Origin: Escherichia coli | GTDB taxonomy: Bacteria; Pseudomonadota; Gammaproteobacteria; Enterobacterales; Enterobacteriaceae | NCBI RefSeq assembly: GCF_011045215.1 | Contig: NZ_CP049201.1 | Length of the DNA stretch: 64,000 bases | Direction: 5' to 3' (one strand) | Shown: piece after piece, positions 1 through 64,000 of the stretch | Numbering within the stretch: the stretch's first letter is position 1 | How the letters are laid out: each line of letters begins with the position of its first letter | Notes under the pieces: generated by a model | Told to the model about the DNA's origin: nothing | Seen by the model: only the letters and a program-made list of their open reading frames with translations | The model's database searches: none | Made by a program: the position numbers and the translations under genes

Positions 1-2
1 GA

Positions 3-719
3 GTGCTATTTGATAGCGCCAGAATGACATTAAGTCGACAAGAGAAAATAGTCAGGCTCTCCGAGTCAGAGTGCCATTTACTGCTGGCTTTTTGGCTTGG
101 ATTGTATAAAAAAGAAGAGATAATCAATTATGTCTGGAAAAATCGCAGCGGATGCGTTTCTGAATCGAGCTATTACAAACTTATCAATCAACTGCGAAAT
201 AACTTCAATCGGGTGGGGCTTCACGCATCAGATATTGTTACACATCCCCGGGTGGGAATATCGTTATCGATAACGCTGACTTCCGCTGATGAAATGTGCG
301 ACCTTCAGCAACAAAACGATGATGGGGCGCAGAAAATAAAATTCCGTGCCCTTTTGTCGCACCGGTTTATGGTTAAATGTAAAAACATGCGAGTACTTTG
401 TTGCACCAGCGGTGTGGTATTGCTGATAGGTATTATCCTCATTTTTAGTTTTCCCAGCGATACAACATGGAATAAATCTGATAAGGAGTTCACCTCGCTT
501 GGCGAGTTTGATGGTTATATTTTCTTTAAAATGAAGACGGATAAATTGACATTCAAGCAAGTCATCGCCGCATATACATCGATGACATTAAAACCTGACC
601 CGCAAAATGGTCATTATCTTTATTACATCAGGGAGCCTGATATCAATCTTTTATTTCAGTGTTTAAATCCGATTGAAAACGTGGTGCCAAAATGTTTAAC
701 CATAAAAGAACAGTACTGA
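3..719 (+). CDS. ToxR/CadC-like membrane-anchored transcriptional regulator (MarT/YqeI-like); 5' end probably cut by window edge
   Basis: N-terminal OmpR/PhoB-type winged-helix pattern (LLLAF...VW...SYYKLINQLR), single TM helix (VVLLIGIILIFSF), C-terminal periplasmic part with Cys pair; paralog of 1397-2137. Confidence 0.6.
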   Translation: MLFDSARMTLSRQEKIVRLSESECHLLLAFWLGLYKKEEIINYVWKNRSGCVSESSYYKLINQLRNNFNRVGLHASDIVTHPRVGISLSITLTSADEMCDLQQQNDDGAQKIKFRALLSHRFMVKCKNMRVLCCTSGVVLLIGIILIFSFPSDTTWNKSDKEFTSLGEFDGYIFFKMKTDKLTFKQVIAAYTSMTLKPDPQNGHYLYYIREPDINLLFQCLNPIENVVPKCLTIKEQY

Positions 720-1198
720 TTACGATGACGGTCATTGCGCTGGTGCTGATCGTGATATTTGGCAGAAACGGGTGGAGTGTTCAGCGAAATGTTATGAATG
801 TGGATAATTTTATTTGTACATCTAAATCAATAGTTTATATTGAACCTATGAAGATGAAACTGCGTGGTACGTTTGTGCTGGATCTTGAGTCAGACCGAAT
901 CGCCATTCATTATGAAGTTGAACAGGCGGATCATAAGGAAAAACTTTTTTTCCAGGATGTTCATATCAGTAAATTACTCCGAACAGGTATCAGAACGTTC
1001 ACATTTAAAGTCAGCTCAGTAAATAAATTTTCTGCTGATTCAACCGGAGATATGTTTTCCTGGTTACGTCTCCTTCAACCCGGTACGGTGAATGAGTTGA
1101 ATATTGTCCAGATCGGTCAAAATGCATATCTGTATTCGTTGAACAGGCATTTATATAATATTTGTACGACAAGCACCAACGCGGTGAATACGCACTAA
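692..1198 (+). CDS. small membrane protein, ToxS/FidL-like partner of the upstream regulator
   Basis: Overlaps upstream gene by 28 nt; N-terminal TM helix; paralog of 2110-2598 (shared C-terminal YLYSLNRHLYNICT motif). Confidence 0.5.
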   Translation: MFNHKRTVLITMTVIALVLIVIFGRNGWSVQRNVMNVDNFICTSKSIVYIEPMKMKLRGTFVLDLESDRIAIHYEVEQADHKEKLFFQDVHISKLLRTGIRTFTFKVSSVNKFSADSTGDMFSWLRLLQPGTVNELNIVQIGQNAYLYSLNRHLYNICTTSTNAVNTH

Positions 1199-1396
1199 TA
1201 GCTGTGTAATGGCCGGTCTATATGGGCATTGTGGCGGGTGTTGATAACGGAAGGGACTATTACATGTCCAATTTCGTCTGGAGCTGGCCTGTGTTAATAT
1301 GAACGCTGAAGGTTCCGTAAGGCTCTTAACTCAGTGCCTGGCAAGGCTGTACAACGGCAGAATCGGATACTCAATGAATAAATTGCAGAAGAAACC

Positions 1397-2137
1397 ATGA
1401 GCGAGCAAAAGTATCTTATCGACAATCGCGTGATATTTGATTCTGAGCGTATGTCATTGACTCACTCAGACAAAACGGTGAGCATTTCAGAATCCGAAAC
1501 GAATTTGCTGCTTGCTTTCTATAAGGGGTTATTCAAAAAGGATGATTTAATCGGCTGGGTCTGGGGGCGTAAGGGAGTCGTAGTTTCTGATGCCAGCTAT
1601 TATAAGCTCATCAATCAGTTACGTAATACTTTCGACAAAATAGGTCTACCGCCCTCATCTGTGGTGACGCGGCCCAAAGTCGGCGTTGAGCTGGTTTTAT
1701 CCATCACGCTCATTAAGCCTGCGACTCCCCGACAACCTGCTGCTGAACCGGTAGAACACTCAGCCGAATCCTTCAGCGAAACCCCGACAATACATGAACA
1801 CAATAAAACCGCTGTAGCAGGCCAGAGAGACTGGCTTTTTCTGGTATTGGCCGCGCTGTTGATGATCGCAGGATTTGGCGCCAGTCTGTGGGAGAGCCAT
1901 CCCTACTTTTCAGTGCCCGTTACCCATGACGGTTACTATTTTTATAAAGTAAGTAACGATAAAACGTCCTTCGAGGATGTGGCTGCGGCCTATGCAGAAT
2001 TGACAATTCCGGTGATTAAGCAGAATGGACGTCATATTTACTATATCAGAGTGCCGGATACCCATATTTTCGTCCAGTGCCTCAACCCACTCACCGTAGC
2101 GGAGCCAAAATGTATTACCCTAAAAGAACGTTATTAA
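1397..2137 (+). CDS. ToxR/CadC-like membrane-anchored transcriptional regulator (MarT/YqeI-like)
   Basis: Same architecture as 3-719: winged-helix N-terminus, TM helix (LFLVLAALLMIAGFGA), periplasmic C-terminus ending KCITLKERY. Confidence 0.65.
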   Translation: MSEQKYLIDNRVIFDSERMSLTHSDKTVSISESETNLLLAFYKGLFKKDDLIGWVWGRKGVVVSDASYYKLINQLRNTFDKIGLPPSSVVTRPKVGVELVLSITLIKPATPRQPAAEPVEHSAESFSETPTIHEHNKTAVAGQRDWLFLVLAALLMIAGFGASLWESHPYFSVPVTHDGYYFYKVSNDKTSFEDVAAAYAELTIPVIKQNGRHIYYIRVPDTHIFVQCLNPLTVAEPKCITLKERY

Positions 2138-2598
2138 GAATATTCACCGTGTTCTTTATTCTCGTCTCCGTGATGTTATGGGTACAGGTAATAAAGAAGC
2201 ACGCGGTCAGTCACCCCTCCGCGGGCAATTTTTTCTGTGCCACCAAAACGATAAGCAACATACAGGCGAAGGGGATAACCGTTGCGGGGGATATTGTCAT
2301 CGACTTCAAAACGCAACGTATTACGTTACAGCATGATGTGAAACAGCATAATAATGCGCATAGCCTGTTATATCGGGATGTTTACATGAAAAATCTGCGG
2401 CGCGTCACTGACGATCTTTTTACGTTTGAGATTGATTCTGTAAAGATATTTCCTGATGACAATGTCGGGAATTTTTTCTCCTATTTTCGCCTGCTCCATC
2501 CGGGGGGCCGCAACGAATTGCGAATTCAACGCATTGGCGAGAAAACCTATCTTTTTTCGCTTAATCGTCAGATTTATAACGTCTGTACAGCAAGTTGA
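2110..2598 (+). CDS. small membrane protein, ToxS/FidL-like partner
   Basis: Start chosen at MYYPKRTLL to match paralog; 28-nt overlap with upstream gene, N-terminal TM helix. Confidence 0.5.
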   Translation: MYYPKRTLLRIFTVFFILVSVMLWVQVIKKHAVSHPSAGNFFCATKTISNIQAKGITVAGDIVIDFKTQRITLQHDVKQHNNAHSLLYRDVYMKNLRRVTDDLFTFEIDSVKIFPDDNVGNFFSYFRLLHPGGRNELRIQRIGEKTYLFSLNRQIYNVCTAS

Positions 2599-2878
2599 AC
2601 TGCACAGGAATGCCCCGAGAGATTCTCTGAGGCCGTATGATAAGAGAGCGGTAAGCGGTAAGGTAACTGAAAGCTCATTACTTATTTAAATACATGGGTT
2701 TATATCAATCGTTCTGATTCTGTTCAACAGTGACAGAGTGAGATTATGATTTTTGTAAGATCTTCTTCCAGACTTTATCTGCCCTGATTAGCTATATTTT
2801 CGCCGCTGTAAACGGACATCAGAATACGTTTAAGTAGTCGTAATTAATGCTTTTTTCAATAAGATAAAGAGGGAGTAT

Positions 2879-3424
2879 TTGTCCATGTCTACGCGACTTC
2901 GTGGCGCTGCAATAATTTGTTTTTGTCTGCTAGCCTCATCTCAGAGTATGGCTAGTGGCACACATACGGTATCAATGGGGTATGCTCAAACACATCTGAG
3001 CGCATTAAAAAGCTCGAACAGCAAAGATCTTCATGGCTTTAATATAAAATATCGCTACGAGTTTGACGAACGCTGGGGCTTTATTGGTGCGTTAACGGCG
3101 ACTCGCCACGAAGTTGAGCATTATAGCTGGCAATCAGCAAAATTAAAAAAAGAGGGTACCGATACCATTGATTATAGTTCGGTAATGTTTGGCCCAACTT
3201 ATCGCTTTAATGATTACATCAGCCTGTATGGCAATGCAGGTATGGCGAGAATGAAAATGAAAAATACTCACTCAAACGAATCAACGGATGATTCGTTTGC
3301 ATACGGGGCCGGGGTAATATTTAACCCGTTAACCAACCTATCGCTTGATCTTTCCTGGGAAGCGTCAAAATTCTATTCTGTCGATGCCAATACGTTTGGC
3401 GTAAGCGTTGGCTATCGCTTTTAA
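2879..3424 (+). CDS. Ail/Lom/PagC/OmpX-family outer membrane beta-barrel protein
   Basis: Signal peptide, alternating beta-strand pattern, C-terminal GVSVGYRF ending in aromatic residue; RBS-like GGAG upstream. Confidence 0.75.
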   Translation: MSMSTRLRGAAIICFCLLASSQSMASGTHTVSMGYAQTHLSALKSSNSKDLHGFNIKYRYEFDERWGFIGALTATRHEVEHYSWQSAKLKKEGTDTIDYSSVMFGPTYRFNDYISLYGNAGMARMKMKNTHSNESTDDSFAYGAGVIFNPLTNLSLDLSWEASKFYSVDANTFGVSVGYRF

Positions 3425-3485
3425 AAATTGTACTCCCAGGGAGTGGGGATAAGTAAAATCATATTAAAGAAATTAAGGTTTATCC

Positions 3486-3842
3486 ATGAAATATATATTA
3501 CCAGCTCTTTTTACGGTGTTTTTAACCGCCTGTAGCGCTAACTCATTACATTCGGGGGCGGAACGGGTTCGTGTGACTCATAACGAGCCTGGAAAAGAGT
3601 GTTCGTGGTTAGGCGACATCACTGGCAGCCAGGGCAACTTTTTTACCGGAGGTTGGACCTCGAACAGTAACCTCGAAACAGGCGCGCGGAATGATATGAA
3701 AAATCAGGCCTGGAAAATGGGTGGAAATGTTGTTGTGCTGCTAACGCAACGCGCAGGGCAAACAGGCAGTTCGTACAATGGCAGTGGTTCAAGTCAGCAA
3801 ACTAACGTGACGCTAAGCGGATCGGTCTACCGTTGCCCATAG
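3486..3842 (+). CDS. small lipoprotein
   Basis: Lipobox LTAC after signal peptide; 118 aa; Gly/Ser-rich periplasmic body. Confidence 0.55.
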   Translation: MKYILPALFTVFLTACSANSLHSGAERVRVTHNEPGKECSWLGDITGSQGNFFTGGWTSNSNLETGARNDMKNQAWKMGGNVVVLLTQRAGQTGSSYNGSGSSQQTNVTLSGSVYRCP

Positions 3843-4018
3843 TCTACTATATTTCATTGATGAACAGAGAGCAGATATCAACATTGACGATTGCGGTCTG
3901 CTCTGATTCATAAATGTCATAAAGGAATGATATTTCATTTTTTTGAAGGTTATTATGATAATTTCTTTTATGCCGGAAAATATATCTTATATTACTTGTG
4001 GGTATGTTGTTGTAAGGT

Positions 4019-4594
4019 ATGGATATACATTTTAAAGCACAATCTCCTGAGGCAGTAACGCTCGCCGTGTGGCCAGATAATAATCCTCTGTTCACTGACT
4101 CTCTTGCCCATTTGATCACCGAAATAAACGTAATAAATCGCGTAGAAGATTTTCTTTTCGTCAATTTTTGCATCGATAACTTTATATACTTTATTCATGA
4201 TGAGTGGCTTGAAAAGTTGAACAAGTCAGGCCTGAGGGGGGTGCTGGTTATTGACCGTTTTATGCATTCGCTGGCGAATTATTGGCGTGAAAAACAACAG
4301 GATATTATCTTGTTATCGGTTGGCGATCGGGACCTGACGTCATTTGTATCGGCCCTGAATAGCCTGTCTTATGGACAAAGCAGGGTGCTAGAAGATGTCA
4401 TGCCGATAACAGAAAAAGAAATTTTTGTGTTACGTAAACGCCTCTCCGGTATGTCCGTAAGAAATATCGCACTCACCCTTAATTGCTCGGTTAAAAGTAT
4501 TTATTATTGCCAGTATTCTTTATTAAAAAAATTGAGGCGTTCGTCACGAATAGGCGAGATTTATATCCATCACTCTCACGTGCATGAGACTTAG
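4019..4594 (+). CDS. LuxR/GerE-type HTH transcriptional regulator
   Basis: C-terminal LuxR-type HTH (ITEKEIFVLRKRLSGMSVRNIALTLNCSVKSIYYCQYSLLKKL); AT-rich gene. Confidence 0.55.
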   Translation: MDIHFKAQSPEAVTLAVWPDNNPLFTDSLAHLITEINVINRVEDFLFVNFCIDNFIYFIHDEWLEKLNKSGLRGVLVIDRFMHSLANYWREKQQDIILLSVGDRDLTSFVSALNSLSYGQSRVLEDVMPITEKEIFVLRKRLSGMSVRNIALTLNCSVKSIYYCQYSLLKKLRRSSRIGEIYIHHSHVHET

Positions 4595-4798
4595 TCGTTA
4601 GCCTGTTTTTTCTGGCGGAATGACGGCATAACCCGGAAGGGATATGCCGCCTGCTTCAGCCTATCACGCCATCAACGCAAAAACTCCCCAGCCAAAATAC
4701 TCCCGGCTGTAGGTAACATTACGCATCGGCGCCGCGCTTAACTCTGCCCGAACCTCAAGCGCGAAACCTGATCCTACCCACGTAATATGGACACAGGC

Positions 4799-5665
4799 CT
4801 AAGCGAGGTTCTGGTTTTCAAATTGTTCCGGACTGAGGCCGCCACACCAACTGTGCCGCCGCCACCGATTGTAATCACATTCGATATAATTAAACACCGT
4901 TGCCCGCATTATTTCCCGGCTGATAAAGTGTTCTCCATGGATACATTCCACTTTCAGCGAATGAAAGAAGCTTTCCACGCAGGCATTATCGTAGCAGCAA
5001 CCTTTTGCGCTCATACTTCCACGCAGATTATGCCGCTTCAGTTGCGCCTGATAATCTGCTGAACAGTACTGGCCTCCACGGTCCGTGTGAACGATAACGT
5101 TCCGGGGCCTCTTACGCCGCCACAGCGCCATCTGCAGGGCATCGCAGGCCAGTTGCGCCGTCATGCGTGGCGACATTGACCAGCCAATAACGGCACGTGA
5201 CCACAGGTCAATGACCACTGCCAGATACAGCCAGCCTTCATCTGTACGTAAGTACGTGATGTCTCCTGCCCACTTCTGGTTCGGGCCACTGGCGTAAAAA
5301 TCCTGCTCCAACAGATTTTCTGACACAGGCAGGCCGTGTGCGCGGTAGCTGACCGGGCTGAACTTCCGGGAGGCCTTTGCCCTCAGTCCCTGACGGCGCA
5401 GGCTTGCCGCCACGGTTTTTACGTTAAAGGGGTAACCCTGAGCACGCAGTTCATCCGTCAGGCGTGGGGCACCGTAACGCTGTTTTGACCGGGTAAAAGC
5501 CGCGAGGACAACGCTGTCGCAGTGTTGGCGGAACTGCTGACGCGTGCTTATCCTTGTCCGCCGCTGACACCACGTATACCAGCCGCTGCGGGCCACCCGG
5601 AGCACGCGGCACATTGCTTTGATGCTGAACTCAGCCTGATGTTTTTCAATAAAGACATACTTCAT
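4799..5665 (-). CDS. insF: IS3 transposase OrfB (DDE integrase domain)
   Basis: 288-aa translation matches IS3 InsF as remembered ([24 protein letters not shown]...). Confidence 0.9.
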
Positions 5666-5970
5666 TTCAGGCGCTTCGCGAAGTATGTCGCGGCCTTTTG
5701 GAGGATAGCCAGCTCTTCATCCCGTTCTGCCAGCTGGCGTTTGAGACGTGCAATCTCGGTAGACATCTCCAGTTCACGTTCAGAAGACGTCTGCTGATTT
5801 TGCTGTTTACTGCGCCAGTTGTAGAGCTGTGATTCATACAGGCTGAGTTCACGGGCTGCGGCAGTAACACCGATGCGTTCAGCAAGCTTCAGGGCTTCAC
5901 TGCGAAATTCAGGCGAATGCTGTTTACGGGGTTTTTTACTGGTTGATACTGTTTTTGTCATGTGAGTCAC
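5662..5970 (-). CDS. insE: IS3 transposase OrfA (HTH)
   Basis: Translation [31 protein letters not shown]... matches IS3 InsE as remembered; overlaps orfB as expected for programmed frameshift. Confidence 0.9.
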
Positions 5971-6016
5971 CTCTGACTGAGAGTTTACTCACTTAGCCGC
6001 GTGTCCACTATTGCTG

Positions 6017-6175
6017 GGTAAGATCACATCGCTATTAATATTTTGACGAATGATAAGGTATTCAAGGCAGGGTTAAGACGTAAGATGCGAAAAGCAGCCA
6101 TGGACAGAAACTATCTCGCGTCAGTACTTGCGGGGAACTGGCTTTCGTAATCTTGCCCTGATCCCGATAGCGGTC
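6017..6175 (+). pseudogene. ISAs1-family (H-repeat) transposase 3' fragment
   Basis: Nucleotide similarity to 18355-18490 (catcgctattaatatt...caaggcagg...gactacctcgcgtcag), encodes [20 protein letters not shown]. Confidence 0.6.
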
Positions 6176-6337
6176 TAATTATTTATAGCACAAGTGGTTT
6201 TTCAATGAATGGGGAAGATCAAGTGAAAAATAATATTCATTAAAAATTGAATAAAATTGAGAGAAGTATATCTCTTTTTAAAAAAGATCCTATTACTTGA
6301 TAGAAGTAATGGTAATTTATGATATGTTCTTATTACA

Positions 6338-6589
6338 TTGAAGAGTATAACTCTTTCCAAAACAGAATTAACATCATCCGTTCTTAAGCAATATCGATTG
6401 GAACTTCTGAAGTATCATGTTGAACTTGTTGAGTTATTTAATAAATATTATATTGTGAATTATAATCCTCAAAGACCCTATCGTATGCATATGTTTCCTC
6501 CTGTGGATGCGGTAGATGGACTTGTGTTTGGTGAAGTGGACCTGAGTAGAATTAGAGATAATATGAATCAGATCTCAAGGAGAATATAA
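6338..6589 (+). CDS. hypothetical protein, possibly 5' part of a frameshifted gene continuing to about 6800
   Basis: 83-aa ORF in AT-rich DNA; a second open frame follows immediately in a different frame. Confidence 0.3.
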   Translation: MKSITLSKTELTSSVLKQYRLELLKYHVELVELFNKYYIVNYNPQRPYRMHMFPPVDAVDGLVFGEVDLSRIRDNMNQISRRI

Positions 6590-6906
6590 GAATTGGAAAG
6601 GAGCTTTCCTTTCAGGCTGCTTTAACTTCGGTAAAATACGTTCTTGAAGCACCAGATAATAAAGTCGGTAATATTGCCACTATTGAGTTTTTCATCAAGG
6701 TTAATTACGAGAATAACCCTTCTGATAAAGCTGAAGTTGAGAAGGTGCTTAATGAATCAGAACTGAAGAATGCTCTTAAGTCCAGAATTCTTGATGATAC
6801 TGTCAGGCAACACAGATGATTAAATCATCTGGATGTATTTAATGCATAAACATTTCTGAATGATACATAAAAATTGTATTTAATGTTTCCCTCCTGGAGA
6901 ATCTCT

Positions 6907-7191
6907 ATGCCCACAGCAGCCAGACTCAGCGATAAAGGCACCCAGCATGACGGTTATTATGAGACCACCATTATTGCAGGCTCCTCCACCGTCTTTATTG
7001 ATGGTATGCCCGCCGCCCGTCAGGGCGATCCGCTGACACCGCATTCCAAACCTGACCATCCCCCTCACCCCCGTAAAATCGCAGGCGGCTCTGCCACTGT
7101 CTTTATTGACGGTAAACCTGCCGCCAGAACCGGCGATGCCATTGACTGTGGCGGCGTGGTTATCGGTGGCGGCACGGTAAATATAGGCTGA
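6907..7191 (+). CDS. PAAR-domain protein (T6SS spike tip)
   Basis: Two repeats of the PAAR motif (FIDGMPAARQGD, FIDGKPAARTGD), about 95 aa, directly upstream of vgrG. Confidence 0.8.
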   Translation: MPTAARLSDKGTQHDGYYETTIIAGSSTVFIDGMPAARQGDPLTPHSKPDHPPHPRKIAGGSATVFIDGKPAARTGDAIDCGGVVIGGGTVNIG

Positions 7192-7211
7192 TTAATTATC
7201 AGGGAGGCTGT

Positions 7212-9611
7212 ATGCCCTCAGAAGGATTACGTTTCACGCTGTCGGTGGACGGTATCGTGGAGATGGCGACGGCGGTGGTGAGCTTCCGTCTGTACCAGCA
7301 CCACTGCACGCCGTTCATCCTGGATGTGGATATCGCCAGCGGGCTGTCTGACCTGACGGCGGAGGATTTTCTGGAGAAGAGCGCGGTGCTGACGGTCTGG
7401 CAGGGTGATATCCCGCAGCGTTACGTCAGCGGTATCGTGACGGAGGTGCAACTGGGGGAGAACAACGACTGGCAGATGCGTTATTCCCTGAGCATCAGCC
7501 CGCCGCTGTGGCGGGCAGGGTTACGGCAGAACTTCCGTATCTTCCAGCAGCAGGACATCCAGACGATATCAGCACAGCTTCTGAGAGAGAACGGAGTGAC
7601 GGCATGGATGCCGCTGTTTTATGAAGACCATCCGGCGCGGGAGTTCTGTGTGCAGTACGGGGAAAGCGACCTGGCGTTTCTGGCGCGGCTGTGGGCGGAG
7701 GAGGGGATTTTCTTCTTTGAGCGGTTTGCGGCGGACAGTCCGGAGCAGAAGCTGACGCTGTGCGACGATGTGGCGGGGCTGTCACAGGCGGGAGAGCTTC
7801 CGTTTAACCCGGACACATCGGCAGGAGCGGAGACGGAGTGTCTCAGTACGTTCCGTTATGAGGCGCATGTCCGCCCGTCGTCGGTGCAGAGTCAGGATTA
7901 CACGTTTAAGGTGCCGGACTGGCCGGGGATGTATGAGCAGCAGGGTGAGAACCTGAACGGACAGCTGGCGCAGTACGAGATATTTGATTATCCGGGAAGG
8001 TTCAAGGATGAGCAGCACGGCAAGGATTTCACGCTGTACCAGATGGACAGCCTGCGCAGTGATGCGGAAAAGGCCACAGGGCAGAGTAATTCACCGAAGC
8101 TGTGGCCGGGAACGCGGTTTACGCTGACGGGGCATCCGCAGAAGATGCTGAACCGTGAATGGCAGGTGGTACAGAGCATACTGTCAGGAAGCCAGCCGCA
8201 GGCGCTGCACGGCAGCCAGGGGAGGGGAACCACGCTGGGAAATCAGTTAGAGGTGATACCGGCAGACCGGACGTGGCGTCCACGGCTGCAAAGCAAACCG
8301 AAGGTGGACGGGCCGCAGAGTGCCATTGTGACCGGGCCGAAGGGTGAGGAGATATTCTGCGACGAACATGGCCGGGTACGGGTGAAGTTCCACTGGGACC
8401 GTTATCACGGGATGACGGAGGCGAGTTCATGCTGGGTGCGGGTATCGCAGGCGTGGGCGGGGCCGGGGTTCGGTAACCTGGCGATACCGCGGGTGGGCCA
8501 GGAGGTGATTGTTGACTTCCTGAACGGCGACCCGGACCAGCCCATCGTCACGGGACGGACCTACCATGAAGATAACCGCTCCCCGGGCGACCTGCCGGGA
8601 ACGAAGACGCAGATGACGATACGGTCGAAGACCTATAAAGAAAGCGGATTTAACGAGTTGCGGTTTGAAGACGCCACCAGTAATGAGCAGGTGTATATCC
8701 ACGCGCAGAAGAACATGGATACGGAGGTGCTCAACGACCGGACAACGGATGTGAAGCATGACCATACGGAGACCATTGGTAACGACCAGAAGATAACGGT
8801 GGTGAAGGGGCAGACGGTTGAGGTCGGGACCAGAAAAGAAGGAGGCCACGACCAGAGTATCACGGTGGCGAACGACCGGAGCATAACGGTACGTAACGAC
8901 CAGACGCTGAAGGTGACAAATGACCGGACGGTGAGCGTGAGTCACGATGACGGTCTGTACGTCAGAAATGACCGTAGGGTGACGGTGAAAGGGAAGCAGG
9001 AGCATAAGACGACGGGTAACCACATCAGCCTGGTGGAGGGGAAGCACAGCCTGGAGGTGAAGGGGGACCTGGCGGAGAAGGTGAGTGGCGCGCTGGGGAT
9101 AGAAGTGGACGGGGATATCGTGCTGGAGAGCAGCAGCCGGATAAGCCTGAAGGTGGGTGGCTCGTTTATCGTCATTCAGCCGGGCGGAGTGGATATTGCC
9201 GGGCCGAAGATAAACCTGAACGGTGGGGGCAGTGCGGGGACACCGGTGGGGACGATGCAGCCGGCGGTGCTGGAGGCTCCGGAGGATGAGAGCAGTGATG
9301 ATGGCAGTGATGACTCCGGAGAGGATAGTGGCAATCCCGCAGGGAGTGACGGAGGAGGTGATGGCGGTGACGATGAAGATGATCCTGAAAAATATACCCT
9401 CCAGTTCCATTTTACGGACGATGACGGGATACCGTATTCAGAGACGCAGTATATTGCCTTTTTTGAGGATGGCACACAGACGCGTGGTGAAACAGACAGA
9501 GAGGGATATACAGAAATATTTTATACAGATACAGCACAGGAAATTAAAGTCCAATTGTTATTTTCGGATGCTTTTTATATTGAGCCGGAGGGGCATTATG
9601 GCAGGGAATAA
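7212..9611 (+). CDS. vgrG: T6SS spike protein VgrG with acidic linker and C-terminal extension
   Basis: 799 aa; gp27/gp5-like core, beta-helix repeats (NDRT.. repeats), acidic stretch EDESSDDGSDDSGEDSG, then about 70-aa C-terminal tail. Confidence 0.9.
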   Translation: MPSEGLRFTLSVDGIVEMATAVVSFRLYQHHCTPFILDVDIASGLSDLTAEDFLEKSAVLTVWQGDIPQRYVSGIVTEVQLGENNDWQMRYSLSISPPLWRAGLRQNFRIFQQQDIQTISAQLLRENGVTAWMPLFYEDHPAREFCVQYGESDLAFLARLWAEEGIFFFERFAADSPEQKLTLCDDVAGLSQAGELPFNPDTSAGAETECLSTFRYEAHVRPSSVQSQDYTFKVPDWPGMYEQQGENLNGQLAQYEIFDYPGRFKDEQHGKDFTLYQMDSLRSDAEKATGQSNSPKLWPGTRFTLTGHPQKMLNREWQVVQSILSGSQPQALHGSQGRGTTLGNQLEVIPADRTWRPRLQSKPKVDGPQSAIVTGPKGEEIFCDEHGRVRVKFHWDRYHGMTEASSCWVRVSQAWAGPGFGNLAIPRVGQEVIVDFLNGDPDQPIVTGRTYHEDNRSPGDLPGTKTQMTIRSKTYKESGFNELRFEDATSNEQVYIHAQKNMDTEVLNDRTTDVKHDHTETIGNDQKITVVKGQTVEVGTRKEGGHDQSITVANDRSITVRNDQTLKVTNDRTVSVSHDDGLYVRNDRRVTVKGKQEHKTTGNHISLVEGKHSLEVKGDLAEKVSGALGIEVDGDIVLESSSRISLKVGGSFIVIQPGGVDIAGPKINLNGGGSAGTPVGTMQPAVLEAPEDESSDDGSDDSGEDSGNPAGSDGGGDGGDDEDDPEKYTLQFHFTDDDGIPYSETQYIAFFEDGTQTRGETDREGYTEIFYTDTAQEIKVQLLFSDAFYIEPEGHYGRE

Positions 9612-10401
9612 TAATACTAGTGGGACTTCACAACCCGAGTCGCAAGTATGTGTAGTACCGCAAAAAATTACAAATAAATTTAAAATAATGATGAGTAAGG
9701 CTTGTAAAGCACAGAAAATGGTTTTATTGAAAAGAGCAGATGATATTATGTCATGGGAGGGGGAACAACAACGAGATTTTATTAAAGTTTTTGGCCTTAA
9801 AGGCGAGGACATTATAAAAATCAGAAAGGTTGGGGAAGATACTGGGAAACGAATGCAAGCGAGACTATTCATAATGGATGGCATCAGACAAATAATGACG
9901 ATTGCAAATGGTTTGACGATCGAAAGCTATAAAGATTATACGAACTGCAATGAATTTGCTGCTTTTATTAGTCCACATCTTGATCCTCCTTACATTGTAA
10001 ATATCGGAGCGCATTTTGAATACAGACATGGTATAAAACAGTCGGTTACAGGTAGAGACTCTCATGTAAGTACACTTTGCCATGAAATGTCCCATATATT
10101 TTGGTATTGGGGTGACAATCAAAAAGGTGGTATGTGGACTCAGGATTATACGGGTATTAATAAGTTCGCAACAAGTAATAAGGATGAAGTTAGCTATGAG
10201 AAACATGTTTCAGTGGCTAATGATCTGGTTACATTGCGTAAAGATCAGTTATTTGAGAATGCATATAATGTTGAAAGATATTTTTATATAAAATTAAATG
10301 ATGAAGATATTGAAGCTCAAGATGAGAATATGTTAGCAAAAAAAGTAGAGGATAAAATAAAAGAGATAGAAAAATGTTTTGATGAGTTGATGGGGAAATA
10401 A
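9598..10401 (+). CDS. putative T6SS effector, HExxH zinc-metallopeptidase-like
   Basis: Start overlaps vgrG stop by 14 nt; HEMSH motif (LCHEMSHIFWYW); AT-rich versus GC-rich vgrG; the longer listed ORF 9223-10401 is an in-frame read-through of vgrG sequence. Confidence 0.6.
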   Translation: MAGNNNTSGTSQPESQVCVVPQKITNKFKIMMSKACKAQKMVLLKRADDIMSWEGEQQRDFIKVFGLKGEDIIKIRKVGEDTGKRMQARLFIMDGIRQIMTIANGLTIESYKDYTNCNEFAAFISPHLDPPYIVNIGAHFEYRHGIKQSVTGRDSHVSTLCHEMSHIFWYWGDNQKGGMWTQDYTGINKFATSNKDEVSYEKHVSVANDLVTLRKDQLFENAYNVERYFYIKLNDEDIEAQDENMLAKKVEDKIKEIEKCFDELMGK

Positions 10402-10402
10402 G

Positions 10403-11242
10403 ATGAAGAGGTTGGCTTTCTATAATCTAAATTATGTTGTACTGATGGTTTTTTTTCTTTGTTTTTTGCCATTATCTATTGCAATTGCAATAGATAATGA
10501 GAATCTTTTTGTAAAAAAATACAGATTCGGTTTTGAACGAAGAAATGACAATGGGAAACCAATTATTTATCTTAGCCATAATTTAGCGCCAGAGGAAAAT
10601 ATAAGTAATGAATTAACAAATGATGTTGTTGTTAAATTGGTGGTTAAGCCACATGCTGAAAATATTTTAGCTACTATAACTTTTTATAACAGTAGTACTA
10701 AATCGTATTTTCTCCCCAGAATATATTATCCAAAGAACTTCCAAAAAGGAAATGGAGATGTATTTGATGCTTTGTGTGATGACGAATTCTTGATTACATC
10801 AGGAAATATTAGCTTAGACTATCTAGGAGGCTTTTGTCCCTTTGAGCTTGATTTGAATTTGAGCCGATGGGTGGAAATTACGGCAGGTAAAAAAATATCT
10901 TTTGATGTAAAATTGAATGATATGCATTCATTTCTCCCCAGTTTAAATAATTATCATATAAAAACATTAAACTACAAACTTGTTAGGAGAAAATGGTTTG
11001 TATTAAAATCAATTAATGAAACATTCCTCTCTATTTTGATGAAAAGATACTCATGTAATGAATATGATTTTAGAGCTATATCATTTAGTGGAGAGGGATG
11101 TGATAATTATGAATTTGATAAAAATACGTTTTTTTTTGTTAATCAAATATTAGATAAAGATGATGAGCAACATTCTGTTCATATTAGGTCTAATGAATTT
11201 TCCATCAATATCGATGGAAGCTTGGTAAAGCAACCTTATTGA
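10403..11242 (+). CDS. putative cognate immunity protein (exported or membrane-anchored)
   Basis: Starts 2 nt after effector stop; N-terminal hydrophobic signal/anchor (VVLMVFFLCFLPLSIAIA); AT-rich. Confidence 0.5.
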   Translation: MKRLAFYNLNYVVLMVFFLCFLPLSIAIAIDNENLFVKKYRFGFERRNDNGKPIIYLSHNLAPEENISNELTNDVVVKLVVKPHAENILATITFYNSSTKSYFLPRIYYPKNFQKGNGDVFDALCDDEFLITSGNISLDYLGGFCPFELDLNLSRWVEITAGKKISFDVKLNDMHSFLPSLNNYHIKTLNYKLVRRKWFVLKSINETFLSILMKRYSCNEYDFRAISFSGEGCDNYEFDKNTFFFVNQILDKDDEQHSVHIRSNEFSINIDGSLVKQPY

Positions 11243-11299
11243 TTAAAATGTATCGCAGGTTTTATTTTCTGTAATGCTGGTGCATGTGCGTAAATATTT

Positions 11300-11730
11300 C
11301 TTAAGAGCCGGAAACACCTCTTCCGCCTTTATCGACGATAAACCTACCGCCAGAACCGGTGATGCCATTGACTGCGGTGGCGTGGTTAAAGGTGGAGGGC
11401 GATGTGGTGCTGGAGAGCAGCAGCCGGATAAGCCTGAAGGTGGGCGGCTCGTTTGTGGTCATCCATTCAGGGGGCGTGGACATCGTCGGGCCGAAAATCA
11501 ATCTCAATAGCGGCGGTAGTCCGGGAACGCCGGTGCCGACGCTGCAACCGGCGGTTCTGAAAGCGCTGGCAGATGATAAAAGTTTAGCGGCTGAGCAAAA
11601 TGATAGTAATGCATCGTCCGATCAGAATGATAACAACGATGAGGGTGAGGAAGCGCCAGAAAAATCGGTGTGTAAGGAGTGCCTGAAAAGGGCGCAAGAA
11701 GCCGCCGCCGTTTTTGCGCCTCGTGGATAA
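11300..11730 (+). pseudogene. PAAR 3' fragment fused to vgrG 3' fragment (deletion scar of a second PAAR-vgrG copy)
   Basis: 11310-11398 is near-identical to PAAR 3' end (7090-7180); 11398-11560 near-identical to vgrG 9120-9280; a distinct C-terminal tail follows. Confidence 0.7.
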
Positions 11731-11736
11731 GGGAGA

Positions 11737-12506
11737 ATGACAATGATAACAGTATCGCCACACGCTACCGATCAAGACAAATATATTATCTGGCTGAAGC
11801 AAGCTGAATCATTCTGTTCTGCCGCTGGTTTGGATTACATAGATGTGCTTGTTGACCAGGCTGGAACCGACCAACCTTTGCAAAATGATATGCTTCATCT
11901 GTCGCCAGCCATTCACTGGTATGCCCTGTTTGAAGGAACGCCTGAAGCTGAGACGATGGAGTATTCCCCTGTAGTGTTACGCCTGTACTTTGCGCTCAGT
12001 AGCCATCGCAAATTTCTGGCACAACTGATGGCGTCATTTGCTGATACGCCGCGTCTTACTTTGTTGATATCCCCTCTTACATTCGACCTGCTGGGCGGCA
12101 TCTTCAGGTATTGTCACAGGTTCAGTGGGAAGAACAGACCGGATTGCTGCGTTACTATGATAATCGGGTGTTCCCTTTACTGTTCACACATGTTTTGACT
12201 AACGAGCAGCAGGCGACATTTACTGATATTGCGTTGTTCTGGAGCTGGTTAGACCGTGATGGTGAGATTAACTGGAAATCAGGAAGTTTTTCACCAGAAC
12301 GCAGGCTTACTGACAACCCGGAGATGAATCGGGTGGATGATGTACAGGTGGGATTGATGGGCTGTATCTGCGACGCTGAAGTCCTGATGAAGGAGAAAGC
12401 AGTCAGTGAACTCAGTCAGGAAAGCTATTTTGCCCACTGTCTTGATATTGCTTTCAGGGCCAATGACGCGAAATATTTCGGAGCTTTGCGGGACTTCGAA
12501 GGATAA
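11737..12506 (+). pseudogene. hypothetical T6SS accessory protein (adaptor-like position), apparently frameshifted
   Basis: Two overlapping ORFs (11737-12198, 12111-12506) in different frames, directly after the vgrG tail fragment. Confidence 0.35.
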
Positions 12507-12819
12507 TATTGTGGTGATGTACGGGGAGATTTATCTGTTTAAAAGTCCGTAGCTGTTAATATCAAGAGATAATCGTGAAATAAACGGAAAATCAAGCTCG
12601 ACATGTAATGGTAGTATCCATCATGTTGCATTTGTGTTCGATCGTAATGTCAGTTCACTTGGCTGCAATATATTTTGCGTAATATCATCAATGCTCTGTC
12701 GATATTCCAATGTGTGACAATCGAAAGATATGCATTTTATTTGCTTCTATGTCAAAACTTTATTGTCGTAGAAACAATACCCATCAATTAAAATCTCTCA
12801 AAGTAAAAGAACCAGCAAC

Positions 12820-13362
12820 ATGTCCAGCAAAATAAGAAATGGAATGAATATAACAAAAGTAGTTAAAGGCTGTCTGGTATTAATTTTGATGGTGATTTCT
12901 GGTTGCTCAGCAGATAATTACGACGATTATACTGCAGGTGATCTCCGGGCAATAAATCATATTAAAGGTATCAGTATTAATTGGTTCACCGTAAATGGTT
13001 ATCGGGTCCATGGTTTGGGCGGTGGATATTGCTGCATAATGTTACCAAAGAAGTGGCATTCTGGATTAAAAGCCCGGATCGAGTGGGAAGTAGACCCGAC
13101 CCCCCTTGAACCTATTGCAATGAAAAAAGAAGGTTTTGGCTATGAAGAAGATGCTTATGCTAAACATGCTGCAAATTATCAAAAATATAAAGTAATTGTT
13201 GACATCCCGGAATACGGCGCTGAACGTTGTGGCCTGACCGTTCATTTTCTGCCGTGTAATCAGATTAAAGTGACAACCGTCTGCGAGGGCTATGGCACAC
13301 CGAATTATCCTATCAAAGAACCCCGCGAGATGAAGGAACCTGCAACATGTCCAGCAAAATAA
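12820..13362 (+). CDS. lipoprotein, candidate Tle1 immunity (Tli-like)
   Basis: Lipobox ISGC after signal peptide; Cys-rich periplasmic domain; 3' end overlaps tle1 start. Confidence 0.5.
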   Translation: MSSKIRNGMNITKVVKGCLVLILMVISGCSADNYDDYTAGDLRAINHIKGISINWFTVNGYRVHGLGGGYCCIMLPKKWHSGLKARIEWEVDPTPLEPIAMKKEGFGYEEDAYAKHAANYQKYKVIVDIPEYGAERCGLTVHFLPCNQIKVTTVCEGYGTPNYPIKEPREMKEPATCPAK

Positions 13363-15440
13363 GTGGTCTGGCTTTTCCGTGTTATGCCCCCCCGGTGTTC
13401 CCTGAAGATGGGCGATTAATATTATCTGAAGCGCAGGTAAACGCGAACTACCTAAAACAAATCAATAAAACAGAAGAGCACAAAACCAACTGTAGTAAAC
13501 AGGCTGGATTTAGAATTGGCTTTACGTGTAATCAAAGTATGCATATTAGTCTGTTTTTTGATGGTACAAATAATAATGAATATAATGACACTCCTGGACA
13601 CCCAACCAATATTGCCAAACTGTTTCATACGACCTATCAGAACGCAGAAGAACAGGGATATTTTAACTACTATATACCGGGTGTAGGCACACCATTTCCC
13701 AAGATAGGTGAAATGGATTACAGCAACAGCGGGCTGGAGTTCGCTACTGGTGGTGAAGATCGAATTAATTGGGCATTATTACGCCTCGTGGATGCCCTGA
13801 GCTATTCCATTGACCCTTCCCATAAGCGACTGGATGATAATGTGGCAAAAGAGCACATTCCTCTTATGCGCGCTCCCTGGCCTATGACTGGTGAAGTGAA
13901 TCGTCGCAATGTGATTAACCCCTACCTGGAAAAATTACAGGGACTGTTAGAGCAAGCCAGTCCGCGCCTGCTAAACGTAAAGCTGTTTATCTACGGATTT
14001 TCCCGTGGCGCAGCGGAAGCACGAACTTTTGTTAACTGGTTGACTCAGTTAGCTTGCCCGCAGGAGCAACAGGTGATGCTGGCCGGGTTAGCTGTCAGTA
14101 TTGAGTTTTTGGGGCTGCTGGATACCGTAGCTTCTGTGGGGGCGGCGCATGTTTTACCGGGCGCTGCCGGTCATATGGGATGGGCCGATAGTACTCAGCA
14201 ACTCCCTGATGAGAGGCAGTTTCCCGGCCTGATTAAATGCTGCCGCCACTTCGTTGCCGCGCATGAGCAGCGGCTGTGCTTTCCGCTGGATTCAATCCGT
14301 CGTCCAGACGGAAATTATCCTTTAAATGCAGAGGAAATTATCTATCCGGGGATGCACTCTGATGTCGGTGGTGGCTATCCCGTTCGCGATCAGGGGAAGT
14401 CCTGTGGTGACTCAGGCGAAATTCTTTCTCAGATAGCACTGCATGATATGTATCTTGCTGCATTTGATTCAGGAGCACCACTTGCTGTTTATTCTAAATT
14501 TGTTACTCCATTAATAAAAGGTGTGTCGCCTCTGCGAATTATGAGTCCTTCTAGCGTAAAGGAATTTACGATTGCTAATTCATTAACAAAACGCTTCAAC
14601 ATCTGGCGACAAACGCTGCTGAACACCACCTTGCAGGGTACAGAAGAAATGATTGATACGAGGGAAGGTTATCACTCCTATCAACTTGCCCAGGTTCTTG
14701 AAAGCGCAATTAGCGATCAGATCGGCTGGATCACCGCCTGGCGTATCGGTCGCTATGCGAATAACAGCCTTCTTGTGCAACCTTTTTATATTAAGGCGCC
14801 ACAGCTGGATAAAGATGGACTTGATAAAGAGGCTAAAGCGCGTAAAGAACAAATGGAAAATATTGAAAAAGAGCGGGCGAACAAGCAGAAAGGGAATGGC
14901 ACACTTGATGAAAGTAATCAGGGCATTCCTATCCTTGACCCAACCAATGCTCAGTATCAGTTGCGAGAGGCAGCCCGAGAATTTCAGAGCGATTATAAAG
15001 GATGGACGCGCGATATTAACGGCAGCGTCATGGAGAAAGCCATTCAGATTCTTGTGGATGTCATTCCTAAATATCCGGTGTATCTGATTAATGGCGATGA
15101 TGAAGCAAAAGAATATCAGCAAATTAAGGCTATGGGAGACGGACTCTATCCACAATTTTTTATTGATTCACTGGGAACGGGAACGCGTACTCAGCCATGC
15201 GCTGAATTACTGGCCCTCTATGATGACCAGGTTCACGACTCCCGCGCCTGGTTTATGCAAAGTTCGCTGGGTGGACGTGAACCCTGGGGCGGTTATTTTC
15301 GCTACCGCATGATTTACTTCGGTGATGAGGCTAATAAAGAGCTGAAGCTAATCTCTGCAGATGGCAAAGTTGTTGGCGATCAGCCCACATCCAACCGGGT
15401 CATTTATTGGATGGAATCGAAAACGGTGAGCCGAGGTTAA
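13347..15440 (+). CDS. tle1: T6SS phospholipase effector, Tle1 family (DUF2235 alpha/beta hydrolase)
   Basis: 697 aa; GxSxG lipase motif in YGFSRGA; located in the vgrG island. Confidence 0.75.
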   Translation: MSSKISGLAFPCYAPPVFPEDGRLILSEAQVNANYLKQINKTEEHKTNCSKQAGFRIGFTCNQSMHISLFFDGTNNNEYNDTPGHPTNIAKLFHTTYQNAEEQGYFNYYIPGVGTPFPKIGEMDYSNSGLEFATGGEDRINWALLRLVDALSYSIDPSHKRLDDNVAKEHIPLMRAPWPMTGEVNRRNVINPYLEKLQGLLEQASPRLLNVKLFIYGFSRGAAEARTFVNWLTQLACPQEQQVMLAGLAVSIEFLGLLDTVASVGAAHVLPGAAGHMGWADSTQQLPDERQFPGLIKCCRHFVAAHEQRLCFPLDSIRRPDGNYPLNAEEIIYPGMHSDVGGGYPVRDQGKSCGDSGEILSQIALHDMYLAAFDSGAPLAVYSKFVTPLIKGVSPLRIMSPSSVKEFTIANSLTKRFNIWRQTLLNTTLQGTEEMIDTREGYHSYQLAQVLESAISDQIGWITAWRIGRYANNSLLVQPFYIKAPQLDKDGLDKEAKARKEQMENIEKERANKQKGNGTLDESNQGIPILDPTNAQYQLREAAREFQSDYKGWTRDINGSVMEKAIQILVDVIPKYPVYLINGDDEAKEYQQIKAMGDGLYPQFFIDSLGTGTRTQPCAELLALYDDQVHDSRAWFMQSSLGGREPWGGYFRYRMIYFGDEANKELKLISADGKVVGDQPTSNRVIYWMESKTVSRG

Positions 15441-16275
15441 GTTCATAAGATTGAGGGGTTGGTGACCGGGAAAATGTAGACATGTAGTGCCTATTCACCC
15501 CAGTTCAAACCCATCCGCATCCCGCCATGCCGGAAACTTCACACTGTACTCCCAGGGAAAAATCACGTAATGCTGTTTTTTTTGTACTAAATAATTCGCA
15601 TTTTATGTTCAATAATTGAGGTGTTCCTTATTACCTAAAGCTGTTTTTCATTGCTTATACATGATCAAATACTCATTGCATAATTAAGGGGGACAAAATG
15701 GAACTTAAAAAATTGATGGAACATATTTCTATTATCCCCGATTACAGGCAAGCCTGGAAAGTGGAACATAAATTGCCAGATATTCTATCTGTTAACTATT
15801 TGCGCCGTTATTTTTGGTGCATAAGGCTGGGAAGATATAGATGATTTGGGGAAACACATCCCGATTTTTTGAAGTGATATGGTGATTTTGAAAATGGTAT
15901 TCCTGTTCACGATATCATTGCCAGAGTTGTATCCTGTATCAGTCCTGCAAAATTTCATGAGTGCTTTATTAACTGGATGCGTGACTGCCATTCCTCAGAT
16001 GATAAAGATGTCATTGCAATTGATGGAAAAACGCTTCGGCACTCTTATGACAAGAGTCGCCGCAAGGGAGCGATTTATGTCATTAAAATCCGTCTTCATA
16101 TTATTTGCGATGTCCCTGATGAACTTATTGATTTCACGTTTGAATGAAAAGGGCTGAAGAAATTATGCATGGCAGTCTCCTTTCGTTCAATAATAACAGA
16201 ACAAAAGAAAGAGCCAGAAATGACGGACAGATATTATAGCATTTCTGCTGATTTAACCGCAGAGAAGTTCGCCAC

Positions 16276-18337
<2,062 letters not shown>

Positions 18338-18648
18338 TTATTTTCAGGGATACGGAACATCGCTATTAATATTTCAAAGAAAGATAAGATACTCAAGGCA
18401 GGGGCAAGATGTAAGATGTGAAAGCAGCTGCGGACAGAGACTACCTCGCGTCAGTCCTTGCGGGGGCGGGCTTTCGTAATCTTACTCTGCAAGGGATGAT
18501 GAAAAGTGCAACTTTATTCCACGCAGCTATTTAGACAGCGTACAGTAAACAAACGAAAGTTGTTATTTCAATGGTCAGGGCAAGAGCATAAAGTGTTTAC
18601 TACACACTATGCTCTTGTCCTGGAGTCAGGTCTTGTTTGGAGGGATAA

Positions 18649-19152
18649 ATGGTAGATATTGTCGAGGCCGATAAAACGGATATTTATTTCATTCAGGAGA
18701 GTGTTTATGGCAAAATCGGGTTGCCAGCTTTTGGTAATACAATAGGACCATCCGCACAGCAGGTTGTTAAAAAGGTATTCGCTGTCGTTAAAGAACGAGA
18801 TAAAACACATGCAAAACAGAGATTATTGTTGGAATATAATGGTAACAAACTCTGGATGAATGCTATTGATGGCAGTGAAGCTATCCTACCAATAGAATTT
18901 TCTAAGCGATACGAACTTTCATTATTCAATACTACTAATTTTGGAGAAGATCCTTTTCCTGATGTTAATTTATATAATAATATGAAATCAAGTTTTTTTG
19001 TAAGGTTTGGTGGAACATCCCATCCCGAGGCTTGGGCTATTTATAATGCAAGTACGAAAGAGGTTAAATATATAGAAACTGCAAGAGAAATTGATAAAAT
19101 ATTCAGTGATTTTAACTTGAGTGGTGCATTGCCAATTCACATTGGTCAATGA
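18649..19152 (+). CDS. hypothetical protein
   Basis: 167-aa ORF in AT-rich DNA between ISAs1 fragments; no recognisable motif. Confidence 0.4.
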   Translation: MVDIVEADKTDIYFIQESVYGKIGLPAFGNTIGPSAQQVVKKVFAVVKERDKTHAKQRLLLEYNGNKLWMNAIDGSEAILPIEFSKRYELSLFNTTNFGEDPFPDVNLYNNMKSSFFVRFGGTSHPEAWAIYNASTKEVKYIETAREIDKIFSDFNLSGALPIHIGQ

Positions 19153-19218
19153 TTTTTTAAATTGTGTGATTAAATAATTGAACATTAATGATGATTTATA
19201 GCATCATTATTCTATAAC

Positions 19219-19731
19219 ATGAATAAACGGATTGAATGTGTTATGTTAAAAATGAGTTTATACGTAATAATATTGTTATTTTCCTTTCAGATTAGTGCAG
19301 CCATTACTAGCAAGGAAAGTGAGGTTGTTTCACCATTATTAATGGATGTTAATTCTTCACTAACAATGGAAAATATTTCTGAATTATCCACATCATCGGA
19401 ACCATCGCAACAGGGGGTATTTCCTGTAATATGTACTCGACTTCATCCTGGTTCCGTAATGAAACGCCAGTTATTAACCGGCTGGGGGCCTGTTTTTATA
19501 ATTGGTGATGATCCTTTTTCTCTGCGCTGGATGAGTGAACATCTGGAGATCCTTAAATCGCTAAATGCCCTTGGTTTGGTTGTTAATGTTGAATCAGTAG
19601 AACGAATGGAGGTATTACAGCAGCGGGCTGATGGGTTATTGTTATTGCCAGTTATCTGCGATAATTTCGTGCAAACTCTGCAATTAAATGCTTATCCGGT
19701 ATTAATCACAGAGATGGAAATATCACAATGA
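19219..19731 (+). CDS. hypothetical exported or membrane protein
   Basis: 170 aa with N-terminal hydrophobic segment (LYVIILLFSFQISAA); AT-rich. Confidence 0.4.
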   Translation: MNKRIECVMLKMSLYVIILLFSFQISAAITSKESEVVSPLLMDVNSSLTMENISELSTSSEPSQQGVFPVICTRLHPGSVMKRQLLTGWGPVFIIGDDPFSLRWMSEHLEILKSLNALGLVVNVESVERMEVLQQRADGLLLLPVICDNFVQTLQLNAYPVLITEMEISQ

Positions 19732-19759
19732 TTAATAACATAATTACTGCAAATAATAT

Positions 19760-19990
19760 TGTAATTTTGAAAATGGTAATCCTGTTCACGACACCATAAT
19801 TAGAGTTATGTCTTGTATCCGTTCAGTATAATTTCACGAGTGCTTTATTAACTGGATGCGTGACTGCCATTCATCAAATGACAAAGACGTCATCGCGATT
19901 GATGGAAAAGCACTTCCACACTCCTATGATAAAAGTGGTCGCAGGAGAGCGGGCTTTCGTAGTCTTCCCCGACTCTCCCCAGCCCTAAAC
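19760..19990 (+). pseudogene. ISAs1-family (H-repeat) transposase internal fragment (yafF-like)
   Basis: Encodes [53 protein letters not shown]; paralogous to 15890-16060. Confidence 0.6.
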
Positions 19991-20004
19991 ACAACCCCCA
20001 CTCA

Positions 20005-20781
20005 CTACAACCTAAACTCATCCGCATCCCGCCATGCCGGAAACTTATCGCGATATTCCCTTAACACCGCCATCGACAGCTCCGCATCAATGCGCGTTGC
20101 CTGATGCGCGTCGGCAGTAGCGATAATCTCGCCTTGCGGATTAATCACCCGGCTGTCACCGCGATAATGGCAGCCGTTGCCATCGCTGCCGACGCGATTG
20201 CATCCCGCCACATACGCCTGATTCTCAATCGCGCGGGCCGTCAGCAATGCCTGCCAGTGCAGAGAGCGCGGAGCAGGCCAGTTGGCGACGTACAGGGCGA
20301 GGTCATAATCGTTGAGATTGCGCGACCACACAGGAAAACGTAAGTCGTAGCACACCAGCGGCAAAATACGCCAGCCGCGCCATTCCACAATCACTCGCGC
20401 ATTGCCCGATTTATAATGTAGATGCTCATCTGCCATGCGGAACAGATGACGCTTATCATAAAAATGTACCGTGCCGCCCGGCTCAACCAGCAAAAAGCGG
20501 TTAACCGAACCAGACTCCGTTTGTAATGCAACACTGCCTGCAATCAGCGCATTGCACTGCTGCGCTTTAGCTGTCATCCAGTTCACTACGTCATTTTGTG
20601 CTAGCGACGAAGCTGCCGCTTCCATGGCAAAGCCGCTGGTAAACATCTCCGGTAGAACGATCACATCGCGCCCGGTAATACCTTCCAGTTGACGATCAAA
20701 ATGACGCAGGTTGGCAGGACCATCCATCCACACCAGTGGTTGCTGCAAAAGCGTAATCTTCAAACCAGGCACGGTGTACAA
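20005..20781 (-). CDS. yafV: omega-amidase / nitrilase-family hydrolase YafV
   Basis: CN-hydrolase family sequence with conserved catalytic region; expected neighbour of ivy and fadE. Confidence 0.9.
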
Positions 20782-20925
20782 CTCCTTTATGCGAAGGGTT
20801 TTATAACTTTAACACCTTATCAGGCAGTTGCCTTAGCGCAGAATAAATTGATAACAAATGCTGATATTGGAAATATCTGATTTGCAAATTATCGTGTTAT
20901 CGCCAGGCTTTAGGAGGTTAATAAC

Positions 20926-21399
20926 ATGGGCAGGATAAGCTCGGGAGGAATGATGTTTAAGGCAATAACGACAGTCGCCGCACTGGTCATCGCCACCAGT
21001 GCAATGGCGCAGGATGATTTAACCATTAGCAGCCTTGCAAAGGGCGAAACCACCAAAGCTGCATTTAATCAGATGGTGCAAGGGCATAAGCTGCCTGCCT
21101 GGGTGATGAAAGGCGGTACTTATACCCCTGCACAAACCGTAACGTTGGGAGATGAGACGTATCAGGTGATGAGCGCGTGCAAACCGCATGACTGTGGCTC
21201 GCAACGTATCGCTGTGATGTGGTCCGAGAAATCTAATCAGATGACGGGGCTGTTCTCGACTATTGATGAGAAAACGTCGCAAGAGAAACTCACCTGGTTG
21301 AATGTGAACGATGCGCTTTCGATTGATGGTAAAACGGTGCTGTTCGCGGCGTTGACCGGCAGCCTGGAAAACCATCCGGATGGCTTTAATTTTAAATAA
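20926..21399 (+). CDS. ivy: inhibitor of vertebrate lysozyme Ivy
   Basis: 157 aa, signal peptide, CKPHDCG motif. Confidence 0.9.
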   Translation: MGRISSGGMMFKAITTVAALVIATSAMAQDDLTISSLAKGETTKAAFNQMVQGHKLPAWVMKGGTYTPAQTVTLGDETYQVMSACKPHDCGSQRIAVMWSEKSNQMTGLFSTIDEKTSQEKLTWLNVNDALSIDGKTVLFAALTGSLENHPDGFNFK

Positions 21400-21441
21400 T
21401 TAGCGGATAAAGAAACGGAGCCTTTCGGCTCCGTTATTCAA

Positions 21442-23886
21442 TTACGCGGCTTCAACTTTCCGCACTTTCTCCGGCAACTTTACCGGCTTCGTCGCCAGCT
21501 CTTCCGGATCAAAGTCATCAACGTTAATACTGCGCAGACGGCTTTCTTCCGCTTTCACCAGAATAGCGGCTTCATCTTTATCAATCAGCCCCTTCGCCAG
21601 CGCGTTGTGCGCCAGTTCATCCAGACGGGTAAATGGCAGATTTTTACCCAGCTCTTTACAGATCCGCTGATGAATCGGGTCGGCGGCAATCACATCCACC
21701 AGCGCCTCTTCCAGTAAACCAACCGGGTTATGCTCGCTCGGCGTCAGGTACTGACCGCGACCAATACGTGAACGAGTGGCGTTCGGCACTTGTAAAATCT
21801 TCGCCACTTTATGATCCAGCTTGTCAGACGGTGCCAGATAATGACGTCCGGTCGGGAAGATCACCACATTCAGCAGCCCGGCAACCACGCGGTTCGGGAA
21901 GTTTTGCAGTAAATCGTCCATCGCCTGTTCTGCCTGATACAGCGCATCCTGTACGCCCCAGTGCACCAGCGGCAGATCGGCTTCATTACGGCCTTCGTCG
22001 TCATAACGCTTCAGAACGGCAGAGGCGAGGTAAAGCTGGCTTAAAATATCCCCCAGACGTGCCGAGATACGCTCACGACGTTTCAGGCTGCCGCCCAGCA
22101 CCGCCATCGAGACATCAGAAAGCAGGGCGAGGTTGGCGCTCAGGCGGTTCAGGTGTTGATAGTAGCGTTTAGTGGCATCGCCGGTTGGCGTGCTGCTGGT
22201 TAAACCGCGCGTCAGGCCCAGCCAGAAGCTGCGAACTTTGTTGCTACCGACGTGACCGATATGTTTGAACAACAGTTTATCGAACGCGTTAACGTCATTG
22301 TTCTTCGCTGCTTCCATCTCTTCCAGCACGTACGGATGGCAACGAATCGCCCCCTGGCCGAAGATCATCATGCTGCGGGTCAGAATGTTAGCCCCTTCAA
22401 CGGTGATGGCAATCGGTGCGCCCTGGTAAGCACGCGCCAGGAAGTTGCTTTGCCCGAGCATAATGCCTTTGCCACCAGTGATATCCATCGCATCAATAAT
22501 CGACTGCTGCCCGCGGTGGGTACAGTGATACTTAACGATAGCCGACAGCACGGCAGGTTTTTCGCCGAGCATAATGCCGTAGGTAATCAGCGATGCCGCA
22601 GCATCCATTACATAAGCGTTCCCGGCAATACGCGCCAGCGGCTCTTCAATCCCTTCCATCTTACCAATAGAAATTTTGAACTGACGACGAATGTGCGCAT
22701 ACGCACCCGTTGCCAGCGCTACTGATTTCACGCCGCCGGTTGAGTTGGAAGGCAGGGTGATGCCGCGGCCTACCGAGAGGCACTCCACCAGCATCCGCCA
22801 GCCTTGCCCGGCCATTTTCGGCCCACCGATGATGTAATCGATCGGTACGAAGACATCTTTACCGCGCGTCGGTCCGTTCTGGAACGGTACGTTCAGCGGG
22901 AAGTGGCGACGACCAATTTCCACGCCCGGCGTGGTGGTCGGGATCAGCGCACAGGTAATACCTAAATCTTCTGTGCCACCCAGCAGCTTTTCCGGGTCGG
23001 AGAGTTTAAACGCCAGCCCAAGCACGGTCGCAATCGGTGCCAGCGTAATGTAGCGTTTGTTCCAGGTCAGTCGCATGCCCAGCACCTGCTGGCCCTGCCA
23101 TTCACCCATGCAGACAATCCCGGTATCCGGAATCGCGCCCGCATCGGAACCCGCTTCCGGGCTGGTTAGTGCAAAGCAAGGGATTTCCTGACCACGCGCC
23201 AGACGCGGCAGATAGTGATCTTTCTGCTCGTCAGTGCCGTAATGTTGCAGCAGCTCGCCCGGGCCTAATGAGTTCGGCACGCCGACGGTAATCGCCAGGA
23301 TCCCGCTCACGCCGGAGAGTTTTTGCAGCACGCGAGACTGGGCATAAGCCGAGAACTCCAGCCCGCCGTACTCTTTTTTGATAATCATCGCGAAGAAACG
23401 ATGCTCTTTAAGGTACGCCCACAACTCCGGCGGCAAATCAGCCAGCTCATGGGTGATCTGGAAATCATTCGCCATCCGGCAGGCTTCTTCTACCGGACCG
23501 TCGAGAAACGCTTGCTCTTCTGCGGTCAGGCGCGGCTGCGGATAGTTATGCAGCTTTTTCCAGTCCGGCTTGCCCTGGAACAAGTCGCCCTCCCACCAGG
23601 TGGTGCCCGCATCAATCGCTTCTTTCTCAGTGCGCGACATCGGCGGCATCACCTTACGGAAACCGCGAAATACCGGCGCGGAAATCATCGACTTACGCAT
23701 AGGCGCAAAGTTAAATGGCACGAGGATAATGGCCAGAGGCACCAGTACCCACGCCGACCACAGACCAGCAACGCCGAGGGCGGCTGTCCAGGCGAGCAAA
23801 ATCAGACTGCTGATAAATAAGCTCACGCGGTGATAGAACAACGCGCCGAGCAGGAGAACCGTAGCGAGAATACTCAAAATCATCAT
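21442..23886 (-). CDS. fadE: acyl-CoA dehydrogenase FadE
   Basis: 814 aa from MMILSIL start; N-terminal TM segments, acyl-CoA dehydrogenase body. Confidence 0.95.
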
Positions 23887-24125
23887 AACGAAAAGCCCCT
23901 TACTTGTAGGAGGTCTGACCACTTGTGATGATATGGTTGTAGTGGATGTAAAAACATTTAGCAATGTGTTTACAATATAATTACAACAAAGCTCACATTG
24001 TTGCTGTTTTTATCCGCACTTCAGGTCAAAAAGTCCTGGTCATAGCACCTGCCCGTACTTCTCGCTTTTGGCGGTATCCGGTACACTGCATTTTGTCTAT
24101 TACATTTATGCTGAAGGATATCCTC

Positions 24126-24704
24126 ATGTACCAGGATCTTATTCGTAACGAACTGAACGAAGCGGCGGAAACGCTGGCTAACTTTTTAAAAGATGACGCC
24201 AATATTCACGCCATTCAGCGCGCGGCGGTCCTGTTAGCAGACAGCTTTAAAGCCGGTGGCAAAGTGCTTTCCTGCGGCAACGGCGGTTCCCATTGCGACG
24301 CCATGCACTTTGCCGAAGAGTTGACCGGTCGCTACCGTGAAAACCGTCCGGGCTACCCGGCGATTGCCATTTCTGACGTTAGTCATATTTCCTGCGTCGG
24401 TAATGATTTCGGTTTCAATGATATTTTCTCCCGCTACGTTGAAGCGGTAGGCCGCGAAGGCGATGTACTGCTGGGGATCTCCACATCTGGTAACTCTGCA
24501 AACGTGATCAAAGCGATCGCAGCGGCGCGTGAGAAGGGGATGAAAGTGATCACCCTGACCGGTAAAGACGGCGGCAAAATGGCTGGCACGGCGGATATCG
24601 AAATTCGCGTTCCGCACTTTGGTTATGCCGACCGCATTCAGGAGATTCACATTAAAGTGATCCATATCCTGATCCAGTTGATTGAAAAAGAGATGGTTAA
24701 GTAA
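24126..24704 (+). CDS. gmhA: D-sedoheptulose-7-phosphate isomerase GmhA
   Basis: 192 aa, SIS domain ([16 protein letters not shown]). Confidence 0.95.
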
Positions 24705-24707
24705 GTC

Positions 24708-24865
24708 TGGCGTAGGCCGGATAAGACGTTTACGCCGCATCCGGCATTTGTGCGCTGATGCCTGATGCGACGCTGACGCGTCTTATCATGCCTACAAATC
24801 TGTACGCGAACCGTAGGCCGAATAATGCGTTCACGCCGCATCCGACCTGAAAATTCTTAAATCAA
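24708..24865. repeat. REP/BIME palindromic elements
   Basis: GCCGGATAAG...GCCGCATCCGGC and TGCCTGATGCGACGCTGACGCGTCTTATCATGCCTACA units. Confidence 0.6.
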
Positions 24866-24909
24866 TCTTCGCCGGGGGCCATGCGCTCCCGCTGTTGTGG
24901 AGGTTACCC

Positions 24910-25677
24910 ATGTGCGAATTGCTCGGGATGAGCGCCAACGTCCCTACCGATATCTGCTTTAGTTTCACCGGTCTGGTGCAGCGTGGTGGTGGAACCGGGC
25001 CACATAAAGATGGCTGGGGCATTACCTTTTACGAAGGTAAAGGCTGTCGCACATTTAAAGATCCGCAACCCAGCTTTAACTCACCTATCGCCAAACTGGT
25101 CCAGGACTACCCGATAAAATCCTGTTCGGTGGTGGCTCATATTCGCCAGGCTAATCGGGGCGAGGTGGCGCTGGAAAATACTCACCCGTTTACCCGCGAG
25201 TTATGGGGGCGTAACTGGACTTATGCCCATAACGGGCAACTGACGGGCTACAAATCACTGGAAACCGGCAACTTCCGCCCGGTAGGCGAAACCGACAGCG
25301 AAAAAGCCTTCTGCTGGCTCCTGCATAAATTAACGCAGCGTTACCCGCGCACACCGGGCAACATGGCGGCGGTATTTAAATATATCGCCTCACTGGCGGA
25401 TGAACTGCGGCTGAAGGGCGTTTTCAACATGCTGCTTTCTGACGGGCGCTATGTGATGGCATATTGCTCGACTAATTTACACTGGATCACCCGCCGCGCG
25501 CCGTTTGGCGTGGCAACGTTGCTGGATCAGGATGTGGAAATCGACTTCAGCTCGCAGACCACACCGAATGATGTGGTCACGGTGATTGCAACACAGCCGC
25601 TGACGGGCAATGAAACCTGGCAAAAGATTATGCCAGGCGAATGGCGCTTATTTTGCCTCGGGGAGCGTGTAGTTTGA
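24910..25677 (+). CDS. yafJ: class II glutamine amidotransferase YafJ
   Basis: Starts MCELLG (N-terminal catalytic Cys after Met), 255 aa. Confidence 0.9.
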
Positions 25678-26388
25678 TGCCAGCTGTGGTTGCACAACTT
25701 CGTGGCTTAACGGCTTGCTGACCACGTAACGACCATTGACCACAGAAACGGTCGGTGGCTTACGGGTTTGCTCAAAGTAGTCGTAACCCGGCTTCAGTTG
25801 CTCCCAGAAGTCCTTAAAGTCGGAATATTTATGGCGCTTCATATTAGCGTCGGTCATGCGGAACGGGTAAATACTCACTTGCACGCTCGGCTGACCAAAC
25901 ACCAGCGCACCAGTAACGAACTGGAAGATCTCATCAATACCCTGATTGGTCATCGCGTAGCAGCCGATGGAAACACAATCGCCGTGGATCATCAGGTATT
26001 TCCCTTCATAACCATGCGCACGGTCATAGGCATTGGGGAAACCAATATTAATCGCTTTGTAGTAACGGCTGTCTGGTTTTAACTGATTACGCTGGACGCT
26101 ATAAAACCCTTCCGGGCTTTTGAAATCGCCCTGACGCTGTTTTGGCCCTAAGCCGCCGGAATATTTACAGATTTTATAACTGTCGAGCAGCTGATATTGC
26201 TCGCCCATTTTGACGTAGAGATCGAGCGTACGTTCTTCCTTGAAGATCTGGATGTAGACAGGGGATCCCATCAACTGCTGCTTATACTCTTTGCTCACTG
26301 GCGTGGTCGAGCTACTGCTGCCCAGCAAACCGGCAAACGAAACGCACGGGATCAACAACATCGCAAGAATTAATGCGATTTTACGCAT
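25648..26388 (-). CDS. yafK: L,D-transpeptidase family protein YafK
   Basis: 246 aa, signal peptide, YkuD-like domain with catalytic region HGDCVSIGC. Confidence 0.9.
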
Positions 26389-26543
26389 ACTGCTTATTCC
26401 TTGATAAAACGGTTACACACGCCAGGACGGCAAAATGGATCCCAAATCGGAATAGTCTGGATTTGGAAGGCTCACATTATCACCAAAAGAGTTTTACGCA
26501 AGCCTGTCGGCGCAGGGTTTACAAATTTCATCGGAAGCGGGCT

Positions 26544-26822
26544 TTACCCAAAGAGCGCCGCGTGAGTTCCAGTTCTCTCAAATCGTAAAAGTTTATCGGT
26601 AAGTTTGTAAATCAGGATCCAGTCCGGTTCGACATGAGCATCGCGATAACCTTTCCATGAACCTTGCAGCGGGTGGTCTTTATAAACAGCTGGAAGCGGT
26701 AAAGTATTATTGATAAGAAGCGTCATAAGATATTTCAATTTATTCATATCCATATGACGCTTTTGTGCAAGTTTTACATCCTTTGAAAATTGTCCCGAGT
26801 ATTCAATATCCCTTTGAAACAT
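26544..26822 (-). CDS. yafQ: type II toxin YafQ (RelE/ParE fold mRNA interferase)
   Basis: 92 aa; directly downstream of dinJ with 2-nt spacing. Confidence 0.9.
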   Translation of the reverse strand: MFQRDIEYSGQFSKDVKLAQKRHMDMNKLKYLMTLLINNTLPLPAVYKDHPLQGSWKGYRDAHVEPDWILIYKLTDKLLRFERTGTHAALFG

Positions 26823-26824
26823 AT

Positions 26825-27085
26825 TTAAATTCCTAATTTATCAAATAAATCATCGGCGTCTTTGGCCTTATGAACATCAACGCCAGCTTCGCTGTTTTTG
26901 ATTGATTGAATAGTTAATTGATTAGGCTCGCGTAAATCAAACGGCAATGCCTTTTCACGCGCGACCTTTGTGAGGGTTATGCGAACCAGGTCAGAGATGG
27001 TCAGCCCCATCCCGGCCAGTACGTCCGCCGCCTGATTCTTCAGATCTTCATCGATTCGTGCGCGAACAAACGCGTTAGCAGCCAT
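26825..27085 (-). CDS. dinJ: antitoxin DinJ
   Basis: 86 aa RHH-type antitoxin upstream of yafQ. Confidence 0.9.
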   Translation of the reverse strand: MAANAFVRARIDEDLKNQAADVLAGMGLTISDLVRITLTKVAREKALPFDLREPNQLTIQSIKNSEAGVDVHKAKDADDLFDKLGI

Positions 27086-27294
27086 TGGGGTATCTCCTGT
27101 GCTGTATATTTATTCAGCTTGAATTGTAGCTCAAATGAGCAACAGCGGCAATTCATGAGCAATTCAATAAACTGATGTATTTACATAATTCACTGAAATA
27201 TATATGTTAATTTTATAATAATGGTTTATTAAGTTTGTTCAGAAACGATCCGGGATACACTGCAACATTAAAGCATGACCAGCCATTATTGAGT

Positions 27295-28044
27295 ATGTCC
27301 TTGCCGTCGATTCCATCCTTTGTATTGTCGGGATTACTGTTGATTTGTTTGCCGTTTTCTTCATTTGCCAGCGCCACCACATCACATATCTCTTTCAGCT
27401 ACGCCGCCCGCCAGCGGATGCAAAACCGTGCGCGTTTATTAAAACAGTACCAAACCCATCTGAAAAAACAGGCCAGCTATATTGTGGAAGGCAATGCCGA
27501 AAGCAGAAGGGCGCTACGCCAGCACAACCGGGAGCAGATAAAACAGCATCCAGAATGGTTTCCTGCACCGCTCAAGGCGAGTGACAGACGCTGGCAGGCG
27601 CTGGCGGAAAACAACCACTTTCTAAGCAGTGACCATCTGCATAACATCACCGAAGTGGCGATTCACCGCCTGGAACAGCAACTTGGCAAGCCTTACGTCT
27701 GGGGCGGCACGCGGCCCGATAAAGGCTTCGACTGTAGCGGGTTGGTTTTTTATGCCTACAACAAGATCCTTGAGGCTAAGCTCCCGCGCACAGCCAATGA
27801 GATGTATCACTACCATCGGGCAACGATTGTGGCGAACAACGACCTGCGCCGGGGAGATTTGCTGTTTTTCCATATTCACAGTCGTGAGATTGCCGACCAT
27901 ATGGGGGTGTATCTGGGCGACGGTCAGTTTATTGAGTCAACGCGCACCGGGGAAACCATTCGGGTATGTCGGTTAGCTGAACCTTTCTGGCAGGATCATT
28001 TTTTAGGCGCGCGGCGGATTTTGACGGAGGAGACGATTTTGTAG
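27295..28044 (+). CDS. yafL: NlpC/P60-family peptidase lipoprotein YafL
   Basis: Signal peptide; NlpC/P60 catalytic Cys in GFDCSGLV and His downstream; 249 aa. Confidence 0.85.
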   Translation: MSLPSIPSFVLSGLLLICLPFSSFASATTSHISFSYAARQRMQNRARLLKQYQTHLKKQASYIVEGNAESRRALRQHNREQIKQHPEWFPAPLKASDRRWQALAENNHFLSSDHLHNITEVAIHRLEQQLGKPYVWGGTRPDKGFDCSGLVFYAYNKILEAKLPRTANEMYHYHRATIVANNDLRRGDLLFFHIHSREIADHMGVYLGDGQFIESTRTGETIRVCRLAEPFWQDHFLGARRILTEETIL

Positions 28045-28120
28045 GACGGATAAGGCGTTTACGCCGCATCCGGCAATTGTGCGCGGATGCCTGATGCGAC
28101 GCTGACGCGTCTTATCAGTA
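28045..28120. repeat. REP element
   Basis: GGCGTTTACGCCGCATCCGGCA...TGCCTGATGCGACGCTGACGCGTCTTATCA. Confidence 0.6.
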
Positions 28121-28220
28121 TCTACAAATTTGTGCGTTTTTGCGAGCTGCTTTCCCGTTATTCCATCACCTCATTGTCGACCTTTCCTTTTCCTCTTACC
28201 GTTGAGAAAAAGGAGTCGCT

Positions 28221-28718
28221 ATGTCGGAATATCGTCGTTATTACATCAAGGGGGGAACATGGTTTTTCACGGTAAATTTACGGAATCGTCGAAGCCATCT
28301 TCTGACCACCCAGTTCCAGACGCTCCGTAACGCCATTATTAACGTTAGGCGAGACAGACCTTTTGAAATTAACGCCTGGGTCGTTTTGCCGGAGCATATG
28401 CATTGCATATGGACATTACCCGAAAGCGATGATGATTTTTCCTCTCGCTGGCGGGAGATTAAAAAGCAATTCACCCATGCTTGTGGATTGAAAAATATCT
28501 GGCAACCGCGTTTTTGGGAGCATGCCATTCGTAATACAAAAGACTATCGCCATCATGTTGATTATATTTATATAAATCCAGTGAAACATGGTTGGGTAAA
28601 GCAGGTGAGTGATTGGCCATTCTCAACGTTCCATCGCGATGTAGCGCGAGGGTTATATCCCATCAATTGGGCGGGAGACGTTACGGATTTGAGTGCCGGG
28701 GAGCGTATTATTTTATAA
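28221..28718 (+). CDS. rayT: REP-associated tyrosine transposase RayT (IS200/IS605-like HuH)
   Basis: 165 aa, HuH motif region (PEHMHCIW), flanked by REP clusters. Confidence 0.85.
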   Translation: MSEYRRYYIKGGTWFFTVNLRNRRSHLLTTQFQTLRNAIINVRRDRPFEINAWVVLPEHMHCIWTLPESDDDFSSRWREIKKQFTHACGLKNIWQPRFWEHAIRNTKDYRHHVDYIYINPVKHGWVKQVSDWPFSTFHRDVARGLYPINWAGDVTDLSAGERIIL

Positions 28719-28719
28719 T

Positions 28720-29135
<416 letters not shown>

Positions 29136-29137
29136 TC

Positions 29138-30850
29138 TTACATCAACGCCCCCATAATCTTCAACTCCAGCTCGTCCGGCACTTCATTATACGACAGCAC
29201 ATGCAGTCCCGGCGCAAACAATCTCGCATAGCGCGCCAGCAAAGGGCGAAGCTGCGGCGGCACCAGCAGCACCGGGTCTTTCCCCGCCGCTTTCATCTGC
29301 TCTTTTACCTGCGGCATCGTGTTCTGGAACTGGTTGAGCATATTCGGGTCGACCGGCACGCTGTCGAGCATCACTTTCCCGCCCTGTTGCGCCTGATTCA
29401 CCACGTTGGTCAGCAGATTTTCCAGCTCATTATTCAGCGTATACACCGTCAGCTCCTGCTTGCGAACAAACGGATGGGTAATGCTGCGCCGCAGCGCCAG
29501 GCGCACATCGGCTGCCAGCAGAATATGATCTTTGGTCACCGCGCTACTGGCGACCAGCACGGTGGCGATGGTGACGATATCGCGCAGGGAAACGCCTTCA
29601 GTCAGCAGCGCCCGGTACACTTTCAGCAACTGGCTGTAATTGAGCGCCGCGCTTAAATCCTCCGCCAGGCGCGGTGCCATCGACGACAAACGATTATGCA
29701 ACTGCGTAATATCATCATAGTTAAACAAATCAGGAATATAGCTACGCACAATCTTATTCACATGGGTGGCAATCACGCTGGCGCTGTCGATCACCTGATA
29801 CCCCATATTCAGCGCCTTCGCTTTCTGCGCGGGCTGGATCCAGGTCACCGGCATCCCATACGCCGGGTCGTTCCCCAGCACGCCGTCTATCTCGCCGTAG
29901 GTTTCGCTGGAGGGCAGGGCCATCAGTTTATCCGCCGGAATATCCGCTTCATCAGCCTTTATGCCGTTGATGAAAATGGCGTACTGGCTGGGCTTAAGGC
30001 GGAAGTTTTCCCGAATGCGGATCTCCGGCAGCAGCACGCCGTTGCCGTCGGATATCACCTGCCGCACGCCGCGAATCCGCTGGGTGAGCGGGTTGCCCTG
30101 TGCTTTATCGACCAGCGCCACCAGCTTGTAACCGAGGCTTAAACTGATAGGCTCAATCAGCGGTATCGTTTCCCAACTGACCTGCTGCTCGCTGGTTTCG
30201 GTGATGGTGCGGGTCAGCGTTTCGAGGCTTTTCTCTTCCGCCTCCGCCGCCTGCGGGCGTTTGCTCATCCGCCAGCCGGTAAAGCCAAGCAGGGCGCTGA
30301 ACAGCAAAAATGGCAGGTGCGGCATTCCCGGCACCACCGCCAGCACGAACATAATTCCGGTGGCGGTGTAGAGCACCGACGGGCTCGCCAGCAACTGGTG
30401 GCGCACGTCATGGGCGATATCGCCGTTGTCGCTGACGCGGGTAACGATAATCGCCGCCGCGGTGGAAAGCAGCAGGGAAGGGATCTGCGCCACCAGCCCG
30501 TCGCCGATGGTCATCAGCACATACTGCTGGAAGGCGGCATCGGCGCTCAGGTTGTATTTAAATATCCCGATACAGACGCCGCCGATCAGGTTGATGGCCA
30601 GAATCATCATCCCGGCGATGGCATCCCCGCGCACAAACTTCGATGCCCCGTCCATCGCGCCGTAGAAATCGGCCTCGCTGGCGACATCTTTACGCCGGGT
30701 TTGCGCCTGCGCCTGGTTGATCAACCCGGCGTTAAGATCGGCGTCAATCGCCATCTGCTTGCCGGGCATCGCGTCCAGGGTGAAGCGGGCAGAAACCTCG
30801 GAAATACGCTCGGCCCCTTTGGTGACGACGATAAAGTTGATTGTAAACAG
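29138..30850 (-). pseudogene. lfhA: FlhA-like flagellar export protein fragment (Flag-2 locus remnant lfhA)
   Basis: FlhA cytoplasmic and C-terminal TM region (FTLDAMPGKQMAIDADLNAGLI...), N-terminal about 110 aa missing; the 5' part of the long ORF is antisense of lafU. Confidence 0.75.
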
Positions 30851-31607
30851 CGTCAGTAAATCCGAGCGTGAAAGCATTATCGCCGCGCTGCACGGGCAGT
30901 CGATTTTCAACGGTGGCGGGCTGTCGCCGTTAAATAAAATCAGTCCGACGCATCCGCCGAAACCTGCCACCGTGGCGGTGCCGGAAGAGACGGAGAAAAA
31001 AGTGCGCGACGTCAACGAGAAAACGGCGCTGCTGAAGAAGAAATCCGCCACCGAGCTTGGCGAGCTGGCAACCAGTATCAACACCATCGCCCGTGATGCG
31101 CATATGGAAGCGAATCTGGAGATGGAGATTGTCCCGCAGGGATTACGCGTGCTGATTAAAGACGACCAGAACCGCAATATGTTTGAACGCGGCAGCGCGA
31201 AGATTATGCCGTTCTTTAAAACGCTGCTGGTGGAGTTAGCGCCAGTGTTCGACTCGCTCGATAACAAAATTATTATTACCGGGCATACCGATGCGATGGC
31301 CTACAAAAACAATATCTACAACAACTGGAACCTTTCGGGTGACCGCGCGCTTTCGGCTCGTCGGGTGCTGGAAGAGGCCGGAATGCCGGAAGATAAAGTG
31401 ATGCAGGTAAGCGCAATGGCGGATCAGATGCTGCTGGACGCCAAAAATCCGCAAAGCGCGGGCAACCGGCGCATTGAGATTATGGTGCTGACTAAAAGCG
31501 CGTCCGATACGCTGTATCAATACTTTGGTCAGCATGGAGATAAAGTGGTGCAGCCGCTGGTGCAAAAGCTGGATAAGCAGCAGGTGCTTTCACAACGAAC
31601 GCGCTAA
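30850..31607 (+). pseudogene. lafU: MotB-like protein fragment with OmpA-like C-terminal domain (Flag-2 remnant lafU/mbhA)
   Basis: OmpA/MotB peptidoglycan-binding motif (ITGHTDAMAY...NWNLSGDRALSARRVL), lacks N-terminal TM region. Confidence 0.7.
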
Positions 31608-31677
31608 ATGCTGAATCTTTACGCATTTCTCAAACCCTGAAATCACTGTATACTTTACCAGTGTTGAGAGGTGAGCA

Positions 31678-32733
31678 ATGCGTAAAATCATTCATGTGGA
31701 TATGGACTGCTTTTTCGCAGCGGTGGAGATGCGCGACAATCCCGCCCTGCGCGATATCCCTATTGCTATTGGCGGCAGCCGCGAACGTCGGGGGGTGATC
31801 AGCACCGCCAATTATCCCGCGCGTAAATTTGGCGTACGTAGCGCTATGCCGACAGGGATGGCGCTCAAATTATGCCCGCATCTCACCTTGCTTCCGGGGC
31901 GCTTTGACGCCTACAAAGAAGCCTCAAATCATATCCGTGAAATCTTCTCGCGCTACACCTCGCGCATTGAACCGTTGTCACTGGATGAAGCTTATCTCGA
32001 TGTCACCGACAGCGTCCATTGCCACGGTTCTGCGACCCTCATCGCCCAGGAAATCCGCCAGACGATTTTCAACGAGCTGCAACTGACGGCGTCTGCGGGC
32101 GTGGCACCAGTAAAGTTTCTCGCCAAAATCGCCTCCGACATGAATAAACCCAACGGCCAGTTTGTGATTACGCCGGCAGAAGTTCCGGCATTTTTACAAA
32201 CCTTACCACTGGCAAAAATCCCCGGCGTCGGCAAAGTCTCGGCGGCAAAACTGGAAGCGATGGGGCTGCGGACCTGCGGTGATGTACAAAAGTGTGATCT
32301 GGTGATGCTGCTTAAACGCTTTGGCAAATTTGGCCGCATTTTGTGGGAGCGTAGTCAGGGGATTGACGAACGCGATGTTAACAGCGAACGGTTGCGAAAA
32401 TCCGTCGGCGTGGAACGCACGATGGCGGAAGATATTCATCACTGGTCTGAATGTGAAGCGATTATCGAGCGGCTGTATCCGGAACTTGAACGCCGTCTGG
32501 CAAAGGTAAAACCTGATTTACTGATTGCTCGACAGGGGGTGAAATTAAAATTCGACGATTTTCAGCAAACCACCCAGGAGCACGTCTGGCCGCGGCTGAA
32601 TAAAGCTGATCTAATCGCCACCGCGCGTAAAACCTGGGATGAACGCCGCGGCGGGCGCGGTGTGCGTCTGGTGGGGCTGCATGTGACGTTGCTGGATCCG
32701 CAAATGGAAAGACAACTGGTGCTGGGATTATGA
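31678..32733 (+). CDS. dinB: DNA polymerase IV (Y-family)
   Basis: 351 aa, [18 protein letters not shown]-terminus. Confidence 0.95.
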
Positions 32734-33182
32734 ATAACATACAAATAAGAAACTATCAGCCTGGCGATTTTCAGCAACTATGCGCTATTTTCCTTAGAGC
32801 GGTTACGATGACCGCCAGTCAGCATTATTCACCACAACAAATTGCTGCCTGGGCGCAGATTGACGAATCTCGCTGGAAGGAGATACTCGCGAAATCACAA
32901 GTGCGGGTTGCAGTCATTAATGCACAACCGGTTGGTTTTATTTCCCGCATTGAACATTATATCGATATGTTATTTGTTGACCCTGAATACACCCGCCGTG
33001 GGGTTGCCAGCGCTTTGTTAAAACCTTTGATTAAGTCTGAATCCGAACTTACGGTGGACGCCAGCATAACCGCAAAACCCTTTTTTGAACGTTATGGTTT
33101 TCAGACAGTTAAGCAGCAGCGCGTTGAATGCCGTGGAGCTTGGTTTACTAATTTTTATATGCGATATAAACCGCAACATTAA
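32730..33182 (+). CDS. yafP: GNAT-family acetyltransferase YafP
   Basis: 150 aa; 4-nt overlap with dinB stop. Confidence 0.85.
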
Positions 33183-33415
33183 ATCCAGCTTGCAATGAAA
33201 ATAACGCCCGCCTGGTATGTGCGCGTTTTCTTATTCCACAAACTGCAAGGAGGTAAATCATGACAAATCCTTTATCAATGACTCTTTGCAGACCTTTCCA
33301 GGATTAATTCTTTTTTTCTTGCCCTGGATTCGTCTGCCATTTCCTGATTTTTATATTTATATACTCTAAATAATTCGAGTCGCAGTACATGCAACTTGAA
33401 GTATGACGAGTATAA

Positions 33416-33682
33416 ATGGAATGGTACATGGGCAAATATATTCGTCCCTTATCCGATGCGGTATTTACCATCGCATCTGATGACCTGTGGATCGAGAGTT
33501 TAGCGATCCAACAATTACACACCACGGCAAATTTACCCAACATGCAGCGCGTAGTGGGGATGCCAGATTTACACCCCGGACGCGGCTACCCGATTGGCGC
33601 AGCGTTCTTCTCTGTTGGTCGTTTTTACCCGACAAGACGTCGCTGTAACGGTGCTGGAAACAGAAACGGGCCGCTACTCTGA
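33416..33682 (+). pseudogene. ykfJ: RtcB-like ligase N-terminal fragment (ykfJ-like)
   Basis: 88-aa ORF ending in frame-shifted tail; sits upstream of prfH as in K-12. Confidence 0.5.
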
Positions 33683-34151
33683 CACGCTGCGTTCGGCGCT
33701 GGTTTCTCTGGATGGCGATAACGCATGGGCATTAAGCGAAAGCTGGTGTGGCACTATTCAGTGGATTTGTCCGAGTCCGTATCGGCCTCATCATGGGCGC
33801 AAAAACTGGTTTCTGGGCATTGGGCGTTTTACCGCTGATGAGCAGGAGCAATCCGATGCGATCCGGTATGAGACGCTGCGTTCGTCGGGGCCGGGTGGTC
33901 AACATGTCAATAAAACCGACTCGGCGGTACGCGCCACGCATTTGGCATCCGGTATTAGCGTGAAGGTTCAGTCAGAGCGTAGTCAGCATGCTAACAAGCG
34001 GCTGGCACGATTGCTGATTGCCTGGAAGCTGGAGCAACAGCAACAGGAAAATAGCGCAGTGCTGAAATCGCAGCGGCGAATGTTCCATCACCAGATTGAA
34101 CGTGGCAACCCGCGACGAACGTTCACAGGGATGGCTTTTATCGAAGGATAA
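33594..34151 (+). pseudogene. prfH: peptide chain release factor homolog PrfH, N-terminally truncated
   Basis: GGQ motif ([17 protein letters not shown]); N-terminal region out of frame. Confidence 0.7.
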
Positions 34152-34207
34152 TGAAGGATGAAACTGCCGGAAGGCGATTAAACGCCATCCGGCAGCAAAT
34201 CAAATAA

Positions 34208-35665
34208 TTACTTCGCCGGAATTTCTTTCAGCAGTTCAGTCAGCAGTGTCCAGTAATGACCTACGCTTTCGATGTGAACTTGCTCATCCGGAGAGTGTGG
34301 ACCGGTGATTGTTGGCCCGATAGAAACCATGTCCATTTCCGGATACGGTTTTTTGAACAGACCACATTCCAGGCCCGCGTGGATAATCTGGATGTTCGGC
34401 GTCTTGTTGAACAGGCGCTGATAGGTTTCACGTACCAGATGCATCACCGGAGAATTAGCGTCCGGCTGCCAGCCAGGATATGCGCCTTTTGCTTCGGTTT
34501 TCGCGCCAGCCAGTTTACCCAGCGAATCCAGCATGCTCACCACGTAGTCTTTACCGCTGTCGATCAGAGAACGGATCAGGCAGTGAATTTCTACGTTATT
34601 GTCAGTCATGGTCACCACACCGACGTTCAGGGAGGTTTCGACCACACCTTTTGCCACGTCGGAATTGCGGATCACACCGTTCGGGGTGGCGTTCAGCAGA
34701 CGAATAAAGGTATCGCGAGATTTCGCAATCAGGGCAGCTTTATCGTTCGCTACAGAGTCCAGCAACAAGGCCAGATTTTTCTCTTTCTCTGCCAGCTCGT
34801 TTTTCAGGATCTCCTGATAGGTATTCACCAGAGATTTCAGGGTGTCGACTTTATCAGCTGCGACAGCAATGGTCGCAAAGGCTTCACGCGGGATGGCGTT
34901 ACGCAGTGTGCCGCCGTTGAAATCAATAAGACGCAGATCCAGTTCTTCTGCATGACCCGCCAGGAAGCGCACCAGCAGTTTGTTGGCATTACCGAGGCCA
35001 ACGTGGATTTCACCGCCGGAGTGACCGCCTTTCAGACCTTTTAAGGTTAACTTGAAGGTTTCAAAACCAGCTGGAACCGCTTCACGATCTAAATGCAGGT
35101 TGGAGGTGAAGTCGATACCCCCCGCGCAACCCATGTAGATTTCACCTTCTTCTTCGGAGTCGGTGTTAATCAGAATATCAGCCTGCAACCAGTTGCTCTG
35201 TAAGCCGAACGCACCGTCCATACCGGCTTCTTCGGTCATGGTCAGCAGCACTTCCAGCGGGCCGTGAACCACGTTTTCGTCAGCCAGAACCGCCAGCGCA
35301 GAGGCCATACCAATGCCGTTATCCGCACCCAGCGTGGTGCCGCGCGCTTTAACCCATTCGCCATCAATATAAGGCTGGATAGGATCTTTCGTGAAGTCAT
35401 GCACAGTGTCGTTATTTTTCTGCGGCACCATATCGAGGTGGGCCTGCAAGACGACCGGTTTACGATTTTCCATACCTGCGGTAGCAGGTTTACGAATCAG
35501 GATATTACCTACCTGATCGCGTTCGACATGGAAACCTTTCTCTTTTGCCCAACCAACAATGTATTCAGCGAGTTGCTCTTCATGATAGGACGGGTGAGGA
35601 ATAGAACAGATTTTGGCAAAAATATCCCACAGCGGCTGTGGAGATAATTGAGACAGTTCAGACAC
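34208..35665 (-). CDS. pepD: cytosol non-specific dipeptidase PepD (M20 family)
   Basis: 485 aa, M20 metal-binding motifs (HLDMVPQ, ADNGIG). Confidence 0.95.
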   Translation of the reverse strand: MSELSQLSPQPLWDIFAKICSIPHPSYHEEQLAEYIVGWAKEKGFHVERDQVGNILIRKPATAGMENRKPVVLQAHLDMVPQKNNDTVHDFTKDPIQPYIDGEWVKARGTTLGADNGIGMASALAVLADENVVHGPLEVLLTMTEEAGMDGAFGLQSNWLQADILINTDSEEEGEIYMGCAGGIDFTSNLHLDREAVPAGFETFKLTLKGLKGGHSGGEIHVGLGNANKLLVRFLAGHAEELDLRLIDFNGGTLRNAIPREAFATIAVAADKVDTLKSLVNTYQEILKNELAEKEKNLALLLDSVANDKAALIAKSRDTFIRLLNATPNGVIRNSDVAKGVVETSLNVGVVTMTDNNVEIHCLIRSLIDSGKDYVVSMLDSLGKLAGAKTEAKGAYPGWQPDANSPVMHLVRETYQRLFNKTPNIQIIHAGLECGLFKKPYPEMDMVSIGPTITGPHSPDEQVHIESVGHYWTLLTELLKEIPAK

Positions 35666-35925
35666 GTTAAGTCTCCTTGTCGATCACCCGCAAAACAGTA
35701 TTGCAGGTCACAGGGTTAGCAGAAAATGTTGTCAACACAAGACATGCTTGCGAGATATGTTTGAGAATACCACTTTATCCCGCGTCAGGGAGAGGCAGTG
35801 CGTAAAAAGACGCGGACTCATGTGAAATACTGGTTTTTAGTGCGCCAGATCTCTATAATCTCGCGCAACCTATTTTCCCCTCGAACACTTTTTAAGCCGT
35901 AGATAAACAGGCTGGGACACTTCAC

Positions 35926-36384
35926 ATGAGCGAAAAATACATCGTCACCTGGGACATGTTGCAGATCCATGCACGTAAACTCGCAAGCCGACTGATGCCT
36001 TCTGAACAATGGAAAGGCATTATTGCCGTAAGCCGTGGCGGTCTGGTACCGGGTGCGTTACTGGCGCGTGAACTGGGTATTCGTCATGTCGATACCGTTT
36101 GTATTTCCAGCTACGATCACGACAACCAGCGCGAGCTTAAAGTGCTGAAACGCGCAGAAGGCGATGGCGAAGGCTTCATCGTTATTGATGACCTGGTGGA
36201 TACCGGTGGTACTGCGGTTGCGATTCGTGAAATGTATCCAAAAGCGCACTTTGTCACCATCTTTGCAAAACCGGCTGGTCGTCCGCTGGTTGATGATTAT
36301 GTTGTTGATATCCCGCAAGATACCTGGATCGAACAGCCGTGGGATATGGGCGTCGTATTCGTCCCGCCAATCTCCGGTCGCTAA
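35926..36384 (+). CDS. gpt: xanthine-guanine phosphoribosyltransferase
   Basis: 152 aa, PRPP-binding motif [11 protein letters not shown]. Confidence 0.95.
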
Positions 36385-36475
36385 TCTTTTCAACGCCTGG
36401 CACTGCCGGGCGTTGTTCTTTTTAACTTCAGGCAGGTTACAATAGTTTCCAGTAAGTATTCTGGAGGCTGCATCC

Positions 36476-37720
36476 ATGACACAGGCAAACCTGAGCGAAA
36501 CCCTGTTCAAACCCCGCTTTAAACATCCTGAAACCTCGACGCTAGTCCGCCGCTTTAATCACGGCGCACAACCGCCTGTGCAGTCGGCCCTTGATGGTAA
36601 AACCATCCCTCACTGGTATCGCATGATTAACCGTCTGATGTGGATCTGGCGCGGCATTGACCCACGCGAAATCCTCGACGTCCAGGCACGTATTGTGATG
36701 AGCGATGCCGAACGTACCGACGATGATTTATACGATACGGTGATTGGCTACCGTGGCGGCAACTGGATTTATGAGTGGGCCACCCAGGCGATGGAGTGGC
36801 AACAAAAAGCCTGTGCGGAAGAAGATCCGCAACTCAGTGGTCGTCACTGGCTGCATGCGGCTACGTTGTACAACATTGCCGCCTATCCTCATCTGAAAGG
36901 AGATGACCTGGCCGAGCAAGCGCAGGCTTTGTCAAACCGCGCCTATGAAGAGGCCGCTCAGCGTCTACCGGGCACGATGCGGCAGATGGAGTTTACCGTA
37001 CCTGGCGGTGCGCCCATCACCGGCTTTTTGCATATGCCGAAAGGCGATGGCCCGTTCCCGACGGTATTAATGTGTGGTGGTCTGGATGCGATGCAGACGG
37101 ACTATTACAGCCTGTATGAACGTTATTTTGCGCCGCGCGGCATTGCGATGCTGACTATTGATATGCCGTCGGTGGGCTTTTCTTCAAAATGGAAGCTCAC
37201 CCAGGACTCCAGCCTGTTGCATCAGCACGTCTTAAAGGCACTGCCTAACGTACCGTGGGTGGATCACACTCGCGTCGCGGCCTTTGGTTTCCGTTTCGGC
37301 GCTAACGTTGCCGTGCGTCTGGCATACCTTGAATCGCCGCGTCTGAAAGCGGTTGCCTGTCTTGGTCCGGTAGTTCATACCCTGTTGAGTGATTTTAAGT
37401 GCCAGCAACAGGTGCCGGAAATGTATCTTGACGTTCTGGCGAGTCGTTTGGGGATGCATGATGCTTCCGATGAAGCGTTGCGCGTGGAGCTGAATCGCTA
37501 TTCATTAAAAGTGCAAGGATTGCTGGGACGTCGCTGCCCAACGCCAATGTTATCAGGCTACTGGAAGAACGATCCGTTCAGCCCGGAAGAGGACTCACGC
37601 TTAATCACCTCATCATCTCATGACGGTAAATTATTAGAGATCCCATTTAACCCGGTGTATCGGAATTTTGACAAAGGTCTTCAGGAAATCACCGACTGGA
37701 TCGAAAAACGCTTGTGTTAA
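36476..37720 (+). CDS. frsA: esterase FrsA (fermentation/respiration switch protein)
   Basis: 414 aa alpha/beta hydrolase; conserved neighbour of gpt and crl. Confidence 0.9.
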
Positions 37721-38179
<459 letters not shown>

Positions 38180-38217
38180 GTGAAATGTGCCGGATGCATC
38201 ACATCCGGCAATAATCA

Positions 38218-39273
38218 TTAAAACTGATAGGTCATGCCAACCGCGACAATATCATCATTATTAATATTCAATTTGTTATCGCTATCCAGTTGGTTGATTT
38301 TATAATCAACAAACGCTGACATATTTTTGTTGAAATAATACGTAGCACCGACGTCGATATAATTGACCAGATCTTCATCACCGATACCTTCAATATCTTT
38401 CCCTTTCGATAAGACATAACCCAGCGATGGACGCAGACCAAAGTCAAACTGGTATTGAGCGACCGCTTCAAAGTTCTGTGTCTTATTGGCAAAGCCGCCA
38501 GTTATTGGCGTCATTTTGCGAGTTTCAGAATAGAAAGTTGCCAGATAAATATTATTGGCATCGTATTTCAGACCTGTTGCCCATGCTTCTGCTCGCTTGC
38601 CTGTGCCACGGCTTTGCAGGTTCTGCTCGTTGGTGCGATCTGAGTTGGTATAGGCCCCACTAATGGCGAAATCGCTGCCGCCAAAGTCATATGTCAATGA
38701 CGTGCCGAAGCCATCGCCGTTTTGCTTTTTAACGTCGCGGTTTTCGTTTTTCCCTTGATATTGCAGGGTTAAGTTCAGACCATCGATAACGCCGAAGAAG
38801 TCGGTGTTCCTATACGTCGCCAGACCGCTGGCGCGTTTGGTCATAAAGTTGTCGGTCTGCGCCGAGGAGTCGCCACCAAATTCCGGGAACATATCGGTCC
38901 AGGCTTCCACGTCATACAACGCGCCCAGGTTACGGCCATAGTCGAAAGAACCCAAATCTTTATACTTCAATCCGGCAAAAGCGAGACGCGTTTTTTGCTG
39001 TGCAGTATCACTCTCCGCTTTATTTCCGGCAAACTCCGCTTCCCAACGACCATAACCAGTCAGTTGATCGTTAATTTGTGTTTCGCCTTTAAAACCAAAA
39101 CGGATATAACTCTGGTCGCCATCTTTACTGTCGTTATCACTCATATAATGCATGGCTTTAACTTTGCCATAGACATCCAGTTTATTACCGTCTTTGTTAT
39201 ATATTTCTGCGGCCTGTACGGATGCAGATGCCACAATGCCCATCACCACTAATGCCAGAGTGCTCTTTTTCAT
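38218..39273 (-). CDS. phoE: phosphate-starvation porin PhoE
   Basis: 351 aa from MKKSTLAL; porin C-terminal ...GMTYQF. Confidence 0.95.
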
Positions 39274-39560
39274 TTTCATTCCTGATTTTAATTAACGCGC
39301 GAATATTCTGCGGGAGAGCCCCGTTGAAAACAGGAAAGTTTTTAACCTGAGATTGTTAAAGATATATTACAGATTAATGATATTCTTAAAATGTGGTAAT
39401 TTAGTAAATCTGTAATAAAAGCGTAAACAACTGCCGCTACGCTTGCTGATCCCGCGCAACAAAACACCATGCTTTGCTCGCAGATGGTTGGCAACCGACG
39501 ACAGTCCTGCTAAAACGTTCGTTTGATATCATTTTTCCTAAAATTGAATGGCAGAGAATC

Positions 39561-40664
39561 ATGAGTGACAGCCAGACGCTGGTGGTAAAACTCGGCACCA
39601 GTGTGCTAACAGGCGGATCGCGCCGCCTGAACCGTGCCCATATCGTTGAACTTGTTCGCCAGTGCGCGCAGTTACATGCCGCCGGGCATCGGATTGTTAT
39701 TGTGACGTCGGGCGCGATCGCCGCCGGACGTGAGCACCTGGGTTACCCGGAACTGCCAGCGACTATCGCCTCGAAACAACTGCTGGCGGCGGTAGGGCAG
39801 AGTCGACTGATTCAACTGTGGGAACAGCTGTTTTCGATTTATGGCATTCACGTCGGGCAAATGCTGCTGACTCGTGCTGATATGGAAGACCGTGAACGCT
39901 TCCTGAACGCCCGCGACACCCTGCGTGCGTTGCTCGATAACAATATCGTTCCGGTAATCAATGAGAACGATGCTGTCGCTACGGCAGAGATTAAAGTCGG
40001 CGATAACGACAACCTTTCTGCACTGGCGGCGATTCTGGCGGGTGCCGATAAACTGTTGTTACTGACCGATCAAAAAGGTTTGTATACCGCTGACCCGCGC
40101 AGCAATCCGCAGGCAGAACTGATTAAAGATGTTTACGGCATTGATGACGCACTGCGCGCGATTGCCGGTGACAGCGTTTCAGGCCTCGGAACTGGCGGCA
40201 TGAGTACCAAATTGCAGGCCGCGGACGTGGCTTGCCGTGCGGGTATCGACACCATTATTGCCGCGGGCAGCAAGCCGGGCGTCATTGGTGATGTGATGGA
40301 AGGCATTTCCGTCGGTACGCTGTTCCATGCCCAGGCGACTCCGCTTGAAAACCGTAAACGCTGGATTTTCGGTGCGCCGCCTGCGGGTGAAATCACGGTA
40401 GATGAAGGGGCAACTGCCGCCATTCTGGAACGCGGCAGCTCCCTGTTGCCGAAAGGCATTAAAAGCGTGACTGGCAATTTCTCGCGTGGTGAAGTCATCC
40501 GCATTTGCAACCTCGAAGGCCGCGATATCGCCCACGGTGTCAGCCGTTACAACAGCGATGCATTACGCCGTATTGCCGGACACCACTCGCAAGAAATTGA
40601 TGCAATACTGGGATATGAATACGGCCCGGTTGCCGTTCACCGTGATGACATGATTACCCGTTAA
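39561..40664 (+). CDS. proB: glutamate 5-kinase
   Basis: 367 aa from [16 protein letters not shown]; amino-acid kinase and PUA domains. Confidence 0.95.
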
Positions 40665-40675
40665 GGAGCTGGCCG

Positions 40676-41929
40676 ATGCTGGAACAAATGGGCATTGCCG
40701 CGAAGCAAGCCTCGTATAAATTAGCGCAACTCTCCAGCCGCGAAAAAAATCGCGTGCTGGAAAAAATCGCCGATGAACTGGAAGCACAAAGCGAAATCAT
40801 CCTCAACGCTAACGCCCAGGATGTTGCTGACGCGCGAGCCAATGGCCTTAGCGAAGCGATGCTTGACCGTCTGGCACTGACGCCCGCACGGCTGAAAGGC
40901 ATTGCCGACGATGTACGTCAGGTGTGCAACCTCGCCGATCCGGTGGGGCAGGTAATCGATGGCGGCGTACTGGACAGCGGCCTGCGTCTTGAGCGTCGTC
41001 GCGTACCGCTGGGGGTTATTGGCGTGATTTATGAAGCGCGCCCGAACGTGACGGTTGATGTCGCTTCGCTGTGCCTGAAAACCGGTAATGCGGTGATCCT
41101 GCGTGGTGGCAAAGAAACCTGTCGCACTAACGCGGCAACGGTAGCGGTGATTCAGGACGCCCTGAAATCCTGTGGCTTACCGGCGGGTGCCGTGCAGGCG
41201 ATTGATAATCCTGACCGTGCGCTGGTCAGTGAAATGCTGCGTATGGATAAATACATCGACATGCTGATCCCGCGCGGCGGGGCTGGTTTGCATAAACTGT
41301 GCCGCGAACAGTCGACGATCCCGGTGATCACAGGTGGTATAGGCGTATGCCATATTTACGTTGATGAAAGTGCAGAGATCGCTGAAGCCCTGAAAGTAAT
41401 CGTCAATGCGAAAACTCAGCGTCCGAGCACATGTAATACGGTAGAAACGTTGCTGGTGAATAAAAACATCGCCGATAGCTTCCTGCCCGTATTAAGCAAA
41501 CAAATGGCGGAAAGCGGCGTGACATTACACGCAGATGCAGCTGCGCTGACACAGTTGCAGGCAGGCCCCGCGAAGGTGGTGGCGGTTAAAGCCGAAGAGT
41601 ATGACGATGAGTTTCTGTCATTAGATTTGAACGTCAAAATCGTCAGCGATCTTGACGATGCCATCGCCCATATTCGTGAACACGGCACGCAACACTCCGA
41701 TGCGATCCTGACCCGCGATATGCGCAACGCCCAGCGTTTTGTTAACGAAGTGGATTCGTCCGCTGTTTACGTTAACGCCTCTACGCGTTTTACCGACGGC
41801 GGCCAGTTTGGACTGGGTGCGGAAGTGGCGGTAAGCACACAAAAACTCCACGCGCGTGGCCCAATGGGGCTGGAAGCACTGACCACTTACAAGTGGATCG
41901 GCATTGGTGATTACACCATTCGTGCGTAA
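40676..41929 (+). CDS. proA: gamma-glutamyl phosphate reductase
   Basis: 417 aa aldehyde dehydrogenase-family protein directly after proB. Confidence 0.95.
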
Positions 41930-42043
41930 ATAAAACCGGGTGATGCAAAAGTAGCCGTTTGATTCACAAGGCCATTGACGCATCGCCCGGTTAGTTTTAA
42001 CCTTGTCCACCGTGATTCACGTTCGTGAACATGTCCTTTCAGG

Positions 42044-42119
42044 GCCGATATAGCTCAGTTGGTAGAGCAGCGCATTCGTAATGCGAAGGTCGTAGGTTCG
42101 ACTCCTATTATCGGCACCA
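42044..42119 (+). tRNA. thrW: tRNA-Thr (anticodon CGU)
   Basis: GCCGATATAGCTCAGTTGGTAGAGCAGCGCATTCGTAATGCGAAGGTCGTAGGTTCGACTCCTATTATCGGCACCA, cloverleaf with CGT anticodon and 3' CCA. Confidence 0.9.
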
Positions 42120-42133
42120 TTTAAATCAATAAG

Positions 42134-43297
42134 TTACACATCATTAGTACCTTCCTTATTTTTTGACTGGGACAAATTTGGGACCGATGGGTTCAGGATC
42201 GAGTCTATTTGCCGTGCGTGTTCGGTAAGGTGATTAGGTGCAAGGTGAGCATATCGACGAACCATTTCGATAGACTCCCAGCCTCCCATTTCCTGTAACA
42301 CTGACAACGGGACTCCGGCTTGAACCAGCCAACTTGCCCAGGTGTGTCTCAAGTCGTGAAATCTGAAATCATCAATACCAGCCCGTCTCAGCGCCGCTTT
42401 CCAGGCTGTGTTTGCGTCATACCGCATCTTCCTTACTGTTGGCGCTTTCGTTCCGTCTGGTTTGGTACAGCTTTCCTTGTACACAAATACCCAACGGTGA
42501 TGATTCCCGATTTGTTTTTTCAAAACGCGACATGCAGTATCATTCAGCGCAACGCCAATTGCGCGGTTTGATTTACTCTCTTCCGGGTTTATCCATGCCA
42601 CCCGGCGCTGCATGTCTATTTGTTGCCATTCAAGGTTGATGATGTTCGAGCGTCTTAAGCCTGTTGCCAGTGCAAATTCAACAACAGACTTTAATGGCTC
42701 CGGACATTCATCAATCAGCCTTTGTGCTTCATGGGGCTCCAGCCAGCGGATCCGTTTATTCTTTGGTTGAGGCACTTTAATAATTGGTGCCTTATCCAGC
42801 ATTTTCCATTCACGCTCTGCGGCTCTTAGTAGGGCCTTTATAAATGAAAGATGCGTAGCCTTCGTTGCAACGGACGCTGGTTTTGGCGTGTATTCTGGAA
42901 CAGGTTTCCCTTTTTTTCTGCATGCTTCTGCCCTGAGTCTCCAGTTTTCCTCATGACGCCGGTTCGTCATTTTCTGCATTGCTGAATAAATTTTTGATTC
43001 AGTAATGTCTCTTAGTTGCATTCCTGCGAAATGTTGAAGCCAGAATCCGATCCGGCTTTTGTCATCGTCCAGTGATTTTTTATGTGCTTTCTCTTCAAGC
43101 CACCTGACACACGCTTCCTCGAACGTTATATCAGGTATTTCACCAAGTTTGCTGACCCGCCATGCTTCAGCCTTTAGCTTGTCATGGAGTTCTGTCGCCT
43201 GCCTTTTGTCCTTTGTTCCAAGAGACTGTTTAAATCTTTTACCGTTCGGCAATGTGAAACTGGCGTACCATATTTCACCTCTGCGGAAGAGTGACAT
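42134..43297 (-). CDS. int: phage integrase (tyrosine recombinase, P22-like)
   Basis: 387 aa, C-terminal catalytic R..HxxR..Y region ([11 protein letters not shown]...RYAHL); adjacent to tRNA. Confidence 0.9.
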
Positions 43298-43524
43298 TTT
43301 CTTTCCTCTGTTATGCCATCACCCGCGCTCACCTGGACAGTATGCAGCGGAGACTGAAGAGCCGCAATGCAGGCTTGTCGTGTTGTGAGGTAAGGAGATT
43401 TATTCTTAGTGGGATCTTTGCGTGTTGCCTGAAGACGCCCTGTGCGTATCCAGTTGGTGGCAGTCGGTCTGGATATCTTGAGAAAATGACAGGCCTCATC
43501 GAGTGTGAGGCTGTATGGCTCCAT
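43174..43524 (-). CDS. xis: excisionase
   Basis: 116-aa ORF from [31 protein letters not shown] (HTH), overlapping int 5' end. Confidence 0.6.
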
Positions 43525-43829
43525 TATTTCACCTCTTGCTGTGACATTGTTGAAAAATGGATACCAGCTCGTTGCTGCCAGACGATCCAACCGAGAGTCA
43601 TATCCCATGCCATGTATTCGTTATTGCCGTTTTTTGCTCTCCGACGATCTACTAAGTCACCGAAACGCTTTTCCATGAATAATTCATAAGCTTCGCGTTC
43701 ATCTGGTTCTACTTCCAGAGATAGGAGTGCGATTTCATAAGCACGGCGCTCAATATCGTCTCGCACGTCAAGGCTGCTGATACGCTCTTTAATTTCTTTA
43801 ATCAGTTCTTTGTCGGTAAAAGTGGTCAT
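43524..43829 (-). CDS. hypothetical phage early protein
   Basis: 101-aa ORF tightly packed in early-left operon. Confidence 0.4.
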   Translation of the reverse strand: MTTFTDKELIKEIKERISSLDVRDDIERRAYEIALLSLEVEPDEREAYELFMEKRFGDLVDRRRAKNGNNEYMAWDMTLGWIVWQQRAGIHFSTMSQQEVK

Positions 43830-44191
43830 TATGCTCCAGCCTCCGGTGCTTTTGGCATTACTGCCCAGTGAGTGATATTGACGTTTTCAAGGTCCCCGAC
43901 CTGAAATGTCCACTGCCATTCTCCGGTTTCTTTTTGTCCCCAGGTGTACCAGAGAGAACGCCAGCCAATTAGCCAGCCTTCTCCGTTAGCATCGAATAAC
44001 AAAACACTTTCATTTGCTGGTGGCAGTTCAGTTGACACTGGTATTACTTTGTTTTCCTGTGCTGCACATTTAGCTTCAAGCGCATCGAATTTACGCACCA
44101 GGTATTCAGCATCTGTTTCATTTACTTTCAGATCTCGCGGTACACATCTCCCACGAAGAAACCCTTCCATTTCGAAAACATTCATGCGCAT
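43829..44191 (-). CDS. phage protein, DUF551-like
   Basis: C-terminal ...ITHWAVMPKAPE resembles the DUF551 signature; start/stop overlap with neighbours. Confidence 0.45.
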   Translation of the reverse strand: MRMNVFEMEGFLRGRCVPRDLKVNETDAEYLVRKFDALEAKCAAQENKVIPVSTELPPANESVLLFDANGEGWLIGWRSLWYTWGQKETGEWQWTFQVGDLENVNITHWAVMPKAPEAGA

Positions 44192-44730
44192 TTGCGTAAC
44201 TCCGATAACTCGTTAAAGCGTTCCATAAACATCCCGTAGGCATGGCCCGGTGCCAGTGGAATCACGTTGAACATCTCTGTTGCCGGGATACCTTCCAGTA
44301 CAGGCCAGAAAGAGCCATCATCAAGCCCGAGATCGCGGCGTTCGGTTGCCAGCATGATGAGATCGGCATATTTCACGGGTGTACTCATAACTGGGGGTAA
44401 CCCGTATTTCTCACGGATTACGGCGTCTATTTTTTCTTCCATCCGTTTATAGTCAGGAAGAAGGCGTTTCAGTGGTGCGGGAATGTCCTGGCAATACGCT
44501 TCTGTTGCATCATGCATTAACGCTTCAAAAGCAAATTCCTGCGGCACCAGCTGGCTGCAAAGAACCGCATGTTGGGCGACGCTGTAGAAGTGCGAAAGAT
44601 GACCGGCAAAGCGACAGATATTTGAAAGGGAAACCGCGATATCGTTAATATCGATGTCGTCTTTATTTATCTTGTCATAATAAAAATGCTTCCCGGAAAA
44701 AGTTTTAATAAATGACATTTTGTTCTCCAC
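44182..44730 (-). CDS. HD-domain phosphohydrolase (YfdR-like 5'-deoxynucleotidase)
   Basis: HD motif (LMHDATEAY) and upstream His (HFYSVAQH). Confidence 0.65.
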   Translation of the reverse strand: MENKMSFIKTFSGKHFYYDKINKDDIDINDIAVSLSNICRFAGHLSHFYSVAQHAVLCSQLVPQEFAFEALMHDATEAYCQDIPAPLKRLLPDYKRMEEKIDAVIREKYGLPPVMSTPVKYADLIMLATERRDLGLDDGSFWPVLEGIPATEMFNVIPLAPGHAYGMFMERFNELSELRKCA

Positions 44731-44845
44731 GTATATGCACTACACCGCGCTGAATTCTGGTAAAAGGAAGCCCTCACCATCCGGTGATTATTGAGTTAAT
44801 TACGTTTCCATAAATGCCCCCGCAGGGGCATTTGCAGTAATGAAA

Positions 44846-45670
44846 TCAGGCGGTGAAAGTACCAATAAAGGTTTCTACTTTGCTGTCCTTGAATTTCTCA
44901 ACAAGCAGATCACGAAATTCGTTAGCCATTTCTTCCTGCACCGCCTCCAGCTGAATAATGCGCAGAACCAGTACCGGACGATCGCCAGTGATAATGCTGA
45001 GGCGTAATTTAAACGGACGTTCTTTCAGACCTTCAAACGGAATGCATTTAAATTCAAATGCCACTGGCATAATGTCTTTGGTCTTCGCTTCGACAGACTC
45101 CATCAGGGAGCGTTTGCCGCTGAAGTCATTATCTTCAAAATCAGCGGTCTGGTTTGCTTCAATCGTGATTTTACGGACCGCCGCAGCCGCTTTTGTTGCC
45201 TGAATGGTGTCACCATTAGCATCAAAGCCCACAAGGTAGTCGGCCCAGTCTTCAATCCATTCTGCCAGTGATTTCTGGGAGTTACGCTCGCCATTAACAG
45301 ACAACAGAGCAGAGAACGGTGCTGTCTTTTTCAGTTTGAGAGTGGCGGTGTTATCTGCGTGACCTGGTTCATCAATAGTACCCAGGTTAAGCACACTGAC
45401 GGCACGCATATTATCAGCATCGATAAAGCAGCGGGTGCCTTCATCTGCAAGATCTTTAGAATAACGGGTAAAGTCATCGATGCTGGCAGTGGAAAGCGCA
45501 CCACGGAAACGGAAGCGATTTAAATTAAATTTTTCCAGATCATGAATGCGGAAATTCTCAGGCAATGCCACAGCATCGGCACCAATCTTACTGATAATTT
45601 CATTAACACCCTGAGCAGAAATAAGGGCATGGATTTGATTAATTGCGGTTGCGTCTAAGTTCTGAGACAT
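44846..45670 (-). CDS. phage protein, DUF2303 (YfdQ-like)
   Basis: 274 aa, resembles CPS-53 YfdQ as remembered. Confidence 0.55.
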
Positions 45671-45735
45671 AATAAGTCCTCACTATATAAAGATATTCAG
45701 TGATGAGATAAATAATCAGTTTATTACGAACGATA

Positions 45736-46098
45736 TTAACGACCTGCTGCGCGGAGTTTTCCGTCAGGTTCACCGGCAAGAGTCAGTAATTGTCCCTGGT
45801 CTTCCTGCAGAATAGTCAGGCGACCACCGCGATTGACATACATCGGCGTTTCGGTGGTGTCTTCTTCGGAAATTTTCCCGCGGTTAGTTGGGCGAACATA
45901 TGAGAGTTTGTGTTTGATTTTCACACGGTTCTCATCAAACGGTTCGATTTCCAGATTGAGTGAGACCTTCCCTTTGGTTTTCGTGTTCATCACACCGGAA
46001 GCGACCTCACTGAGAACTGCGCCGATTTTGGTTTCAAATACGCCGCCGTCCAGCTCCCCGATAAATGCCTGCACATCAGTACTGCGTTCGCTAGCCAT
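45736..46098 (-). CDS. hypothetical phage protein
   Basis: 120-aa ORF from MASERSTDVQ; the longer listed ORF extends upstream without support. Confidence 0.4.
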   Translation of the reverse strand: MASERSTDVQAFIGELDGGVFETKIGAVLSEVASGVMNTKTKGKVSLNLEIEPFDENRVKIKHKLSYVRPTNRGKISEEDTTETPMYVNRGGRLTILQEDQGQLLTLAGEPDGKLRAAGR

Positions 46099-46536
46099 TT
46101 TGCTGCTCCTCATCATATCGACCCTGCAAGGTCGGTTGGTTTCTCCACAAAACAGAGAAGAACACCTGCGGTGGCAGCCGCCCGGATGGATTGGGTTATG
46201 AGCCCGTCGTCCGGTGATGCTCTTCTCTGTTTTGCAAAAAAGGACGGTACCAGCCGGAAGCAAGGGTACAAACTGGTACCGCCAGGACTACACACAGCAT
46301 AAAGTTGTGGTGCCGGGTGCCTCCCGGTGCCTGGCGAAGGTTGCACACCAGGCGGGTGGGTATCCACAGAAGGTCGACTGTCAGCCTCAACCTTAACCCG
46401 CGTGCGCTGAGCCGCATTCACCACAACGCTAAGGATTCTCTTTGGTTGAAAATACTTAGCTGTTATGTGCCTGTCTTTTCACCACTTCAGGCTCGGTGGT
46501 ATCCTTTTAAGCCCGTATACATAAAAGGAAAATCAA

Positions 46537-46782
46537 ATGACTTTTGATGAAAAAGAACTTGATAATGCAATTAATAAAATCATCGTAACGTCGCTCTTTT
46601 CCTGTCTCAGCGACACTCAGCAGAAACAGTTCTACGAATCGGCTTTCAACATGATCGAGCGTTGTTGTTTCTGCGATGCCGACGAGTTACCTGAAAAAAT
46701 CAGGAAACAGTTGGCTGATGCTCTTCGAGTGCGACTTTCTGACCAATTTTCTGAAATGTGCTCTCCGAATTTGGACAAATAG
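46537..46782 (+). CDS. hypothetical small protein
   Basis: 81-aa ORF with GGA-type RBS upstream; overlaps a minus-strand ORF, so only one is likely real. Confidence 0.3.
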   Translation: MTFDEKELDNAINKIIVTSLFSCLSDTQQKQFYESAFNMIERCCFCDADELPEKIRKQLADALRVRLSDQFSEMCSPNLDK

Positions 46783-47168
46783 AAAAAGGCCATTTCCATT
46801 CAGGGTCTGATGGAAATACTTCAGCCTGTTCCAAAGCACGGCGTAAAGAGAACACAACTCCAGCCATAATCTGATGTTTCCCATTGGTCCAGCTATCGCC
46901 GCTCTGATCTACAGGGGCGGCTATGTCGTATGACCAAACGACTTCACAGTTATTGTTTAAAATCTGGACTTTCATTTCATACACCTGCTTTAACATGAGT
47001 GCCTAGTGGCACAACATGACTCAACGAATCATCCTGGATTTCATATGCCCCAGGCGGCTACTTCGTGGGCGTCCTGCCTGTTCGTTGTTTCTTTTGGGTA
47101 CATTATGTATCTCAAAGGTACATTGTCAAGTATAAAAAAACCTGCCGAAGCAGGTTCATAAACATTGA

Positions 47169-47843
47169 TTAGGCTTTGATTTTGTATCTTCTTGGTTTTC
47201 CTGAGAAAATCACTGTACCAATTATAGAGCAATTACCGTTGATCTTAATGTAAGGCTCAGGCCAGTTTGGGTTTAACGCTTTGAGATAACGCTGTGTCCC
47301 ATCTTCTATCAACCTTTTGAAGGTGGTTTCGCCTGTATCGTGCATCAATGCAATAACGTCGTCACCGTGGCAGGCAGGTACTTCAGGATCGACAAAAATC
47401 ATGTCTCCCGGGCGGTACTCATCAATCATTGAATCACCTATCACCCGCAAGATATAAGTCATTTCCCCACAGGGTACAGGGCAGGGATACGTTTCTGCTG
47501 TGCTCAAATCAACCTCAGAATATCCAACTTCTTTCCATGCTCCGGCCTGTACCCATGATATGACAGGGACTAATGTGATTTGTTTATTAGTGATTGAAAC
47601 ATCAGGTTTTTTTGTGATGTTCGTTGTCTGGTGTTCTTGATCGAGCCATCCGACAGGCAGGTCGAAACATTTTTCGATGTGTCGTGCCATGCTGTCACCG
47701 ATATTTTTAGTAGCACCATCTCCCATAAACCTGCTGGTCTGGGTTGGCTCGCGATCAATCATAGTGGCAAAGGAAGAATTCCCGCCAACACCATCTCTCA
47801 GTTTTCTGGCGTTAGACCGCCGGATGTCATGGATTGTTTTCAT
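47169..47843 (-). CDS. cI: phage repressor CI (HTH plus S24 LexA-like peptidase domain)
   Basis: 224 aa; C-terminal S24 domain with Ser (GDSM) and Lys; divergent from cro. Confidence 0.85.
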   Translation of the reverse strand: MKTIHDIRRSNARKLRDGVGGNSSFATMIDREPTQTSRFMGDGATKNIGDSMARHIEKCFDLPVGWLDQEHQTTNITKKPDVSITNKQITLVPVISWVQAGAWKEVGYSEVDLSTAETYPCPVPCGEMTYILRVIGDSMIDEYRPGDMIFVDPEVPACHGDDVIALMHDTGETTFKRLIEDGTQRYLKALNPNWPEPYIKINGNCSIIGTVIFSGKPRRYKIKA

Positions 47844-47933
47844 AACGAAATTAAAACCCTTGTACCGTTAAGGTACAAGTATCTTGAAGGTTCATTTCAA
47901 TCATGTAATATGTACACCGGAGGTACATATTGT
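47844..47933. promoter_or_regulatory. cI/cro divergent promoter-operator region
   Basis: Inverted repeats with GTAC cores: cttgtaccgttaaggtacaag (47857-47877) and atgtacaccggaggtacat (47911-47929). Confidence 0.5.
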
Positions 47934-48134
47934 ATGAAAGCGTATTGGGACTCTTTAACCAAAGAACAGCAGGGCGAGTTGGCCGGAAAAGTTGGCTCAA
48001 CACCTGGCTACTTACGGCTGGTTTTCAATGGCTATAAAAAAGCCAGTTTTGTGCTGGCTAAAAAACTTGAGCAATGCACGTCAGGTGCAATTACGAAATC
48101 TGACTTAAGACCGGATATCTATCCGAAAGATTAG
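47934..48134 (+). CDS. cro: Cro-like repressor
   Basis: 67-aa ORF from MKAYWDSL, divergent from cI; the longer listed ORF overlaps cI antisense. Confidence 0.65.
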   Translation: MKAYWDSLTKEQQGELAGKVGSTPGYLRLVFNGYKKASFVLAKKLEQCTSGAITKSDLRPDIYPKD

Positions 48135-48165
48135 CAGAACACTTTCAATTTTTAACCACAGAACG

Positions 48166-48729
48166 ATGAGGCTAACCGTGGGTAAGCATCACTGGAAAAT
48201 AGAAAAACAGCCTGAGTGGTACGTGAAAGCTGTCAGAAAAACTATCGCGGCGTTGCCGGGTGGTTACGCTGAAGCGGCTGACTGGCTCGATGTAACAGAA
48301 AACGCTTTATTCAACCGCCTTCGTGCAGATGGCGATCAGATTTTCCCGCTGGGATGGGCAATGGTTTTACAGCGTGCTGGTGGCACTCACTTCATTGCTG
48401 ATGCTGTGGCGCAGTCTGCAAATGGCGTCTTTGTGTCTCTTCCTGACGTCGAGGATGTGGACAACGCCGATATCAACCAACGCCTGCTGGAAGTCATTGA
48501 ACAGATCGGCAGTTATTCAAAACAGATTCGTTCAGCAATTGAAGACGGTGTAGTGGAACCGCATGAGAAGACAGCAATTAACGACGAGCTGTACCTCTCA
48601 ATTTCGAAGCTGCAGGAGCATGCAGCACTGGTCTACAAAATTTTTTGCATTTCAGAAAGTAATGACGCCCGCGAGTGTGCAGCTCCGGGCGCCGTGGCGT
48701 GTCGTGACTGTGGAGAAACTAACGCATGA
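48166..48729 (+). CDS. phage regulatory protein (CII-like / YdaT-family position)
   Basis: 187 aa immediately after cro; product assignment by position only. Confidence 0.4.
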
Positions 48730-49073
48730 ACAGTTTAACAACACACTACCGTCGCTCGCAACTGATTGCGCTTCCTGTACCGGGTGGAAAAGCGAAGGTG
48801 GAGTATTGCTATGCAGTAAATGTACCAGGTGACAGGGAAATTGTAACCCACAGCTTTGCAGAGTGGGCTGTGGGTGATTTCAACCGGCAGAAGGAGACAG
48901 TCCTTTGCGACAAGTTAACCGCTGGTTCAAAGATCACTACGGAGTGCCCGTCAGAGTCATTCGTTGGGAGCCGGAAACACAACGTGTTATCTACCTCCGC
49001 GAAGGCTATGAGCATGAGTGCTTCAGCCCGCTCGAACAGTTTCGTCGTAAATTCAGGGAAATAGAGGTCGGTC

Positions 49074-50015
49074 ATGAGCACTAAATTAACCGGCTATGTA
49101 TGGGATGGTTGCGCTGCATCAGGCATGAAATTATCCAGCGTGGCAATTATGGCCCGCCTGGCTGATTTCAGTAATGACGAAGGTGTGTGCTGGCCATCAA
49201 TTGAAACCATTGCCCGCCAGATTGGCGCGGGAATGAGTACCGTCAGAACGGCTATCGCACGGCTGGAAGCAGAAGGCTGGTTAACGCGTAAGGCGCGTCG
49301 CCAGGGTAACCGCAATGCGTCGAATGTTTATCAGCTTAACGTTGCGAAGCTTCAGGCAGCGGCATTTTCTCAACTGTCAGATTCTGACCCGTCAAAATCT
49401 GACGCATCAAAATCTGACCCGTCAAAATTTGATGCGTCGAAATCTGGCAAAAAAGCGGGTTTTCACCCGTCAGAATCTGGCGGGGATCCGTCAGTAAAAT
49501 CAAAACATGATCCGTCAGATAAAAAAACTTCTCGTCCGGACGCTTCGCAACCGGACACGCAGACGGCTGAACAGGAGTTTTTAACTCGCCATCCTGATGC
49601 GGTTGTATTCAGCCCTAAAAAGCGCCAGTGGGGAACGCAGGATGATTTGACCTGCGCACAGTGGCTCTGGAAAAAAATCATCGCCCTGTACGAGCAGGCC
49701 GCCGAATGTGACGGCGAGGTGGTTCGTCCCAAAGAACCGAACTGGACAGCCTGGGCAAACGAAATTCGCCTGATGTGTGTGCAGGATGGTCGTACTCATA
49801 AACAAATCTGCGAGATGTACAGCCGCGTCAGTCGCGATCCGTTCTGGTGCCGTAACGTGCTCAGCCCGTCGAAGCTGCGGGAAAAATGGGATGAGCTTTC
49901 CCTGCGCTTATCGCCGTCCGTCAGCACGTACACCGAAAAACGCGAAGACCCGTACTTCAAAGCCAGTTACGACAACGTGGACTACAGCCAGATCCCGGCA
50001 GGATTCAGGGGGTGA
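49074..50015 (+). CDS. replication initiation protein (lambda O-like) with internal iteron-encoded repeats
   Basis: HTH N-terminus (GMSTVRTAIARLEAEGWLT), repeated SDPSKSDASKSDPSKFDASKS segment. Confidence 0.7.
   Translation: MSTKLTGYVWDGCAASGMKLSSVAIMARLADFSNDEGVCWPSIETIARQIGAGMSTVRTAIARLEAEGWLTRKARRQGNRNASNVYQLNVAKLQAAAFSQLSDSDPSKSDASKSDPSKFDASKSGKKAGFHPSESGGDPSVKSKHDPSDKKTSRPDASQPDTQTAEQEFLTRHPDAVVFSPKKRQWGTQDDLTCAQWLWKKIIALYEQAAECDGEVVRPKEPNWTAWANEIRLMCVQDGRTHKQICEMYSRVSRDPFWCRNVLSPSKLREKWDELSLRLSPSVSTYTEKREDPYFKASYDNVDYSQIPAGFRG
49375..49445. repeat. tandem about 18-bp iterons, candidate phage replication origin
   Basis: tcaaaatctgac(c/g)c(g/a) repeated 4 times inside the O-like gene. 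Confidence 0.5.
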
Positions 50016-50506
50016 GCATGAGTCTTTTGAATGACGTTCAGAAATTCATTGAAGCCCATCCGGGCTGTACTTCCGGAGATATTGCGGATGCTTTTGCCGG
50101 TTACTCACGGCAGCGCGTTCTGCAGTCAGCAAGCAAGTTACGTCAGAGTGGGCGTGTGGCTCACCGTTGTGAAGGAGATACACGCAGACATTTCCCGCGC
50201 CTGACTGAGAGAGCGCAGGAACCGGAACCACAACCAGTTCGTGAAACCAGACCTGTGCGCAATTTCTATGTCGGCACTAACGATCCCCGTGTGATTTTGT
50301 GCCTGACCCGCCAGGCGGAAGAACTGGAGTCCAGGGGCTTATACCGTCGTGCTGCAACCGTGTGGATGGCGGCATTCCGTGAAAGCCACTCCCAGCCAGA
50401 ACGAAACAATTTTCTGGCGCGTCGTGAGCGGTGCTTACGGAAAAGCAGCAAGCGCGCTGCATCGGGTGAAGAGTGGTATCTGTCAGGGAATTACGTGGGG
50501 GCTTAA
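50012..50506 (+). CDS. phage protein with PerC-like C-terminal domain
   Basis: AEELESRGLYRRAATVWMAAFRES resembles the PerC/Pch signature. Confidence 0.45.
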   Translation: MSMSLLNDVQKFIEAHPGCTSGDIADAFAGYSRQRVLQSASKLRQSGRVAHRCEGDTRRHFPRLTERAQEPEPQPVRETRPVRNFYVGTNDPRVILCLTRQAEELESRGLYRRAATVWMAAFRESHSQPERNNFLARRERCLRKSSKRAASGEEWYLSGNYVGA

Positions 50507-51159
50507 TGAGTAATAAATATTGCCAGGCGCTGGTGGAACTGCGGAACAAACCAGCCCATGAACTGAAGGAAGTGGGCGATCAGTGGCGCACGCCGGACAA
50601 CATTTTCTGGGGAATTAACACCCTGTTTGGCCCGTTTGTTCTGGATCTGTTCACTGACGGTGATAACGCCAAATGTGCCGCGTATTACACGGCGGAAGAC
50701 AACGCGCTGGCGCATGACTGGTCAGAACGTCTTGCGGAGCTTAAAGGTGCTGCCTTTGGTAATCCCCCATACAGCCGCGCCAGTCAGCATGAGGGGCAAT
50801 ACATCACCGGCATGCGTTACATCATGAAACATGCCAGTGCCATGCGTGATAAGGGCGGGCGCTATGTTTTCCTGATCAAAGCTGCCACCAGCGAAGTGTG
50901 GTGGCCGGAAGATGCAGATCATATTGCTTTTATTCGCGGGCGTATTGGTTTTGAACTGCCTGTCTGGTTTATCCCGAAAGACGAGAAGCAGGTACCGACA
51001 GGAGCTTTTTTCGCTGGTGCTATTGCTGTTTTTGACAAGACCTGGAAGGGACCGGCAATCAGCTACATCGGGCGCGATGAACTTGAGGCATGTGGTGAGG
51101 CGTTTCTGGCGCAGGTTCGCCAGCAGGCGGAAAAACTGGTCAGGGAGATGGCGGCATGA
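50506..51159 (+). CDS. phage DNA N6-adenine methyltransferase (Dam-like)
   Basis: NPPY motif (FGNPPYSRA); start at MSNKYCQ. Confidence 0.75.
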   Translation: MSNKYCQALVELRNKPAHELKEVGDQWRTPDNIFWGINTLFGPFVLDLFTDGDNAKCAAYYTAEDNALAHDWSERLAELKGAAFGNPPYSRASQHEGQYITGMRYIMKHASAMRDKGGRYVFLIKAATSEVWWPEDADHIAFIRGRIGFELPVWFIPKDEKQVPTGAFFAGAIAVFDKTWKGPAISYIGRDELEACGEAFLAQVRQQAEKLVREMAA

Positions 51160-51482
51160 CGACGTTAACTCAATGCCAGCAGCAGGTGCTGGATATGCTG
51201 ATTTCTTATCAGAAAGAACGTGGCTTCCCGCCAACCAATCAGGAGGTGGCAACCATGCTGGGATACCGTTCGGTGAATGCAGCGGTGGAGCATCTTCGCG
51301 CACTGGAGAAAAAAGGCGTCATCACGATAAAGCGTGGCGTGGCCCGGGGGATAACGCTTCATACCGCGGTGAAGGACGACGACAGCGAGGCGGTCGGGAT
51401 TATCCGCGCACTGCTTGCCGGTGAGGAAAACGCAAGGCTGCGTGCAACCCACTGGTTACATGAGAGGGACCTGAAAGTATGA
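51156..51482 (+). CDS. LexA-like DNA-binding domain protein
   Basis: N-terminus resembles LexA winged helix (QQQVLDMLISYQKERGFPPTNQEVATMLGYRSVNAAVEHLRALEKKGVI). Confidence 0.6.
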   Translation: MTTLTQCQQQVLDMLISYQKERGFPPTNQEVATMLGYRSVNAAVEHLRALEKKGVITIKRGVARGITLHTAVKDDDSEAVGIIRALLAGEENARLRATHWLHERDLKV

Positions 51483-51868
51483 AGCTGATCCTGCCTTTTC
51501 CGCCCAGCGTGAACACGTACTGGCGACACCCCAACAAAGGGGCGTTTGCTGGTAAGAGCCTGATAAGCGCGGCGGGGCGAAAATTCCAGAGCGCGGCGTG
51601 CGCAGCAATAGTTGAGCAGTTACGTCGTCTGCCGAAACCAACGTCGGCACCTGCTTCAGTGGAGATCGTGTTGTTTCCTCCGGATAACCGGATCCGCGAT
51701 CTGGACAACTATAACAAGGCGCTGTTTGACGCCCTGACCCACGCGGGTGTGTGGGAAGACGACAGTCAGGTGAAAAGAATGCTGGTGGAGTGGGGGCCGG
51801 TTATCCCGGAAGGGAAGGTCGAGATCACTATCAGTAAGTACGAGAAAACGGCGGGTGCAGCCGCCTGA
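51479..51868 (+). CDS. rusA: Holliday junction resolvase RusA
   Basis: 129 aa, conserved DLDNYNKALFDAL region. Confidence 0.85.
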   Translation: MKLILPFPPSVNTYWRHPNKGAFAGKSLISAAGRKFQSAACAAIVEQLRRLPKPTSAPASVEIVLFPPDNRIRDLDNYNKALFDALTHAGVWEDDSQVKRMLVEWGPVIPEGKVEITISKYEKTAGAAA

Positions 51869-51887
51869 TTAAGAGGAGAAACGAAGT

Positions 51888-52685
51888 ATGAATAATCTGA
51901 TGGTCATTGATGGTATTGAAGTTCGTCGTGATGCTTATGGGCGTTACAGCCTGAACGATCTGCACAGGGCTGCCGGTTCTCAGGATAAGCATAAGCCTGC
52001 ATTCTGGCTCCGCAATGAGCAAACCGAACGTTTAATAAGCGAGTTGCAGATTTGCAACTCGGTCAATATAGAGCCAGTTAACGTTAGTCGTGGCGGAAAT
52101 AACCAGGGGACGTATGTCTGCAAAGAACTGGTGTATGCCTATGCAATGTGGATCAGCCCGTCATTCCATCTGAAGGTGATCCGTACTTTCGATATGGTAA
52201 CCAGCGCACCGGAAAAATTATCCGGGCAGGCTGCTGACAAGATGCAGGCTGGCGTGATTCTGCTGGACTTTATGCGCCGGGAGTTAAACCTGTCTAACTC
52301 ATCTGTGCTTGGGGCCTGTCAGAAACTCCAGGAGGCTGTTGGCTTACCGAATCTGGCACCACGCTATGCCATTGATGCTCCTGCTGACGCGCCTGATGGC
52401 TCAAGTCGCCCTACGCTGTCGCTGAGTGCACTGCTGAAACAGTATGGTATCCGCCTGACAGCTAATCAGGCATATCACCAGATGGCGAAGCTGGGGATCG
52501 TTGAACAACGCGAACGATACAGCCGTACCGCGATTAACAACATCAAAAAATTCTGGTCGCTGACGGCGAAAGGCTGCATGTTCGGCAAGAACATTACCAG
52601 TCCTGCAAATCCGCGCGAGACGCAGCCGCATTTCTTCGAATCCCGATTCCCTGAGCTGTTAAAGCTGCTCGATACCGTTCATTGA
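51888..52685 (+). CDS. KilA-N domain protein (antirepressor-like)
   Basis: N-terminal KilA-N-like region (VIDGIEVRRDAYGRYSLNDLHRAAG). Confidence 0.5.
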   Translation: MNNLMVIDGIEVRRDAYGRYSLNDLHRAAGSQDKHKPAFWLRNEQTERLISELQICNSVNIEPVNVSRGGNNQGTYVCKELVYAYAMWISPSFHLKVIRTFDMVTSAPEKLSGQAADKMQAGVILLDFMRRELNLSNSSVLGACQKLQEAVGLPNLAPRYAIDAPADAPDGSSRPTLSLSALLKQYGIRLTANQAYHQMAKLGIVEQRERYSRTAINNIKKFWSLTAKGCMFGKNITSPANPRETQPHFFESRFPELLKLLDTVH

Positions 52686-52686
52686 G

Positions 52687-53682
52687 GTGACCGTGAGAGC
52701 ACTACTGACCCCTGAAATTGCCCCGCGTATGGGGATCGTATTGTTCAGACCAGGTTCAGAGCTGATGCCCCTGTTTATGCAGGGGCGTGTACTGCTGGAG
52801 CCTGAGCCGGAACGTTATTCATCTTTCGCCAGTGGTGCCGTTCCCGCGGCATCACAACCGCTGGCGGATGATCCTGCTGTTCGGGCCGTGTTCCGCAATG
52901 AGGCAGTGATCCGTCGTGCTGGTGGCGTGGAATGTCTTGAAAGCTGGTTACTTCGTGAAAAAGGCTGCCAGTGGCCTCATTCCGACTGGCACAGCGAGAA
53001 CATGACCACAATGCGACACGCTCCGGGCGCAATCCGTCTGTGCTGGCACTGTGATAACCAGCTGCGCGATCAGTTCACGGAACGGCTGGAATCAATGGCA
53101 ACGGATAACTGTGCCCGCTGGGTGTTGTCTGTTGTGCGTCGGGATCTCGGTTTTGATGATAGTCACGTTGTGACAATGCCGGAACTGTGCTGGTGGCTGA
53201 TTCGTAATGACCTGGCGGATGCCTTACCGGAAAGTGCAGCCCGTAAGGCACTGAGATTACCAAAGCCTGTTGTGCCGTCTGTCACCCGGGAAAGTGACCT
53301 TGTGCCTTCGGTTCCTGCCACCAGCATCATCCAGGATAAGGCAAAAAAGGTGCTGGCGCTGAAAGTGGATCCGGAGTCGCCGGAGTCTTTTATGTTACGC
53401 CCAAAACGTCGCCGCTGGGTTAATGAGAAGTACACGCGCTGGGTTAAGACACAGCCGTGTGCATGTTGTGGAAAGCCCGCTGATGATCCCCACCACCTGA
53501 TAGGCCACGGTCAGGGGGGAATGGGTACAAAAGCGCATGACCTCTTTGTGTTGCCTTTGTGCAGAAAGCATCACGACGAGCTGCATGCGGATACCGTGGC
53601 ATTTGAAGAGAAGTATGGCTCCCAGCTGGAGCTGATATTTCGTTTTATCGATCGTGCGCTGGCAATTGGCGTGCTGGCCTGA
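52687..53682 (+). CDS. phage protein, DUF968-like (Cys/His-rich)
   Basis: C-terminal CxxC...HH...PLCRKHHDELH pattern. Confidence 0.5.
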   Translation: MTVRALLTPEIAPRMGIVLFRPGSELMPLFMQGRVLLEPEPERYSSFASGAVPAASQPLADDPAVRAVFRNEAVIRRAGGVECLESWLLREKGCQWPHSDWHSENMTTMRHAPGAIRLCWHCDNQLRDQFTERLESMATDNCARWVLSVVRRDLGFDDSHVVTMPELCWWLIRNDLADALPESAARKALRLPKPVVPSVTRESDLVPSVPATSIIQDKAKKVLALKVDPESPESFMLRPKRRRWVNEKYTRWVKTQPCACCGKPADDPHHLIGHGQGGMGTKAHDLFVLPLCRKHHDELHADTVAFEEKYGSQLELIFRFIDRALAIGVLA

Positions 53683-53696
53683 TTTGGTGGAGAAAG

Positions 53697-54065
53697 TTGA
53701 TGCGTGATATTCAGATGGTTCTTGAGCGTTGGGGAGCATGGGCGGCGAGTGATAGTTCAGGCGTTGACTATTCACCTATAGCTGCTGGGTTTAAGGGACT
53801 TCTTCCCTATACCAGCAAGAAACGCTTGGCTTGTTCGGATAGTGATGCATTAATTATTGAAGGTTGTCTTGCTCGTCTAAAGCAAAAAAGACCTTATGAG
53901 CATTCGCTTCTTGTGGCACATTATTTATACAGAATATCCAAGCGTAAGATTGCAAAGGCGCGTGGAAAGGATGAGAAATTGATACGTATAGAAATACAGC
54001 TAGCCGAAGGATTTATTGATGGCTGCCTTTCCATGCTAGATCTAACATTAGATTTGGACGTTTAA
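53697..54065 (+). CDS. Q: late-gene antitermination protein Q
   Basis: 122 aa with LERWGAWA motif; positioned before the lysis genes. Confidence 0.65.
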   Translation: MMRDIQMVLERWGAWAASDSSGVDYSPIAAGFKGLLPYTSKKRLACSDSDALIIEGCLARLKQKRPYEHSLLVAHYLYRISKRKIAKARGKDEKLIRIEIQLAEGFIDGCLSMLDLTLDLDV

Positions 54066-54066
54066 T

Positions 54067-54091
54067 AATACGCCCCATGCAGGGGCGTATT
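54067..54091. terminator. bidirectional hairpin terminator between Q and the KAP NTPase gene
   Basis: Perfect inverted repeat aatacgcccc-atgca-ggggcgtatt flanked by A/T runs. Confidence 0.5.
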
Positions 54092-54093
54092 AT

Positions 54094-55425
54094 TTACTGG
54101 ATGAATGACATTTGATTAATATATTTTATCAATAACTCTCTGGGTGTAGTACTCCAAAAATTTAGGTGTTCATAATCAGTATAAACATTGGTGAATTTTT
54201 TAAGTTCTTCATCACTTTTAGGGGCAAATCGCTCATTAAGAGTAATACTGTCTTTAATTATTCCGAAGAATACAATAGATATTTCAGGAATTTGCGATCT
54301 TCTCTCATAAGAATAAGGTATTTCTTTTATGTTAAGCAGATCTGCTAAATGAGATATAGATTCTGCGGTAATTTCTTGTTTTAGTTTTTCCTTGTCACCA
54401 AAGCAATGTATGAAGACAGCTACGACAAAGATCTTATTTATTAAAGGATCACTGCTTTTGTACTCATCGTCGTTTAATAGTTGAAAAATGTTAAGATTGC
54501 GTGAAAAAGTTTGTGTTTCACGTAAGGATAAGTTGGTTCGTTGAATTAAATCACGGATAAATCTACCAGATAAACTATTAATTTCATTTAATGATTTTGT
54601 CTTGTCTACAAGGTAATTCCAATATATAACAGATGTTTTACATACGACGTGACCATTTATTAAACATGTGTCTGGAAGCGTGATGGTATATTTTATAAAC
54701 TTGTCAAGATACTTTTGTGAGTTAATACTATAACCATAAATATGATTTATCGATGCTTTTAATTGTTCTGTGTTTGTAACTAAAATAAAAAAGACATTAT
54801 TGATGTCAAAAATGTGTTTTATTGTTTCAATGACATTTGTTGAAAAACTCGGCTTACATCGGTCTAATTCATCAATTATAATTACTATCTTTTGACTTTC
54901 TGAAATGCTTTCGATGCAAGATTTAAGTGAATTTATGTTTTTCTCTGATTCCATATGGTCTTCAAGCAAATTTTCAATAGTCCCATCTATTGCTGCATTG
55001 CTTGCTTTCTTCATCGCATCTTGGAATTCTTCGGAAACTTCACTAGCCTCCTGTCGTAAAAACCAACCTGCACCAGCTTTTAGTACCGTTTTTAAACCAA
55101 AGCGAATTGCAGGAAGAGATCTCTTAATGAAGTGTTGTTTTTCTTCCTCAGGTAAAATGCTGGCAATTGCAGAGGTTATGAGAAGTAATGGAGATTCTGC
55201 ATGATCCCCTTTAAAGGCATCAATATAAACAACTTTAGATTCAGTTTCTTGCTCAATAATGAGATTTTTCAGTTTGATACTAAATTCTGTTTTCCCTGTT
55301 CCCCATGCGCCGTCTATTACCAGTGGTGAAATGTCTGCCTCTGGTTTTAGCAACTTGATGATATTTTCAGCGATGTTTCTGCGTTGGAACTCGTCACGTT
55401 CAGTGAAAGATAGTGTATCTAACAT
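54094..55425 (-). CDS. KAP-family P-loop NTPase (prophage cargo; candidate defense protein)
   Basis: 443 aa; Walker A DGAWGTGKT, Walker B IIIDELDR; AT-rich; antisense to the late operon. Confidence 0.75.
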   Translation of the reverse strand: MLDTLSFTERDEFQRRNIAENIIKLLKPEADISPLVIDGAWGTGKTEFSIKLKNLIIEQETESKVVYIDAFKGDHAESPLLLITSAIASILPEEEKQHFIKRSLPAIRFGLKTVLKAGAGWFLRQEASEVSEEFQDAMKKASNAAIDGTIENLLEDHMESEKNINSLKSCIESISESQKIVIIIDELDRCKPSFSTNVIETIKHIFDINNVFFILVTNTEQLKASINHIYGYSINSQKYLDKFIKYTITLPDTCLINGHVVCKTSVIYWNYLVDKTKSLNEINSLSGRFIRDLIQRTNLSLRETQTFSRNLNIFQLLNDDEYKSSDPLINKIFVVAVFIHCFGDKEKLKQEITAESISHLADLLNIKEIPYSYERRSQIPEISIVFFGIIKDSITLNERFAPKSDEELKKFTNVYTDYEHLNFWSTTPRELLIKYINQMSFIQ

Positions 55426-55487
55426 AATATAAACCTATTAACTCCTACAGTAAAAAACGAATAATACGACTTTGGGATTAAAAATCA

Positions 55488-55516
55488 TTAACGCGGTCCG
55501 CAAAAATTCTTGTAAT
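55488..55516 (+). promoter_or_regulatory. candidate late promoter (PR'-like)
   Basis: TTAACG -35 and TGTAAT -10 with 17-bp spacer, upstream of terminator and holin. Confidence 0.35.
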
Positions 55517-55548
55517 CTGTTAAGAGTGGTTACTTCGCCACACAGCTT

Positions 55549-55582
55549 AAACCCGCCGTCGAGCGGGTTTTGTCGTTTTTGT
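55549..55582 (+). terminator. intrinsic terminator (tR'-like, Q target)
   Basis: aacccgc-cgtcga-gcgggtt hairpin followed by ttttgtcgttttt. Confidence 0.45.
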
Positions 55583-55721
55583 TGCTGGGGATTCGTTGGG
55601 CCTGGCCTATCCAGCAGTTATCCATTGGTTCGGCTCTTTGACGTTTCCGCTTCTGATTTGCGGTACATGATGTTCCCTCAATTTGCACCTGCTGTATCAG
55701 CGAGGTGAGAGATAACTACAA

Positions 55722-56048
55722 ATGCCTCATAACCCAAATACTTGGCTGGACTTGGTCCAGAGCTGGTGGCGTGGAGACACACCGCTGGGCGCAGTGATTA
55801 TGTCGATTGTTATGGCTGGTTTGCGTATCGCCTACTTTGGTGGTGGTGGCGGCTGGAAGCGAAAAACGCTCGAGATTTTGCTCTGTGGCGCTCTGACTCT
55901 GACTTTTGCATCCGCGCTTGAGTATGTCGGATGGCCTAAATCACTTTCTGTTGCCATTGGTGGTGGCGTTGGGTTGATCGGTGTCGATGCTATTCGTGGG
56001 GCTGCAATGAGAGTAATCGGTAATAAGTTTGGTGGCTCTAAGGAGTAA
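55722..56048 (+). CDS. S: holin
   Basis: 108 aa, hydrophobic helices, charged C-terminus; directly upstream of endolysin. Confidence 0.6.
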   Translation: MPHNPNTWLDLVQSWWRGDTPLGAVIMSIVMAGLRIAYFGGGGGWKRKTLEILLCGALTLTFASALEYVGWPKSLSVAIGGGVGLIGVDAIRGAAMRVIGNKFGGSKE

Positions 56049-56051
56049 TTT

Positions 56052-56528
56052 ATGCAGGTACTAAATTCCCAGCGTAAAGCTTTCCTCGATATGGTGGCAT
56101 GGTCAGAAGGAACGGATAACGGGCGACAACCGACACGTAACCACGGTTATGATGTTATTGTTGGCGGCGAACTGTTCACTGATTACTCCGATCACCCTCG
56201 CAAACTTGTCACGCTAAACCCCAAACTCAAATCAACAGCCGCCGGGCGTTATCAGCTTCTTTCACGCTGGTGGGATGCTTACCGTAAACAGCTTGGTTTG
56301 AAAGACTTCTCCCCCAAAAGCCAGGACGCAGTGGCATTGCAGCAGATTAAAGAGCGTGGCGCTTTACCGATGATTGATCGCGGTGATATCCGTCAGGCTA
56401 TCGATCGTTGCAGCAATATCTGGGCGTCATTACCCGGCGCTGGTTACGGTCAGTATGAACATAAAATCGGTGACCTGATTGCCCGATTCAAAGAGGCTGG
56501 CGGGGTGGTAAATGAAGTTGAGCTATAA
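56052..56528 (+). CDS. R: endolysin (lambda R-like lytic transglycosylase)
   Basis: Matches lambda R as remembered (NSQRKAFLDMVAWSEGTDNGRQPTRNHGYDVIVGG...). Confidence 0.9.
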   Translation: MQVLNSQRKAFLDMVAWSEGTDNGRQPTRNHGYDVIVGGELFTDYSDHPRKLVTLNPKLKSTAAGRYQLLSRWWDAYRKQLGLKDFSPKSQDAVALQQIKERGALPMIDRGDIRQAIDRCSNIWASLPGAGYGQYEHKIGDLIARFKEAGGVVNEVEL

Positions 56529-56973
56529 GCTGGTTATCGTTGCTTTCTTCGTTACTGTCATTGGTTCTTTCATCTGTTCAGTGAATCGTTACCACAATAA
56601 AGCCATTGAATACAAAATGCAGCGTGATGAGAATGCTATGGCATTAGATTCGGCTATGGCGACCATCTTTGATATGCAGAAGCGTCAACGTGACGTAGCA
56701 GAACTTGACGCCAGATACACAAAGGAGCTTGCTGATGCTAATGCGACTATCGAAAGTCTCCGTGCTGATGTTTCTTCTGGGCGTAAGCGCCTGCAAGTCG
56801 CCGCCACCTGTGCAAAATCAACGACCAGAGCCAGCGGCATGGGCGATGGAGAAAGCCCAGGACTTACAGCAGATGCTGAATTCAATTATTACCGTCTCCG
56901 AAGTGGAATCGACAGGATAACCGCACAGGTTAATTACCTACAGGAATACATCAGAACTCAATGCATGAATTAA
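56512..56973 (+). CDS. Rz: i-spanin Rz
   Basis: 153 aa, N-terminal TM, coiled-coil body; overlaps R stop. Confidence 0.8.
   Translation: MKLSYKLVIVAFFVTVIGSFICSVNRYHNKAIEYKMQRDENAMALDSAMATIFDMQKRQRDVAELDARYTKELADANATIESLRADVSSGRKRLQVAATCAKSTTRASGMGDGESPGLTADAEFNYYRLRSGIDRITAQVNYLQEYIRTQCMN
56735..56920 (+). CDS. Rz1: o-spanin Rz1 (lipoprotein embedded in Rz, +1 frame)
   Basis: Lipobox GVSAC followed by Pro-rich segment; start codon choice uncertain. Confidence 0.6.
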   Translation: MLMRLSKVSVLMFLLGVSACKSPPPVQNQRPEPAAWAMEKAQDLQQMLNSIITVSEVESTG

Positions 56974-57582
56974 AAGAGGCAGATTGATCGTGTTTTCGAA
57001 GTGTTATACCACGCCCGTTCTGTTAATTTGGCAAAATCTGTTCTGATGCAATGAGTATCGAAAGATTTATTGGACTGGTTGCTTTGGTTATCACTGTTAT
57101 CGCTGGAGTTGTTGGCCTAGGGCGTATCCGTGGCACTAGTAAAAGAAGAGGTTAAAACTGCTCTGTTATACACTGAAGTTAACGCAGCGGCTAAGCACTC
57201 AGCAGCAGGACACCGTGTAGAGGCAACGGAAGAGGCCAGAAATATACAGCAGACTATTAACCATATTCCTGGTGACTCTGTTGAGCGCGGTATGCATAAG
57301 AAATACAAACGTACAATTTGAAGTGGTATATTTTTCTTGTTAGTAGATGAATATAATATACCACACAGAATACGATATAATTATTGCTCATGCTTACCTA
57401 AATATGAAAAACAATAAAGTTATAAGTAGACAAGTGTTTTGTTACTTTTAATAATTGATGTGATGTATATATTAAGATTGAAAAATTTAATCATTCTTTC
57501 CACATATAAATTAAGTGGTTCCCTTAGCTTGTCATTTTTGATGATAAGTGAGAGAATATGAACATTATATGATGGAGATAAT

Positions 57583-57894
57583 ATGTCAAACATAAAAATC
57601 AAACAAGCTATTGAAAAGATTGCGGAGTTCAGAGCAGCATCTGCTGCGATGGCTGATGCTCACATGGTTCTTATTACAGAGCTATTGAACTCAATTGAGG
57701 ATATCCGCAAAAACTCTGGTGATAATCTCTCTGAGTTTGAAAAAGGACAGGTTGCTCTCTACATAAAAATTAGCCCAGTTGTGAAAAATGGAATTTCGAG
57801 TATTGAAAAATATAATGAGTCTTTAAGTTCAGACTATGTTGAGGCTATGAACTCCTTATCTAAAATTGCGGGAGGGAATTCAAATGTCGATTGA
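57583..57894 (+). CDS. hypothetical protein (first gene of AT-rich three-gene cargo operon)
   Basis: 103-aa ORF with RBS, predicted helical; AT-rich. Confidence 0.4.
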   Translation: MSNIKIKQAIEKIAEFRAASAAMADAHMVLITELLNSIEDIRKNSGDNLSEFEKGQVALYIKISPVVKNGISSIEKYNESLSSDYVEAMNSLSKIAGGNSNVD

Positions 57895-58270
57895 AGATGT
57901 TGGAAGCATCCTTGATAGATTAAAAGTAGCCAGGATCGAAAATAAAAAAATTGAAGAGTCAGCTGGAAAAGCAGAGGAAAATGCTGTTAACTCTAAGCAT
58001 ACTGATGGTAAAACACGAAGCGCCTTAACTATTACGTTTCTCTGGTTCTTTTTTTGCCTTCTTATTTTTAGCTGTCTTTTTGTTCTTTGGTATAATAATT
58101 CTGTTGTGAATTGGGCTTTAGAGTTAAAGAGCAAAGGTGTTGATGATTACGTTCAATATTTAAAGCCACTCGAGCTGGAAAAGGTATTGTCAATAATGAT
58201 TACTGCCCTTGGTACTTCATTAGGATTTATAATTGGGTATTATTTTAAGGATAAAGAAAATCATTCTTAA
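57884..58270 (+). CDS. hypothetical two-TM membrane protein
   Basis: Start MSIEDVG overlapping upstream stop; two hydrophobic helices (LTITFLWFFFCLLIFSCLFVLWY, VLSIMITALGTSLGFIIGYYF). Confidence 0.4.
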   Translation: MSIEDVGSILDRLKVARIENKKIEESAGKAEENAVNSKHTDGKTRSALTITFLWFFFCLLIFSCLFVLWYNNSVVNWALELKSKGVDDYVQYLKPLELEKVLSIMITALGTSLGFIIGYYFKDKENHS

Positions 58271-58315
58271 TATAGAGTTATCTCTAAAGATAACGAATTT
58301 TAATAGGAGGGTAGA

Positions 58316-58618
58316 ATGTCTGAACTGAATTATGAAGCAATAGGTCGCTGCAAAATCCTTAATGAAAAGATCAAAGATCTTCATGCTGAACGAATGAAAG
58401 CTATTGGTGATTTACGTACTGCTGTCTATGCCCTTCATCAGAAAGGGAATGTAAACCTCATCCCACCAGAAATTGTTGAATTCAACCCCCAATCGCTTAC
58501 ATCCCTTGTAGAGAAGGTTGGTCACTATGATGGTGAGCTGATGCGAGCTGTACATGAGTACAACAACTGGTGTGTAGAAGCAGGCGAGAAACCCGTAAAA
58601 CTTATAAAGCTAGACTGA
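58316..58618 (+). CDS. hypothetical protein
   Basis: 100-aa ORF with GGAGG RBS; followed by hairpin plus T-run at about 58630-58665. Confidence 0.4.
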   Translation: MSELNYEAIGRCKILNEKIKDLHAERMKAIGDLRTAVYALHQKGNVNLIPPEIVEFNPQSLTSLVEKVGHYDGELMRAVHEYNNWCVEAGEKPVKLIKLD

Positions 58619-58703
58619 AACAACAAATTTATGCAAATCATTAGCCTCGCACATGCGGGGCTTTTTTATGCGCACCACACATGCACATCAAAGAGAGTCT
58701 TCA

Positions 58704-59054
58704 ATGCCGCCACGAATCCCAAAAGCCTGCCGTGTTCGCGGTTGCCGCCATACCACGACTGACCCGTCAGGCTACTGCGAAAGCCACAAAAGCGAAGGCT
58801 GGAAGCAATACAAACCTAGACAATCCCGTCATCAGCGCGGCTACGGTTCGAAGTGGGACAGTATCCGCGCGCGTGTCCTGAAGCGTGACAAAGGCCTGTG
58901 TCAGTTATGTCTGCGTGCCGGTGTGGTGCGTGAGGCGAAAGCCGTTGACCACATCATCCCTAAAGCGCATGGCGGCACTGATGCCGACTGTAATCTGCAG
59001 AGTCTGTGCTGGCCGTGTCATAAGGCGAAGACGGCCCGTGAACGGCTGAAGTGA
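58704..59054 (+). CDS. HNH endonuclease (terminase-associated)
   Basis: Cys-rich HNH motif (CQLCLRAG...VDHIIPKAHGGTD...NLQSLCWPCHKAK). Confidence 0.8.
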   Translation: MPPRIPKACRVRGCRHTTTDPSGYCESHKSEGWKQYKPRQSRHQRGYGSKWDSIRARVLKRDKGLCQLCLRAGVVREAKAVDHIIPKAHGGTDADCNLQSLCWPCHKAKTARERLK

Positions 59055-59179
59055 TAATAATTCTCAACTGTCTGAGGGGAGGGGCGGGTCAAATCCCTGT
59101 GACCTGACGTCTTCCGGACTGCCCGCCCCATCGTTTTTTTATACCCGCGAAAAATGAAATTTAACCAGGAGTGCCGCAT

Positions 59180-59674
59180 ATGGCTGGAACGGCGGGGCGT
59201 TCCGGGCGTCGCCCCAAGCCAACGGCGCGCAAGGCGCTGGCCGGAAACCCCGGCAAGCGAGCCCTGAACAAAGATGAACCTGTTTTTACGCCCATCAAAG
59301 GTGTTGAGCCACCGGAGTGGTTCGCAGAAGAAGATCTCCCTCTCGCCACGATCATGTGGCAACTGACAACCAAAGAACTCTGCGGTCAGGGCCTGCTGTG
59401 CGTGACTGACCTGGCGGTACTTGAGCGGTGGTGCGTGGCCTATGAGTTCTGGCGACGTGCCGTGAAAAATATTGCCAGCCAGGGCAACACCATCACCGGT
59501 GCAATGGGCGGCAGGGTCAAAAACCCGGAGCTGACCGCCAAGAAAGAACAGGAGTCCGAGATGAGCAGCACGGGGGCAATGCTCGGACTCGACCCCAGCA
59601 GCCGCCAGCGTCTGATAGGCCTGGCGGGGCAGAAGAAAGCCACTAACCCGTTTCTGAAAATCATCGAATCATGA
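59180..59674 (+). CDS. terS: terminase small subunit (P27/HK97 type)
   Basis: Start [14 protein letters not shown] typical of P27-family TerS; immediately upstream of terL. Confidence 0.75.
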
Positions 59675-61404
59675 GCCGGAAATCTTACCCCAACGTAAAT
59701 GCTGCCAATCAGTATGCCCGTGATGTCGTGCGGGGAAAGATTGTGGCCTGCCATTTTGTGATTCAGGCCTGCCAGCGCCATCTTGATGACCTGATGGCGG
59801 AAAAAAGTAAGTCGTTTCGTTACCGCTTCGACAAGGACCTGGCTGAACGGGCCGCCAAATTTATTCAGCTGTTGCCGCACACCAAGGGTGAGTGGGCATT
59901 TAAGAGGATGCCCATCACGCTGGAGCCGTGGCAGCTCTTTGTGATCTGCTGCGCGTTTGGCTGGGTCAATAAAGGCTCCCGGCTGCGCCGCTTCCGTGAG
60001 GTGTATACCGAAATCCCCCGTAAGAACGGCAAATCGGCAATCTCTGCCGGTGTCGCCCTGTATTGTTTTGCCTGTGATAACGAGTTTGGCGCGGAAGTGT
60101 ATTCCGGTGCCACGACAGAGAAACAGGCGTGGGAAGTCTTTCGCCCGGCGCGACTGATGTGTAAACGCACACCCATGCTGACGGAAGCGTTCGGGATTGA
60201 GGTTAACGCCTCAAACATGAACCGTCCGGAGGATGGCGCGCGGTTTGAACCGCTGATCGGTAACCCCGGTGATGGATCATCACCCCACTGTGCGGTGGTG
60301 GATGAATATCACGAGCACGCCACCGATGCGCTTTACACCACGATGCTTACCGGGATGGGGGCGCGACGTCAGCCACTGATGTGGGCCATTACTACTGCCG
60401 GGTACAACATTGAGGGGCCGTGCTACGACAAACGGCGGGAAGTTATCGAGATGCTCAACGGTTCGGTACCCAACGATGAACTGTTCGGGATCATCTATAC
60501 CGTTGACGAAGGTGACGACTGGACCAACCCACAGGTGCTGGAAAAAGCCAACCCGAATATCGGGGTGTCGGTTTACCGTGAGTTTTTGTTAAGTCAGCAA
60601 CAGCGTGCGAAAAATAACGCCCGTCTGGCAAACGTCTTTAAAACAAAACACCTCAATATCTGGGTGTCGGCGCGTTCGGCGTATTTCAACCTGGTGAGCT
60701 GGCAGAGCTGCGAGGATAAATCACTGACTCTTGAGCAATTCGAGGGGCAGCCGTGCATTCTGGCCTTTGACCTGGCGCGTAAACTGGATATGAACAGCAT
60801 GGCGCGACTTTATACCCGCGAGATTGACGGTAAAACGCATTACTACAGTGTGGCCCCGCGTTTCTGGGTACCGTATGACACGGTGTACAGCGTCGAGAAA
60901 AATGAAGATCGCCGGACAGCCGAACGCTTTCAGAAATGGGTGGAAATGGGCGTCCTGACCGTTACCGATGGTGCAGAGGTGGATTATCGCTACATCCTCG
61001 AAGAGGCCAAAGCGGCGAACAAAATCAGCCCGGTCAGCGAGTCACCCATCGACCCCTTCGGGGCGACCGGGCTGTCACATGACCTTGCTGATGAAGACCT
61101 GAATCCCGTCACTATCTTCCAGAACTTCACCAATATGTCCGATCCGATGAAAGAGCTGGAAGCAGCGATTGAATCGGGACGTTTTCATCATGACGGCAAT
61201 CCCATCATGACCTGGTGTATCGGCAACGTGGTCGGCAAAAACATGCCGGGTAACGATGATGTGGTGAAACCCGTCAAAGAGCAGGCGGAAAACAAAATTG
61301 ACGGTGCAGTTGCGCTGATTATGGCGGTTGGCAGAGCCATGCTGTACGAGAAAGAAGACACGCTGTCTGATCACATTGAGTCCTACGGGATCCGCTCGCT
61401 TTAA
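59671..61404 (+). CDS. terL: terminase large subunit
   Basis: 577 aa, ATPase Walker A-like (IPRKNGKS) and C-terminal nuclease region. Confidence 0.85.
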
Positions 61405-61415
61405 CTGAGGTAATT

Positions 61416-61598
61416 ATGATCATGCTGATTCTCGCGCCTCTGGTGGGCGTGCTGGGGGTGCTTTTGCTGGCGTATGGTGCCTGGCTGATTTATCCCCCTG
61501 CGGGGTTTGTTGTTGCCGGGGCGTTGTGCCTGTTCTGGTCGTGGCTGGTGGCGCGATATCTCGACCGTACACAGCTGTCTGTTGGTGGAGGTAAATAG
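61416..61598 (+). CDS. small membrane protein
   Basis: 60-aa ORF with two hydrophobic helices between terL and portal. Confidence 0.3.
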
Positions 61599-62839
61599 TG
61601 TTCTTTTCGGGATTATTTCAACGAAAAAGTGACACACCGGTGACCACGCCAGCAGAGCTGGCGGATGCTATCGGGCTGTCATACGACACCTATACCGGAA
61701 AGCAGATCAGCAGCCAGCGGGCCATGCGACTGACGGCGGTTTTTTCCTGCGTCAGGGTGCTGGCAGAGTCGGTCGGGATGTTGCCCTGCAATCTGTATCA
61801 CCTGAACGGCAGCCTGAAGCAGAGAGCCACTGGCGAACGTCTGCATAAGCTGATCTCCACGCATCCCAATGGCTATATGACGCCGCAGGAGTTCTGGGAG
61901 TTGGTGGTCACCTGTCTGTGCCTGCGGGGAAACTTTTACGCCTACAAAGTGAAAGCATTTGGCGAAGTGGCTGAATTGCTGCCCGTCGATCCCGGCTGTG
62001 TGGTACCGAAGCTTAACAGTAGCTGGGAGCCGATCTATCAGGTCACATTCCCGGATGGCTCCACGGATGTACTGAGCCAGGAGGATATCTGGCATGTGCG
62101 TACGCTGACGCTGGACGGACTGGTGGGGCTGAATCCCATCGCCTATGCCCGCGAGGCAATATCGCTGGCAGCTGCGACCGAAGAGCACGGGGCCAGACTG
62201 TTCAGCAATGGCGCGGTGACGTCGGGTGTGTTGCGTACAGAGCAGACGCTGTCAGATCAGGCTTATGAGCGCCTGAAGAAAGATTTTGAGGAGCGTCACA
62301 CCGGGCTTGGCAATGCTCACCGCCCGATGATCCTTGAGATGGGGCTGGACTGGAAGTCGATGGCGCTGAACGCCGAGGACAGCCAGTTCCTGGAAACCCG
62401 CAAGTTTCAGCTTGAAGAAATCTGTCGTCTGTTCCGTGTGCCATTGCACATGGTGCAGAACACCGATCGTGCCACCTTCAACAATATCGAAGAACTGGGG
62501 CTGGGATTTATCAACTATTCACTGGTGCCGTATCTGACCCGCATTGAGCAGCGGATCAACACCGGACTGGTACGAAAAAGTAAGCAGGGCGTTTATTACG
62601 CCAAATTTAACGCCGGGGCGTTACTGCGCGGGGATATGAAGTCCCGTTTTGAAGCCTACGCCACCGGGATTAACTGGGGAATTTACTCTCCCAATGACTG
62701 CCGCGACCTGGAAGATATGAATCCGCGTCCCGGTGGTGATGTCTATCTCACACCGATGAACATGACCACGAAACCCTCCGATGGCAGTAAAGCCGGTAAG
62801 CAGAAGGATAACGCCAATGCAGACGAAACAACGTCTTGA
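61598..62839 (+). CDS. portal protein (HK97 family)
   Basis: 413 aa, position after terL and before prohead protease. Confidence 0.8.
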   Translation: MFFSGLFQRKSDTPVTTPAELADAIGLSYDTYTGKQISSQRAMRLTAVFSCVRVLAESVGMLPCNLYHLNGSLKQRATGERLHKLISTHPNGYMTPQEFWELVVTCLCLRGNFYAYKVKAFGEVAELLPVDPGCVVPKLNSSWEPIYQVTFPDGSTDVLSQEDIWHVRTLTLDGLVGLNPIAYAREAISLAAATEEHGARLFSNGAVTSGVLRTEQTLSDQAYERLKKDFEERHTGLGNAHRPMILEMGLDWKSMALNAEDSQFLETRKFQLEEICRLFRVPLHMVQNTDRATFNNIEELGLGFINYSLVPYLTRIEQRINTGLVRKSKQGVYYAKFNAGALLRGDMKSRFEAYATGINWGIYSPNDCRDLEDMNPRPGGDVYLTPMNMTTKPSDGSKAGKQKDNANADETTS

Positions 62840-63467
62840 TGTACCGCTGAGTCTGAAATCTGTCAGTGACTCCGGTGAGTTTGAAGGGTATGGCTCCGTC
62901 TTTGGTGTAAAGGACAGCCACGATGATGTGGTGATGTCCGGGGCATTTGCTGCTTCCCTGCGGGCGTGGAGTGACAGAAAAGCGTTACCTGCGCTGCTCT
63001 GGCAGCACCGCATGGATGAACCCATCGGTGTTTACACCGAAATGAAGGAAGACGATGTCGGGCTTTACGTCAGGGGACGGTTGCTTATTGATGATGATCC
63101 CCTCGCAAAACGCGCACATGCACACATGAAGGCCGGTTCGTTAACCGGCCTTTCTATTGGGTACGTCCTGAAAGACTGGGAATACGACCGGAGCAAAGAA
63201 GCCTTTCTGCTGAAAGAAATCGACCTCTGGGAAGTCAGCCTGGTGACGTTCCCGTCTAACGACGAGGCGCGGATCAGCGACGTCAAGAACGCACTGGCCC
63301 GCGGGGAAATCCCCGAACAGAAAAAAATCGAAAGAGTCCTGCGTGATGTCGGACTCTCCCGTACCCAGGCCAAAGCATTCATGGCCGGGGGCTATGGCGC
63401 ACTGTCCCTGCGCGACGCTGAGGATGTGGGCTCTGCACTGAATGCACTGAAAAATCTGAACTTCTAA
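62817..63467 (+). CDS. prohead maturation protease (HK97 family)
   Basis: Start MQTKQRLD; overlaps portal 3' end; about 216 aa. Confidence 0.75.
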   Translation: MQTKQRLDVPLSLKSVSDSGEFEGYGSVFGVKDSHDDVVMSGAFAASLRAWSDRKALPALLWQHRMDEPIGVYTEMKEDDVGLYVRGRLLIDDDPLAKRAHAHMKAGSLTGLSIGYVLKDWEYDRSKEAFLLKEIDLWEVSLVTFPSNDEARISDVKNALARGEIPEQKKIERVLRDVGLSRTQAKAFMAGGYGALSLRDAEDVGSALNALKNLNF

Positions 63468-63481
63468 TCAGGAGAAATACG

Positions 63482-64000
63482 ATGGCGGTTGATATTAAAG
63501 ATGTCGAACAGGTCGCGCAGGAGCTGCAGCAGAAGTTTGACGACTTCAAAGCAAAGAACGACAAGCGCGTGGATGCGATTGAGCAGGAAAAAGGCAAGCT
63601 TGCCGGGCAGGTGGAAACCCTGAACGGGAAACTCAGCGAGCTGGAAAATCTCAAAAGCGACCTTGAAAAAGAGCTGCTTGAGCTGAAACGTCCGGCTGGT
63701 GGAGCGCAAAATAAACTGGCCACCGAGCATAAAGAGGCGTTTGTGGGCTTCCTGCGTAAAGGCCGTGAAGACGGTCTGCGCGATCTGGAGCGTAAGGCAT
63801 TGCAGGTGGGTACCGATGAAGACGGTGGCTACGCCGTGCCGGAAGAACTGGATCGCAACATTCTTAACCTGCTGAAAGATGAAGTGGTGATGCGTCAGGA
63901 AGCCACGGTGATCACCGTTGGCGGTTCCGACTACAAAAAACTGGTGAATCTGGGCGGTACGGCTTCCGGATGGGTGGGGGAAACGGATACGCGATCCCAG
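63482..64000 (+). CDS. major capsid protein (HK97 fold), 3' end beyond window
   Basis: ATG at 63482 with AGGAG RBS; coiled-coil delta-domain-like N-terminus; open to window edge, so absent from the complete-ORF track. Confidence 0.65.
   Translation, partial: MAVDIKDVEQVAQELQQKFDDFKAKNDKRVDAIEQEKGKLAGQVETLNGKLSELENLKSDLEKELLELKRPAGGAQNKLATEHKEAFVGFLRKGREDGLRDLERKALQVGTDEDGGYAVPEELDRNILNLLKDEVVMRQEATVITVGGSDYKKLVNLGGTASGWVGETDTRSQ

Follow-up and report, generated by a model that had tools for sequence, protein, structure and literature searches.

The plus strand of this 64,000-nt stretch of Escherichia coli DNA (hereafter the window, that is, the whole of the DNA analysed) carries, between the 3' end of a vgrG gene and the genes for a lipoprotein and a Tle1 phospholipase, two open reading frames, 11737-12198 (153 aa) and 12111-12506 (131 aa, with a TTG start), which lie in different frames and overlap by 88 nt (12111-12198). 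These frames and coordinates, pointed out in an earlier note, are those of the ORF list. The locus raises the question of whether we are looking at two small genes or at the halves of a broken one and, if the latter, what the gene encoded, whether its lesion is genuine and what the loss means for the module in which it lies. We are highly confident that the region is a single tla1 gene, encoding the adaptor of Tle1, that was inactivated by the loss of one G, and that this is a real allele of single origin. The features on which the argument turns are the following.

11731..11735, + strand: Shine-Dalgarno sequence GGGAG, read from the sequence.
11743..12506, + strand: tla1, gene of the DUF4123 adaptor/chaperone of Tle1, in the window a pseudogene of 764 nt against 765 nt in intact alleles, from the alignment with 33F4, FEX669 and MS1170 and the profile scores of the repaired translation.
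11743..12198, + strand: 5' ORF, 118 native and 33 out-of-frame residues (151 aa), with its stop at 12196-12198.
12094..12096, + strand: frameshift site at codon 118/119, GGG against GGGG in intact alleles (CTGCTGGGGCGGC to CTGCTGGGCGGC).
12111..12506, + strand: 3' ORF, C-terminal half of Tla1, 131 aa from TTG, with no ATG.
12820..13362, + strand: tli1 (DUF3304 lipoprotein, Tli1a-family immunity), intact, 180 aa; NF053804 199.1 bits (cutoff 110).
13347..15440, + strand: tle1, encoding a T6SS phospholipase effector of 697 aa; intact, and its translation shows the serine-lipase motif GFSRG.

That the two frames belong together is apparent from the profiles they match. On Pfam DUF4123 (PF13503, 119 positions) their products cover positions 4-87 and 85-117, and on the NCBIfam Tla1 profile NF053803 (245 positions) the 5' ORF matches positions 1-110 (89.6 bits) and the 3' ORF positions 109-232 (117.1 bits). 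Adjoining parts of the same profiles are thus matched by both, and the ORFs are therefore halves of one gene rather than a chance pair. As single fragments, both stay below the NF053803 cutoff and, at 23.5 and 17.9 bits, below the 25.8 bits of PF13503. The repaired 254-aa translation passes both: it scores 221.6 bits on NF053803, an equivalog model named "toxin Tle1 chaperone Tla1" with a cutoff of 200 (an intact homologue, from 33F4, scores 215.6), and 57.3 bits on PF13503 over residues 36-157, against a gathering cutoff of 25.8. The earlier note had placed the ORFs in the slot of an effector-specific adaptor or chaperone and left a DUF4123 identity unconfirmed; the two profiles bear out the former and now supply the latter. 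The gene context is likewise that of tla1, with a vgrG stub ending at 11730, tla1 starting at 11743, and tli1 and tle1 following. What the window copy lacks is the uninterrupted ORF of about 250 aa, which the 1-bp deletion has broken, and judged by its sequence it is a pseudogene within the Tla1 family, a non-working member.

The lesion itself can be placed precisely. When 11300-12900 was compared by megablast with 5,426 complete E. coli genomes, 67 of them covered most of the query, and in all 67 the gene is annotated either as "DUF4123 domain-containing protein" or, more recently, as "tla1: toxin Tle1 chaperone Tla1". When the window is aligned with three intact 765-nt alleles (33F4, FEX669 and MS1170), the sole indel is one G missing from CTGCTGGGGCGGC. 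Restoring it yields a 254-aa protein that differs from the 33F4 product at three residues and from the FEX669 product at six. Every aligned intact homologue is a single 254-aa ORF with GGGG, and intact relatives span 254-258 aa. The suspicion that the ORFs were one inactivated gene is thus upheld by the adjoining profile matches together with this single 1-bp gap, and the intact homologues upstream of tle1 that the earlier note had proposed to look for in other strains exist as the 254-aa ORFs of 33F4, FEX669 and MS1170. The break falls at residue 118, so that the encoded product ends inside the DUF4123 domain, about two thirds of the way through it, and the whole C-terminal half is gone. The repaired Tla1 had no sequence match among PDB chains at E<=1, and hence there was no solved structure in which to place the break. 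A 71-nt query over the site matched 68 complete E. coli genomes, none of them at 100%, and the window allele is therefore absent from that complete-genome collection; among the matches listed (15), all were at 98.6%, which corresponds to one difference.

The 5' frame can be opened at 11737, and an ORF with those coordinates is indeed present, but the functional start is most likely the ATG at 11743, two codons further in. The Shine-Dalgarno sequence lies 7 nt from this ATG and just 1 nt from 11737, RefSeq gives the 254-aa homologues a start that corresponds to 11743, and the codon equivalent to 11737 is AAG in FEX669 and MS1170. In the 3' frame, the sole purine-rich match is AGG, 2 nt from the TTG; with TTG as the only start and the ribosome-binding match so badly placed, separate translation seems unlikely, and the 131-aa product is probably not made. 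A promoter and terminator scan of 11200-13400 gave seven promoter-like sites, against 4.0 +/- 2.3 expected and thus no better than chance, and no terminators.

A one-base change in a run of G is a typical form of sequencing or assembly error, and it might be argued that the tla1 of this strain is in truth intact. Artefact frameshifts of this gene do exist. In the assemblies of P0008 and P0012, tla1 is apparently frameshifted by the loss of a C from a CCCC run, as inferred from the protein sequences, and tssC, vgrG, tli1 and tle1 are all fragmented as well; we rejected these two as independent inactivations of tla1 because the fragmentation of every surrounding gene marks error-rich assemblies, probably with homopolymer errors. 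It follows that tla1 frameshift calls are not to be trusted unless they have independent support. For the window allele, such support comes from 14 other contigs (L007-L020) drawn from 12 independent datasets, namely six NCBI assemblies (GCA_053564595.1, GCA_043872885.1, GCA_910665105.1, GCA_910665095.1, GCA_009901295.1 and GCA_009901285.1) and the Logan assemblies of six SRA runs (SRR11014969, SRR14062684, SRR10107306, SRR29525135, SRR8095702 and SRR31950803). All 14 carry the deleted form of the motif and none the intact form; the contig from SRR11014969 matches the window without a single difference along 4,574 bp (100% identity). Moreover, the run is just four bases long, and the neighbouring genes are full length both in the window and in the carrier contigs. 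We therefore regard an error as extremely improbable. The recurrence of one deletion in independent datasets beside full-length neighbours indicates, on comparison of the assemblies, that the frameshift is a real inherited allele common to a group of related strains. In seven carrier loci compared segment by segment, the 764-nt tla1, the stub and the intergenic region show no differences from the window, while vgrG differs by up to about 5% and the right flank by up to about 1.3%, a pattern that points to a single origin for a deletion now found on more than one flank haplotype.

A real deletion might still leave the gene functional, be it through programmed -1 frameshifting or slippage, or because the G run acts as a phase-variation switch for the loading of Tle1. 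The shift required is indeed -1, the frames overlap by the 88 nt given above, and the lesion lies in a short homopolymer. Against this, 12060-12198 holds no in-phase X XXY YYZ heptamer, as a programmed frameshift would call for, and the aligned homologues are uninterrupted, which, with the lack of an exact match among the 68 genomes, argues that the frameshift is not a conserved feature. Known contingency tracts run to about seven or more bases; the tract is far shorter, G3 here and G4 elsewhere, and the longest run in the gene is T5. Nor do G3 and G4 mix on the haplotype: G3 is present in each of the 14 other carriers, and tla1 is identical in the seven compared fully. Given a tract this short and no slippery heptamer in phase, we consider recoding and phase variation very unlikely. 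A further proposal, that the halves act as a split adaptor or as separate proteins, one binding VgrG through the N-terminal part and the other Tle1 through the C-terminal part, could draw on the finding that the binding activities of Pseudomonas aeruginosa Tla1 map largely to its N- and C-terminal parts (PMC13133936). Gene callers do report the 131-aa product, which RefSeq lists as protein WP_350472294.1, and an exact protein look-up found both the 151-aa and the 131-aa products in public collections. These entries come from the same 1-bp deletion loci, L007-L020, and not from separate full-length homologues of each ORF, which the earlier note had named as the outcome that would speak against a single gene; no independent full-length homologue of either half was found, the short database entries examined being this allele, other truncations or contig-end fragments. 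The break, moreover, lies within DUF4123 (residue 118 of 36-157) and not at a domain boundary, and the 3' frame lacks an ATG and its context for ribosome binding is poor, so that functional halves seem hardly credible. One tla1 gene, broken once and inherited since, is the reading we carry forward.

The effector and immunity genes downstream have fared better. The product of tli1 scores 86.3 bits on PF11745 and has the lipobox VISGC in its translation, which makes it a member of the Tli1a family; that of tle1 scores 90.6 bits on PF09994 and 200.5 bits on PF22137, and its 697 aa are the length of the full-length members of its cluster, as befits Tle1. With both genes intact, the module is not degraded overall. 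At 12806-12835, just before the single tli1 and overlapping its start, there is a 30-bp remnant that shares 93% identity with tli1 at its 3' end. Relatives carry two to three tandem copies of tli1, and from this comparison copies have evidently been lost in the window.

Upstream, the genes between the resident spike and tla1 record an earlier replacement, and the relevant features are these.

7212..9611, + strand: full-length vgrG, 799 aa, with the Pfam domains Phage_GPD, Phage_base_V and Gp5_trimer_C.
9598..10401, + strand: M35-family metallopeptidase gene, from the RefSeq annotation of the 33F4 homologue and a weak Aspzincin_M35 match.
10403..11242, + strand: gene for a 279-aa hypothetical protein, likewise from the RefSeq annotation of 33F4, that matches no family and whose hydrophobic N-terminus is predicted to be a signal or membrane segment.
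11359..11730, + strand: 3' stub of the cognate vgrG, reduced to its final ~114 codons, with the C-terminal tail ...EKSVCKECLKRAQEAAAVFAPRG still encoded.

The stub is 89% identical to residues 630-743 of the full-length VgrG (743 aa) whose gene precedes tla1 in FEX669, with a near-identical tail; on the equivalent stretch of 33F4, RefSeq annotates a VgrG without its N-terminus. The resemblance of the 799-aa VgrG to the stub stops at residue 689, beyond which its C-terminal extension differs, and the vgrG at 7212-9611 goes with the M35 peptidase module and not with Tle1. The peptidase gene overlaps the 3' end of this vgrG and the gene for the 279-aa protein comes next; the two probably serve as effector and immunity gene in the module that supplanted the Tle1 spike. 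A 72-bp segment at 11327-11398 shares 87.5% identity with the PAAR gene at its 3' end (7101-7172) and overlaps the start of the vgrG-like sequence at ~11384, an overlap which suggests that the stub is what an internal deletion left of a former PAAR-vgrG pair. At the nucleotide level, the DNA encoding the tail occurs once per genome in the 67 complete genomes and, in the loci whose annotation was read, it lies directly 5' of tla1; in genomes of the stub type other than that of the window there would therefore appear to be no second spike with a matching tail at the nucleotide level. The stub architecture is common to about twelve complete genomes, and tla1 is intact in both of those whose annotation was read (33F4 and GPT24-02), so that loss of the cognate spike was not quickly followed by loss of tla1. 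The earlier note spoke of the decay of an orphaned module: the module is orphaned from its own VgrG, whose tail survives only in the stub, and a sub-lineage has gone on to lose tle1 through Q103*, but in the window itself tle1 and tli1 are intact.

The remainder of the window is in keeping with a rearranged neighbourhood. PAAR and vgrG are its only T6SS genes of core type. The segment 6026-7400 contains the PAAR gene (6907-7191) and the 5' end of the vgrG that follows it; it matches, at 99.8% identity, an orphan PAAR-vgrG island that strain ET350 carries near yncG. Similarity to T6SS-1 relatives begins only at 7325, and the window lacks hcp and tssB, which in those relatives stand before vgrG. 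An IS3 element (4799-6026) abuts an ISAs1 fragment, with an unrelated island further left. Taken together, the ET350-like 5' part, the late onset of T6SS-1 similarity, the missing hcp and tssB and the IS3-ISAs1 junction suggest recombination or inversion between vgrG paralogues left of the tla1 locus. The same frameshift allele is found with hcp directly upstream of vgrG in three of the carrier loci (L007, L008 and L011, the last also with tssB), and loss of the T6SS core in the window was therefore a separate event. On the right, a 1,954-bp IS21-family element (16276-18229; istA 340 aa, istB 260 aa, ends TGTCA...TGACA), probably IS100-like by its size, is inserted in an ISAs1 remnant, is flanked by the 5-bp duplication GCCAC and is absent from every relative compared. 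Core backbone follows at 20000-44900 (fadE, pepD, frsA, proA and a flhA-like gene), with a best identity of 98.3% among the 5,426 complete genomes, which indicates a source strain from a poorly sampled lineage, and a prophage (terminase, portal, KAP NTPase and DUF968 genes) occupies ~45000-64000, downstream of the proA region.

Further losses are seen beyond the window. Two carrier loci (L019:1933-4026, from a contig seen in four samples, and L020:1855-3463, seen in SRR31950803 only) combine the frameshift haplotype with a nonsense mutation in tle1, C307T (Q103*), which is a further decay step in a sub-lineage. In a different lineage, the P0024 protein (L023:7001-8305) is a 434-aa in-frame vgrG'::'tla1 fusion, with vgrG to ...TETIGNDQKI and the second half of tla1 from SPLTFDLLGRHL...; at least 24 contigs carry it, the surrounding T6SS-1 locus being a relic in which tssM and VasL are present as fragments and tle1 is split, and this deletion fusion is an independent route to tla1 loss.

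We suggest the following account. In the intact system, the N-terminal DUF4123 domain of Tla1 would hold the C-terminal tail of the VgrG spike and its C-terminal domain the catalytic domain of Tle1, and the toxin would thereby be loaded onto the T6SS spike. Loss of one G from GGGG would leave 118 native residues followed by 33 unrelated ones and remove the Tle1-binding half, and the Tle1 of the locus would presumably no longer be loaded or fired. The module's own spike would have been lost earlier, when the vgrG-M35 peptidase-hypothetical module (7212-11242) took its place and left the stub with its tail. For a module already without its own spike, loss of the adaptor matters little, and the frameshift therefore most likely reflects neutral decay under relaxed selection after the loss of the cognate spike. 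The intact tli1 may still be useful against Tle1 fired by other strains. It is conceivable, though in our judgement unlikely, that the frameshift was selected and not just tolerated, the knock-out of the adaptor disarming the module while the immunity gene is kept. If so, an undocked Tla1-Tle1 would be costly, for instance by disturbing the loading of the resident spike or by keeping an active lipase in the cytoplasm; in a weaker variant of the same idea, the 151-aa fragment would still bind VgrG tails as a decoy. Neutral decay of tla1 is the reading we prefer, and under it the feature is of an already known kind, a lineage-specific pseudogene of a described family in a T6SS effector island, with nothing that a T6SS specialist would find unexpected. 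For annotation, the two ORFs are best treated as one tla1 pseudogene, and the Tle1 of the locus scored as probably not deliverable, with Tli1 immunity still in place. The locus also serves as an example of turnover in T6SS effector islands, in which the old spike, displaced by a newly arrived vgrG-effector module, is reduced to a stub, the adaptor goes next, some strains lose the toxin as well, and the immunity gene stays intact longest.

The closest systems for comparison are the intact E. coli alleles, which, like the window, lie next to yafV at the same chromosomal site and, unlike it, have GGGG and encode 254 aa. The 33F4 locus has the same stub architecture and 99.6% DNA identity over 1.6 kb, its product (WP_114006917.1) being the one that differs from the repaired protein at three residues. 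FEX669 and MS1170 share ~97% DNA identity over 1.6 kb and the product that differs at six (WP_000633876.1); unlike the window, they have the full 743-aa VgrG with a matching tail and two to three copies of tli1. Another E. coli system, the Sci-1 Tle1 of enteroaggregative strains, is likewise a Tle1-family phospholipase with a lipoprotein immunity protein and delivery on the VgrG C-terminus. According to Flaugnatti et al. 2016, it reportedly binds the C-terminal domain of VgrG1 directly and needs no DUF4123 adaptor, for which reason the dependence of Tle1 on an adaptor is not certain; the window locus differs from it in having an adaptor gene, as in P. aeruginosa.

Among DUF4123 proteins more broadly, Tap-1/TEC of Vibrio cholerae is a T6SS adaptor for a different cargo effector. 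Tap6 and Tap14 of P. aeruginosa are DUF4123 T6SS adaptors for other cargo effectors again (PMC13133936). By description, all three resemble the gene discussed here in sharing the Pfam domain and in being non-secreted adaptors encoded between vgrG and the effector. The nearest described counterpart is the protein in which Tla1 was named, PA3293 of P. aeruginosa. Its binding to the last ~20 residues of VgrG4a depends mainly on the N-terminal DUF4123 region, and that to the Tle1 catalytic domain mainly on the C-terminal part (e.g., R197 and D242), as shown by two-hybrid assays, co-purification and mutagenesis (PMC13133936). In the same system, Tle1 is neutralised by Tli1a, a DUF3304 lipoprotein of the outer membrane (PMC13133936). 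The P. aeruginosa locus has two copies of tli1 against one in the window, and the window gene, unlike its counterpart, is frameshifted at codon 118/119 behind a vgrG that is a 3' stub. The function of the E. coli protein is read by analogy, and from its family membership and gene context we infer that an intact Tla1 would serve as the Tle1 adaptor: the repaired protein passes the NF053803 equivalog cutoff and joins an N-terminal DUF4123 to a C-terminal domain as PA3293 does, and the order of the genes, vgrG, tla1, a DUF3304 tli1 and tle1, is the same in both loci (PMC13133936).

Follow-up and report, generated by a model that had tools for sequence, protein, structure and literature searches.

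A repeat bracketing a tli1 immunity gene in Escherichia coli is a junction module of tli1-tle1 arrays

Two copies of a short direct repeat bracket a lipoprotein gene upstream of tle1 in this E. coli locus, and they are probably the two conserved inter-cistronic junctions of a tli1-tle1 operon, whose array is reshaped there by recombination. The repeat is a junction module of tli1 immunity-gene arrays and not an insertion scar. Judged by the sequences compared here, it goes beyond a footprint and is a junction under selection for dual coding, in which the Tli tail apparently also supplies the Shine-Dalgarno (SD) sequence and the start codon of the next gene. The window, meaning the whole 64,000-nucleotide stretch of DNA that was analysed, holds one tli only, and its status as an array therefore rests on its relatives.

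The repeat and the genes around it

The locus comprises the following features:

11359..11730, + strand: vgrG 3' fragment, left over from the original first gene of the vgrG-tla-tli-tle1 operon
11737..12506, + strand: tla1, the DUF4123 adaptor/chaperone for Tle1 (Pfam), carrying a frameshift in this window (GGGG to GGG at 12093-12095)
12507..12805, + strand: non-coding leader of haplotype 1, separating tla from the first junction module
12806..12836, + strand: repeat copy 1, the junction module closing the non-coding leader, AAAGAACCAGCAAC-ATGTCCAGCAAAATAA-G
12820..13362, + strand: tli1, paralog type 'C', 180 aa, a DUF3304 lipoprotein gene and putative immunity gene
13333..13363, + strand: repeat copy 2, the tli-to-tle1 junction
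13347..15440, + strand: tle1, the T6SS phospholipase effector, 697 aa, intact in the window

The sequence-only reading had pointed to a 25-nt repeat, and its copies do lie exactly at 12812-12836 and 13339-13363, with no third copy in the window. By chance, none would be expected (0 matches in 100 shuffles, even at up to 3 mismatches). The direct repeat extends to 31 nt with 2 mismatches (12806-12836 versus 13333-13363, at a spacing of 527 nt), with an exact core of 22 nt common to both copies, GCAACATGTCCAGCAAAATAAG, and its two 31-nt copies bracket the DUF3304, Tli1-family lipoprotein ORF. Through the repeat, tli and tle1 share the ORF start ATG-TCC-AGC-AAA-ATA. Inside or at copy 2 lie the SD sequence GAAGGAA (13332-13338), the tle1 ATG (13347) and the tli stop codon TAA (13360-13362), so that the lipoprotein ORF ends within the repeat, as had been read.

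Sequence comparisons support the assignment of the window lipoprotein as a putative Tli1-family immunity protein. Its ORF matches PF11745 (DUF3304 in Pfam; E = 2e-24), with residues 45-151 spanning the full model, and has 362 homologs at E ≤ 1e-5, PF11745 being found in 120 of 120 among the matches listed. The stretch ...LVLILMVISG-C29, read from the sequence, contains the lipobox ISGC (Cys29 at 12904-12906), which is kept in homologs. Homologs in K. pneumoniae (PMC5649205) and V. cholerae (PMC6691524) have been demonstrated to neutralise their cognate Tle1. Tle1 itself matches PF09994 (DUF2235, catalytic; E = 1.4e-25) and PF22137 (C-terminal; E = 6.7e-59), and a GxSxG motif, GFSRG, can be read in its translation. 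It aligns with PDB 4O5P over residues 11-677 (E = 2e-117), query residue 11 corresponding to chain residue 7. The vgrG and DUF4123 adaptor genes upstream of tle1, respectively a fragment and frameshifted in the window, are both intact in relatives.

A Tli tail that doubles as a translation-initiation region

The last ~10 codons of Tli1 (M-K-E-P-x-x-C-P-x-K-stop) would double as the translation-initiation region of the next gene. The Lys-Glu codons AAG-GA(A/G) would serve as the SD sequence, the ATG would be composed of the third base of the pre-Cys codon and the TG of the Cys codon, and the Tli stop codon would fall 13-16 nt into the next gene. The window tail, ...M-K-E-P-A-T-C-P-A-K-stop, encodes an AAGGA SD sequence together with the ATG of the next cistron, the tli and tle1 ORFs overlapping by 16 nt. 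A Tli tail thereby fixes the first five codons of whichever gene comes next: CPAK-stop leads to MSSKI and CPVK-stop to MSSEI. This junction explains both the five codons common to tli and tle1 and the inconsistent starts given to Tli1 by gene callers (MSSKI... versus MRAIF.../MNITK...).

The junction module is conserved in 11 taxa, and tli adjoins tle1 in an equivalent arrangement in 11 taxa; the junction was found in Pantoea, Rahnella, Hafnia, Superficieibacter, Salmonella, Serratia, Pseudomonas and Gibbsiella as well. A Tle1-only scan of the genome contigs gave 4 loci, and the breadth comes from the Tli homolog search and four further contigs. Among the matches listed, at least 102 of 120 Tli homologs have the tail K[EGA]PxxCP. 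Selection is visible at the level of single codons: the codon before the tail Cys has A as its third base in 32/32 tails (codons ACA, TCA, ATA, CAA, GCA and GTA), and 30/30 tails use AAG for their Lys, versus 59 AAG to 234 AAA elsewhere in the same tli genes (~20% AAG), both counts being of non-independent events because the sampled taxa share ancestry. The embedded ATG and the invariant AAG suggest translational coupling between the immunity and toxin genes, the immunity gene being read first, a coupling that is absent from the Tle1/Tli1 literature compared.

In each of the 11 taxa examined, tle1 keeps its start at the ATG within the Tli tail, and the solved P. aeruginosa Tle1 aligns in register. 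Because its start is conserved, tle1 is not mis-started, contrary to one earlier suggestion. Its SD sequence lies 8 nt before the ATG (dG -5.7 kcal/mol); weak SD sequences in the window are those of the first junction (dG -0.9) and of Met9 of tli. No hairpin sequestering the SD sequence or start codon was found, since none of the junctions folded better than shuffles; that between tli and tle1 folded worse, its RNA being less structured than shuffled sequence (z = +2.09). At tli-tle1, the downstream SD sequence and start codon sit within the upstream ORF, as in coupled overlapping gene pairs. Considering the overlap, the SD sequence and the lack of structure, translational coupling of tle1 to tli is plausible.

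For tli the start is less firmly placed. Both ORFs share the MSSKI start that had been read for them, but this does not establish that the Tli protein begins MSSKI, because a start at the in-frame Met9 (12844) gives a canonical lipoprotein signal peptide of ~21 aa. Tli homologs often have a start of their own, as in first copies, in Serratia and Pseudomonas and at an internal Met, and the MSSKI extension on Tli is therefore probably secondary.

The same overlap could be taken for a programmed -1 frameshift, with tRNA-Lys slipping on A-AAA-TAA at the Tli stop and fusing Tli to Tle1. The tle1 frame in E. coli is indeed -1 relative to tli, and an A precedes the last AAA Lys codon of tli, making re-pairing possible. 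However, the slippery context varies (G-AAA-TGA in Hafnia and Rahnella, C-AAA-TAA in Serratia), the junction has no stimulatory structure, and a lipoprotein-Tle1 fusion would send the toxin to the producer's own periplasm, all of which makes frameshifting scarcely credible here.

Copy number and recombination at the junction

Across 69 complete E. coli genomes carrying the locus, tli is present upstream of tle1 in 0, 1, 2 or 3 copies in about 1, 10, 4 and 54 genomes, respectively. Comparison of tli copy number in related genomes had been put forward as a check on the idea that immunity cassettes are lost, gained or exchanged through the repeat; the variation from 0 to 3, with breakpoints exactly at the repeat, bears this idea out. 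Strains NC101 and MS1170 are examples with the A-B-C array. Beyond E. coli, there are up to 5 copies in Hafnia, 4 in Salmonella and 4 in Pseudomonas.

The one zero-copy genome found (L001; strain 2018-05-2CC, AP027877) differs from the window by the absence of exactly 527 bp, one repeat-to-repeat unit, with flanks that are 99.7% identical, and the two alignments between L001 and the window overlap on the 31-nt repeat. The window has a poly-C tract early in tle1 (13387-13393); the tle1 'frameshift' of L001 is a C7-to-C6 homopolymer difference, and its C6 tract could be a sequencing error. Depending on the strain, one and the same leader-1 plus module leads into tli-C, into a tli-B-like gene or straight into tle1. 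Overall identity among the E. coli tli paralogs A, B and C is 67-82%; it rises to 83-100% over the 3' ~170 nt and to nearly 100% at the junction. Copy 2 of another locus (L003) is a clean hybrid of B (5') and C (3'). A role of the repeat as a recombination substrate for the loss, gain and exchange of tli is supported by comparisons of this kind.

The module and the conserved 3' ~170 nt of tli would offer homology for unequal recombination or slippage, through which the array may expand, contract and be reshuffled; the module could serve in this way because it is present at every unit boundary. The mechanism of recombination (RecA-dependent or slippage) is inferred, as is the direction in which each event ran. 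The window would then represent a contracted one-copy array, consisting of leader, module, tli-C, module and tle1.

If the module were purely a by-product of coding, with no role in recombination, copy number would change via the longer 3' homology of tli or via horizontal transfer. The KEPxxCP tail is conserved in the protein (in at least 102/120 homologs among the matches listed), and the B/C hybrid recombined within the ~170-nt conserved block, both of which suit this explanation. However, the boundaries between leader and first tli and between last tli and tle1 share only the 31-nt module, the L001 deletion and the joints of leader-1 with C, B and tle1 all fall exactly at the module, and copy 1 equals copy 2 over 22 nt without a constraining upstream ORF. 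We consider a pure by-product unlikely.

It is quite unlikely, too, that the repeat is an insertion footprint, left when a mobile tli cassette entered the 5' end of tle1 and duplicated ~31 bp of target, with the zero-copy L001 as the ancestral state. Although the arrangement in L001 of leader, a single module and tle1 is exactly that of an 'empty site' and direct repeats flank the tli unit, the 527-bp unit encodes only Tli, with no transposase, integrase or terminal inverted repeat, and 31 bp far exceeds the usual target-site duplications. The repeated sequence codes for the C-terminal tail of Tli, which is conserved in 11 taxa. Moreover, more distant E. coli lineages have tli-C at this position and the nearest relative is without it, so parsimony favours a deletion in L001. 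The interpretation offered by the sequence-only reading therefore survives in its gain, loss and exchange of immunity cassettes, while the insertion into tle1 is not supported, given the lack of a mobile-element signature and the conserved tail, and neither is the mis-start, given the conserved start of tle1.

An integron-like system, with the repeat as an attC-like site and a recombinase shuffling tli cassettes, would account for a ~30-nt element at every cassette boundary and for one leader joined to different cassettes. Yet no recombinase gene was found at any of 16 loci, the element is without hairpin potential (being less structured than shuffles), the breakpoint of the hybrid copy lies in the conserved 3' block and not at the module, and dual coding already accounts for the conservation of the element. 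Such a system is very improbable, and a coding junction that also offers homology for recombination is the reading we retain.

The leader and vestiges of tle1

Repeat copy 1 resembles a Tli tail without a tli body upstream, its SD sequence weakened to AAAGAA. The leader was considered as a decayed tli copy and rejected: when the leader, stripped of the repeat, was aligned locally with five tli units, no significant similarity emerged, the scores being no higher than those of shuffled controls apart from a marginal z = 2.45 against type A, and nhmmer on the leader versus tli reached a best E of 1, at the leader end. An internal promoter in the leader was likewise dismissed, with 12 promoter-like matches against 8.4±3.3 in shuffles, not above expectation. 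The Superficieibacter leader carries a fossil tail (E = 5e-8). Because no tli lies upstream of copy 1 and the leader is unlike tli outside the 31 nt, we can only infer its origin, as either a fossil tail or a recombination product.

Remnants of the tle1 5' end are found at several loci. In Pseudomonas, ORFs of 94-124 aa between immunity genes match Tle1 residues 1-50 and 439-464, and the 5' vestiges after Tli tails cover residues 1-50 at 66-78% identity. After the Tli tail in Serratia, the vestige reads MSQIKVGL versus MSQINSGL, in Salmonella about 24 nt of the tle1 5' end are left, and in E. coli only the 17-nt overlap. Arrays may arise when tli(-tle1) modules are stacked or duplicated and the tle1 copies upstream are then lost, which would leave 5' vestiges ranging from ~100 codons in Pseudomonas down to the overlap seen in E. 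coli.

A more speculative idea, which we hold to be possible but doubtful, is that the Tli tail acts as a 'universal joint' that is kept by selection and needs no recombinase. With the SD sequence and start codon of the following gene built into the end of the immunity gene, it would force immunity-before-toxin coupling and place the same short homology at every boundary, and modules of different strains or genera could be stacked, excised and reshuffled, including reassortment of two variable segments of Tli, V1 and V2. If this were true, the immunity repertoire could be retuned quickly.

Comparison with known systems

The locus is a clean example of T6SS immunity arrays, which are of a known kind, and is not a new system. 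K. pneumoniae HS11286 has four tli1KP genes in tandem upstream of tle1 (PMC5649205), and P. aeruginosa has the order vgrG4a-tla1-tli1b-tli1a-tle1 (PMC13133936). These arrays are alike in having vgrG, a DUF4123 adaptor, at least one DUF3304 lipoprotein gene and a Tle1 phospholipase, and in a variable tli copy number with some copies being pseudogenes; the window differs from them in its single tli, broken tla and truncated vgrG. Neither of the two papers describes an SD/ATG-encoding Tli tail or a precise array contraction there. The Tle1/Tli1 pair of EAEC Sci-1 was not used as a comparator because its immunity gene, downstream of tle1, belongs to a different family, DUF2931 (STEC preprint).

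In the Aux5 cluster of V. cholerae, a vestigial tleV lies between two DUF3304 genes (Crisan et al. 2019, PMC6691524). There, too, two DUF3304 genes precede a Tle1-like effector, with a vestige between them that has been read as module exchange, and the same pattern occurs at the Pseudomonas, Serratia and Salmonella loci studied here. Unlike in Aux5, the E. coli vestige is a 17-nt overlap in frame with the next tli.

The sequential-displacement model for T6SS orphan-immunity arrays (Kirchberger et al. 2017, PMC5361080) and the orphan modules of Rhs and CDI systems likewise feature diverse immunity genes beside one effector, recombination at conserved sequence, and remnants. In contrast to these, the immunity genes here lie upstream of the effector, and the homology is a short dual-coding junction instead of a conserved effector core. 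The comparisons made here record contraction of the array in addition to growth. Coupled overlapping cistrons (PMC12548453) resemble the junction, for which coupling is plausible, in that the downstream start codon and SD sequence fall within the upstream ORF, whose stop codon lies past that start; the 13-16-nt overlap exceeds the common ATGA/TAATG types.

The 3/2/1/0 series of tli copies in E. coli indicates that an immunity repertoire at the tle1 locus changes by precise unit gain or loss at a ~30-nt joint, and such changes have a bearing on whether strains are compatible when they compete by T6SS. The current view of how T6SS effectors and their immunity genes evolve is refined by these findings and not altered.

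A direct repeat shared by two overlapping genes

The sequence CC(A/T)GCAACATGTCCAGCAAAATAAG occurs at 12812-12836 and 13339-13363 and at no third site in the 64-kb window, where chance would produce none even with up to 3 mismatches allowed. A recount of positions upheld this repeat, which the sequence-only reading had put at about 25 bp, and extended it to 31 nt with 2 mismatches (12806-12836 versus 13333-13363; spacing 527 nt; exact core 22 nt). As that reading had also claimed at the ORF level, a 180-aa ORF (12820-13362) and a 697-aa ORF (13347-15440) both start with ATG-TCC-AGC-AAA-ATA (MSSKI), and the former ends within the repeat, its TAA stop lying in the second copy. The two ORFs overlap by 16 nt.

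The 180-aa ORF, tli, matches DUF3304 over its full length (Pfam E=2e-24) and carries a lipobox (...VISG-C29). The 697-aa ORF, tle1, contains the Tle1 catalytic and C-terminal domains and aligns with the solved P. aeruginosa Tle1 (4O5P; E=2e-117), the match beginning at residue 11 of the query and residue 7 of the chain. The established immunity proteins of Tle1 are DUF3304 proteins (PMC13133936, PMC5649205, PMC6691524). Between the DUF4123 adaptor gene tla and the first repeat lies a non-coding leader. Its 41-aa ORF (12710-12835) ends ...KVKEPATCPAK-stop solely by running into the first repeat copy; it is probably not a gene and could be mis-annotated as one.

A dual-coding junction conserved across genera

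The locus was compared with those of Pantoea, Rahnella, Hafnia and Superficieibacter (Tle1 67-71% identical) and of Salmonella, Serratia, Pseudomonas and Gibbsiella. All non-E. coli loci examined have the gene order vgrG, DUF4123, tli array (1-5 copies), tle1. At the junction, conservation extends to the nucleotide sequence (consensus across taxa ATG-AAG-GA(A/G)-CC-N6-ATG-(T/C)CC), so the Tli tail (M-K-E-P-x-x-C-P...stop) also encodes the SD and ATG of the next cistron. Of 120 Tli homologs, at least 102 carry the tail motif. The overlap is 16 nt if the next gene begins MS(S/G/R)(E/K)(I/M) and 13 nt if it begins MSGLRF.

In all 32 tails, A is the third base of the codon preceding the Cys, across six amino acids (ACA, TCA, ATA, CAA, GCA, GTA), and the tail Lys is AAG in 30/30, against 234 AAA and 59 AAG for Lys elsewhere in the same genes; these tails are phylogenetically related rather than independent, and the amino-acid replacements that keep the A before Cys are informative nevertheless. 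The five opening codons of the downstream gene are likewise set by the upstream tail (CPAK-stop gives MSSKI, CPVK-stop MSSEI). Strain A30 has a GCA-to-GCG change there that is synonymous in the Tli tail but replaces K by E at Tle1 residue 4. The comparison shows the repeat to be a dual-coding junction under selection, placed at every unit boundary.

The embedded ATG is kept as the tle1 start in all taxa examined, so tle1 is not mis-started, contrary to one possibility raised in the sequence-only reading. That reading had set conserved independent starts of both genes against its proposal; tli genes in first position, and those of Serratia and Pseudomonas, do begin at unrelated starts of their own. 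A 'long' type of Tli N-terminus, in which MS or MP precedes some 8 weakly conserved residues, then an internal Met and a canonical signal peptide, is found repeatedly, in E. coli, Gibbsiella, Hafnia tli2, Salmonella, Kluyvera and Citrobacter, and RefSeq annotation chooses either start for near-identical tli genes. A strong SD precedes the internal Met in Salmonella tli4 (dG -9.4), as does TAAGGAG in Hafnia tli2 (dG -9.3).

The window's first embedded ATG, at 12820, follows a weakened SD, AAAGA (AAAGAA; dG -0.9), versus GAAGGAA (dG -5.7) at the second junction (12806-12819 versus 13333-13346), while Met9 (12844), the alternative Tli start candidate, has AUGGA only, at zero spacing. All loci with the window's leader (haplotype 1) share this weak first-junction SD, so translation of the window's sole immunity gene from its MSSKI start may be inefficient.

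Copy number and neighbourhood in E. coli

Among 5,426 complete E. coli genomes, 69 have the locus, and the proposed comparison of related genomes did reveal copy-number variation, from 0 to 3 tli genes.

Copies of tli between tla and tle1 in E. coli
0 copies: 1 genome (AP027877, L001)
1 copy: about 10 genomes
2 copies: about 4 genomes
3 copies: about 54 genomes

Each gene in these arrays overlaps the next by 16 nt, with the same repeated junction, or module, at every boundary. The zero-copy state rests on one genome, L001 (strain 2018-05-2CC), which is also the nearest relative of the window (99.7% identity in tla, leader and tle1) and equals it minus exactly one repeat-to-repeat unit: window 9519-12836 corresponds to L001 1022-4337 and window 13333-16275 to L001 4307-7247, the 31-nt repeat being common to both alignments. 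Because more distant lineages hold the window's tli type, tli-C, at the same position, the parsimonious reading is that L001 underwent a recent precise deletion. The annotated 'frameshift' in L001 tle1 is a C7 to C6 change in a homopolymer (C7 at 13387-13393 in the window, tle1 codons 14-16), which may reflect a sequencing error or else a site where slippage tends to inactivate the gene.

Features upstream of tla in the window
7212-9611: complete vgrG
ending at 10401: M35-like metallopeptidase ORF, 3' of the complete vgrG
10403-11242: 279-aa ORF, after the M35-like ORF
11359-11730: vgrG 3' fragment, directly before tla

The stretch 7212-11730 resembles a vgrG-effector module that took the place of the tla-tli-tle1 operon's original vgrG. 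It is common to 12 E. coli genomes, and all reduced-copy leader-1 tli arrays belong to that lineage. Other decay of the tle1 module is found there: the window's tla1 has lost one G at 12093-12095 (GGG versus GGGG in 7 other E. coli loci), a frameshift that probably leaves the Tle1 adaptor of this strain non-functional; IS903B lies in tle1 of strain EC2641 (L004 7276-8244), and IS1 (IS1A) in the tli-B copy of FDAARGOS_943 (L010 2062-2759). Relaxed selection may account for the visibility of copy-number variation in this lineage. Downstream, an IS21-family element of 1954 bp (16276-18229; istA 17121-18143 and istB 16342-17124, minus strand) sits in an ISAs1 transposase pseudogene of the window and is absent from L001-L004.

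Reshuffled units and a proposed mechanism

Identical leader haplotype 1 and module are followed by tli-C in the window and L004, by a tli-B-like gene in L009, L010 and L012, and directly by tle1 in L001. The E. coli tli types A, B and C share 67-82% identity overall, 25-60% in variable middle segments and 83-100% in the last ~170 nt, and are near-identical at the junction. One copy in L003 is a clean hybrid, 100% type B as far as nt ~400 and 100% type C beyond, a pattern that indicates unequal crossover within the conserved 3' block. Strains vary naturally in whole units, and the breakpoints fall at the module or in this adjacent block, in keeping with the earlier suggestion that immunity cassettes are duplicated or exchanged through the repeat.

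The other earlier suggestion, insertion of a lipoprotein cassette into the 5' end of tle1, is not supported, and transposon-like insertion with target duplication is unlikely, since mobile-element features are lacking from the unit and the repeat is itself conserved Tli coding tail. An integron-like site at the module is likewise unlikely: no recombinase was found in any locus examined, the hybrid breakpoint lies elsewhere, and the module is unstructured, the tli-tle1 junction region being less structured than 199 of 200 shuffles. The E. coli sequence would permit a -1 frameshift fusing Tli to Tle1, but the slippery context is not conserved. Were the repeat's identity purely a by-product of coding, with no role in recombination, breakpoints exactly at the 31 nt where the module is the sole homology would go unexplained. 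The module, with its exact core, would support unit loss, either RecA-mediated or slippage-mediated. Translation of tle1 would be coupled to that of the preceding tli, given that the upstream ORF contains both SD and ATG, that this region has so little structure and that immunity precedes toxin. We regard the repeat as real and explained.

Tli paralogs (those of the window, L002, L005-L009, L012, L013 and L016 were compared) are themselves mosaics, with variable segments V1 (~aa 40-80) and V2 (~aa 100-135) between conserved blocks. Identities in V1 and V2 are 45% and 97% for Ec_C versus N96_2, 94% and 17% for Haf1 versus Rah2, and 85% and 20% for Pan1 versus Haf5; 10 of 12 combinations of V1 and V2 types, judged by eye, occur across genera. 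This suggests that specificity-determining segments may have been reassorted.

Vestiges of tle1 and comparison with known loci

In Pseudomonas, what follows each tli is an internally deleted tle1 remnant, an ORF of 94-124 codons that matches Tle1 residues 1-50 (66-78% identical) and 439-464. The Pseudomonas locus L015 (3755-5884) has such remnants, residues 1-50 fused to ~439-464, and an uncalled fourth tli directly upstream of intact tle1. After the Tli tail, the Serratia vestige reads MSQIKVGL versus MSQINSGL, that of Salmonella spans about 24 nt, and in E. coli tle1 similarity ends at 17 nt, the overlap plus one base. In Gibbsiella (L016 3219-3974), the DUF4123 ORF ends with the Tli-tail module (...LMTEPATCPVK-stop), and therefore the first tli also starts at an embedded ATG; here the module has become fused onto a non-tli gene. 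Since the window has no tli upstream of the first repeat copy, and the leader outside that copy has no significant similarity to tli, the copy may be a fossil tail, or may have arisen by module-by-module deletion.

The graded series from Pseudomonas to E. coli fits published models in which effector-immunity modules are stacked or exchanged and a displaced effector decays while its immunity gene stays (PMC6691524, PMC5361080). An SD and ATG embedded in the Tli tail, their conservation at codon level and the series of precise contractions were not found in the literature searched. Published work does cover tli1 genes arrayed in tandem upstream of tle1, and effector vestiges lying between tli genes; the three features refine this known kind of locus.

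Follow-up and report, generated by a model that had tools for sequence, protein, structure and literature searches.

Within the window, by which we mean the whole stretch of 64,000 nucleotides of Escherichia coli DNA that was analysed (contig NZ_CP049201.1), the type VI secretion effector gene tle1 is followed by a second copy of the 3′ end of yafV, here called copy 1. In our reading, to which we give a probability of about 0.8, copy 1 is a non-functional scar of transfer, namely the last 58–59 bp of a Pseudocitrobacter-like yafV that came with tle1 and that ends at an ISAs1-family element. Between it and the intact resident yafV lies a block of IS sequences and two further ORFs (Table 1).

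Table 1. Features of the window between tle1 and the resident yafV
Feature	Position	Strand	Remarks
tle1, type VI secretion phospholipase effector, 697 aa	13347–15440	+	ORF; Tle1-like annotation in homologous E. coli loci
tle1–yafV′ intergenic spacer, 54 bp	15441–15494		aligns to the tle1–yafV spacers of L086 and ChlosBP-23-1
Copy 1, 3′-terminal remnant of a probable xenologous (Pseudocitrobacter-type) yafV	15495–15552	−	truncated at the ISAs1 left end
28 bp exact repeat, copy 1	15512–15539
ISAs1-family element (ISEc1/H-repeat-like), left terminal repeat CAGGGAAA... and 5′ part of decayed transposase gene	15553–16275	+
IS100, 1,954 bp	16276–18229	−	inserted in the ISAs1 pseudogene; 99.9 % identical to annotated IS100 copies
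istB	16342–17124		within IS100; IstB match
istA	17121–18143		within IS100; IS21-family transposase match
ISAs1 pseudogene, continued past IS100	18230–~18421	+	collinear with A30 (L001 5771–5962); end approximate, from the A30 annotation
ORF without family assignment, 167 aa, 34.7 % GC	18649–19152	+	annotated as hypothetical in E. coli
Orphan gene, PFL_4695/DUF2859 family of integrating-conjugative-element proteins, 170 aa, 37.4 % GC	19219–19731	+
Internal ISAs1 transposase fragment, 196 bp	19756–19951	+	82 % identical to 15877–16072
Native Escherichia sequence downstream of yafV	19952–20004		between the ISAs1 fragment and the yafV stop codon; aligned to E. albertii
Resident intact yafV (2-oxoglutaramate amidase)	20005–20772	−	stop codon TAG 20005–20007; yafV annotation in every homologous locus
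28 bp exact repeat, copy 2	20019–20046		inside yafV

The yafV remnant downstream of tle1

A preliminary description of this region had reported that a 28 bp string, CATCCGCATCCCGCCATGCCGGAAACTT, occurs both in yafV and beyond tle1, and an exact search of the whole window returned precisely these two sites, with no third site and no further match elsewhere in the window when up to three mismatches were allowed. It had also been proposed that the string beyond tle1 belongs to a second yafV 3′ end on the minus strand, and this holds: copy 1 reads as an in-frame yafV tail on both sides of the 28-mer and runs to a TGA stop codon (15495–15497). Though the homology is real, the span of 15480–15545 originally assigned to it is slightly offset. 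The homologous stretch extends over 15495–15552/3 (58–59 bp), base 15553 being assignable either to the remnant or to ISAs1.

The two 28-mers are 4.5 kb apart and their immediate flanks in the window are just 50–64 % identical, C/A-rich and compositionally biased, as might be expected if the 28-mer and its flanks matched by accident and had no common origin. However, none of 100 dinucleotide-preserving shuffles gave any match to the 28-mer (none is expected by chance), the yafV frame stays open in copy 1 as far as the stop codon, and copy 1 is 93 % identical over 59 bp to the real yafV end of another genus, found there in the same position relative to tle1. These three observations leave accident with a negligible probability, and a chance repeat was ruled out; the short repeat lacking any flanking similarity that the preliminary description had allowed for is not what was found, the homology of the flanks being real.

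The remnant is truncated, has no coding capacity of its own and is non-functional. It retains 18 codons, the longest ORF overlapping it is 23 aa, and it contains no Rfam match, no terminator-like site and no promoter-like site. A functional RNA, a terminator and a small gene were each considered and set aside, the ORF, Rfam and terminator searches having returned nothing. The 54 bp that separate its stop codon from the end of tle1 at 15440 likewise include no Rfam match and no terminator-like site. The window holds no yafV-like pieces other than copies 1 and 2, and nothing of the rest of the foreign yafV.

Affinity of the remnant and of the tle1 module

The yafV loci of 80 of at least 596 yafV relatives in species-representative genomes were compared, and the 3′ tails of 25 of these were read; Salmonella, Klebsiella proper and others lie outside this survey. 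Copy 1 matches the yafV ends of Pseudocitrobacter faecalis (L011) and of a metagenome contig (L086, described below) at 55 of 59 bases each, as against 46–48 of 59 for the E. coli yafV alleles, 44 of 59 for E. albertii and 41 of 59 for a cryptic-clade Escherichia. The encoded tail is GFELG* in copy 1 and in P. faecalis, EFRL* or EFRLW* in the resident E. coli genes and GFRLL* in E. albertii. Among the 25 species tails read from the 80 loci, GFELG* was present in Pseudocitrobacter only, though it could be common to another genus as well, because the tails come from 25 of the 80 loci and Salmonella and Klebsiella proper fall outside the sample. The whole resident yafV is only 80.8 % identical to that of P. 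faecalis.

Because copy 1 shares 55 of 59 bases with the Pseudocitrobacter-type end and 46–48 of 59 with the E. coli alleles, a foreign ortholog resembles it more than do the resident gene and the alleles within the genus, and it is, judging by its sequence, a xenolog and not a diverged copy of the resident yafV. Hence, of the earlier proposal of a divergent duplicate with flanking similarity, the flanking homology stands and the duplication of the resident gene does not.

The 28-mer of E. coli itself is identical to that of Pseudocitrobacter and differs from that of E. albertii at four sites, and gene conversion between the two copies, or an earlier mosaic origin of the end of the resident yafV, may have contributed to this. 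One codon in the yafV end is CGG (Arg) in E. coli and Pseudocitrobacter and CAG (Gln) in most relatives, a sharing that would suit gene conversion of the resident 28-mer by copy 1. Such conversion is not claimed here, as E. coli is polymorphic at this codon and a single transition explains the difference. A30 and MS1170 have CAG, while the window, SF-173 and Pseudocitrobacter have CGG, and because of this polymorphism of the resident gene the two copies are identical at 28 of 28 positions in some strains and at 27 of 28 in others. The resident yafV end is also polymorphic at its stop, where the window has TAG (EFRL*) and other alleles have TGG followed by TGA (EFRLW*; L001, L088 and L004 were compared).

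A tle1 gene adjoining yafV was found in none of the 80 species-representative loci, and this layout was obtained only when metagenome contigs were scanned for the exact pattern of the GFELG*-type end. Two contigs were returned, L086 and L087. The second, L087, is an E. coli-type contig with the same remnant–ISAs1 junction as the window. The first, L086 (AGFS01075944.1, 4,670 bp), carries DUF3304, tle1, the 54 bp spacer, a full-length yafV and ivy in that order. Its yafV and ivy are 95 % identical to those of P. faecalis, and its yafV–ivy–fadE backbone shares no more than 81.6 % identity with any of 5,426 complete E. coli genomes. The alignment of L086 to the window covers 13018–15553 and so ends exactly at the ISAs1 left end, and over tle1, when taken per 200 bp, the two are 69–98.5 % identical, with the 3′ half mostly at 95–98.5 %. 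This one 4.7 kb contig, from which the donor-type layout is known, differs from copy 1 at 4 of the 59 positions.

The remnant is, then, contiguous in the window with DNA that appears to have the same foreign affinity, and the donor layout is seen intact elsewhere; tle1 is the last gene of the imported module, and the 54 bp spacer was, from its alignment, probably inherited along with the remnant. Because identities mostly of 95–98.5 % in the 3′ half of tle1 contrast with no more than 81.6 % for the backbone, the tle1 module and the 59 bp remnant have a cross-genus ancestor much more recent than that of the backbone. As the stranded piece of backbone is Pseudocitrobacter-type, the transfer was most simply into E. 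coli, and we infer a Pseudocitrobacter-like donor. In P. faecalis the aspV tRNA gene comes immediately after yafV and represents an empty site, and it is at aspV that the type VI island of E. coli sits (PMC2941450; PMC5363993).

Two further observations concern the module itself. Two patches of tle1, 13608–13807 (80 %) and 14407–14606 (69 %), are divergent from L086, the rest being 89–98.5 % identical, which points to a mosaic tle1. The DUF3304 (Tli1-type immunity) genes that precede tle1 vary, with four ORFs annotated in ChlosBP-23-1 (L002 2795–4414), at least three in MS1170 (L088 1–1363) and one confirmed in the window (12820–13362).

The ISAs1 boundary, the IS-rich block and a genome that lacks it

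When the ISAs1 left end in the window was aligned with four others from different contexts (the ybfQ/ybfD locus, galF, the SF-173 island and A30), agreement among the five was found to start at CAGGGAAA (CAGGG), that is at position 15553, and to continue into MELKKLME.... The remnant is therefore cut flush against the ISAs1 left terminal repeat and not at a yafV boundary. The truncating element has both this shared terminal sequence and a transposase gene of the family and is assigned to the ISAs1 family, and an ISAs1 pseudogene is annotated at the homologous loci of A30, MS1170, SF-173 and EC2641 (RefSeq: ISAs1 family transposase). Its transposase gene is frameshifted and truncated and its right end is absent, and with it any target duplication to compare, which leaves an insertion of ISAs1 into the foreign yafV as a putative event.

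In the MS1170-type carriers, the ISAs1 left end is doubled (L088 3553–3600 and L087 432–480, corresponding to window 15553–15580). There, after a 19 bp terminal-repeat start, CAGGGAAAGGTCAAGTAAT, come a second start, CAGGGAAAGATCA..., and 12 unrelated bases, which makes these carriers a net 18 bp longer here than the window and suggests repeated ISAs1 activity at the junction.

The content of the approximately 4.5 kb between the copies was originally given as IS100, ISAs1 fragments and two orphan ORFs, and annotation and family searches agree. IS100 is bordered by a 5 bp target duplication, GCCAC (16271–16275 and 18230–18234), and occurs at this site in not one of the 5,426 complete E. coli genomes; EC2641, which matches the junction most closely, instead has IS903B inside tle1. 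Of the two ORFs, that of 167 aa has no Pfam or NCBIfam match and that of 170 aa matches Pfam DUF2859 (2e-28) and NCBIfam TIGR03765 (2e-35). Both (18649–19731) are of low GC content (35–37 %) and are kept in 542 E. coli genomes, and the second has no other integrating conjugative element (ICE) genes nearby. Together they have the look of an ICE fragment left stranded. No integrase was found in the bracketed segment. The 28-mer was also considered as an IS target duplication and rejected: the ISAs1 left end is 13 bp away from copy 1 and the truncated internal ISAs1 fragment 67 bp away from copy 2, the copies are 4.5 kb apart, and IS100 has a duplication of its own.

It had been suggested that the IS-rich block (15545–20005) was inserted or exchanged at the yafV terminus. 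The distribution of the block does not bear this out. With presence defined as at least 80 % of the ORF without a family, the PFL_4695 ORF, the ISAs1 fragment and the yafV junction, the block was found in 542 of 5,426 complete E. coli genomes, as against 66 of 5,426 for the tle1–remnant–ISAs1 junction, and in SF-173 it stands behind a VgrG–DUF2169–PAAR module and is not accompanied by the remnant. Window positions 19755–21497 align with E. albertii (L006) at 85.6 % identity, unbroken across the junction of the ISAs1 fragment and yafV, and E. albertii has the ISAs1 left end and 5′ part with no yafV remnant alongside. The right truncation point of the ISAs1 fragment thus appears to be an old junction with the region downstream of yafV. 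Because this junction is shared with E. albertii, the block is the more widely distributed of the two and SF-173 has it without the remnant, the block was probably not inserted at the yafV terminus and is, on these comparisons, older than the remnant. It is the tle1 segment, with the 59 bp of foreign yafV attached to it, that more likely arrived later.

A block that arrived by Campbell-type integration, duplicating the yafV end so that yafV now ends in a tail brought by the element while copy 1 represents its original end, displaced, would account for direct repeats of a gene 3′ end that bracket mobile-element genes, an orphan ICE-family ORF included. Yet the resident tail (EFRL*/EFRLW*) is of the Escherichia type, and since E. 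albertii (GFRLL*) has the same downstream sequence and the same ISAs1-fragment junction, it appears to be native and not element-borne; the supposedly displaced copy is the foreign one. In addition, the homology around copy 1 exceeds the 28-mer and has its limit at the ISAs1 terminal repeat. The E. albertii junction already goes most of the way to refuting arrival of the block at the yafV terminus, which is very unlikely. The 28-mer was likewise rejected as the att core of an integrative element, as the segment contains no integrase and is not a mobile unit always found with the repeat, being older and wider spread, and the intact gene has a native tail.

The E. albertii locus differs in one further respect, in that it contains one contiguous ISAs1 5′ fragment (L006 6800–7316), which starts with the terminal repeat and is truncated next to yafV at the same point, where E. 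coli has two overlapping ISAs1 pieces parted by the two ORFs. The E. coli block would therefore have arisen by rearrangement within an older ISAs1 fragment. Elsewhere, approximately 135 bp of the E. albertii sequence (L006 1931–2064) match five overlapping or adjacent places in window 28041–29114 at a spacing of about 100 bp, which indicates a tandem array of an intergenic repeat.

The preliminary description had also called for a comparison with genomes that lack the segment between the copies. When a synthetic deletion product, tle1 fused to yafV, was used to query the 5,426 complete E. coli genomes, a single end-to-end match was obtained, in ChlosBP-23-1. In this genome, tle1 and 54 bp are followed directly by an intact yafV with a hybrid end, the product of which terminates in GFELG*. 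Past the 28-mer, the body of this yafV is E. coli-type (GGGAATATAGAGAA), whereas the remnant of the carriers has GGGAGTACAG(T/A)GTG and the donor has GGGAGTATAGAGAG. The left flank differs from that of the carrier MS1170 at 5 of 3,554 positions, of which, as we read the alignment, four are in the last 14 bp and the fifth is a C-to-T change private to ChlosBP-23-1 inside the 28-mer. On the right flank, the best match (99.0 %) is again with this tle1-carrying group. ChlosBP-23-1 is best explained as a derived chimera formed by a crossover between the two yafV ends. With MS1170 as the model of the parent, the crossover would fall within the last 16 bp of the 28-mer, because copy 2 of MS1170 differs at one position upstream, and it may have occurred either as an intragenomic deletion or in an exchange during import of the module from a carrier. 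The part of the original interpretation in which copy 1 marks an old junction of the island with yafV survives to the extent that tle1 once stood directly against yafV, as it does in L086 and ChlosBP-23-1, though the yafV concerned would not be a duplicate of the resident gene.

ChlosBP-23-1, with a single hybrid site and an intact yafV, resembles the precise empty product that integration of the block would imply. However, its closest relatives on both flanks have the duplication, which makes it look derived and not ancestral. The same genome could be seen as the survivor of a state in which tle1–yafV with the GFELG* tail was ancestral in E. coli, ISAs1 then striking yafV 59 bp from its end and an intact yafV being restored later by recombination with a lineage that carried the ISAs1 block and an intact gene. 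The remnant does end exactly at the ISAs1 terminal repeat, as insertion would give, ISAs1 copies are abundant in E. coli and constitute portable homology, and a gene with this tail is intact in ChlosBP-23-1. We nevertheless regard this history as improbable. Because the remnant has donor-type bases where the body of the ChlosBP-23-1 gene is E. coli-type, it did not come from a ChlosBP-like gene. This genome is also one in 5,426 and sits among carriers of the duplication, and GFELG* was unseen in the other Escherichia species sampled. It is only the ancestry in E. coli that is disfavoured, and ISAs1 insertion followed by repair may still be the joining mechanism.

Import from a Pseudocitrobacter-like donor, the reading that we prefer, would have proceeded as follows. 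The donor would have had a type VI island at the same aspV–yafV site, with tle1 as its last gene converging directly on yafV. A segment composed of DUF3304 (Tli1-type immunity), tle1, the 54 bp spacer and the donor yafV end would then have passed into E. coli, into a lineage already equipped with a yafV of its own and with the old block (the ISAs1 5′ part, the ORF without a family, the PFL_4695 ORF and the ISAs1 fragment), and would have come to end flush on the left terminal repeat of the block's ISAs1. For this joining step we infer one of two routes. Either the incoming yafV took an ISAs1 insertion 59 bp from its end and recombination with the resident ISAs1 followed, the resident yafV being kept, or the incoming segment brought more of the foreign yafV and was trimmed by an IS-associated deletion. 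A longer foreign yafV, or ISAs1 inside a full foreign yafV, was found in none of the 5,426 complete E. coli genomes. The 28 bp identity would simply be the best-conserved stretch of two orthologous gene ends, with flanks that differ because one is Pseudocitrobacter-type and the other Escherichia-type. Later, IS100 would have entered the ISAs1 pseudogene in the lineage of the window and, in that of ChlosBP-23-1, a crossover in the 28-mer would have removed the block and joined the foreign tail to the resident yafV body in a chimeric intact gene.

Implications and comparison with known systems

An identity of 28 bp is about the minimal length for efficient RecA-dependent exchange. It is conceivable, though we consider it rather doubtful, that the yafV 3′ end serves as the right-hand homology anchor for swaps of type VI effector cassettes at aspV–yafV, both between genera and within E. 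coli. If so, the 28-mer would have been used at least once, in ChlosBP-23-1, to join the tle1 module to the resident yafV with a chimeric enzyme tail as the outcome, and stranded gene ends would be a general tracer of the donors of effector modules.

More immediately, the scar offers unusually direct evidence on the source of an antibacterial toxin module, as it suggests that E. coli and a Pseudocitrobacter-like lineage exchanged the Tle1 effector/immunity module now seen in approximately 1 % of complete E. coli genomes. It also calls for caution in annotation, in that the repeat should not be taken for an att site, nor the IS block for a discrete island. As a small example of a short-homology crossover giving a chimeric gene, it implies no new mechanism or function, changes little beyond this tracing and annotation use, and is of modest interest only as a tracer of the exchange of effector modules between genera. 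A literature search confirmed the location of the aspV island and found no description of this remnant or of its Pseudocitrobacter-like affinity. The kind of event, a xenologous gene-end scar with ISAs1 at the breakpoint, is known in principle, and the present scar, though real, is ordinary.

Duplicated 3′ ends of target genes border integrated elements such as e14 and phage 21 in icd, and islands flanked by att repeats in tRNA genes. As in those systems, two direct copies of a gene 3′ end bracket mobile DNA here, one gene being intact and the other stranded, and where the block is lost, one hybrid gene end is left, as seen in ChlosBP-23-1. Unlike them, the segment lacks both an integrase and a replacement end carried by the element; the native tail is on the intact gene and the stranded copy is the foreign one, and the remnant ends at an IS terminal repeat and not at an att core, beside a block older than itself.

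Rearrangements associated with the H-repeat/ISAs1 group (ISEc1) were reportedly described by Xiang and co-workers in 1994 and Zhao and co-workers in 1993, in the hybrid O-antigen cluster of group D2 Salmonella and at the ends of Rhs elements. The present case is similar in that DNA of apparently two origins meets exactly at an ISAs1-family element. It differs in that the copy is a decayed 5′ fragment with neither a second breakpoint nor a target duplication, and its role in forming the junction is correspondingly conjectural.

A parallel at the same locus, from the island to yafV, is the swapping of effector/immunity modules at the variable end of the E. coli type VI island, which is located at aspV (PMC2941450; PMC5363993). 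Strains differ in the terminal cargo that they have ahead of one and the same downstream block, DUF3304–tle1 in the window and VgrG–DUF2169–PAAR in SF-173. In contrast to other exchanges at this island, the module described here seems to have brought with it a piece of the donor's chromosomal backbone, and that piece would both identify a donor of another genus and place the donor's island at the same chromosomal site.

Follow-up and report, generated by a model that had tools for sequence, protein, structure and literature searches.

Several described systems of bacterial effectors and of proteins that protect the producing cell against them resemble the locus discussed below. [quoted passage not shown] The Ssp4-Sip4 pair, also of Serratia, represents a family of pore-forming effectors; Ssp4 has a mass of 35.5 kDa and comprises 13 alpha-helices (PMC12669606). 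The Ssp4 cassettes are found in housekeeping loci and only sometimes beside hcp or vgrG or within T6SS clusters (PMC12669606). Orphan toxin/immunity modules are also found at the distal ends of Rhs/vgrG islands, often together with ISAs1 insertion sequences (IS). Deep allelic divergence behind conserved flanks is typical of effector-immunity loci.

A protein family from a different kind of secretion system is also of relevance here. DUF2859 (also named PFL_4695 or TIGR03765) is part of the type IV secretion system (T4SS) of integrating conjugative elements (ICEs) of the PAPI-1/ICEclc type, the modules of which we take to be of the MPF-G class. In these elements, an SLT-like gene is followed by the DUF2859 gene, by the gene of the TraD/TraG coupling protein and by the rest of the T4SS module.

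Here, we consider a two-gene cassette in Escherichia coli, in which the second gene encodes a DUF2859 protein and the first (ORF1) a protein of a small family that lacks a name. Our preferred interpretation, which we hold only tentatively, is that ORF1 is a T6SS cargo effector of a size suited to Hcp, that ORF2 is its periplasmic immunity protein, and that the pair was stranded by IS activity. Secretion, toxicity and an envelope target of ORF1, and an immunity role of ORF2, are candidate properties suggested by the genomic context.

The yafV locus and its two genes

The window, i.e., the whole stretch of 64,000 nucleotides that was analyzed (contig NZ_CP049201.1), is E. coli DNA at the yafV-ivy-fadE-gmhA locus. 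The features of relevance for the discussion below are:

6907–9611, plus strand: PAAR (6907–7188) and VgrG (7212–9611) genes, head of the effector island that ends at the pair
13347–15440, plus strand: Tle1-family T6SS phospholipase effector, last vgrG-island gene before the IS block
15490–15553: 64-nt copy (77%) of the yafV 3'-end junction at 19997–20060, just left of the left ISAs1
15553–16275, plus strand: left ISAs1 (H-repeat), 5' part, a pseudogene that has lost 312 bp internally as compared to an intact copy
16276–18229, minus strand: IS21-family element of 1,954 bp inserted in the left ISAs1, with istA (17121–18143) and istB (16342–17124)
18230–18489, plus strand: left ISAs1, 3' part
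18576–18622: inverted repeat of 21 nt around a 5-nt loop, located 27 nt ahead of ORF1
18649–19152, plus strand: ORF1, 167 aa, 18.9 kDa, pI 5.6, no Cys, no signal peptide
19219–19731, plus strand: ORF2 as the longer open reading frame, 170 aa from the ATG at 19219
19243–19731, plus strand: ORF2 from the MLK start, 162 aa, (predicted) exported DUF2859/TIGR03765 protein
19243–19299, plus strand: predicted Sec signal peptide of ORF2
19417–19728, plus strand: DUF2859/TIGR03765 core domain of ORF2, from profile matches, containing the two Cys that set the T6SS-linked clade apart
19751–19951, plus strand: internal ISAs1 fragment of 201 nt (right remnant), 82% identical to 15872–16072
20005–20781, minus strand: yafV, core gene bounding the island

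The initial annotation had described two AT-rich reading frames of 167 and 170 aa next to yafV, trapped between H-repeat remnants, and this description is borne out. Both frames are found on the plus strand at the positions listed, the GC content is 0.30–0.39 over 18.6–19.8 kb as compared to 0.50–0.59 in yafV/fadE (GC3 is 0.26 in ORF1 and 0.32 in ORF2), and ISAs1 sequence is located on either side of the pair. The hydrophobic N-terminus noted for the second protein has the features of a Sec-type signal, likely cleaved after ISA, i.e., between MLKMSLYVIILLFSFQISA and the A that follows it. Homology to housekeeping genes or to K-12 island genes had been named as an argument against a toxin-immunity function; no homologue of either ORF was found in K-12, including ykfM, yafU and yafF.

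A GGAGG Shine-Dalgarno sequence precedes the ATG of ORF1. The true start of ORF2 is most likely at 19243, because the MLK start is common to most of the aligned homologues and is also the start used in RefSeq. The gap between the two genes is 27–90 nt in three alleles, and no terminator-like site was seen between them.

Both ORFs are real genes, beyond chance reading frames, as is evident from dN/dS ratios of 0.20–0.34 against two divergent alleles and from their integrity in 541 genomes. With the Nei-Gojobori method, dN/dS is 0.20–0.32 for ORF1 (three short-form alleles, dS up to 1.4) and 0.28–0.34 for ORF2 over its whole length, or 0.17–0.27 in the domain part. The paired dS values of the two genes match (0.56 and 0.39; 1.44 and 1.32), from which it follows that ORF1 and ORF2 have travelled together under purifying selection.

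Protein families of ORF1 and ORF2

Neither protein was thought to contain recognisable motifs. This remains true of ORF1, which matched no model in Pfam, NCBIfam, PHROG or PADLOC, but does not apply to ORF2, as discussed below. ORF1 had also been regarded as an orphan, and a word-indexed homology search returned E. coli proteins only; an exhaustive profile search of 1.84 billion representatives nevertheless placed it in a small family of 42 proteins. Most of the full-length relatives are ~190 aa long and 24–38% identical, and the named members, from Serratia, Pantoea, Morganella and Rahnella, are all annotated as “hypothetical protein”. Judged from the alignment, ORF1 is a short form of this ~190-aa family, which has not been given a name. 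Its members share an N-terminal motif, Y.I.E.I..K.GLP.LGNT.GPS..Q, and a C-terminal motif, G.DP.P...LY.N...F...GG...PTA.A.YN..T. Among the charged residues, conservation is limited to one Glu and one Asp, the invariant Glu17 and Asp101 of ORF1. A Cys-His amidase is excluded, since ORF1 is devoid of Cys and has no invariant His.

The predicted structure of ORF1 (AF2) is beta-rich and confident, with a pLDDT of 89.2 when 31 sequences were used (44.5 with 3). The predicted fold matched none in the PDB, and no catalytic fold was recognised. When 31 members of the family were compared to Pfam and NCBIfam, no delivery or toxin marker (PAAR, MIX, Rhs, DUF4150 or a known toxin) was found. The Escherichia proteins lack a hairpin insert of ~30 aa that is located between the second and third strands of the long form, and they are acidic (pI 5.2–5.6) whereas the long forms are basic (pI near 9.2). 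For these two reasons the Escherichia short form may not share the activity of the long form.

A number of more specific assignments of ORF1 were considered and rejected. It is not an Hcp, as it does not match PF05638 and does not have the Hcp beta-barrel fold. A lysozyme or SLT-like enzyme was considered because DUF2859 genes neighbour an SLT-like gene in ICEs, but there is no sequence similarity and the predicted fold is beta-rich. ORF1 is also distinct from Serratia Ssp4, which is alpha-helical and 35.5 kDa in size, and from Ssp3/Tfe1, which was set apart by its description (Tfe1 is 20.6 kDa and has its partner gene upstream). A 20-nt match between ORF1 (GEDPFP) and ORF2 (GDDPFS) was judged to be due to chance.

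ORF2 clearly belongs to a known family. In the 170-aa form, residues 59–167 match PF11072 (DUF2859) with an E-value of 2e-28 and 99.5 bits (cut-off 25), and residues 67–170 match TIGR03765 (PFL_4695) with 120.6 bits (cut-off 59.75). The protein is composed of a Sec-type signal peptide, a variable linker rich in Ser, Thr and Glu, and a domain of ~105 aa; the signal peptide is predicted by inspection of the sequence and by alignment, and the same layout is found in all aligned homologues. No function for DUF2859/PFL_4695 was found in the literature or in solved structures.

RefSeq names ORF2 “integrating conjugative element protein”, which implies that the pair would be a remnant of an ICE. The scores, well above the TIGR03765/PF11072 cut-offs, are consistent with this explanation, as is the position of the family in true ICEs between the SLT-like gene and the coupling protein, a fixed order seen around the homologues (43–49% identical) in ICEs of Citrobacter and Salmonella. 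However, neither SLT-like, TraD/TraG nor any other ICE genes were found around the pair in the window or in the E. coli strains A30 and ET350, no relatives of ORF1 were found in ICE loci, and the two genes are conserved together across genera. Neighbour-joining analysis of the domain places the window copy and those of three other cassette loci (L002, L006 and L016) in a cluster apart from the ICE copies. All four also lack the sequence ADLGG.S..PLF that follows the signal peptide in the aligned enterobacterial ICE-type homologues, and three of the four contain two Cys that are absent from the ICE copies. Because of the separate clade, the missing ADLGG..PLF motif, the clade-specific Cys and the lack of ORF1 in ICE loci, we conclude from these comparisons that ORF2 is a member of the DUF2859 family yet, in all probability, not an ICE component here. 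The RefSeq name is therefore misleading, and an origin of the pair as an ICE remnant is scarcely credible.

Insertion sequences, alleles and genomic contexts

The IS21-family element encodes IstA with an rve domain and IstB (E-value 7.6e-112), has terminal inverted repeats and is flanked by a target duplication, GCCAC, at 16271–16275 and 18230–18234. It is absent from strain A30. In the window and in E. whittamii, ISAs1 is on the left side of the pair, and in ET350 it is on the right; a locus of another enterobacterial genus (L006) has no ISAs1. The copy of the yafV junction to the left of the left ISAs1 is a scar of the rearrangement that put the cassette beside Tle1. Together, this scar and the varying positions of ISAs1 point to ISAs1-mediated recombination that would have swapped internal effector modules while the terminal cassette was retained. 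A composite ISAs1 transposon was rejected as an explanation, because the left copy is deleted and split, the right one is an internal fragment, and the pair is found with one IS (ET350) or with none (L006). The IS elements are incidental to the function of the cassette.

A small, AT-rich two-gene cassette between IS copies of the same orientation is what would be expected if the pair were cargo of ISAs1 that acts in the cytoplasm as a toxin-antitoxin or abortive-infection defence system. The predicted signal peptide stands against this explanation, since an exported ORF2 would be unable to act as a cytoplasmic antitoxin. Furthermore, no PADLOC model matches, the cassette is found without any IS in another genus, and neither flanking IS copy is intact, the right one being reduced to a 201-nt internal fragment. 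We consider such a pair highly improbable.

The distribution of the cassette was determined among 5,426 complete E. coli genomes, where presence was defined as a match to the 1.5-kb region at ≥95% identity and ≥80% coverage. The pair is intact in 541 of these genomes (~10%), and carriers include UTI89, 536 and APEC O1:K1:H7. It is also found in E. whittamii and, without IS, in another enterobacterial genus; a scan of genome contigs with a close trio of family members returned E. whittamii only. ORF1 is essentially never found without ORF2 (547 as compared to 541 genomes).

The allele found in E. coli ET350 (L002) differs from that of the window at the amino-acid level (67% identity in ORF1 and 74% in ORF2), as does the allele of the other enterobacterial genus (L006/L007), with 59% identity in ORF1 and 49% in ORF2, where yafV DNA is 77% identical. 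The L016 locus contains a further allele, in which the upstream genes are 86–94% identical to the ET350 type but the DUF2859 protein only 48%. Within the pair, DNA identity is 76%, as compared to 98.6% in the flank. Sequence comparison thus indicates at least three deeply diverged cassette alleles within one species behind near-identical flanks.

Approximately 200 E. coli genomes harbor ORF2 but no ORF1. All 16 of the 16 genomes sampled from this group display a common breakpoint, corresponding to position 19197 of the window, and a 1-nt deletion, and the gene is annotated as a 66-aa fragment; in one such strain, 13P477T, a T1SS/RTX island is found in place of the T6SS island. These ORF2-only genomes carry one frameshifted relic and no maintained orphan immunity gene.

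A further explanation is that the intact pair is itself disarmed, i.e., a former effector-immunity cassette whose effector would have been inactivated by the deletion that yielded the short form, and which would now decay slowly in E. coli. The missing ~30-aa hairpin insert, the truncated ORF1 and ORF2 variants that are common in databases, the lineage without ORF1 in which ORF2 is frameshifted, and the decay of neighbouring genes (see below) are all consistent with such a process. Yet three short-form alleles are intact, as is the pair in 541 genomes, and dN/dS of 0.20–0.32 over dS up to 1.4 implies long-term purifying selection after loss of the insert. A disarmed pair is therefore distinctly unlikely.

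In the window, the gene order is PAAR-VgrG-M35-VgrG'-DUF4123-DUF3304-Tle1-IS-pair-yafV, preceded by IS3, an ISAs1 end fragment (6025–6160) and regulators. The DUF4123 adaptor for Tle1 is frameshifted, a vgrG fragment is found nearby, and the 64-kb window contains no T6SS core genes. In strain A30, a complete T6SS cluster that extends from aspV to yafV is located ahead of the pair, with an internal stop in tssH. In ET350, the pair follows a Tse7-like array composed of VgrG, DUF6484, DUF2169, a KAS-like gene and DUF4150/HNH toxins, each toxin with an immunity gene encoding ~330 aa; next comes an orphan paralogue of the immunity gene (58% and 29% identical), and then genes for a HEAT protein (TIGR02270-like) and for a protein resembling thioredoxin. 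In E. whittamii, a pair of the window type is preceded by the same three genes and then ISAs1. In the other genus (L006), the pair follows a PAAR gene and an N-terminal remnant of vgrG. The pair closes a vgrG/effector island beside yafV both in Escherichia and in that genus.

Two relatives of ORF1 are linked to T6SS genes at other sites. One long form (L008) begins 16 nt behind an orphan hcp, and the islet that contains both is surrounded by housekeeping genes. The other relative (L013) is located directly after tssC, at the head of an effector-immunity array of exported and toxin-like small proteins that precedes tagJ and tssE; the products include proteins with signal peptides, one that is amidase-like and one with a glycine zipper. 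In total, T6SS linkage of the family is seen in the window, A30, ET350, L006, L008 and L013.

Stand-alone cassettes without linkage to T6SS genes predominate among the other long-form loci (in Serratia, Pantoea, Morganella, etc.). In a scan of metagenomes, none of the 19 loci with an ORF1-family or DUF805 gene had a T6SS gene within 7 kb, as judged with a limited reference set, and a DUF805 gene was located ~400 nt downstream of the ORF1-family gene in 17 of these loci, the exceptions being truncated. Four further long-form loci are similar; one of these, in Pantoea (L020), has a separate Tlde1-Hcp islet ~3.5 kb upstream. The long-form cassette is composed of three genes, encoding the ~190-aa protein, a four-TM protein and DUF805, and gives the impression of a self-contained unit.

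The gene that follows the ORF1-family gene encodes an envelope protein in all of the same-strand cassettes examined. In the long-form cassettes, this partner is a 135–149-aa protein with four predicted TM helices, and the stop and start codons of the two genes often overlap. In the Escherichia-type cassettes (window, L002, L006 and L016), the partner is the (predicted) exported DUF2859 protein. At the hcp-linked locus L008, the sole four-TM reading frame is on the opposite strand. At L016, a truncated long-form ORF1 (HMM E-value 3.8e-12) is found beside DUF2859, which shows that a long-form ORF1 was paired with DUF2859 as well.

These contexts can be explained by a module unrelated to T6SS, in which a soluble protein would work with small membrane or periplasmic proteins and which would have landed in T6SS islands only occasionally, as these islands are hot spots for foreign, AT-rich DNA. 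The conserved three-gene cassette, the 19 of 19 metagenome loci without a T6SS gene within 6–7 kb, most of the other loci being alike, and the absence of an effector marker domain from the ORF1 family fit this explanation. In addition, the T6SS secretome table of Serratia Db10 does not contain such a 21.9-kDa protein, where Db10 may or may not carry the gene. On the other hand, the operon-like positions 16 nt after an orphan hcp and directly after tssC in an effector-immunity array are difficult to ascribe to chance, the pair is retained at the end of a T6SS island in two genera, and no PADLOC defence model matches. Moreover, the lack of linkage is shared with established cargo effectors such as Ssp4, which are usually unlinked to T6SS genes as well (PMC12669606). 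Taken together, we regard a module that operates outside T6SS as possible, but rather unlikely.

A candidate effector and its putative immunity protein

We favour an effector-immunity function because the pair ends a T6SS island in the window, ET350, E. whittamii and another genus, because relatives of ORF1 follow an orphan hcp and tssC, and because same-strand partners encode envelope proteins. It is further favoured by the co-divergence of the two genes under purifying selection, by the depth of the allelic divergence within one species, and by the size of ORF1, where 18.9 kDa suits an Hcp cargo. ORF2 is also located directly downstream of ORF1 on the same strand and is co-inherited with it, as expected for an immunity gene. 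The interpretation is weakened by the lack of a toxicity motif or catalytic fold in ORF1, by the 19 of 19 metagenome long-form loci without a T6SS gene within 7 kb, by the single frameshifted relic to which the ORF2-only genomes reduce, and by the absence of a T6SS core from the window together with the broken tssH in A30. To our knowledge, no immunity role is known for DUF2859, which also counts against this function, and the conserved third gene of the long-form cassettes (DUF805) is not explained by a simple effector-immunity model.

The initial annotation had proposed a toxin-immunity or effector-immunity pair stranded by IS activity. The T6SS context, the predicted export of ORF2, the co-divergence of the genes and the IS-mediated rearrangement agree with that proposal, while the family assignment of ORF2, the unlinked long-form loci and the ORF2-only relic do not support it.

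If the two proteins do form an effector-immunity pair, ORF1 would be a cytoplasmic protein, small enough to be accommodated inside the Hcp tube, which the T6SS would fire into neighbouring bacteria, where it would act on the envelope, i.e., in the periplasm or at the inner membrane. ORF2 would reach the periplasm of the producer by means of its signal peptide, and there bind and neutralise ORF1 that arrives from other cells or is self-delivered. The fold of ORF2 would have been recruited from the DUF2859/PFL_4695 proteins of MPF-G-type ICE conjugation systems, with loss of the ICE N-terminal motif. ISAs1 and IS21-family elements would have reshuffled the island, with the cassette ending up on its own beside yafV.

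A more far-reaching possibility, about which we are doubtful, is that the family of ORF1 is a structurally novel group of small, envelope-targeting T6SS cargo effectors for which two unrelated immunity solutions exist, i.e., a four-TM inner-membrane protein and a periplasmic DUF2859 protein co-opted from conjugation. If so, the DUF2859/PFL_4695 core protein of ICEs would serve in the periplasm to bind or inhibit other proteins, and might, for instance, restrain the SLT-like enzyme that is encoded beside it.

The pair is found in about one tenth of the sequenced E. coli, including the model extraintestinal pathogens UTI89, 536 and APEC O1:K1:H7, and is common in ExPEC genomes; its current annotation consists of a “hypothetical protein” and the misleading name discussed above. 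An effector-immunity function would add to the T6SS arsenal of E. coli a new family of effectors whose fold has no counterpart in the PDB, would provide a first functional handle on DUF2859, a conserved protein of conjugation systems, and would represent reuse of a type IV secretion component in type VI warfare. Otherwise, the cassettes of a ~190-aa protein and a membrane protein would still stand as a conserved module that awaits an explanation in Serratia, Pantoea, Morganella and Escherichia.

Comparison with known systems

As in Tae/Tai and Ssp1/Ssp2, ORF1 is smaller than 20 kDa and does not have a signal peptide, and the gene of a (predicted) exported protein is next on the same strand, in or near T6SS and hcp genes. 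In contrast to those effectors, ORF1 resembles no solved effector in sequence or fold. The Ssp4-Sip4 family resembles the ORF1 family in that small cassettes are found in housekeeping loci with T6SS linkage only in some cases, and its immunity protein spans the inner membrane with four TM helices, the number also predicted for the partner of the long-form relatives of ORF1. The ORF1 family differs from Ssp4 in being ~19–22 kDa and, by prediction, beta-rich, and the E. coli partner is a soluble exported DUF2859 protein rather than a membrane protein.

The location at the far end of an array, near ISAs1 copies, orphan immunity genes and gene fragments, is shared with the distal modules of Rhs/vgrG islands. 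Unlike these modules, the cassette contains neither an Rhs core nor a C-terminal toxin fragment, and ORF1 is a complete stand-alone gene.

ORF2 is, like the PFL_4695 proteins of PAPI-1/ICEclc-type T4SSs, a clear member of the domain family with a (predicted) signal peptide. It differs from these in that it is not located beside a coupling-protein or T4SS gene, lacks ADLGG..PLF, has two Cys specific to its clade, and belongs to a clade of its own in which an ORF1-family gene is always the partner. If the favoured reading holds, T6SS effector-immunity pairs are as such a well-known kind of system, and what is unusual about the present pair is an effector fold without a solved relative combined with an immunity protein derived from conjugation.

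Repeats and probable scars of rearrangement around the pair

The junction at the 3' end of yafV is repeated within the window, and its 15490-15553 copy lies to the left of the left ISAs1 (H-repeat) copy. This repeat suggests that the phospholipase effector gene Tle1, the last gene before the IS block, was formerly adjacent to yafV, and that the block made up of ISAs1 and the ORF pair was recombined in later. The features of this region are:

15490-15553 and 19997-20060: 64-nt direct repeat, 77% identical, yafV 3'-end junction
16276-18229: IS21-family element, 1,954 bp, IstA/IstB on the - strand, within the left ISAs1 copy
18576-18622: 21-nt inverted repeat, 86% complementary, 5-nt loop, 27 nt 5' of the ORF1 start

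The IS21-family element, which resembles IS100, is bounded by terminal inverted repeats and has duplicated its target site (GCCAC). Strain A30, otherwise 96-98% identical to the window, lacks it. Homology to the ET350-type allele, the second E. coli allele of the pair, starts within the right arm of the 21-nt inverted repeat. A 20-nt stretch (85% identical) is common to ORF1 (18941-18960) and ORF2 (19502-19521), encoding G-E/D-D-P-F in both, a likeness that is probably due to chance.

The island upstream and the region beyond yafV

Upstream of DUF3304-Tle1, the following fragments and broken genes are found:

6025-6160: third ISAs1 end fragment, upstream of PAAR-VgrG
11283-11414: PAAR-like remnant, before the DUF4123 adaptor gene
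11386-11586: vgrG fragment, before the DUF4123 adaptor gene
11743-12503: DUF4123 adaptor gene, in two frames

The frame of the adaptor gene is broken near 12093-12096, and the A30 copy is intact. No T6SS core genes were found upstream of PAAR-VgrG (window 1-7200), where IS3, wHTH/LuxR regulators, an Ail/Lom outer-membrane protein and the ISAs1 end fragment are located in an arrangement shared, among complete genomes, by PapRG-06-5 only (99.9% identity).

Beyond yafV, a REP-type array directly follows rayT:

28221-28718: rayT, REP-associated tyrosine transposase gene
28747-29135: tandem array, 3.9 copies of a 101-bp REP-type unit
29138-31267 (-): 709-aa ORF

In related strains the position of this ORF is annotated as flhA, with flhB and fliR coming next, so a second (lateral) flagellar cluster may be present past 29 kb.

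Relatives of the pair at other loci

Long-form ORF1 relatives reside in a conserved three-gene cassette (L012, L017, L018, L020, L021, L025-L043), in which a ~190-aa basic protein is followed by a four-TM protein and then by a constant DUF805 gene. These cassettes are inserted at differing housekeeping loci, with Serratia and Pantoea among the hosts.

At the loci L002, L015 and L022 a Tse7-like cluster precedes the pair:

L002, 3813-6026: yciG/yciF/yciE-like genes and Mn-catalase gene (OU349849 strain)
L002, 6931-9576: Tse7-like cluster
L015, 706-4100: Tse7-like cluster
L022 (E. coli ET350), 1164-16646: Tse7-like cluster

The yciG/yciF/yciE-like and Mn-catalase genes directly precede the ET350-type module in the OU349849 strain; KatN, a Mn-catalase, is a reported T6SS substrate in EHEC (PMC5363993).

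The cluster itself begins with VgrG, DUF6484, DUF2169 and a KAS-like gene, followed by DUF4150/HNH toxins with ~330-aa immunity genes, and it closes with an orphan paralogue of the immunity genes, then genes for a TIGR02270-like HEAT protein and for a thioredoxin-like protein of the WCxxC kind. The ORF1-ORF2 cassette is found directly downstream of these terminal genes. The cluster is of the P. aeruginosa vgrG1b type.

Follow-up and report, generated by a model that had tools for sequence, protein, structure and literature searches.

Ren and colleagues reportedly described, in 2005, the fhiA-mbhA (lfhA'-'lafU) arrangement of Escherichia coli K-12, which is said to be a deletion scar of the Flag-2 lateral flagellum locus. 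Strains K-12 and B have been described as keeping only the remnants fhiA (lfhA) and mbhA (lafU) (PMC3032704; PMC6993521). Intact Flag-2 clusters, related to the laf systems of Vibrio and Aeromonas, are found in E. coli 042, W, EC958 and E148. Deletions in which short direct repeats are brought together by inverted repeats are represented by the precise excision of Tn5 and Tn10 and by deletions of the Glickman-Ripley type, and programmed excision of gene-interrupting elements by skin/sigK of Bacillus subtilis and by the nifD and fdxN elements of Anabaena.

The window, a stretch of 64,000 nucleotides of E. coli DNA (contig NZ_CP049201.1), carries the canonical Flag-2 deletion scar, with the 3' part of lfhA on the minus strand set against the 3' part of lafU on the plus strand. 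Remnants, orientation and chromosomal place (the yafL/rayT ... dinB interval, assigned from ORFs and annotation transfer) are those of K-12, and the junction equals that of K-12 strain HST04 base for base, the two sequences being collinear through it. The window allele is nevertheless unusually distant (best match 96.7% among 5426 complete E. coli genomes), has 3.9 rather than about two REP units upstream, and is without yafNO downstream. Compared with intact Flag-2 loci, the remnants are 94-96% DNA-identical to the cluster ends and the flanking genes are shared, whereas lfhB ... lafT and both 5' gene ends are missing. The scar is not a chance feature; it is already known from the published literature and is textbook material, and nothing new follows from this window alone. 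What may matter is the comparative pattern, in which a 35-kb organelle cluster disappears at precisely the same nucleotide in different genera while the remnants stay undecayed.

Positions 29143-30841 of the window align without gaps to positions 2421-4119 of the intact Flag-2 locus of E. coli E148 (L001), and positions 30836-33631 align to 39476-42271 of the same locus. The alignment skips from 4119 to 39482 of L001, with no Flag-2 gene separating the two remnants. Missing relative to E148 are 35,362 bp, made up of exactly 130 lfhA codons, 52 lafU codons and all the DNA in between; relative to the intact clusters the deleted amount is 35-38 kb (35.1-38.1 kb), comprising lfhB ... lafT, about 45 lateral-flagellum genes, and the 5' ends of lfhA and lafU. 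The original prediction had seen the footprint of deletion of the whole Flag-2 cluster between 29138 and 31607, which are the limits set by the two stop codons. It had asked for alignment to a genome with an intact cluster, and this alignment fixed both end points; full-length flhA or motB homologs, which would have spoken against it, are absent from the locus, both genes being truncated on realignment. The junction, predicted near 30850, lies 9-11 bp away at 30839-30841, where GAT is the sole sequence common to both end points in a three-way base alignment of the window, the left and right ends of E148, and K-12; the overlap amounts to five of six bases when read as GT[T/G]GAT. The junction falls within the mini-palindrome GTTGA-TTG-T[A/C]AAC (30836-30848), and the divergent remnants meet there head to head, leaving no DNA between them.

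The lfhA remnant (29138..30841, minus strand) consists of the last 567 codons and the stop codon (29138-29140) of the Flag-2 FlhA homologue, as judged by the Pfam family FHIPEP and the gapless alignment, and its frame is open without a stop. Mechanically called, the ORF has 709 codons (29138..31267, minus strand), the lfhA frame being by chance open for 142 codons beyond the junction, antisense to lafU; in K-12 this extension is interrupted by a stop. The 709-aa ORF matches FHIPEP with E=5.7e-189 over profile positions 99-656 of 657, compared with 1-656 for the intact gene. Residues 1-130 of LfhA are absent and the cut lies inside a helix at residues 118-136, between FVVGFVVFIILMI and INFIVV, as placed by the hydropathy of intact LfhA, from which further hydrophobic segments are kept at about residues 205-223, 245-263 and 282-311. 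The gene is thus truncated at its N-terminus as predicted, but the N-terminal TM region is not wholly gone: four hydrophobic helices remain, together with the FHIPEP cytoplasmic loop, the linker and the C-terminal cytoplasmic domain. The complete eight-helix N-terminal membrane domain of a functional FlhA export gate is not present.

The lafU remnant (30842..31607, plus strand) comprises codons 53-307 and the stop codon of the Flag-2 MotB homologue and aligns to 39482-40247 of L001; Ile53 is encoded by ATT at 30840-30842. The loss of 52 codons agrees with the prediction of a MotB-like gene without its N-terminus on the opposite strand: neither the cytoplasmic N-terminus nor the only membrane helix, VAFADFTLAMMALFMTLW with its conserved Asp, is left, and the OmpA-like peptidoglycan-binding domain is kept. 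The ORF at 30717..31607 (plus strand) has a Pfam match to OmpA only, whereas intact LafU matches both OmpA and MotB_plug (residues 19-70). A functional MotB-type stator combines an Asp-bearing membrane helix with a plug; here FADFTLAMMALFMTLW is deleted and the MotB_plug match is absent. In scar genomes NCBI annotates a 261-aa 'LafU' ORF, equivalent to 30822..31607 (plus strand) with a GTG start at 30822, the first six to seven codons of which (MTTIKL) are lfhA antisense; lafU is so placed in the K-12 annotation (L002, 5908-6693), and the cluster of this protein (P0001) has 6260 members. We take this ORF to be a by-product of annotating the fusion and not evidence of a working gene. Both breaks lie inside membrane-helix codons, and neither remnant is able to do its original job.

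Of 5426 complete E. coli genomes, 4085 carry the junction. It is also found, base-identical, in E. albertii, Kluyvera ascorbata, Citrobacter amalonaticus, two Atlantibacter species and the enterobacterium H11S18, and hence in at least four genera besides Escherichia; seven loci of five genus-level lineages show it; the likeness to K-12-like strains noted in the original prediction is therefore correct as to the junction but too narrow in scope. The scars of other genera were located by search with the LafU' protein and by exact-protein look-ups, a contig scan with the LfhA remnant being dominated by the universal FlhA motif DAMPGKQM and returning only three close relatives. Their flanks are genus-specific, with about 20% of bases different, and positions -3 and +1 track the genus. 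Among intact clusters, divergence between genera is as high inside the junction as outside it, and this is also true of E. coli backgrounds compared with each other. Three E. coli pairs of a scar and an intact genome, on backgrounds 4-6% apart, have nearly identical flanks: HN257 and E148 (1 SNP over 10.9 kb), Z1322HEC0005 and UCPROB-001 (2 SNPs over 7.7 kb), and CMZE123 and razor3 (0 SNPs over 3.8 kb), where the right-flank BLAST mismatch of HN257/E148 reflects the T/G position in the microhomology overlap and is not a SNP, and that of the other two pairs is assumed to be likewise. LafU proteins of scar and intact loci are 100% identical in K. ascorbata (P0029 and P0060) and 98.9% identical in C. 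gillenii. For A. hermannii, Flag-2 has been reported in 0/5 strains (PMC6993521). Fixation of the scar in Atlantibacter, which would force a reading of the remnants as functional, was rejected on the basis of rare intact A. hermannii LafU proteins (P0128, P0129).

An imperfect inverted repeat of 33 nt, with 23/33 matches (22/33 at shift +1 and 5-13/33 at other shifts), contains both breakpoints, which are in register to within 1 nt. This repeat ranks second among about 1.9 million pairs of sequence windows between lfhA and lafU and arises from the similar helix codons VVFIILMIIN and ALFMTLWIVN. Equivalent positions in a repeat and a short direct repeat at the join, the signs of a deletion guided by inverted and direct repeats, are thus both found, although the direct microhomology is only 2-3 nt (GAT or AT); the junction itself is a small palindrome. 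We infer an illegitimate, RecA-independent join guided by the quasi-palindrome, e.g. through stem bypass or symmetric breakage, and not homologous recombination. As in known quasi-palindrome deletions, an imperfect inverted repeat flanks what was lost, a direct repeat of 2-3 nt sits at the base of the inverted repeat, and the product retains one copy of this direct repeat. In contrast to Tn5/Tn10 excision, the Flag-2 repeat is short and imperfect, its arms are 35-38 kb apart, there is no transposase and the setting is ordinary coding sequence; such a substrate should be very poor for slippage, which counts against a guided deletion. Inspection of the end points by eye gave no convincing match to IS terminal repeats or to the gyrase cleavage consensus. 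Taken as a whole, the explanation of the feature as the canonical Flag-2 scar, produced by an illegitimate quasi-palindrome-guided join and flanked by inert remnants, is highly probable, recurrence of the event being graded apart.

We tentatively favor, with a probability somewhat short of even, repeated occurrence of the same deletion, on distinct E. coli backgrounds and in five or more enterobacterial genera, over a single event. The conserved quasi-palindrome formed by the helix codons of lfhA and lafU would then repeatedly direct the loss of 35-38 kb at the same nucleotide. In favor of this count the base-identical junctions across genera, the genus-tracking bases at -3 and +1, the near-identical flanks of scar and intact genomes, the match of scar and intact LafU proteins in K. 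ascorbata and C. gillenii, and the equal divergence of the clusters inside and outside the junction. Recurrence would explain why intact and scar forms stand side by side in every species sampled, and most scars would be young, so that the remnants resemble intact genes under purifying selection and have scarcely decayed. If recurrence is true, the locus would be a natural hard-wired deletion hot spot that switches off a costly or immunogenic surface structure across a bacterial family, and the use of Flag-2 presence or absence as a lineage marker (e.g. for ST131 subclades) would need rethinking. The default reading is a single origin, since chance alone would hardly ever produce the same junction twice from only 2-3 nt of microhomology: one old deletion, before the genera split or early with later spread, would persist as a presence/absence polymorphism, with recombination moving scar or cluster and swapping flanks. 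We consider this the less likely course, and doubtful. Both forms do coexist in every well-sampled species (scar about 75% in E. coli and about 75% in E. albertii; both forms in Kluyvera, Citrobacter and A. hermannii, the intact one being rare in the last); homologous recombination is documented at the Flag-2 locus in ST131, where Flag-2 is termed an 'insertion', and the alleles are mosaic; comparisons of lfhA between E. albertii and E. coli give dS values (0.23-0.29) that overlap those obtained within E. coli; and about 50 bp on either side of the junction are nearly invariant in E. coli, so that clean transfers would be conceivable in that region. When near-identical strains recombine, no trace remains, and the three clean pairs are therefore no proof of three separate de novo deletions. 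Under a single origin, however, both alleles must have outlasted every speciation from Escherichia to Atlantibacter, which would make this an unusually long-lived trans-species presence/absence polymorphism, and the tracking of genus rather than of scar or intact state at -3 and +1 requires conversion tracts ending at most 1-3 nt from the homology boundary, or parallel mutation. A scar-specific haplotype, a selective-sweep footprint or a diversity dip was sought near the junction and none was found, and the sequence of intact clusters is characteristic of the genus both within the junction and beyond it. An easy account by one old deletion is strained because the scar is base-identical in other genera and remnant decay is nearly absent.

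The state of the remnants bears on the same choice. No stops or indels were found in 16 E. coli scar alleles, length was unchanged in 45/45 sampled matches, and dN/dS in E. coli was 0.01-0.09, whereas a decaying pseudogene would show stops, frameshifts and a dN/dS nearing 1; the label of ordinary decaying pseudogenes does not fit lfhA' and lafU'. The 567-codon lfhA' frame is open in 6/7 lineages despite saturated dS (dN/dS between genera 0.025-0.13 at dS 0.9-1.4). Singleton changes in seven E. coli scar alleles (91 synonymous, 23 non-synonymous) and lfhA' polymorphism in A. hermannii, where scars predominate (38 synonymous, 3 non-synonymous), point the same way, but such counts do not distinguish direct selection from allele exchange with intact genomes and are not proof of function. 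Taken at face value these data would favor truncated LfhA and/or LafU as working genes under direct purifying selection, e.g. modulating the primary flagellar export gate. This is improbable: the genes abut head to head without promoter space, LafU' has neither a membrane helix nor a signal sequence to bring its OmpA domain to the periplasm, where that domain acts, and the start codons vary by genus and are merely the first available. Decayed copies also occur occasionally (the E. albertii type strain has lost 22 bp and one A. hermannii genome 119 bp), one E. coli lineage shows relaxed constraint (private changes 11 non-synonymous, 13 synonymous), and scar alleles identical to intact alleles account for the conservation without function. 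The low dN/dS could instead come from remnant alleles that repeatedly pass through intact genomes, with selection acting there; under the single old deletion, likewise, flank exchange with intact alleles would let the remnants inherit the purifying selection of intact genomes. Without N-termini and intergenic promoter space, the remnants are most likely inert. A site-specific and possibly reversible excision was also weighed, in which a recombinase (e.g. a serine recombinase with a 2-nt core) would act at the pseudo-palindromes of lfhA and lafU, releasing a circle and leaving an attB-like scar. The invariant junction, whose 2-nt core (AT) is common to the genera, the palindromic scar, the all-or-none occurrence of Flag-2 without intermediate forms and flanks that are host-specific right up to the junction are in keeping with it, and the loss of a large segment at an invariant position with very little identity at the crossover recalls skin, nifD and fdxN. 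In contrast to those elements, excision of Flag-2 destroys two genes and restores none, and no recombinase is annotated in four intact E. coli clusters; within the E148 cluster neither a recombinase nor a transposase is annotated. The dyad symmetry is explained by the resemblance of two helix-coding sequences that lie in divergent genes, and cluster interiors have diverged between backgrounds as much as the flanks, with no sign of an element moving between hosts, which leaves this explanation very improbable.

The left neighbor of the scar is rayT (yafM; 28221..28718, plus strand), encoding a REP-associated tyrosine transposase. Its position is occupied by hicAB in other E. coli, and neither is found there in other genera. 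RayT was rejected as the agent of the deletion on the grounds that some E. coli sharing this scar have hicAB in place of rayT and that scars in other genera have no rayT next to them. A REP-containing unit of 101 bp is repeated in 3.9 tandem copies in the interval from rayT to the lfhA stop (28747..29135; Tandem Repeats Finder, 93% matches). On the right, the dinB ORF (31678-32733, plus strand, from the ORF list) is preceded by a LexA box of its promoter, CTGTATACTTTACCAG (31646..31661, plus strand), which has the CTG-N10-CAG pattern and lies past the lafU stop, ahead of the dinB start at 31678.

The lfhA'-'lafU locus of the window (29138-31607) consists of two open reading frames on opposite strands, which overlap at about 30717-31267 in the ORF listing. 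The mechanically called frame of 709 aa on the (-) strand (29138..31267) matched the Pfam family FHIPEP (E=5.7e-189) from profile position 99 of 657 only, whereas in intact LfhA of E. coli E148 the match begins at position 1; the frame of 296 aa on the (+) strand (30717..31607) yielded OmpA only, whereas intact LafU of E148 has OmpA and MotB_plug (residues 19-70). Since both Pfam matches are partial compared with those of the intact proteins, lfhA and lafU are both 5'-truncated, which bears out the original prediction of an FlhA-like and a MotB-like gene missing their 5' ends.

Window 29143-30841 was aligned without gaps to positions 2421-4119 of the complete Flag-2 locus of E148 (NZ_AP024518.1; L001), which extends from lfhA to lafU and is flanked by hicAB/yafL and dinB, and window 30836-33631 was aligned with L001 39476-42271. 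At base level, the left homology stops and the right homology starts within the GAT at 30839-30841, or 5/6 if the overlap at the join is counted as GT[T/G]GAT. Absent from the window relative to E148 is L001 4120-39481 (35,362 bp; for the equivalent segment, three further intact loci of E. coli give 35,083 to 38,138 bp), with a loss of exactly 390 nt (130 codons) from lfhA and 158 nt (52 codons) from lafU. The cut in lfhA (^, here and below the break) falls within the helix FVVGFVVFIILMI^INFIVV, and four hydrophobic segments beyond it remain, as do the linker and the cytoplasmic domain, so that the predicted lack of the N-terminal TM region was half right; the cut in lafU takes away the single helix VAFADFTLAMMALFMTLW including its Asp. 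With both end points given by alignment to the intact cluster, the proposed interpretation as a Flag-2 deletion scar is supported, and the identity of the feature is certain.

This scar has been described before and is nothing unusual in E. coli. Across the junction the window is collinear with K-12 strain HST04, every base being the same, and a 120-bp probe spanning the junction (cut-off 80% or more coverage) detected it in 4085 of 5426 complete E. coli genomes. Only the remnants fhiA (lfhA) and mbhA (lafU) are left in K-12 and B (PMC3032704); 76 of 100 E. coli were Flag-2-negative, all 76 with truncated copies, which occurred in 531 of 4028 Enterobacterales genomes (PMC6993521). E. albertii without Flag-2 has the same 2.5-kb remnant pair (PMC11420993), and according to PMC5422975 Flag-2 has no intermediate forms, being 'present or entirely absent'.

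In coding orientation, the breaks read TTTGTGGTGTTTATCATCCTGATGATC^ATCAAC in lfhA and ATGGCGCTGTTTATGACCCTGTGGAT^TGTCAAC in lafU. The similarity between the two genes sits exactly at these breaks (22-23/33 matches in register, shift +1; 5-13/33 at neighbouring shifts), and of about 1.9 million window pairs drawn from lfhA and lafU, only one scores better than the pair at the break sites. Because the genes are divergent, this similarity forms a chromosomal inverted repeat, whose inner arms bound the deleted segment and whose outer 5 bp are retained in the scar (GTTGA-TTG-TCAAC; in the window the right arm is TAAAC, the C at 30845 being privately changed to A). The join itself shows no more direct identity than GAT or, for Citrobacter and Atlantibacter, AT.

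The 261-aa LafU' ORF, used as a protein query, retrieved OmpA-only proteins starting with MTTIKL^IVNSVSK or MKL^IVNSVS, in which the residues ahead of the break are antisense lfhA. The carriers were Citrobacter gillenii, C. amalonaticus and Citrobacter sp., Kluyvera ascorbata and Kluyvera sp., Atlantibacter hermannii and Atlantibacter sp., enterobacterium H11S18 and E. albertii. Regarding the seven loci compared as DNA, the join lies at the identical nucleotide (...AAGTT[G/A]AT^[T/C]GTNAA...) amid many synonymous differences in the flanks, and positions -3 and +1 are genus-specific in scar and intact alleles alike. Gene order is kept (yafL-like peptidase, lfhA', 'lafU; in Kluyvera and Citrobacter, dinB, yafP and pepD come next), and six of the seven have an uninterrupted lfhA' frame of 567 codons, the exception being E. 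albertii with a 22-bp deletion. Between genera dS is saturated (0.9-1.4; dN/dS 0.03-0.13), and lfhA' of two Atlantibacter species gave a dS of 1.29 and a dN/dS of 0.025. Both forms occur within K. ascorbata (LafU proteins P0029 from a scar and P0060 from an intact locus, 100% identical), C. gillenii (98.9%) and A. hermannii (intact form rare; LafU proteins P0128 and P0129). Right next to the junction, intact clusters of different genera are equally diverged on its inner and outer sides. The lfhA' polymorphism of A. hermannii scars comprised 38 synonymous vs 3 non-synonymous changes; one genome has a 119-bp deletion. The scar of the E. albertii type strain (NBRC 107761; L015) is decayed, its 22-bp deletion frameshifting lfhA' (aligned to window 29886) and a 41-bp insertion replacing the last lafU' codons (aligned to window 31597).

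Comparison of 4 intact E. coli genomes with first 8 and then 16 that bear the scar revealed no stops or indels in either remnant, and 45 of 45 scar matches sampled evenly across the match ranking had exactly the query length. Pairwise dS was 0.09-0.27 and dN/dS 0.01-0.09, even between scar strains; judged by sequence, neither remnant resembles a decaying pseudogene. Together, 7 scar alleles carried 91 synonymous vs 23 non-synonymous private changes, lineage UID2404240036 being relaxed (13:11). The scar alleles form no clade; diversity is equal among scars, among intact alleles and between both classes, and neither a dip near the junction nor a scar-specific variant was seen between E. coli scar and intact alleles.

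The locus is highly polymorphic (about 4-5% between alleles), and the scar allele of the window (29138-31607) is rare, with a best identity of 96.7% among the 5426 complete genomes; for window 36000-60000 the best identities were 98.5-98.9%. For lfhA, E. albertii is no further from E. coli (dS 0.23-0.29) than E. coli alleles are from each other (0.14-0.27). Within the lafU remnant, at window 30893-30960, four changes private to the window cluster in 16 nt (T, A, G and G at +103, +107, +109 and +118 nt from the junction), two of them non-synonymous (S36T and, further on, A54V); in sequence this resembles either a multi-base event or the import of a small tract.

When the retained parts of intact alleles were joined and used as queries ('virtual scars'), that of E148 was 100% identical to real scars over 2470 bp and that of UCPROB-001 99.9% identical. 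With wider flanks, HN257 (scar) and E148 (intact) differed by one SNP in 10.9 kb, Z1322HEC0005 and UCPROB-001 by two in 7.7 kb, and CMZE123 and razor3 by none in 3.8 kb. The lone right-flank BLAST mismatch of the first pair corresponds to the T/G position in the microhomology overlap, and those of the other two are assumed to be the same. The three backgrounds are 4-6% apart and the cluster interiors to a similar degree (2-4.7%), so that every background possesses a long-resident cluster and a scar of its own.

The interest lies in this comparative pattern across genomes, which is not specific to the window. Tentatively, the scar may well have arisen by recurrent, repeat-guided deletion, which would account for flanks that differ by genus and clone around an invariant junction, and for both forms being found side by side everywhere; most scars would then be young, hence the little decay. 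This mechanism is proposed from sequence, and a repeat that is short and imperfect, with its arms 35 kb apart, would be a weak substrate. A single old deletion held as a polymorphism, with recombination moving the scar and swapping its flanks, appears possible though doubtful: recombination is documented in ST131 and mosaic alleles fit, but the polymorphism must have outlasted every speciation from Escherichia to Atlantibacter, and bases 1-3 nt from the homology boundary must have been homogenised.

The selection statistics would also fit functional remnants, an unlikely reading given that promoter space is absent, LafU' is without an export signal, start codons are unconserved, decayed copies occur and scar alleles are identical to intact ones. 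Excision mediated by a recombinase is regarded as very improbable.

The slot between yafL and lfhA (window 26825-28044) varies between strains, with rayT and REP units in the window and K-12, hicAB in E148, 98E11, HN257 and MMC-J-0078, and nothing in MS6198. From rayT to the lfhA stop codon (window 28747-29135) a 101-bp REP-containing unit is present in 3.9 tandem copies (93% matches; about two copies in K-12), and a related unit lies inside the intact E148 cluster (L001 24820-24958). To the right, dinB (31678-32733) abuts yafP (32730-33182) via an ATGA overlap (within 32720-32740); the yafN-yafO toxin-antitoxin pair, located between them in K-12, is missing from the window as well as from E148, HN257 and UCPROB-001. 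Located 2 kb downstream (33590-33670, junction about 33628-33631) is another scar of an all-or-none deletion, where 1,023 bp linking rtcB to prfH are gone compared with E148 and HN257, leaving K-12-like RtcB' and 'PrfH remnants joined at a 4-bp overlap (CCCG). Within E. coli each state is found regardless of the Flag-2 state: UCPROB-001 has Flag-2 and the rtcB-prfH deletion, HN257 the Flag-2 scar and intact rtcB-prfH. Window 1-25000 and 46000-64000 further hold a T6SS vgrG/Tle1 effector island beside fadE, of which at most 63% is covered by any complete E. coli genome, and, at the thrW tRNA-Thr site after proA, a lambdoid prophage that includes a KAP-family NTPase.

Follow-up and report, generated by a model that had tools for sequence, protein, structure and literature searches.

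In the 64,000 nt of Escherichia coli DNA analyzed here (contig NZ_CP049201.1, henceforth the window), dinB is followed directly by yafP, which raises the question of whether the yafN-yafO toxin–antitoxin pair that separates these genes in K-12 was lost from this lineage or was never part of it. An earlier note, made from the sequence alone, had put the matter as an alternative between a pair that was never acquired and a pair that was precisely lost; this either/or holds, precise loss is the favored branch, and both branches are already in print. What the window carries is very probably the SOS-regulated dinB operon in its common two-gene form, a polymorphism that has been published together with its possible origins.

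The dinB–yafP Locus of the Window

The ORF listing, the sequence itself, and a profile search identify dinB (31678–32733, plus strand) as an intact gene for DNA polymerase IV of 351 aa, and the ORF listing and a profile search identify yafP (32730–33182, plus strand) as an intact gene for a GNAT-family N-acetyltransferase of 150 aa. DinB scores 546.9 bits against the NCBIfam equivalog NF002677 (cut-off 256) over residues 1–345, and its translation has the catalytic acidic residues (D8 and, in the SLDEAY motif, D103 and E104), while YafP scores 323 bits against NF007338 (cut-off 146) with profile positions 1–150 of 150 covered. The two proteins are, respectively, 99.7% and 98.7% identical at the amino acid level to those of the four-gene strain A30. 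The junction is spanned by GGGATTATGAATAAC at 32724–32738, in which ATGA (32730–32733) is common to the dinB stop TGA (32731–32733) and the yafP start ATG (32730–32732), as the earlier note had reported in describing a 4-nt overlap. This overlap is contained in a single copy of ATTATGA (32727–32733, plus strand), a motif that occurs in two copies flanking the yafNO cassette in four-gene strains.

A consensus scan upstream of dinB found a candidate sigma-70-like promoter at 31627–31654 on the plus strand (−35 TTCTCA from 31627, a 16-nt spacer, and −10 TATACT at 31649–31654), a pattern match only with 9 of 12 consensus positions, the location of which would fit the published LexA-regulated dinB promoter. 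Its −10 hexamer is overlapped by a putative LexA (SOS) box, CACTGTATACTTTACCAGTG (31644–31663, plus strand), which we take to be the dinB SOS box; the pattern CTG-N10-CAG occurs only once within 31500–33300, at 31646–31661. The Shine-Dalgarno region of dinB, GAGAGGTGAG (31666–31675, plus strand), forms a duplex of −7.1 kcal/mol with the 3′ end of 16S rRNA. The corresponding duplex upstream of yafP reaches −4.0 kcal/mol in the window, too near the ATG, and +0.4 kcal/mol in four-gene strains, so that by these energies a usable Shine-Dalgarno sequence is absent from yafP in both arrangements. A scan for intrinsic terminators downstream of yafP gave counts at the level of shuffled sequence and nothing convincing, and an Rfam scan of the operon gave no match.

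From this arrangement we infer that the LexA-repressed promoter at 31627–31663 would drive a single mRNA for DNA polymerase IV and YafP, that YafP is most likely made by ribosomes that finish dinB at its UGA and start again at the AUG overlapping it (AUGA), and that YafP synthesis would be coupled to, and limited by, DinB translation. Published work describes dinB as repressed by LexA (PMC7167474); for strain CFT073, which has the two-gene arrangement, Gutierrez et al. (2011, NAR, PMC3105422) report a single mRNA from the dinB promoter and induction of a YafP-YFP fusion both by mitomycin C and in stationary phase. The same authors proposed frameshifting instead of termination–reinitiation (PMC3105422). 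Because a separate YafP of 150 aa starting at the ATG is matched end to end by its family model, termination–reinitiation would fit better than frameshifting.

The yafN and yafO genes were sought over the whole 64-kb window. Six-frame tblastn searches gave best E values of 0.74 for YafN and 2.1 for YafO, and a sensitive blastn search with the 755-bp cassette returned no match, the best E value in any of these searches being 0.48; a YafN–YafO type II toxin–antitoxin system, composed of a PhdYeFM-type antitoxin and a YafO toxin (PF13957), is thus absent from the window. Outside the dinB operon there is an intact DinJ–YafQ type II system on the minus strand, in which the genes for the YafQ toxin (26544–26822, 92 aa; TIGR00053, 119.7 bits, cut-off 87.25) and the DinJ antitoxin (26825–27085, 86 aa; TIGR02384, 83.7 bits, cut-off 45.65) are 2 nt apart (26822/26825) and have the lengths annotated by RefSeq in related strains (for dinJ, locus L024). 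The earlier note had thus correctly described dinB and yafP as having no yafN-yafO between them and the upstream dinJ-yafQ pair as intact, both of its genes being full length and above the family cut-offs; the small yafN and yafO ORFs elsewhere in the operon that it named as a possible refutation occur nowhere in the window, and its statement that K-12 has yafNO between dinB and yafP agrees with the K-12 derivative strain RR1.

The gene order around the operon, gmhA(lpcA)-yafJ-dpaA-yafQ-dinJ-yafL-rayT-lfhA'-lafU-dinB-yafP-rtcB'-prfH'-pepD-gpt-frsA-crl-phoE-proB, is the usual one for E. coli according to the annotation of the closest complete genomes. Upstream of dinB, 29138–31607 is what remains of the lateral-flagella (Flag-2) cluster after its deletion: an lfhA pseudogene, flhA-like and truncated, lies on the minus strand and abuts lafU, and the LafU model NF005273 matches the ORF at 30717–31607. 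In E. marmotae, intact motA/motB-like genes and a sigma factor gene are found upstream of dinB. Downstream of yafP, 33416–34151 holds an N-terminal fragment of rtcB and a C-terminal fragment of prfH left by an internal deletion, as in K-12-like strains; both genes are intact in O6:K2:H1-type strains, E. marmotae, and K. aerogenes. Five matches to the Rfam family naRNA4, which is REP/BIME-derived, lie in 24715–24792 and 28044–29060; four of them flank the REP-associated tyrosine transposase gene rayT (28221–28718), and three of these four are arranged in tandem at 28781–29060, where they are the source of repetitive short ORFs.

Farther out, beyond thrW at 42044–42119, which encodes tRNA-Thr(CGT), lies a prophage that has an integrase, a terminase, a portal protein, and a KAP NTPase; this 22-kb part of the window (42044–64000) is covered to at least 80% in only 34 complete genomes. 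Positions 1–20000 form an island of variable content, in which fimbrial genes occur together with copies of IS3 and IS630, a VgrG/Tle1-like T6SS effector cluster, and what is left of an ISAs1 element; no complete E. coli genome covers at least 80% of it. Within 24000–40000, identity over 16 kb is at most 98.0% to any of 5426 complete E. coli genomes (a collection without Shigella), and identity over the 601-bp junction region is at most 98.8% to any of them. The exact YafP protein of the window (32730–33182) is on record in one SRA-run assembly only, SRR11014969. The lineage of the window is unusual and may be a rare one within E. coli or a Shigella.

Frequency of the Two-Gene Operon in E. coli

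To count the two arrangements, a 200-nt query centered on the dinB–yafP junction was used with contiguous coverage required, and the uninterrupted junction was found in 2569 of 5426 complete E. coli genomes (47%), the yafNO segment being present in 2847 of the same 5426. The two counts sum to 5416 against 5414 genomes with the locus, so that essentially all genomes are accounted for, and the two-gene form is one of two alleles that are about equally common in E. coli. This agrees with published figures: of 98 sequenced genomes from E. coli and Shigella, 40% had only dinB and yafP, as did 50% of ECOR strains, according to Gutierrez et al. (PMC3105422), who also described the ATGA overlap of the two-gene operon, explained this form by recombination within the four-gene operon between two of its ATGA sequences, counted at least three independent losses of yafNO, and reported four genes for E. 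fergusonii. The opposite view is taken in the review of Fraikin et al. (2020), in which dinB-yafP of strains such as UTI89 is called an "undisturbed bicistronic operon" and the toxin–antitoxin pair is considered to have been inserted into dinB-yafP (PMC7167474). For the window itself, its operon is an ordinary allele shared with about half of E. coli and has little consequence.

The junction sequence of the window is identical to that of four other loci (L002, L003 from an O6:K2:H1 strain, L020, and L021). Outside the junction the alleles vary, and within E. coli both dinB and yafP show unusual diversity and mosaicism, with nucleotide diversities of about 3.6% and 3.3%, respectively; the dS of dinB within the species is about 0.2, as high as between species, and linkage between SNPs decays within about 50 bp.

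Origin of the Two-Gene Junction

Alignment of the window to the four-gene strain A30 and to two-gene strains shows that the extra segment of four-gene strains is a clean 759 bp containing its own promoter, yafN, and yafO. We examined ten four-gene loci, which represent several flank haplotypes of E. coli as well as E. whittamii and a divergent species representative labeled "E. coli" and cover at least three Escherichia species, and in all ten ATTATGA is found at both ends of the cassette, the left copy in the context GGG-ATTATGA-TGTATAC and the right copy in the context TAT-ATTATGA-ATAAC. The direct repeat is therefore 7 bp, longer than the 4 bp published. A deletion between the two copies would yield exactly the sequence of the window and leave both proteins unchanged.

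Derivatives of the four-gene operon with partial losses were also encountered. Escherichia sp. E1V33 (L004:3676–4004) has a third operon state, dinB-yafN-yafP, in which 379 bp of yafO have been deleted at a TTAT microhomology. What is left is yafN, as an orphan antitoxin gene, and a stub of 10 codons, which once more shares ATGA with the start of yafP; this deletion demonstrates that microhomology deletions do happen in the dinB operon. In E. coli CM2 (L012:1652–2051), a 1-bp insertion has shifted the reading frame of yafO, now annotated as a pseudogene, next to an intact yafN; this is another route to toxin loss. When plasmids were searched for a mobile source, the only copies of the cassette were F-prime or derived from the chromosome, and the only other matches were Klebsiella homologs with approximately 35% identity.

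Comparison with other genera bears on whether the cassette was gained or lost. In Kluyvera, Raoultella, and K. aerogenes, dinB ends with a TAA stop codon that is followed by 2 nt and the yafP ATG, and in C. amalonaticus a TAA stop codon is followed by about 5 nt to the likely yafP ATG, so that none of these four cassette-free genera has the ATGA overlap. The recorded yafP start in C. amalonaticus (L027:2990–3020) is an ATA codon overlapping the dinB stop; the in-frame ATG 9 nt downstream, which aligns with the E. coli start, appears to be the more plausible initiation codon. Set against these outgroups, the two-gene junction of Escherichia looks like the scar of a cassette loss. The four-gene operon itself is found in Pseudocitrobacter, where scaffolds from human-gut metagenomes (L033:1597–3858 and L034) have the order nqrM-dinB-yafN-yafO-yafP-pepD. 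The left cassette junction in these scaffolds, TGA|TGTATAC, is that of E. coli, and nucleotide identity to E. coli is 78.6% for yafN, 76.9% for yafO, and 80.5% for dinB (at the protein level, YafN and YafO share about 84% identity with their E. coli counterparts); the shared left junction and a divergence similar to that of dinB indicate that the cassette is old at the dinB–yafP site. Among the Pseudocitrobacter protein clusters, that of YafO has 17 members and that of YafP 61, which hints at a presence/absence polymorphism in this genus too.

The Pseudocitrobacter operon was reached through a YafO homolog with 84% identity, and it overturned the view, drawn from five cassette-free taxa, that the cassette is specific to Escherichia and that the two-gene form is ancestral for the family. 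Another apparent YafO homolog, with 79% identity (L040, from the SRR27475577 assembly), was rejected, as it is an E. coli dinB-yafNOP operon with systematic G-to-A conversion, as in bisulfite-like reads. More generally, YafO "homologs" with 70–79% identity from SRA runs resembled intermediate taxa, and the protein collection includes artefactual "divergent homologs" of this kind. Apart from an irrelevant GNAT protein of a planctomycete, a single YafP query against genome contigs matched only four close relatives within Escherichia, with no match in E. fergusonii or E. albertii.

Both two- and four-gene alleles are found on flank haplotype blocks that differ greatly from one another, and inside a given block the two kinds of allele have almost the same sequence. 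The four-gene strain PMV-1 and the two-gene strain AVS0947 differ at 2 sites in the ±300 bp around the junction, and A30 (four genes) and O145 RM9872 (two genes) differ at 3 sites; the window differs from the latter two strains at 7 and 8 sites, respectively. Precise loss is favored because the junction of the window is exactly the expected deletion product, because cassette-free genera have a TAA-spacer-ATG junction, and because the cassette of Pseudocitrobacter is old at the site. We therefore consider it probable that the window allele descends from a cassette deletion that took place in its own line or was recombined in from a deleted allele. A counterpoint to loss is that the deletion product has the same sequence as an ATGA-overlap allele that was never interrupted; together with the four cassette-free genera, the overlap form of E. 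marmotae makes a long-standing polymorphism shuffled by recombination possible.

One alternative, which we regard as possible but somewhat doubtful, is that the lineage once had yafNO and that homologous recombination, in place of a de novo deletion, exchanged this allele for DNA of a two-gene donor. Both flanks, dinB as well as yafP, are indeed highly mosaic, and the best-matching strains differ for the 5′ part of dinB, the junction region, and yafP of the window. Such replacement still needs an original deletion or an ancestral two-gene allele, making it a route of transmission and not an origin, and no imported block specific to two-gene alleles is apparent; cassette state shows no association with flanking SNPs, the highest r2 being 0.24, a value inside the permutation range. 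This linkage disequilibrium was considered as a test for recurrent deletion, and it was dropped after calibration against SNP pairs, for which r2 is already 0.18 at 26–50 bp in these extremely mosaic flanks; because linkage decays this fast, the null result for SNP association cannot separate recurrent deletion from an old polymorphism.

That the pair was never acquired, with the uninterrupted dinB-yafP being ancestral and the K-12 form derived by insertion of a mobile toxin–antitoxin cassette with a 7-bp target duplication, seems to us rather improbable, even though several observations are in keeping with it. In five taxa outside E. coli, namely E. marmotae (which has the two-gene form with the ATGA overlap), C. 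amalonaticus, K. aerogenes, Raoultella, and Kluyvera, yafP comes immediately after dinB with no cassette between them; the perfectly placed 7-bp duplication, with both reading frames preserved, resembles a target-site duplication; YafNO-like cassettes with 65–68% identity are present in unrelated contexts in Klebsiella and other taxa; and insertion is the view held in the 2020 review (PMC7167474). An uninterrupted ancestor is, however, less easy to reconcile with outgroup junctions of the TAA-spacer-ATG type, which have no ATGA overlap, with a Pseudocitrobacter cassette that has the same left junction and host-like divergence and is thus old at the site, or with two-gene alleles on haplotype blocks nearly identical to those of four-gene alleles, and the cassette sequence has neither terminal inverted repeats nor a recombinase. 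Finally, an artefact, whether yafNO genes that are present and were missed or a junction produced by assembly collapse, is next to impossible, given that protein and nucleotide searches of the whole window were negative, that the junction is contiguous in 2569 complete genomes, and that an independent SRA-run assembly (L009) is 100% identical over dinB and yafP, and nothing was found in support of it.

Possible Cassette Dynamics and Comparison with Known Operons

Loss of the cassette by deletion, the preferred reading for the window, may be one part of a longer history. Across ten four-gene operons (L001, L005, L007, and L010–L016), mean dS is 0.195 for dinB, 0.133 for yafP, 0.105 for yafN, and 0.041 for yafO. 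The contrast is sharpest between species: yafO of E. coli A30 and E. whittamii has 1 synonymous difference in 84 sites (dS 0.012), whereas dinB of the same pair has 52.5 in 254 (dS 0.24) and yafP has a dS of 0.18. At synonymous sites, the 3′ part of yafN, like yafO, has diverged much less than dinB and yafP on either side. Because yafO differs by 23% at the nucleotide level between E. coli and Pseudocitrobacter, its low dS reflects recent homogenization within Escherichia and not general constraint, which suggests that the toxin gene was recently exchanged between Escherichia species and that gains by recombination may also occur. Tentatively, and with less confidence than in the deletion itself, yafNO could be seen as an old resident at dinB–yafP that cycles between precise excision via the 7-bp repeats and renewed spread by recombination. 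If so, the window would be a snapshot of the loss phase of a selfish cassette, and the published accounts, "lost at least three times" and "inserted", would both be incomplete. The 7-bp repeat, the Pseudocitrobacter cassette, and the low dS of yafO are features of other genomes and are of potential interest for the population genetics of chromosomal toxin–antitoxin systems.

Among known systems, the proposed expression of yafP is similar to that of ATGA-type overlapping cistrons translated by termination–reinitiation, with which dinB-yafP shares both the overlap and a poor downstream Shine-Dalgarno sequence. Such coupled cistrons are general among bacterial operons; for dinB-yafP coupling is proposed from the sequence, and the sole experimental paper proposes frameshifting.

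The four-gene dinB-yafN-yafO-yafP operon of E. coli K-12 was reportedly described by McKenzie et al. in 2003. It has the dinB promoter, the LexA box, the DinB and YafP proteins, and the neighboring genes in common with the window, which differs from it in being without the 759-bp segment that holds the YafN-autoregulated internal promoter, yafN, and yafO. Unlike K-12, the window thus has no toxin–antitoxin module in the operon and no second promoter feeding yafP. In K-12, YafO is a ribosome-dependent mRNA interferase, and the internal promoter is autoregulated by YafN (Christensen-Dalsgaard et al. 2010, PMC2814082). SOS induction in the strain of the window would give DNA polymerase IV and YafP without the YafO mRNA interferase and without the internal yafN promoter; as this strain has no yafNO, results obtained with yafNO of K-12 are not transferable to it.

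The closest counterpart is the two-gene operon of CFT073 and UTI89, in which the gene pair, the ATGA overlap, and the absence of yafN-yafO are all as in the window, and so is the neighborhood, with lafU upstream and rtcB/prfH and pepD downstream. Compared with the O6:K2:H1 strain (L003), the window has nucleotide identities of 96.5% in dinB and 95.1% in yafP, the differences being allelic only, and its flank haplotype near the junction is closest to those of the four-gene strain A30 and of two-gene O145:H28 strains.
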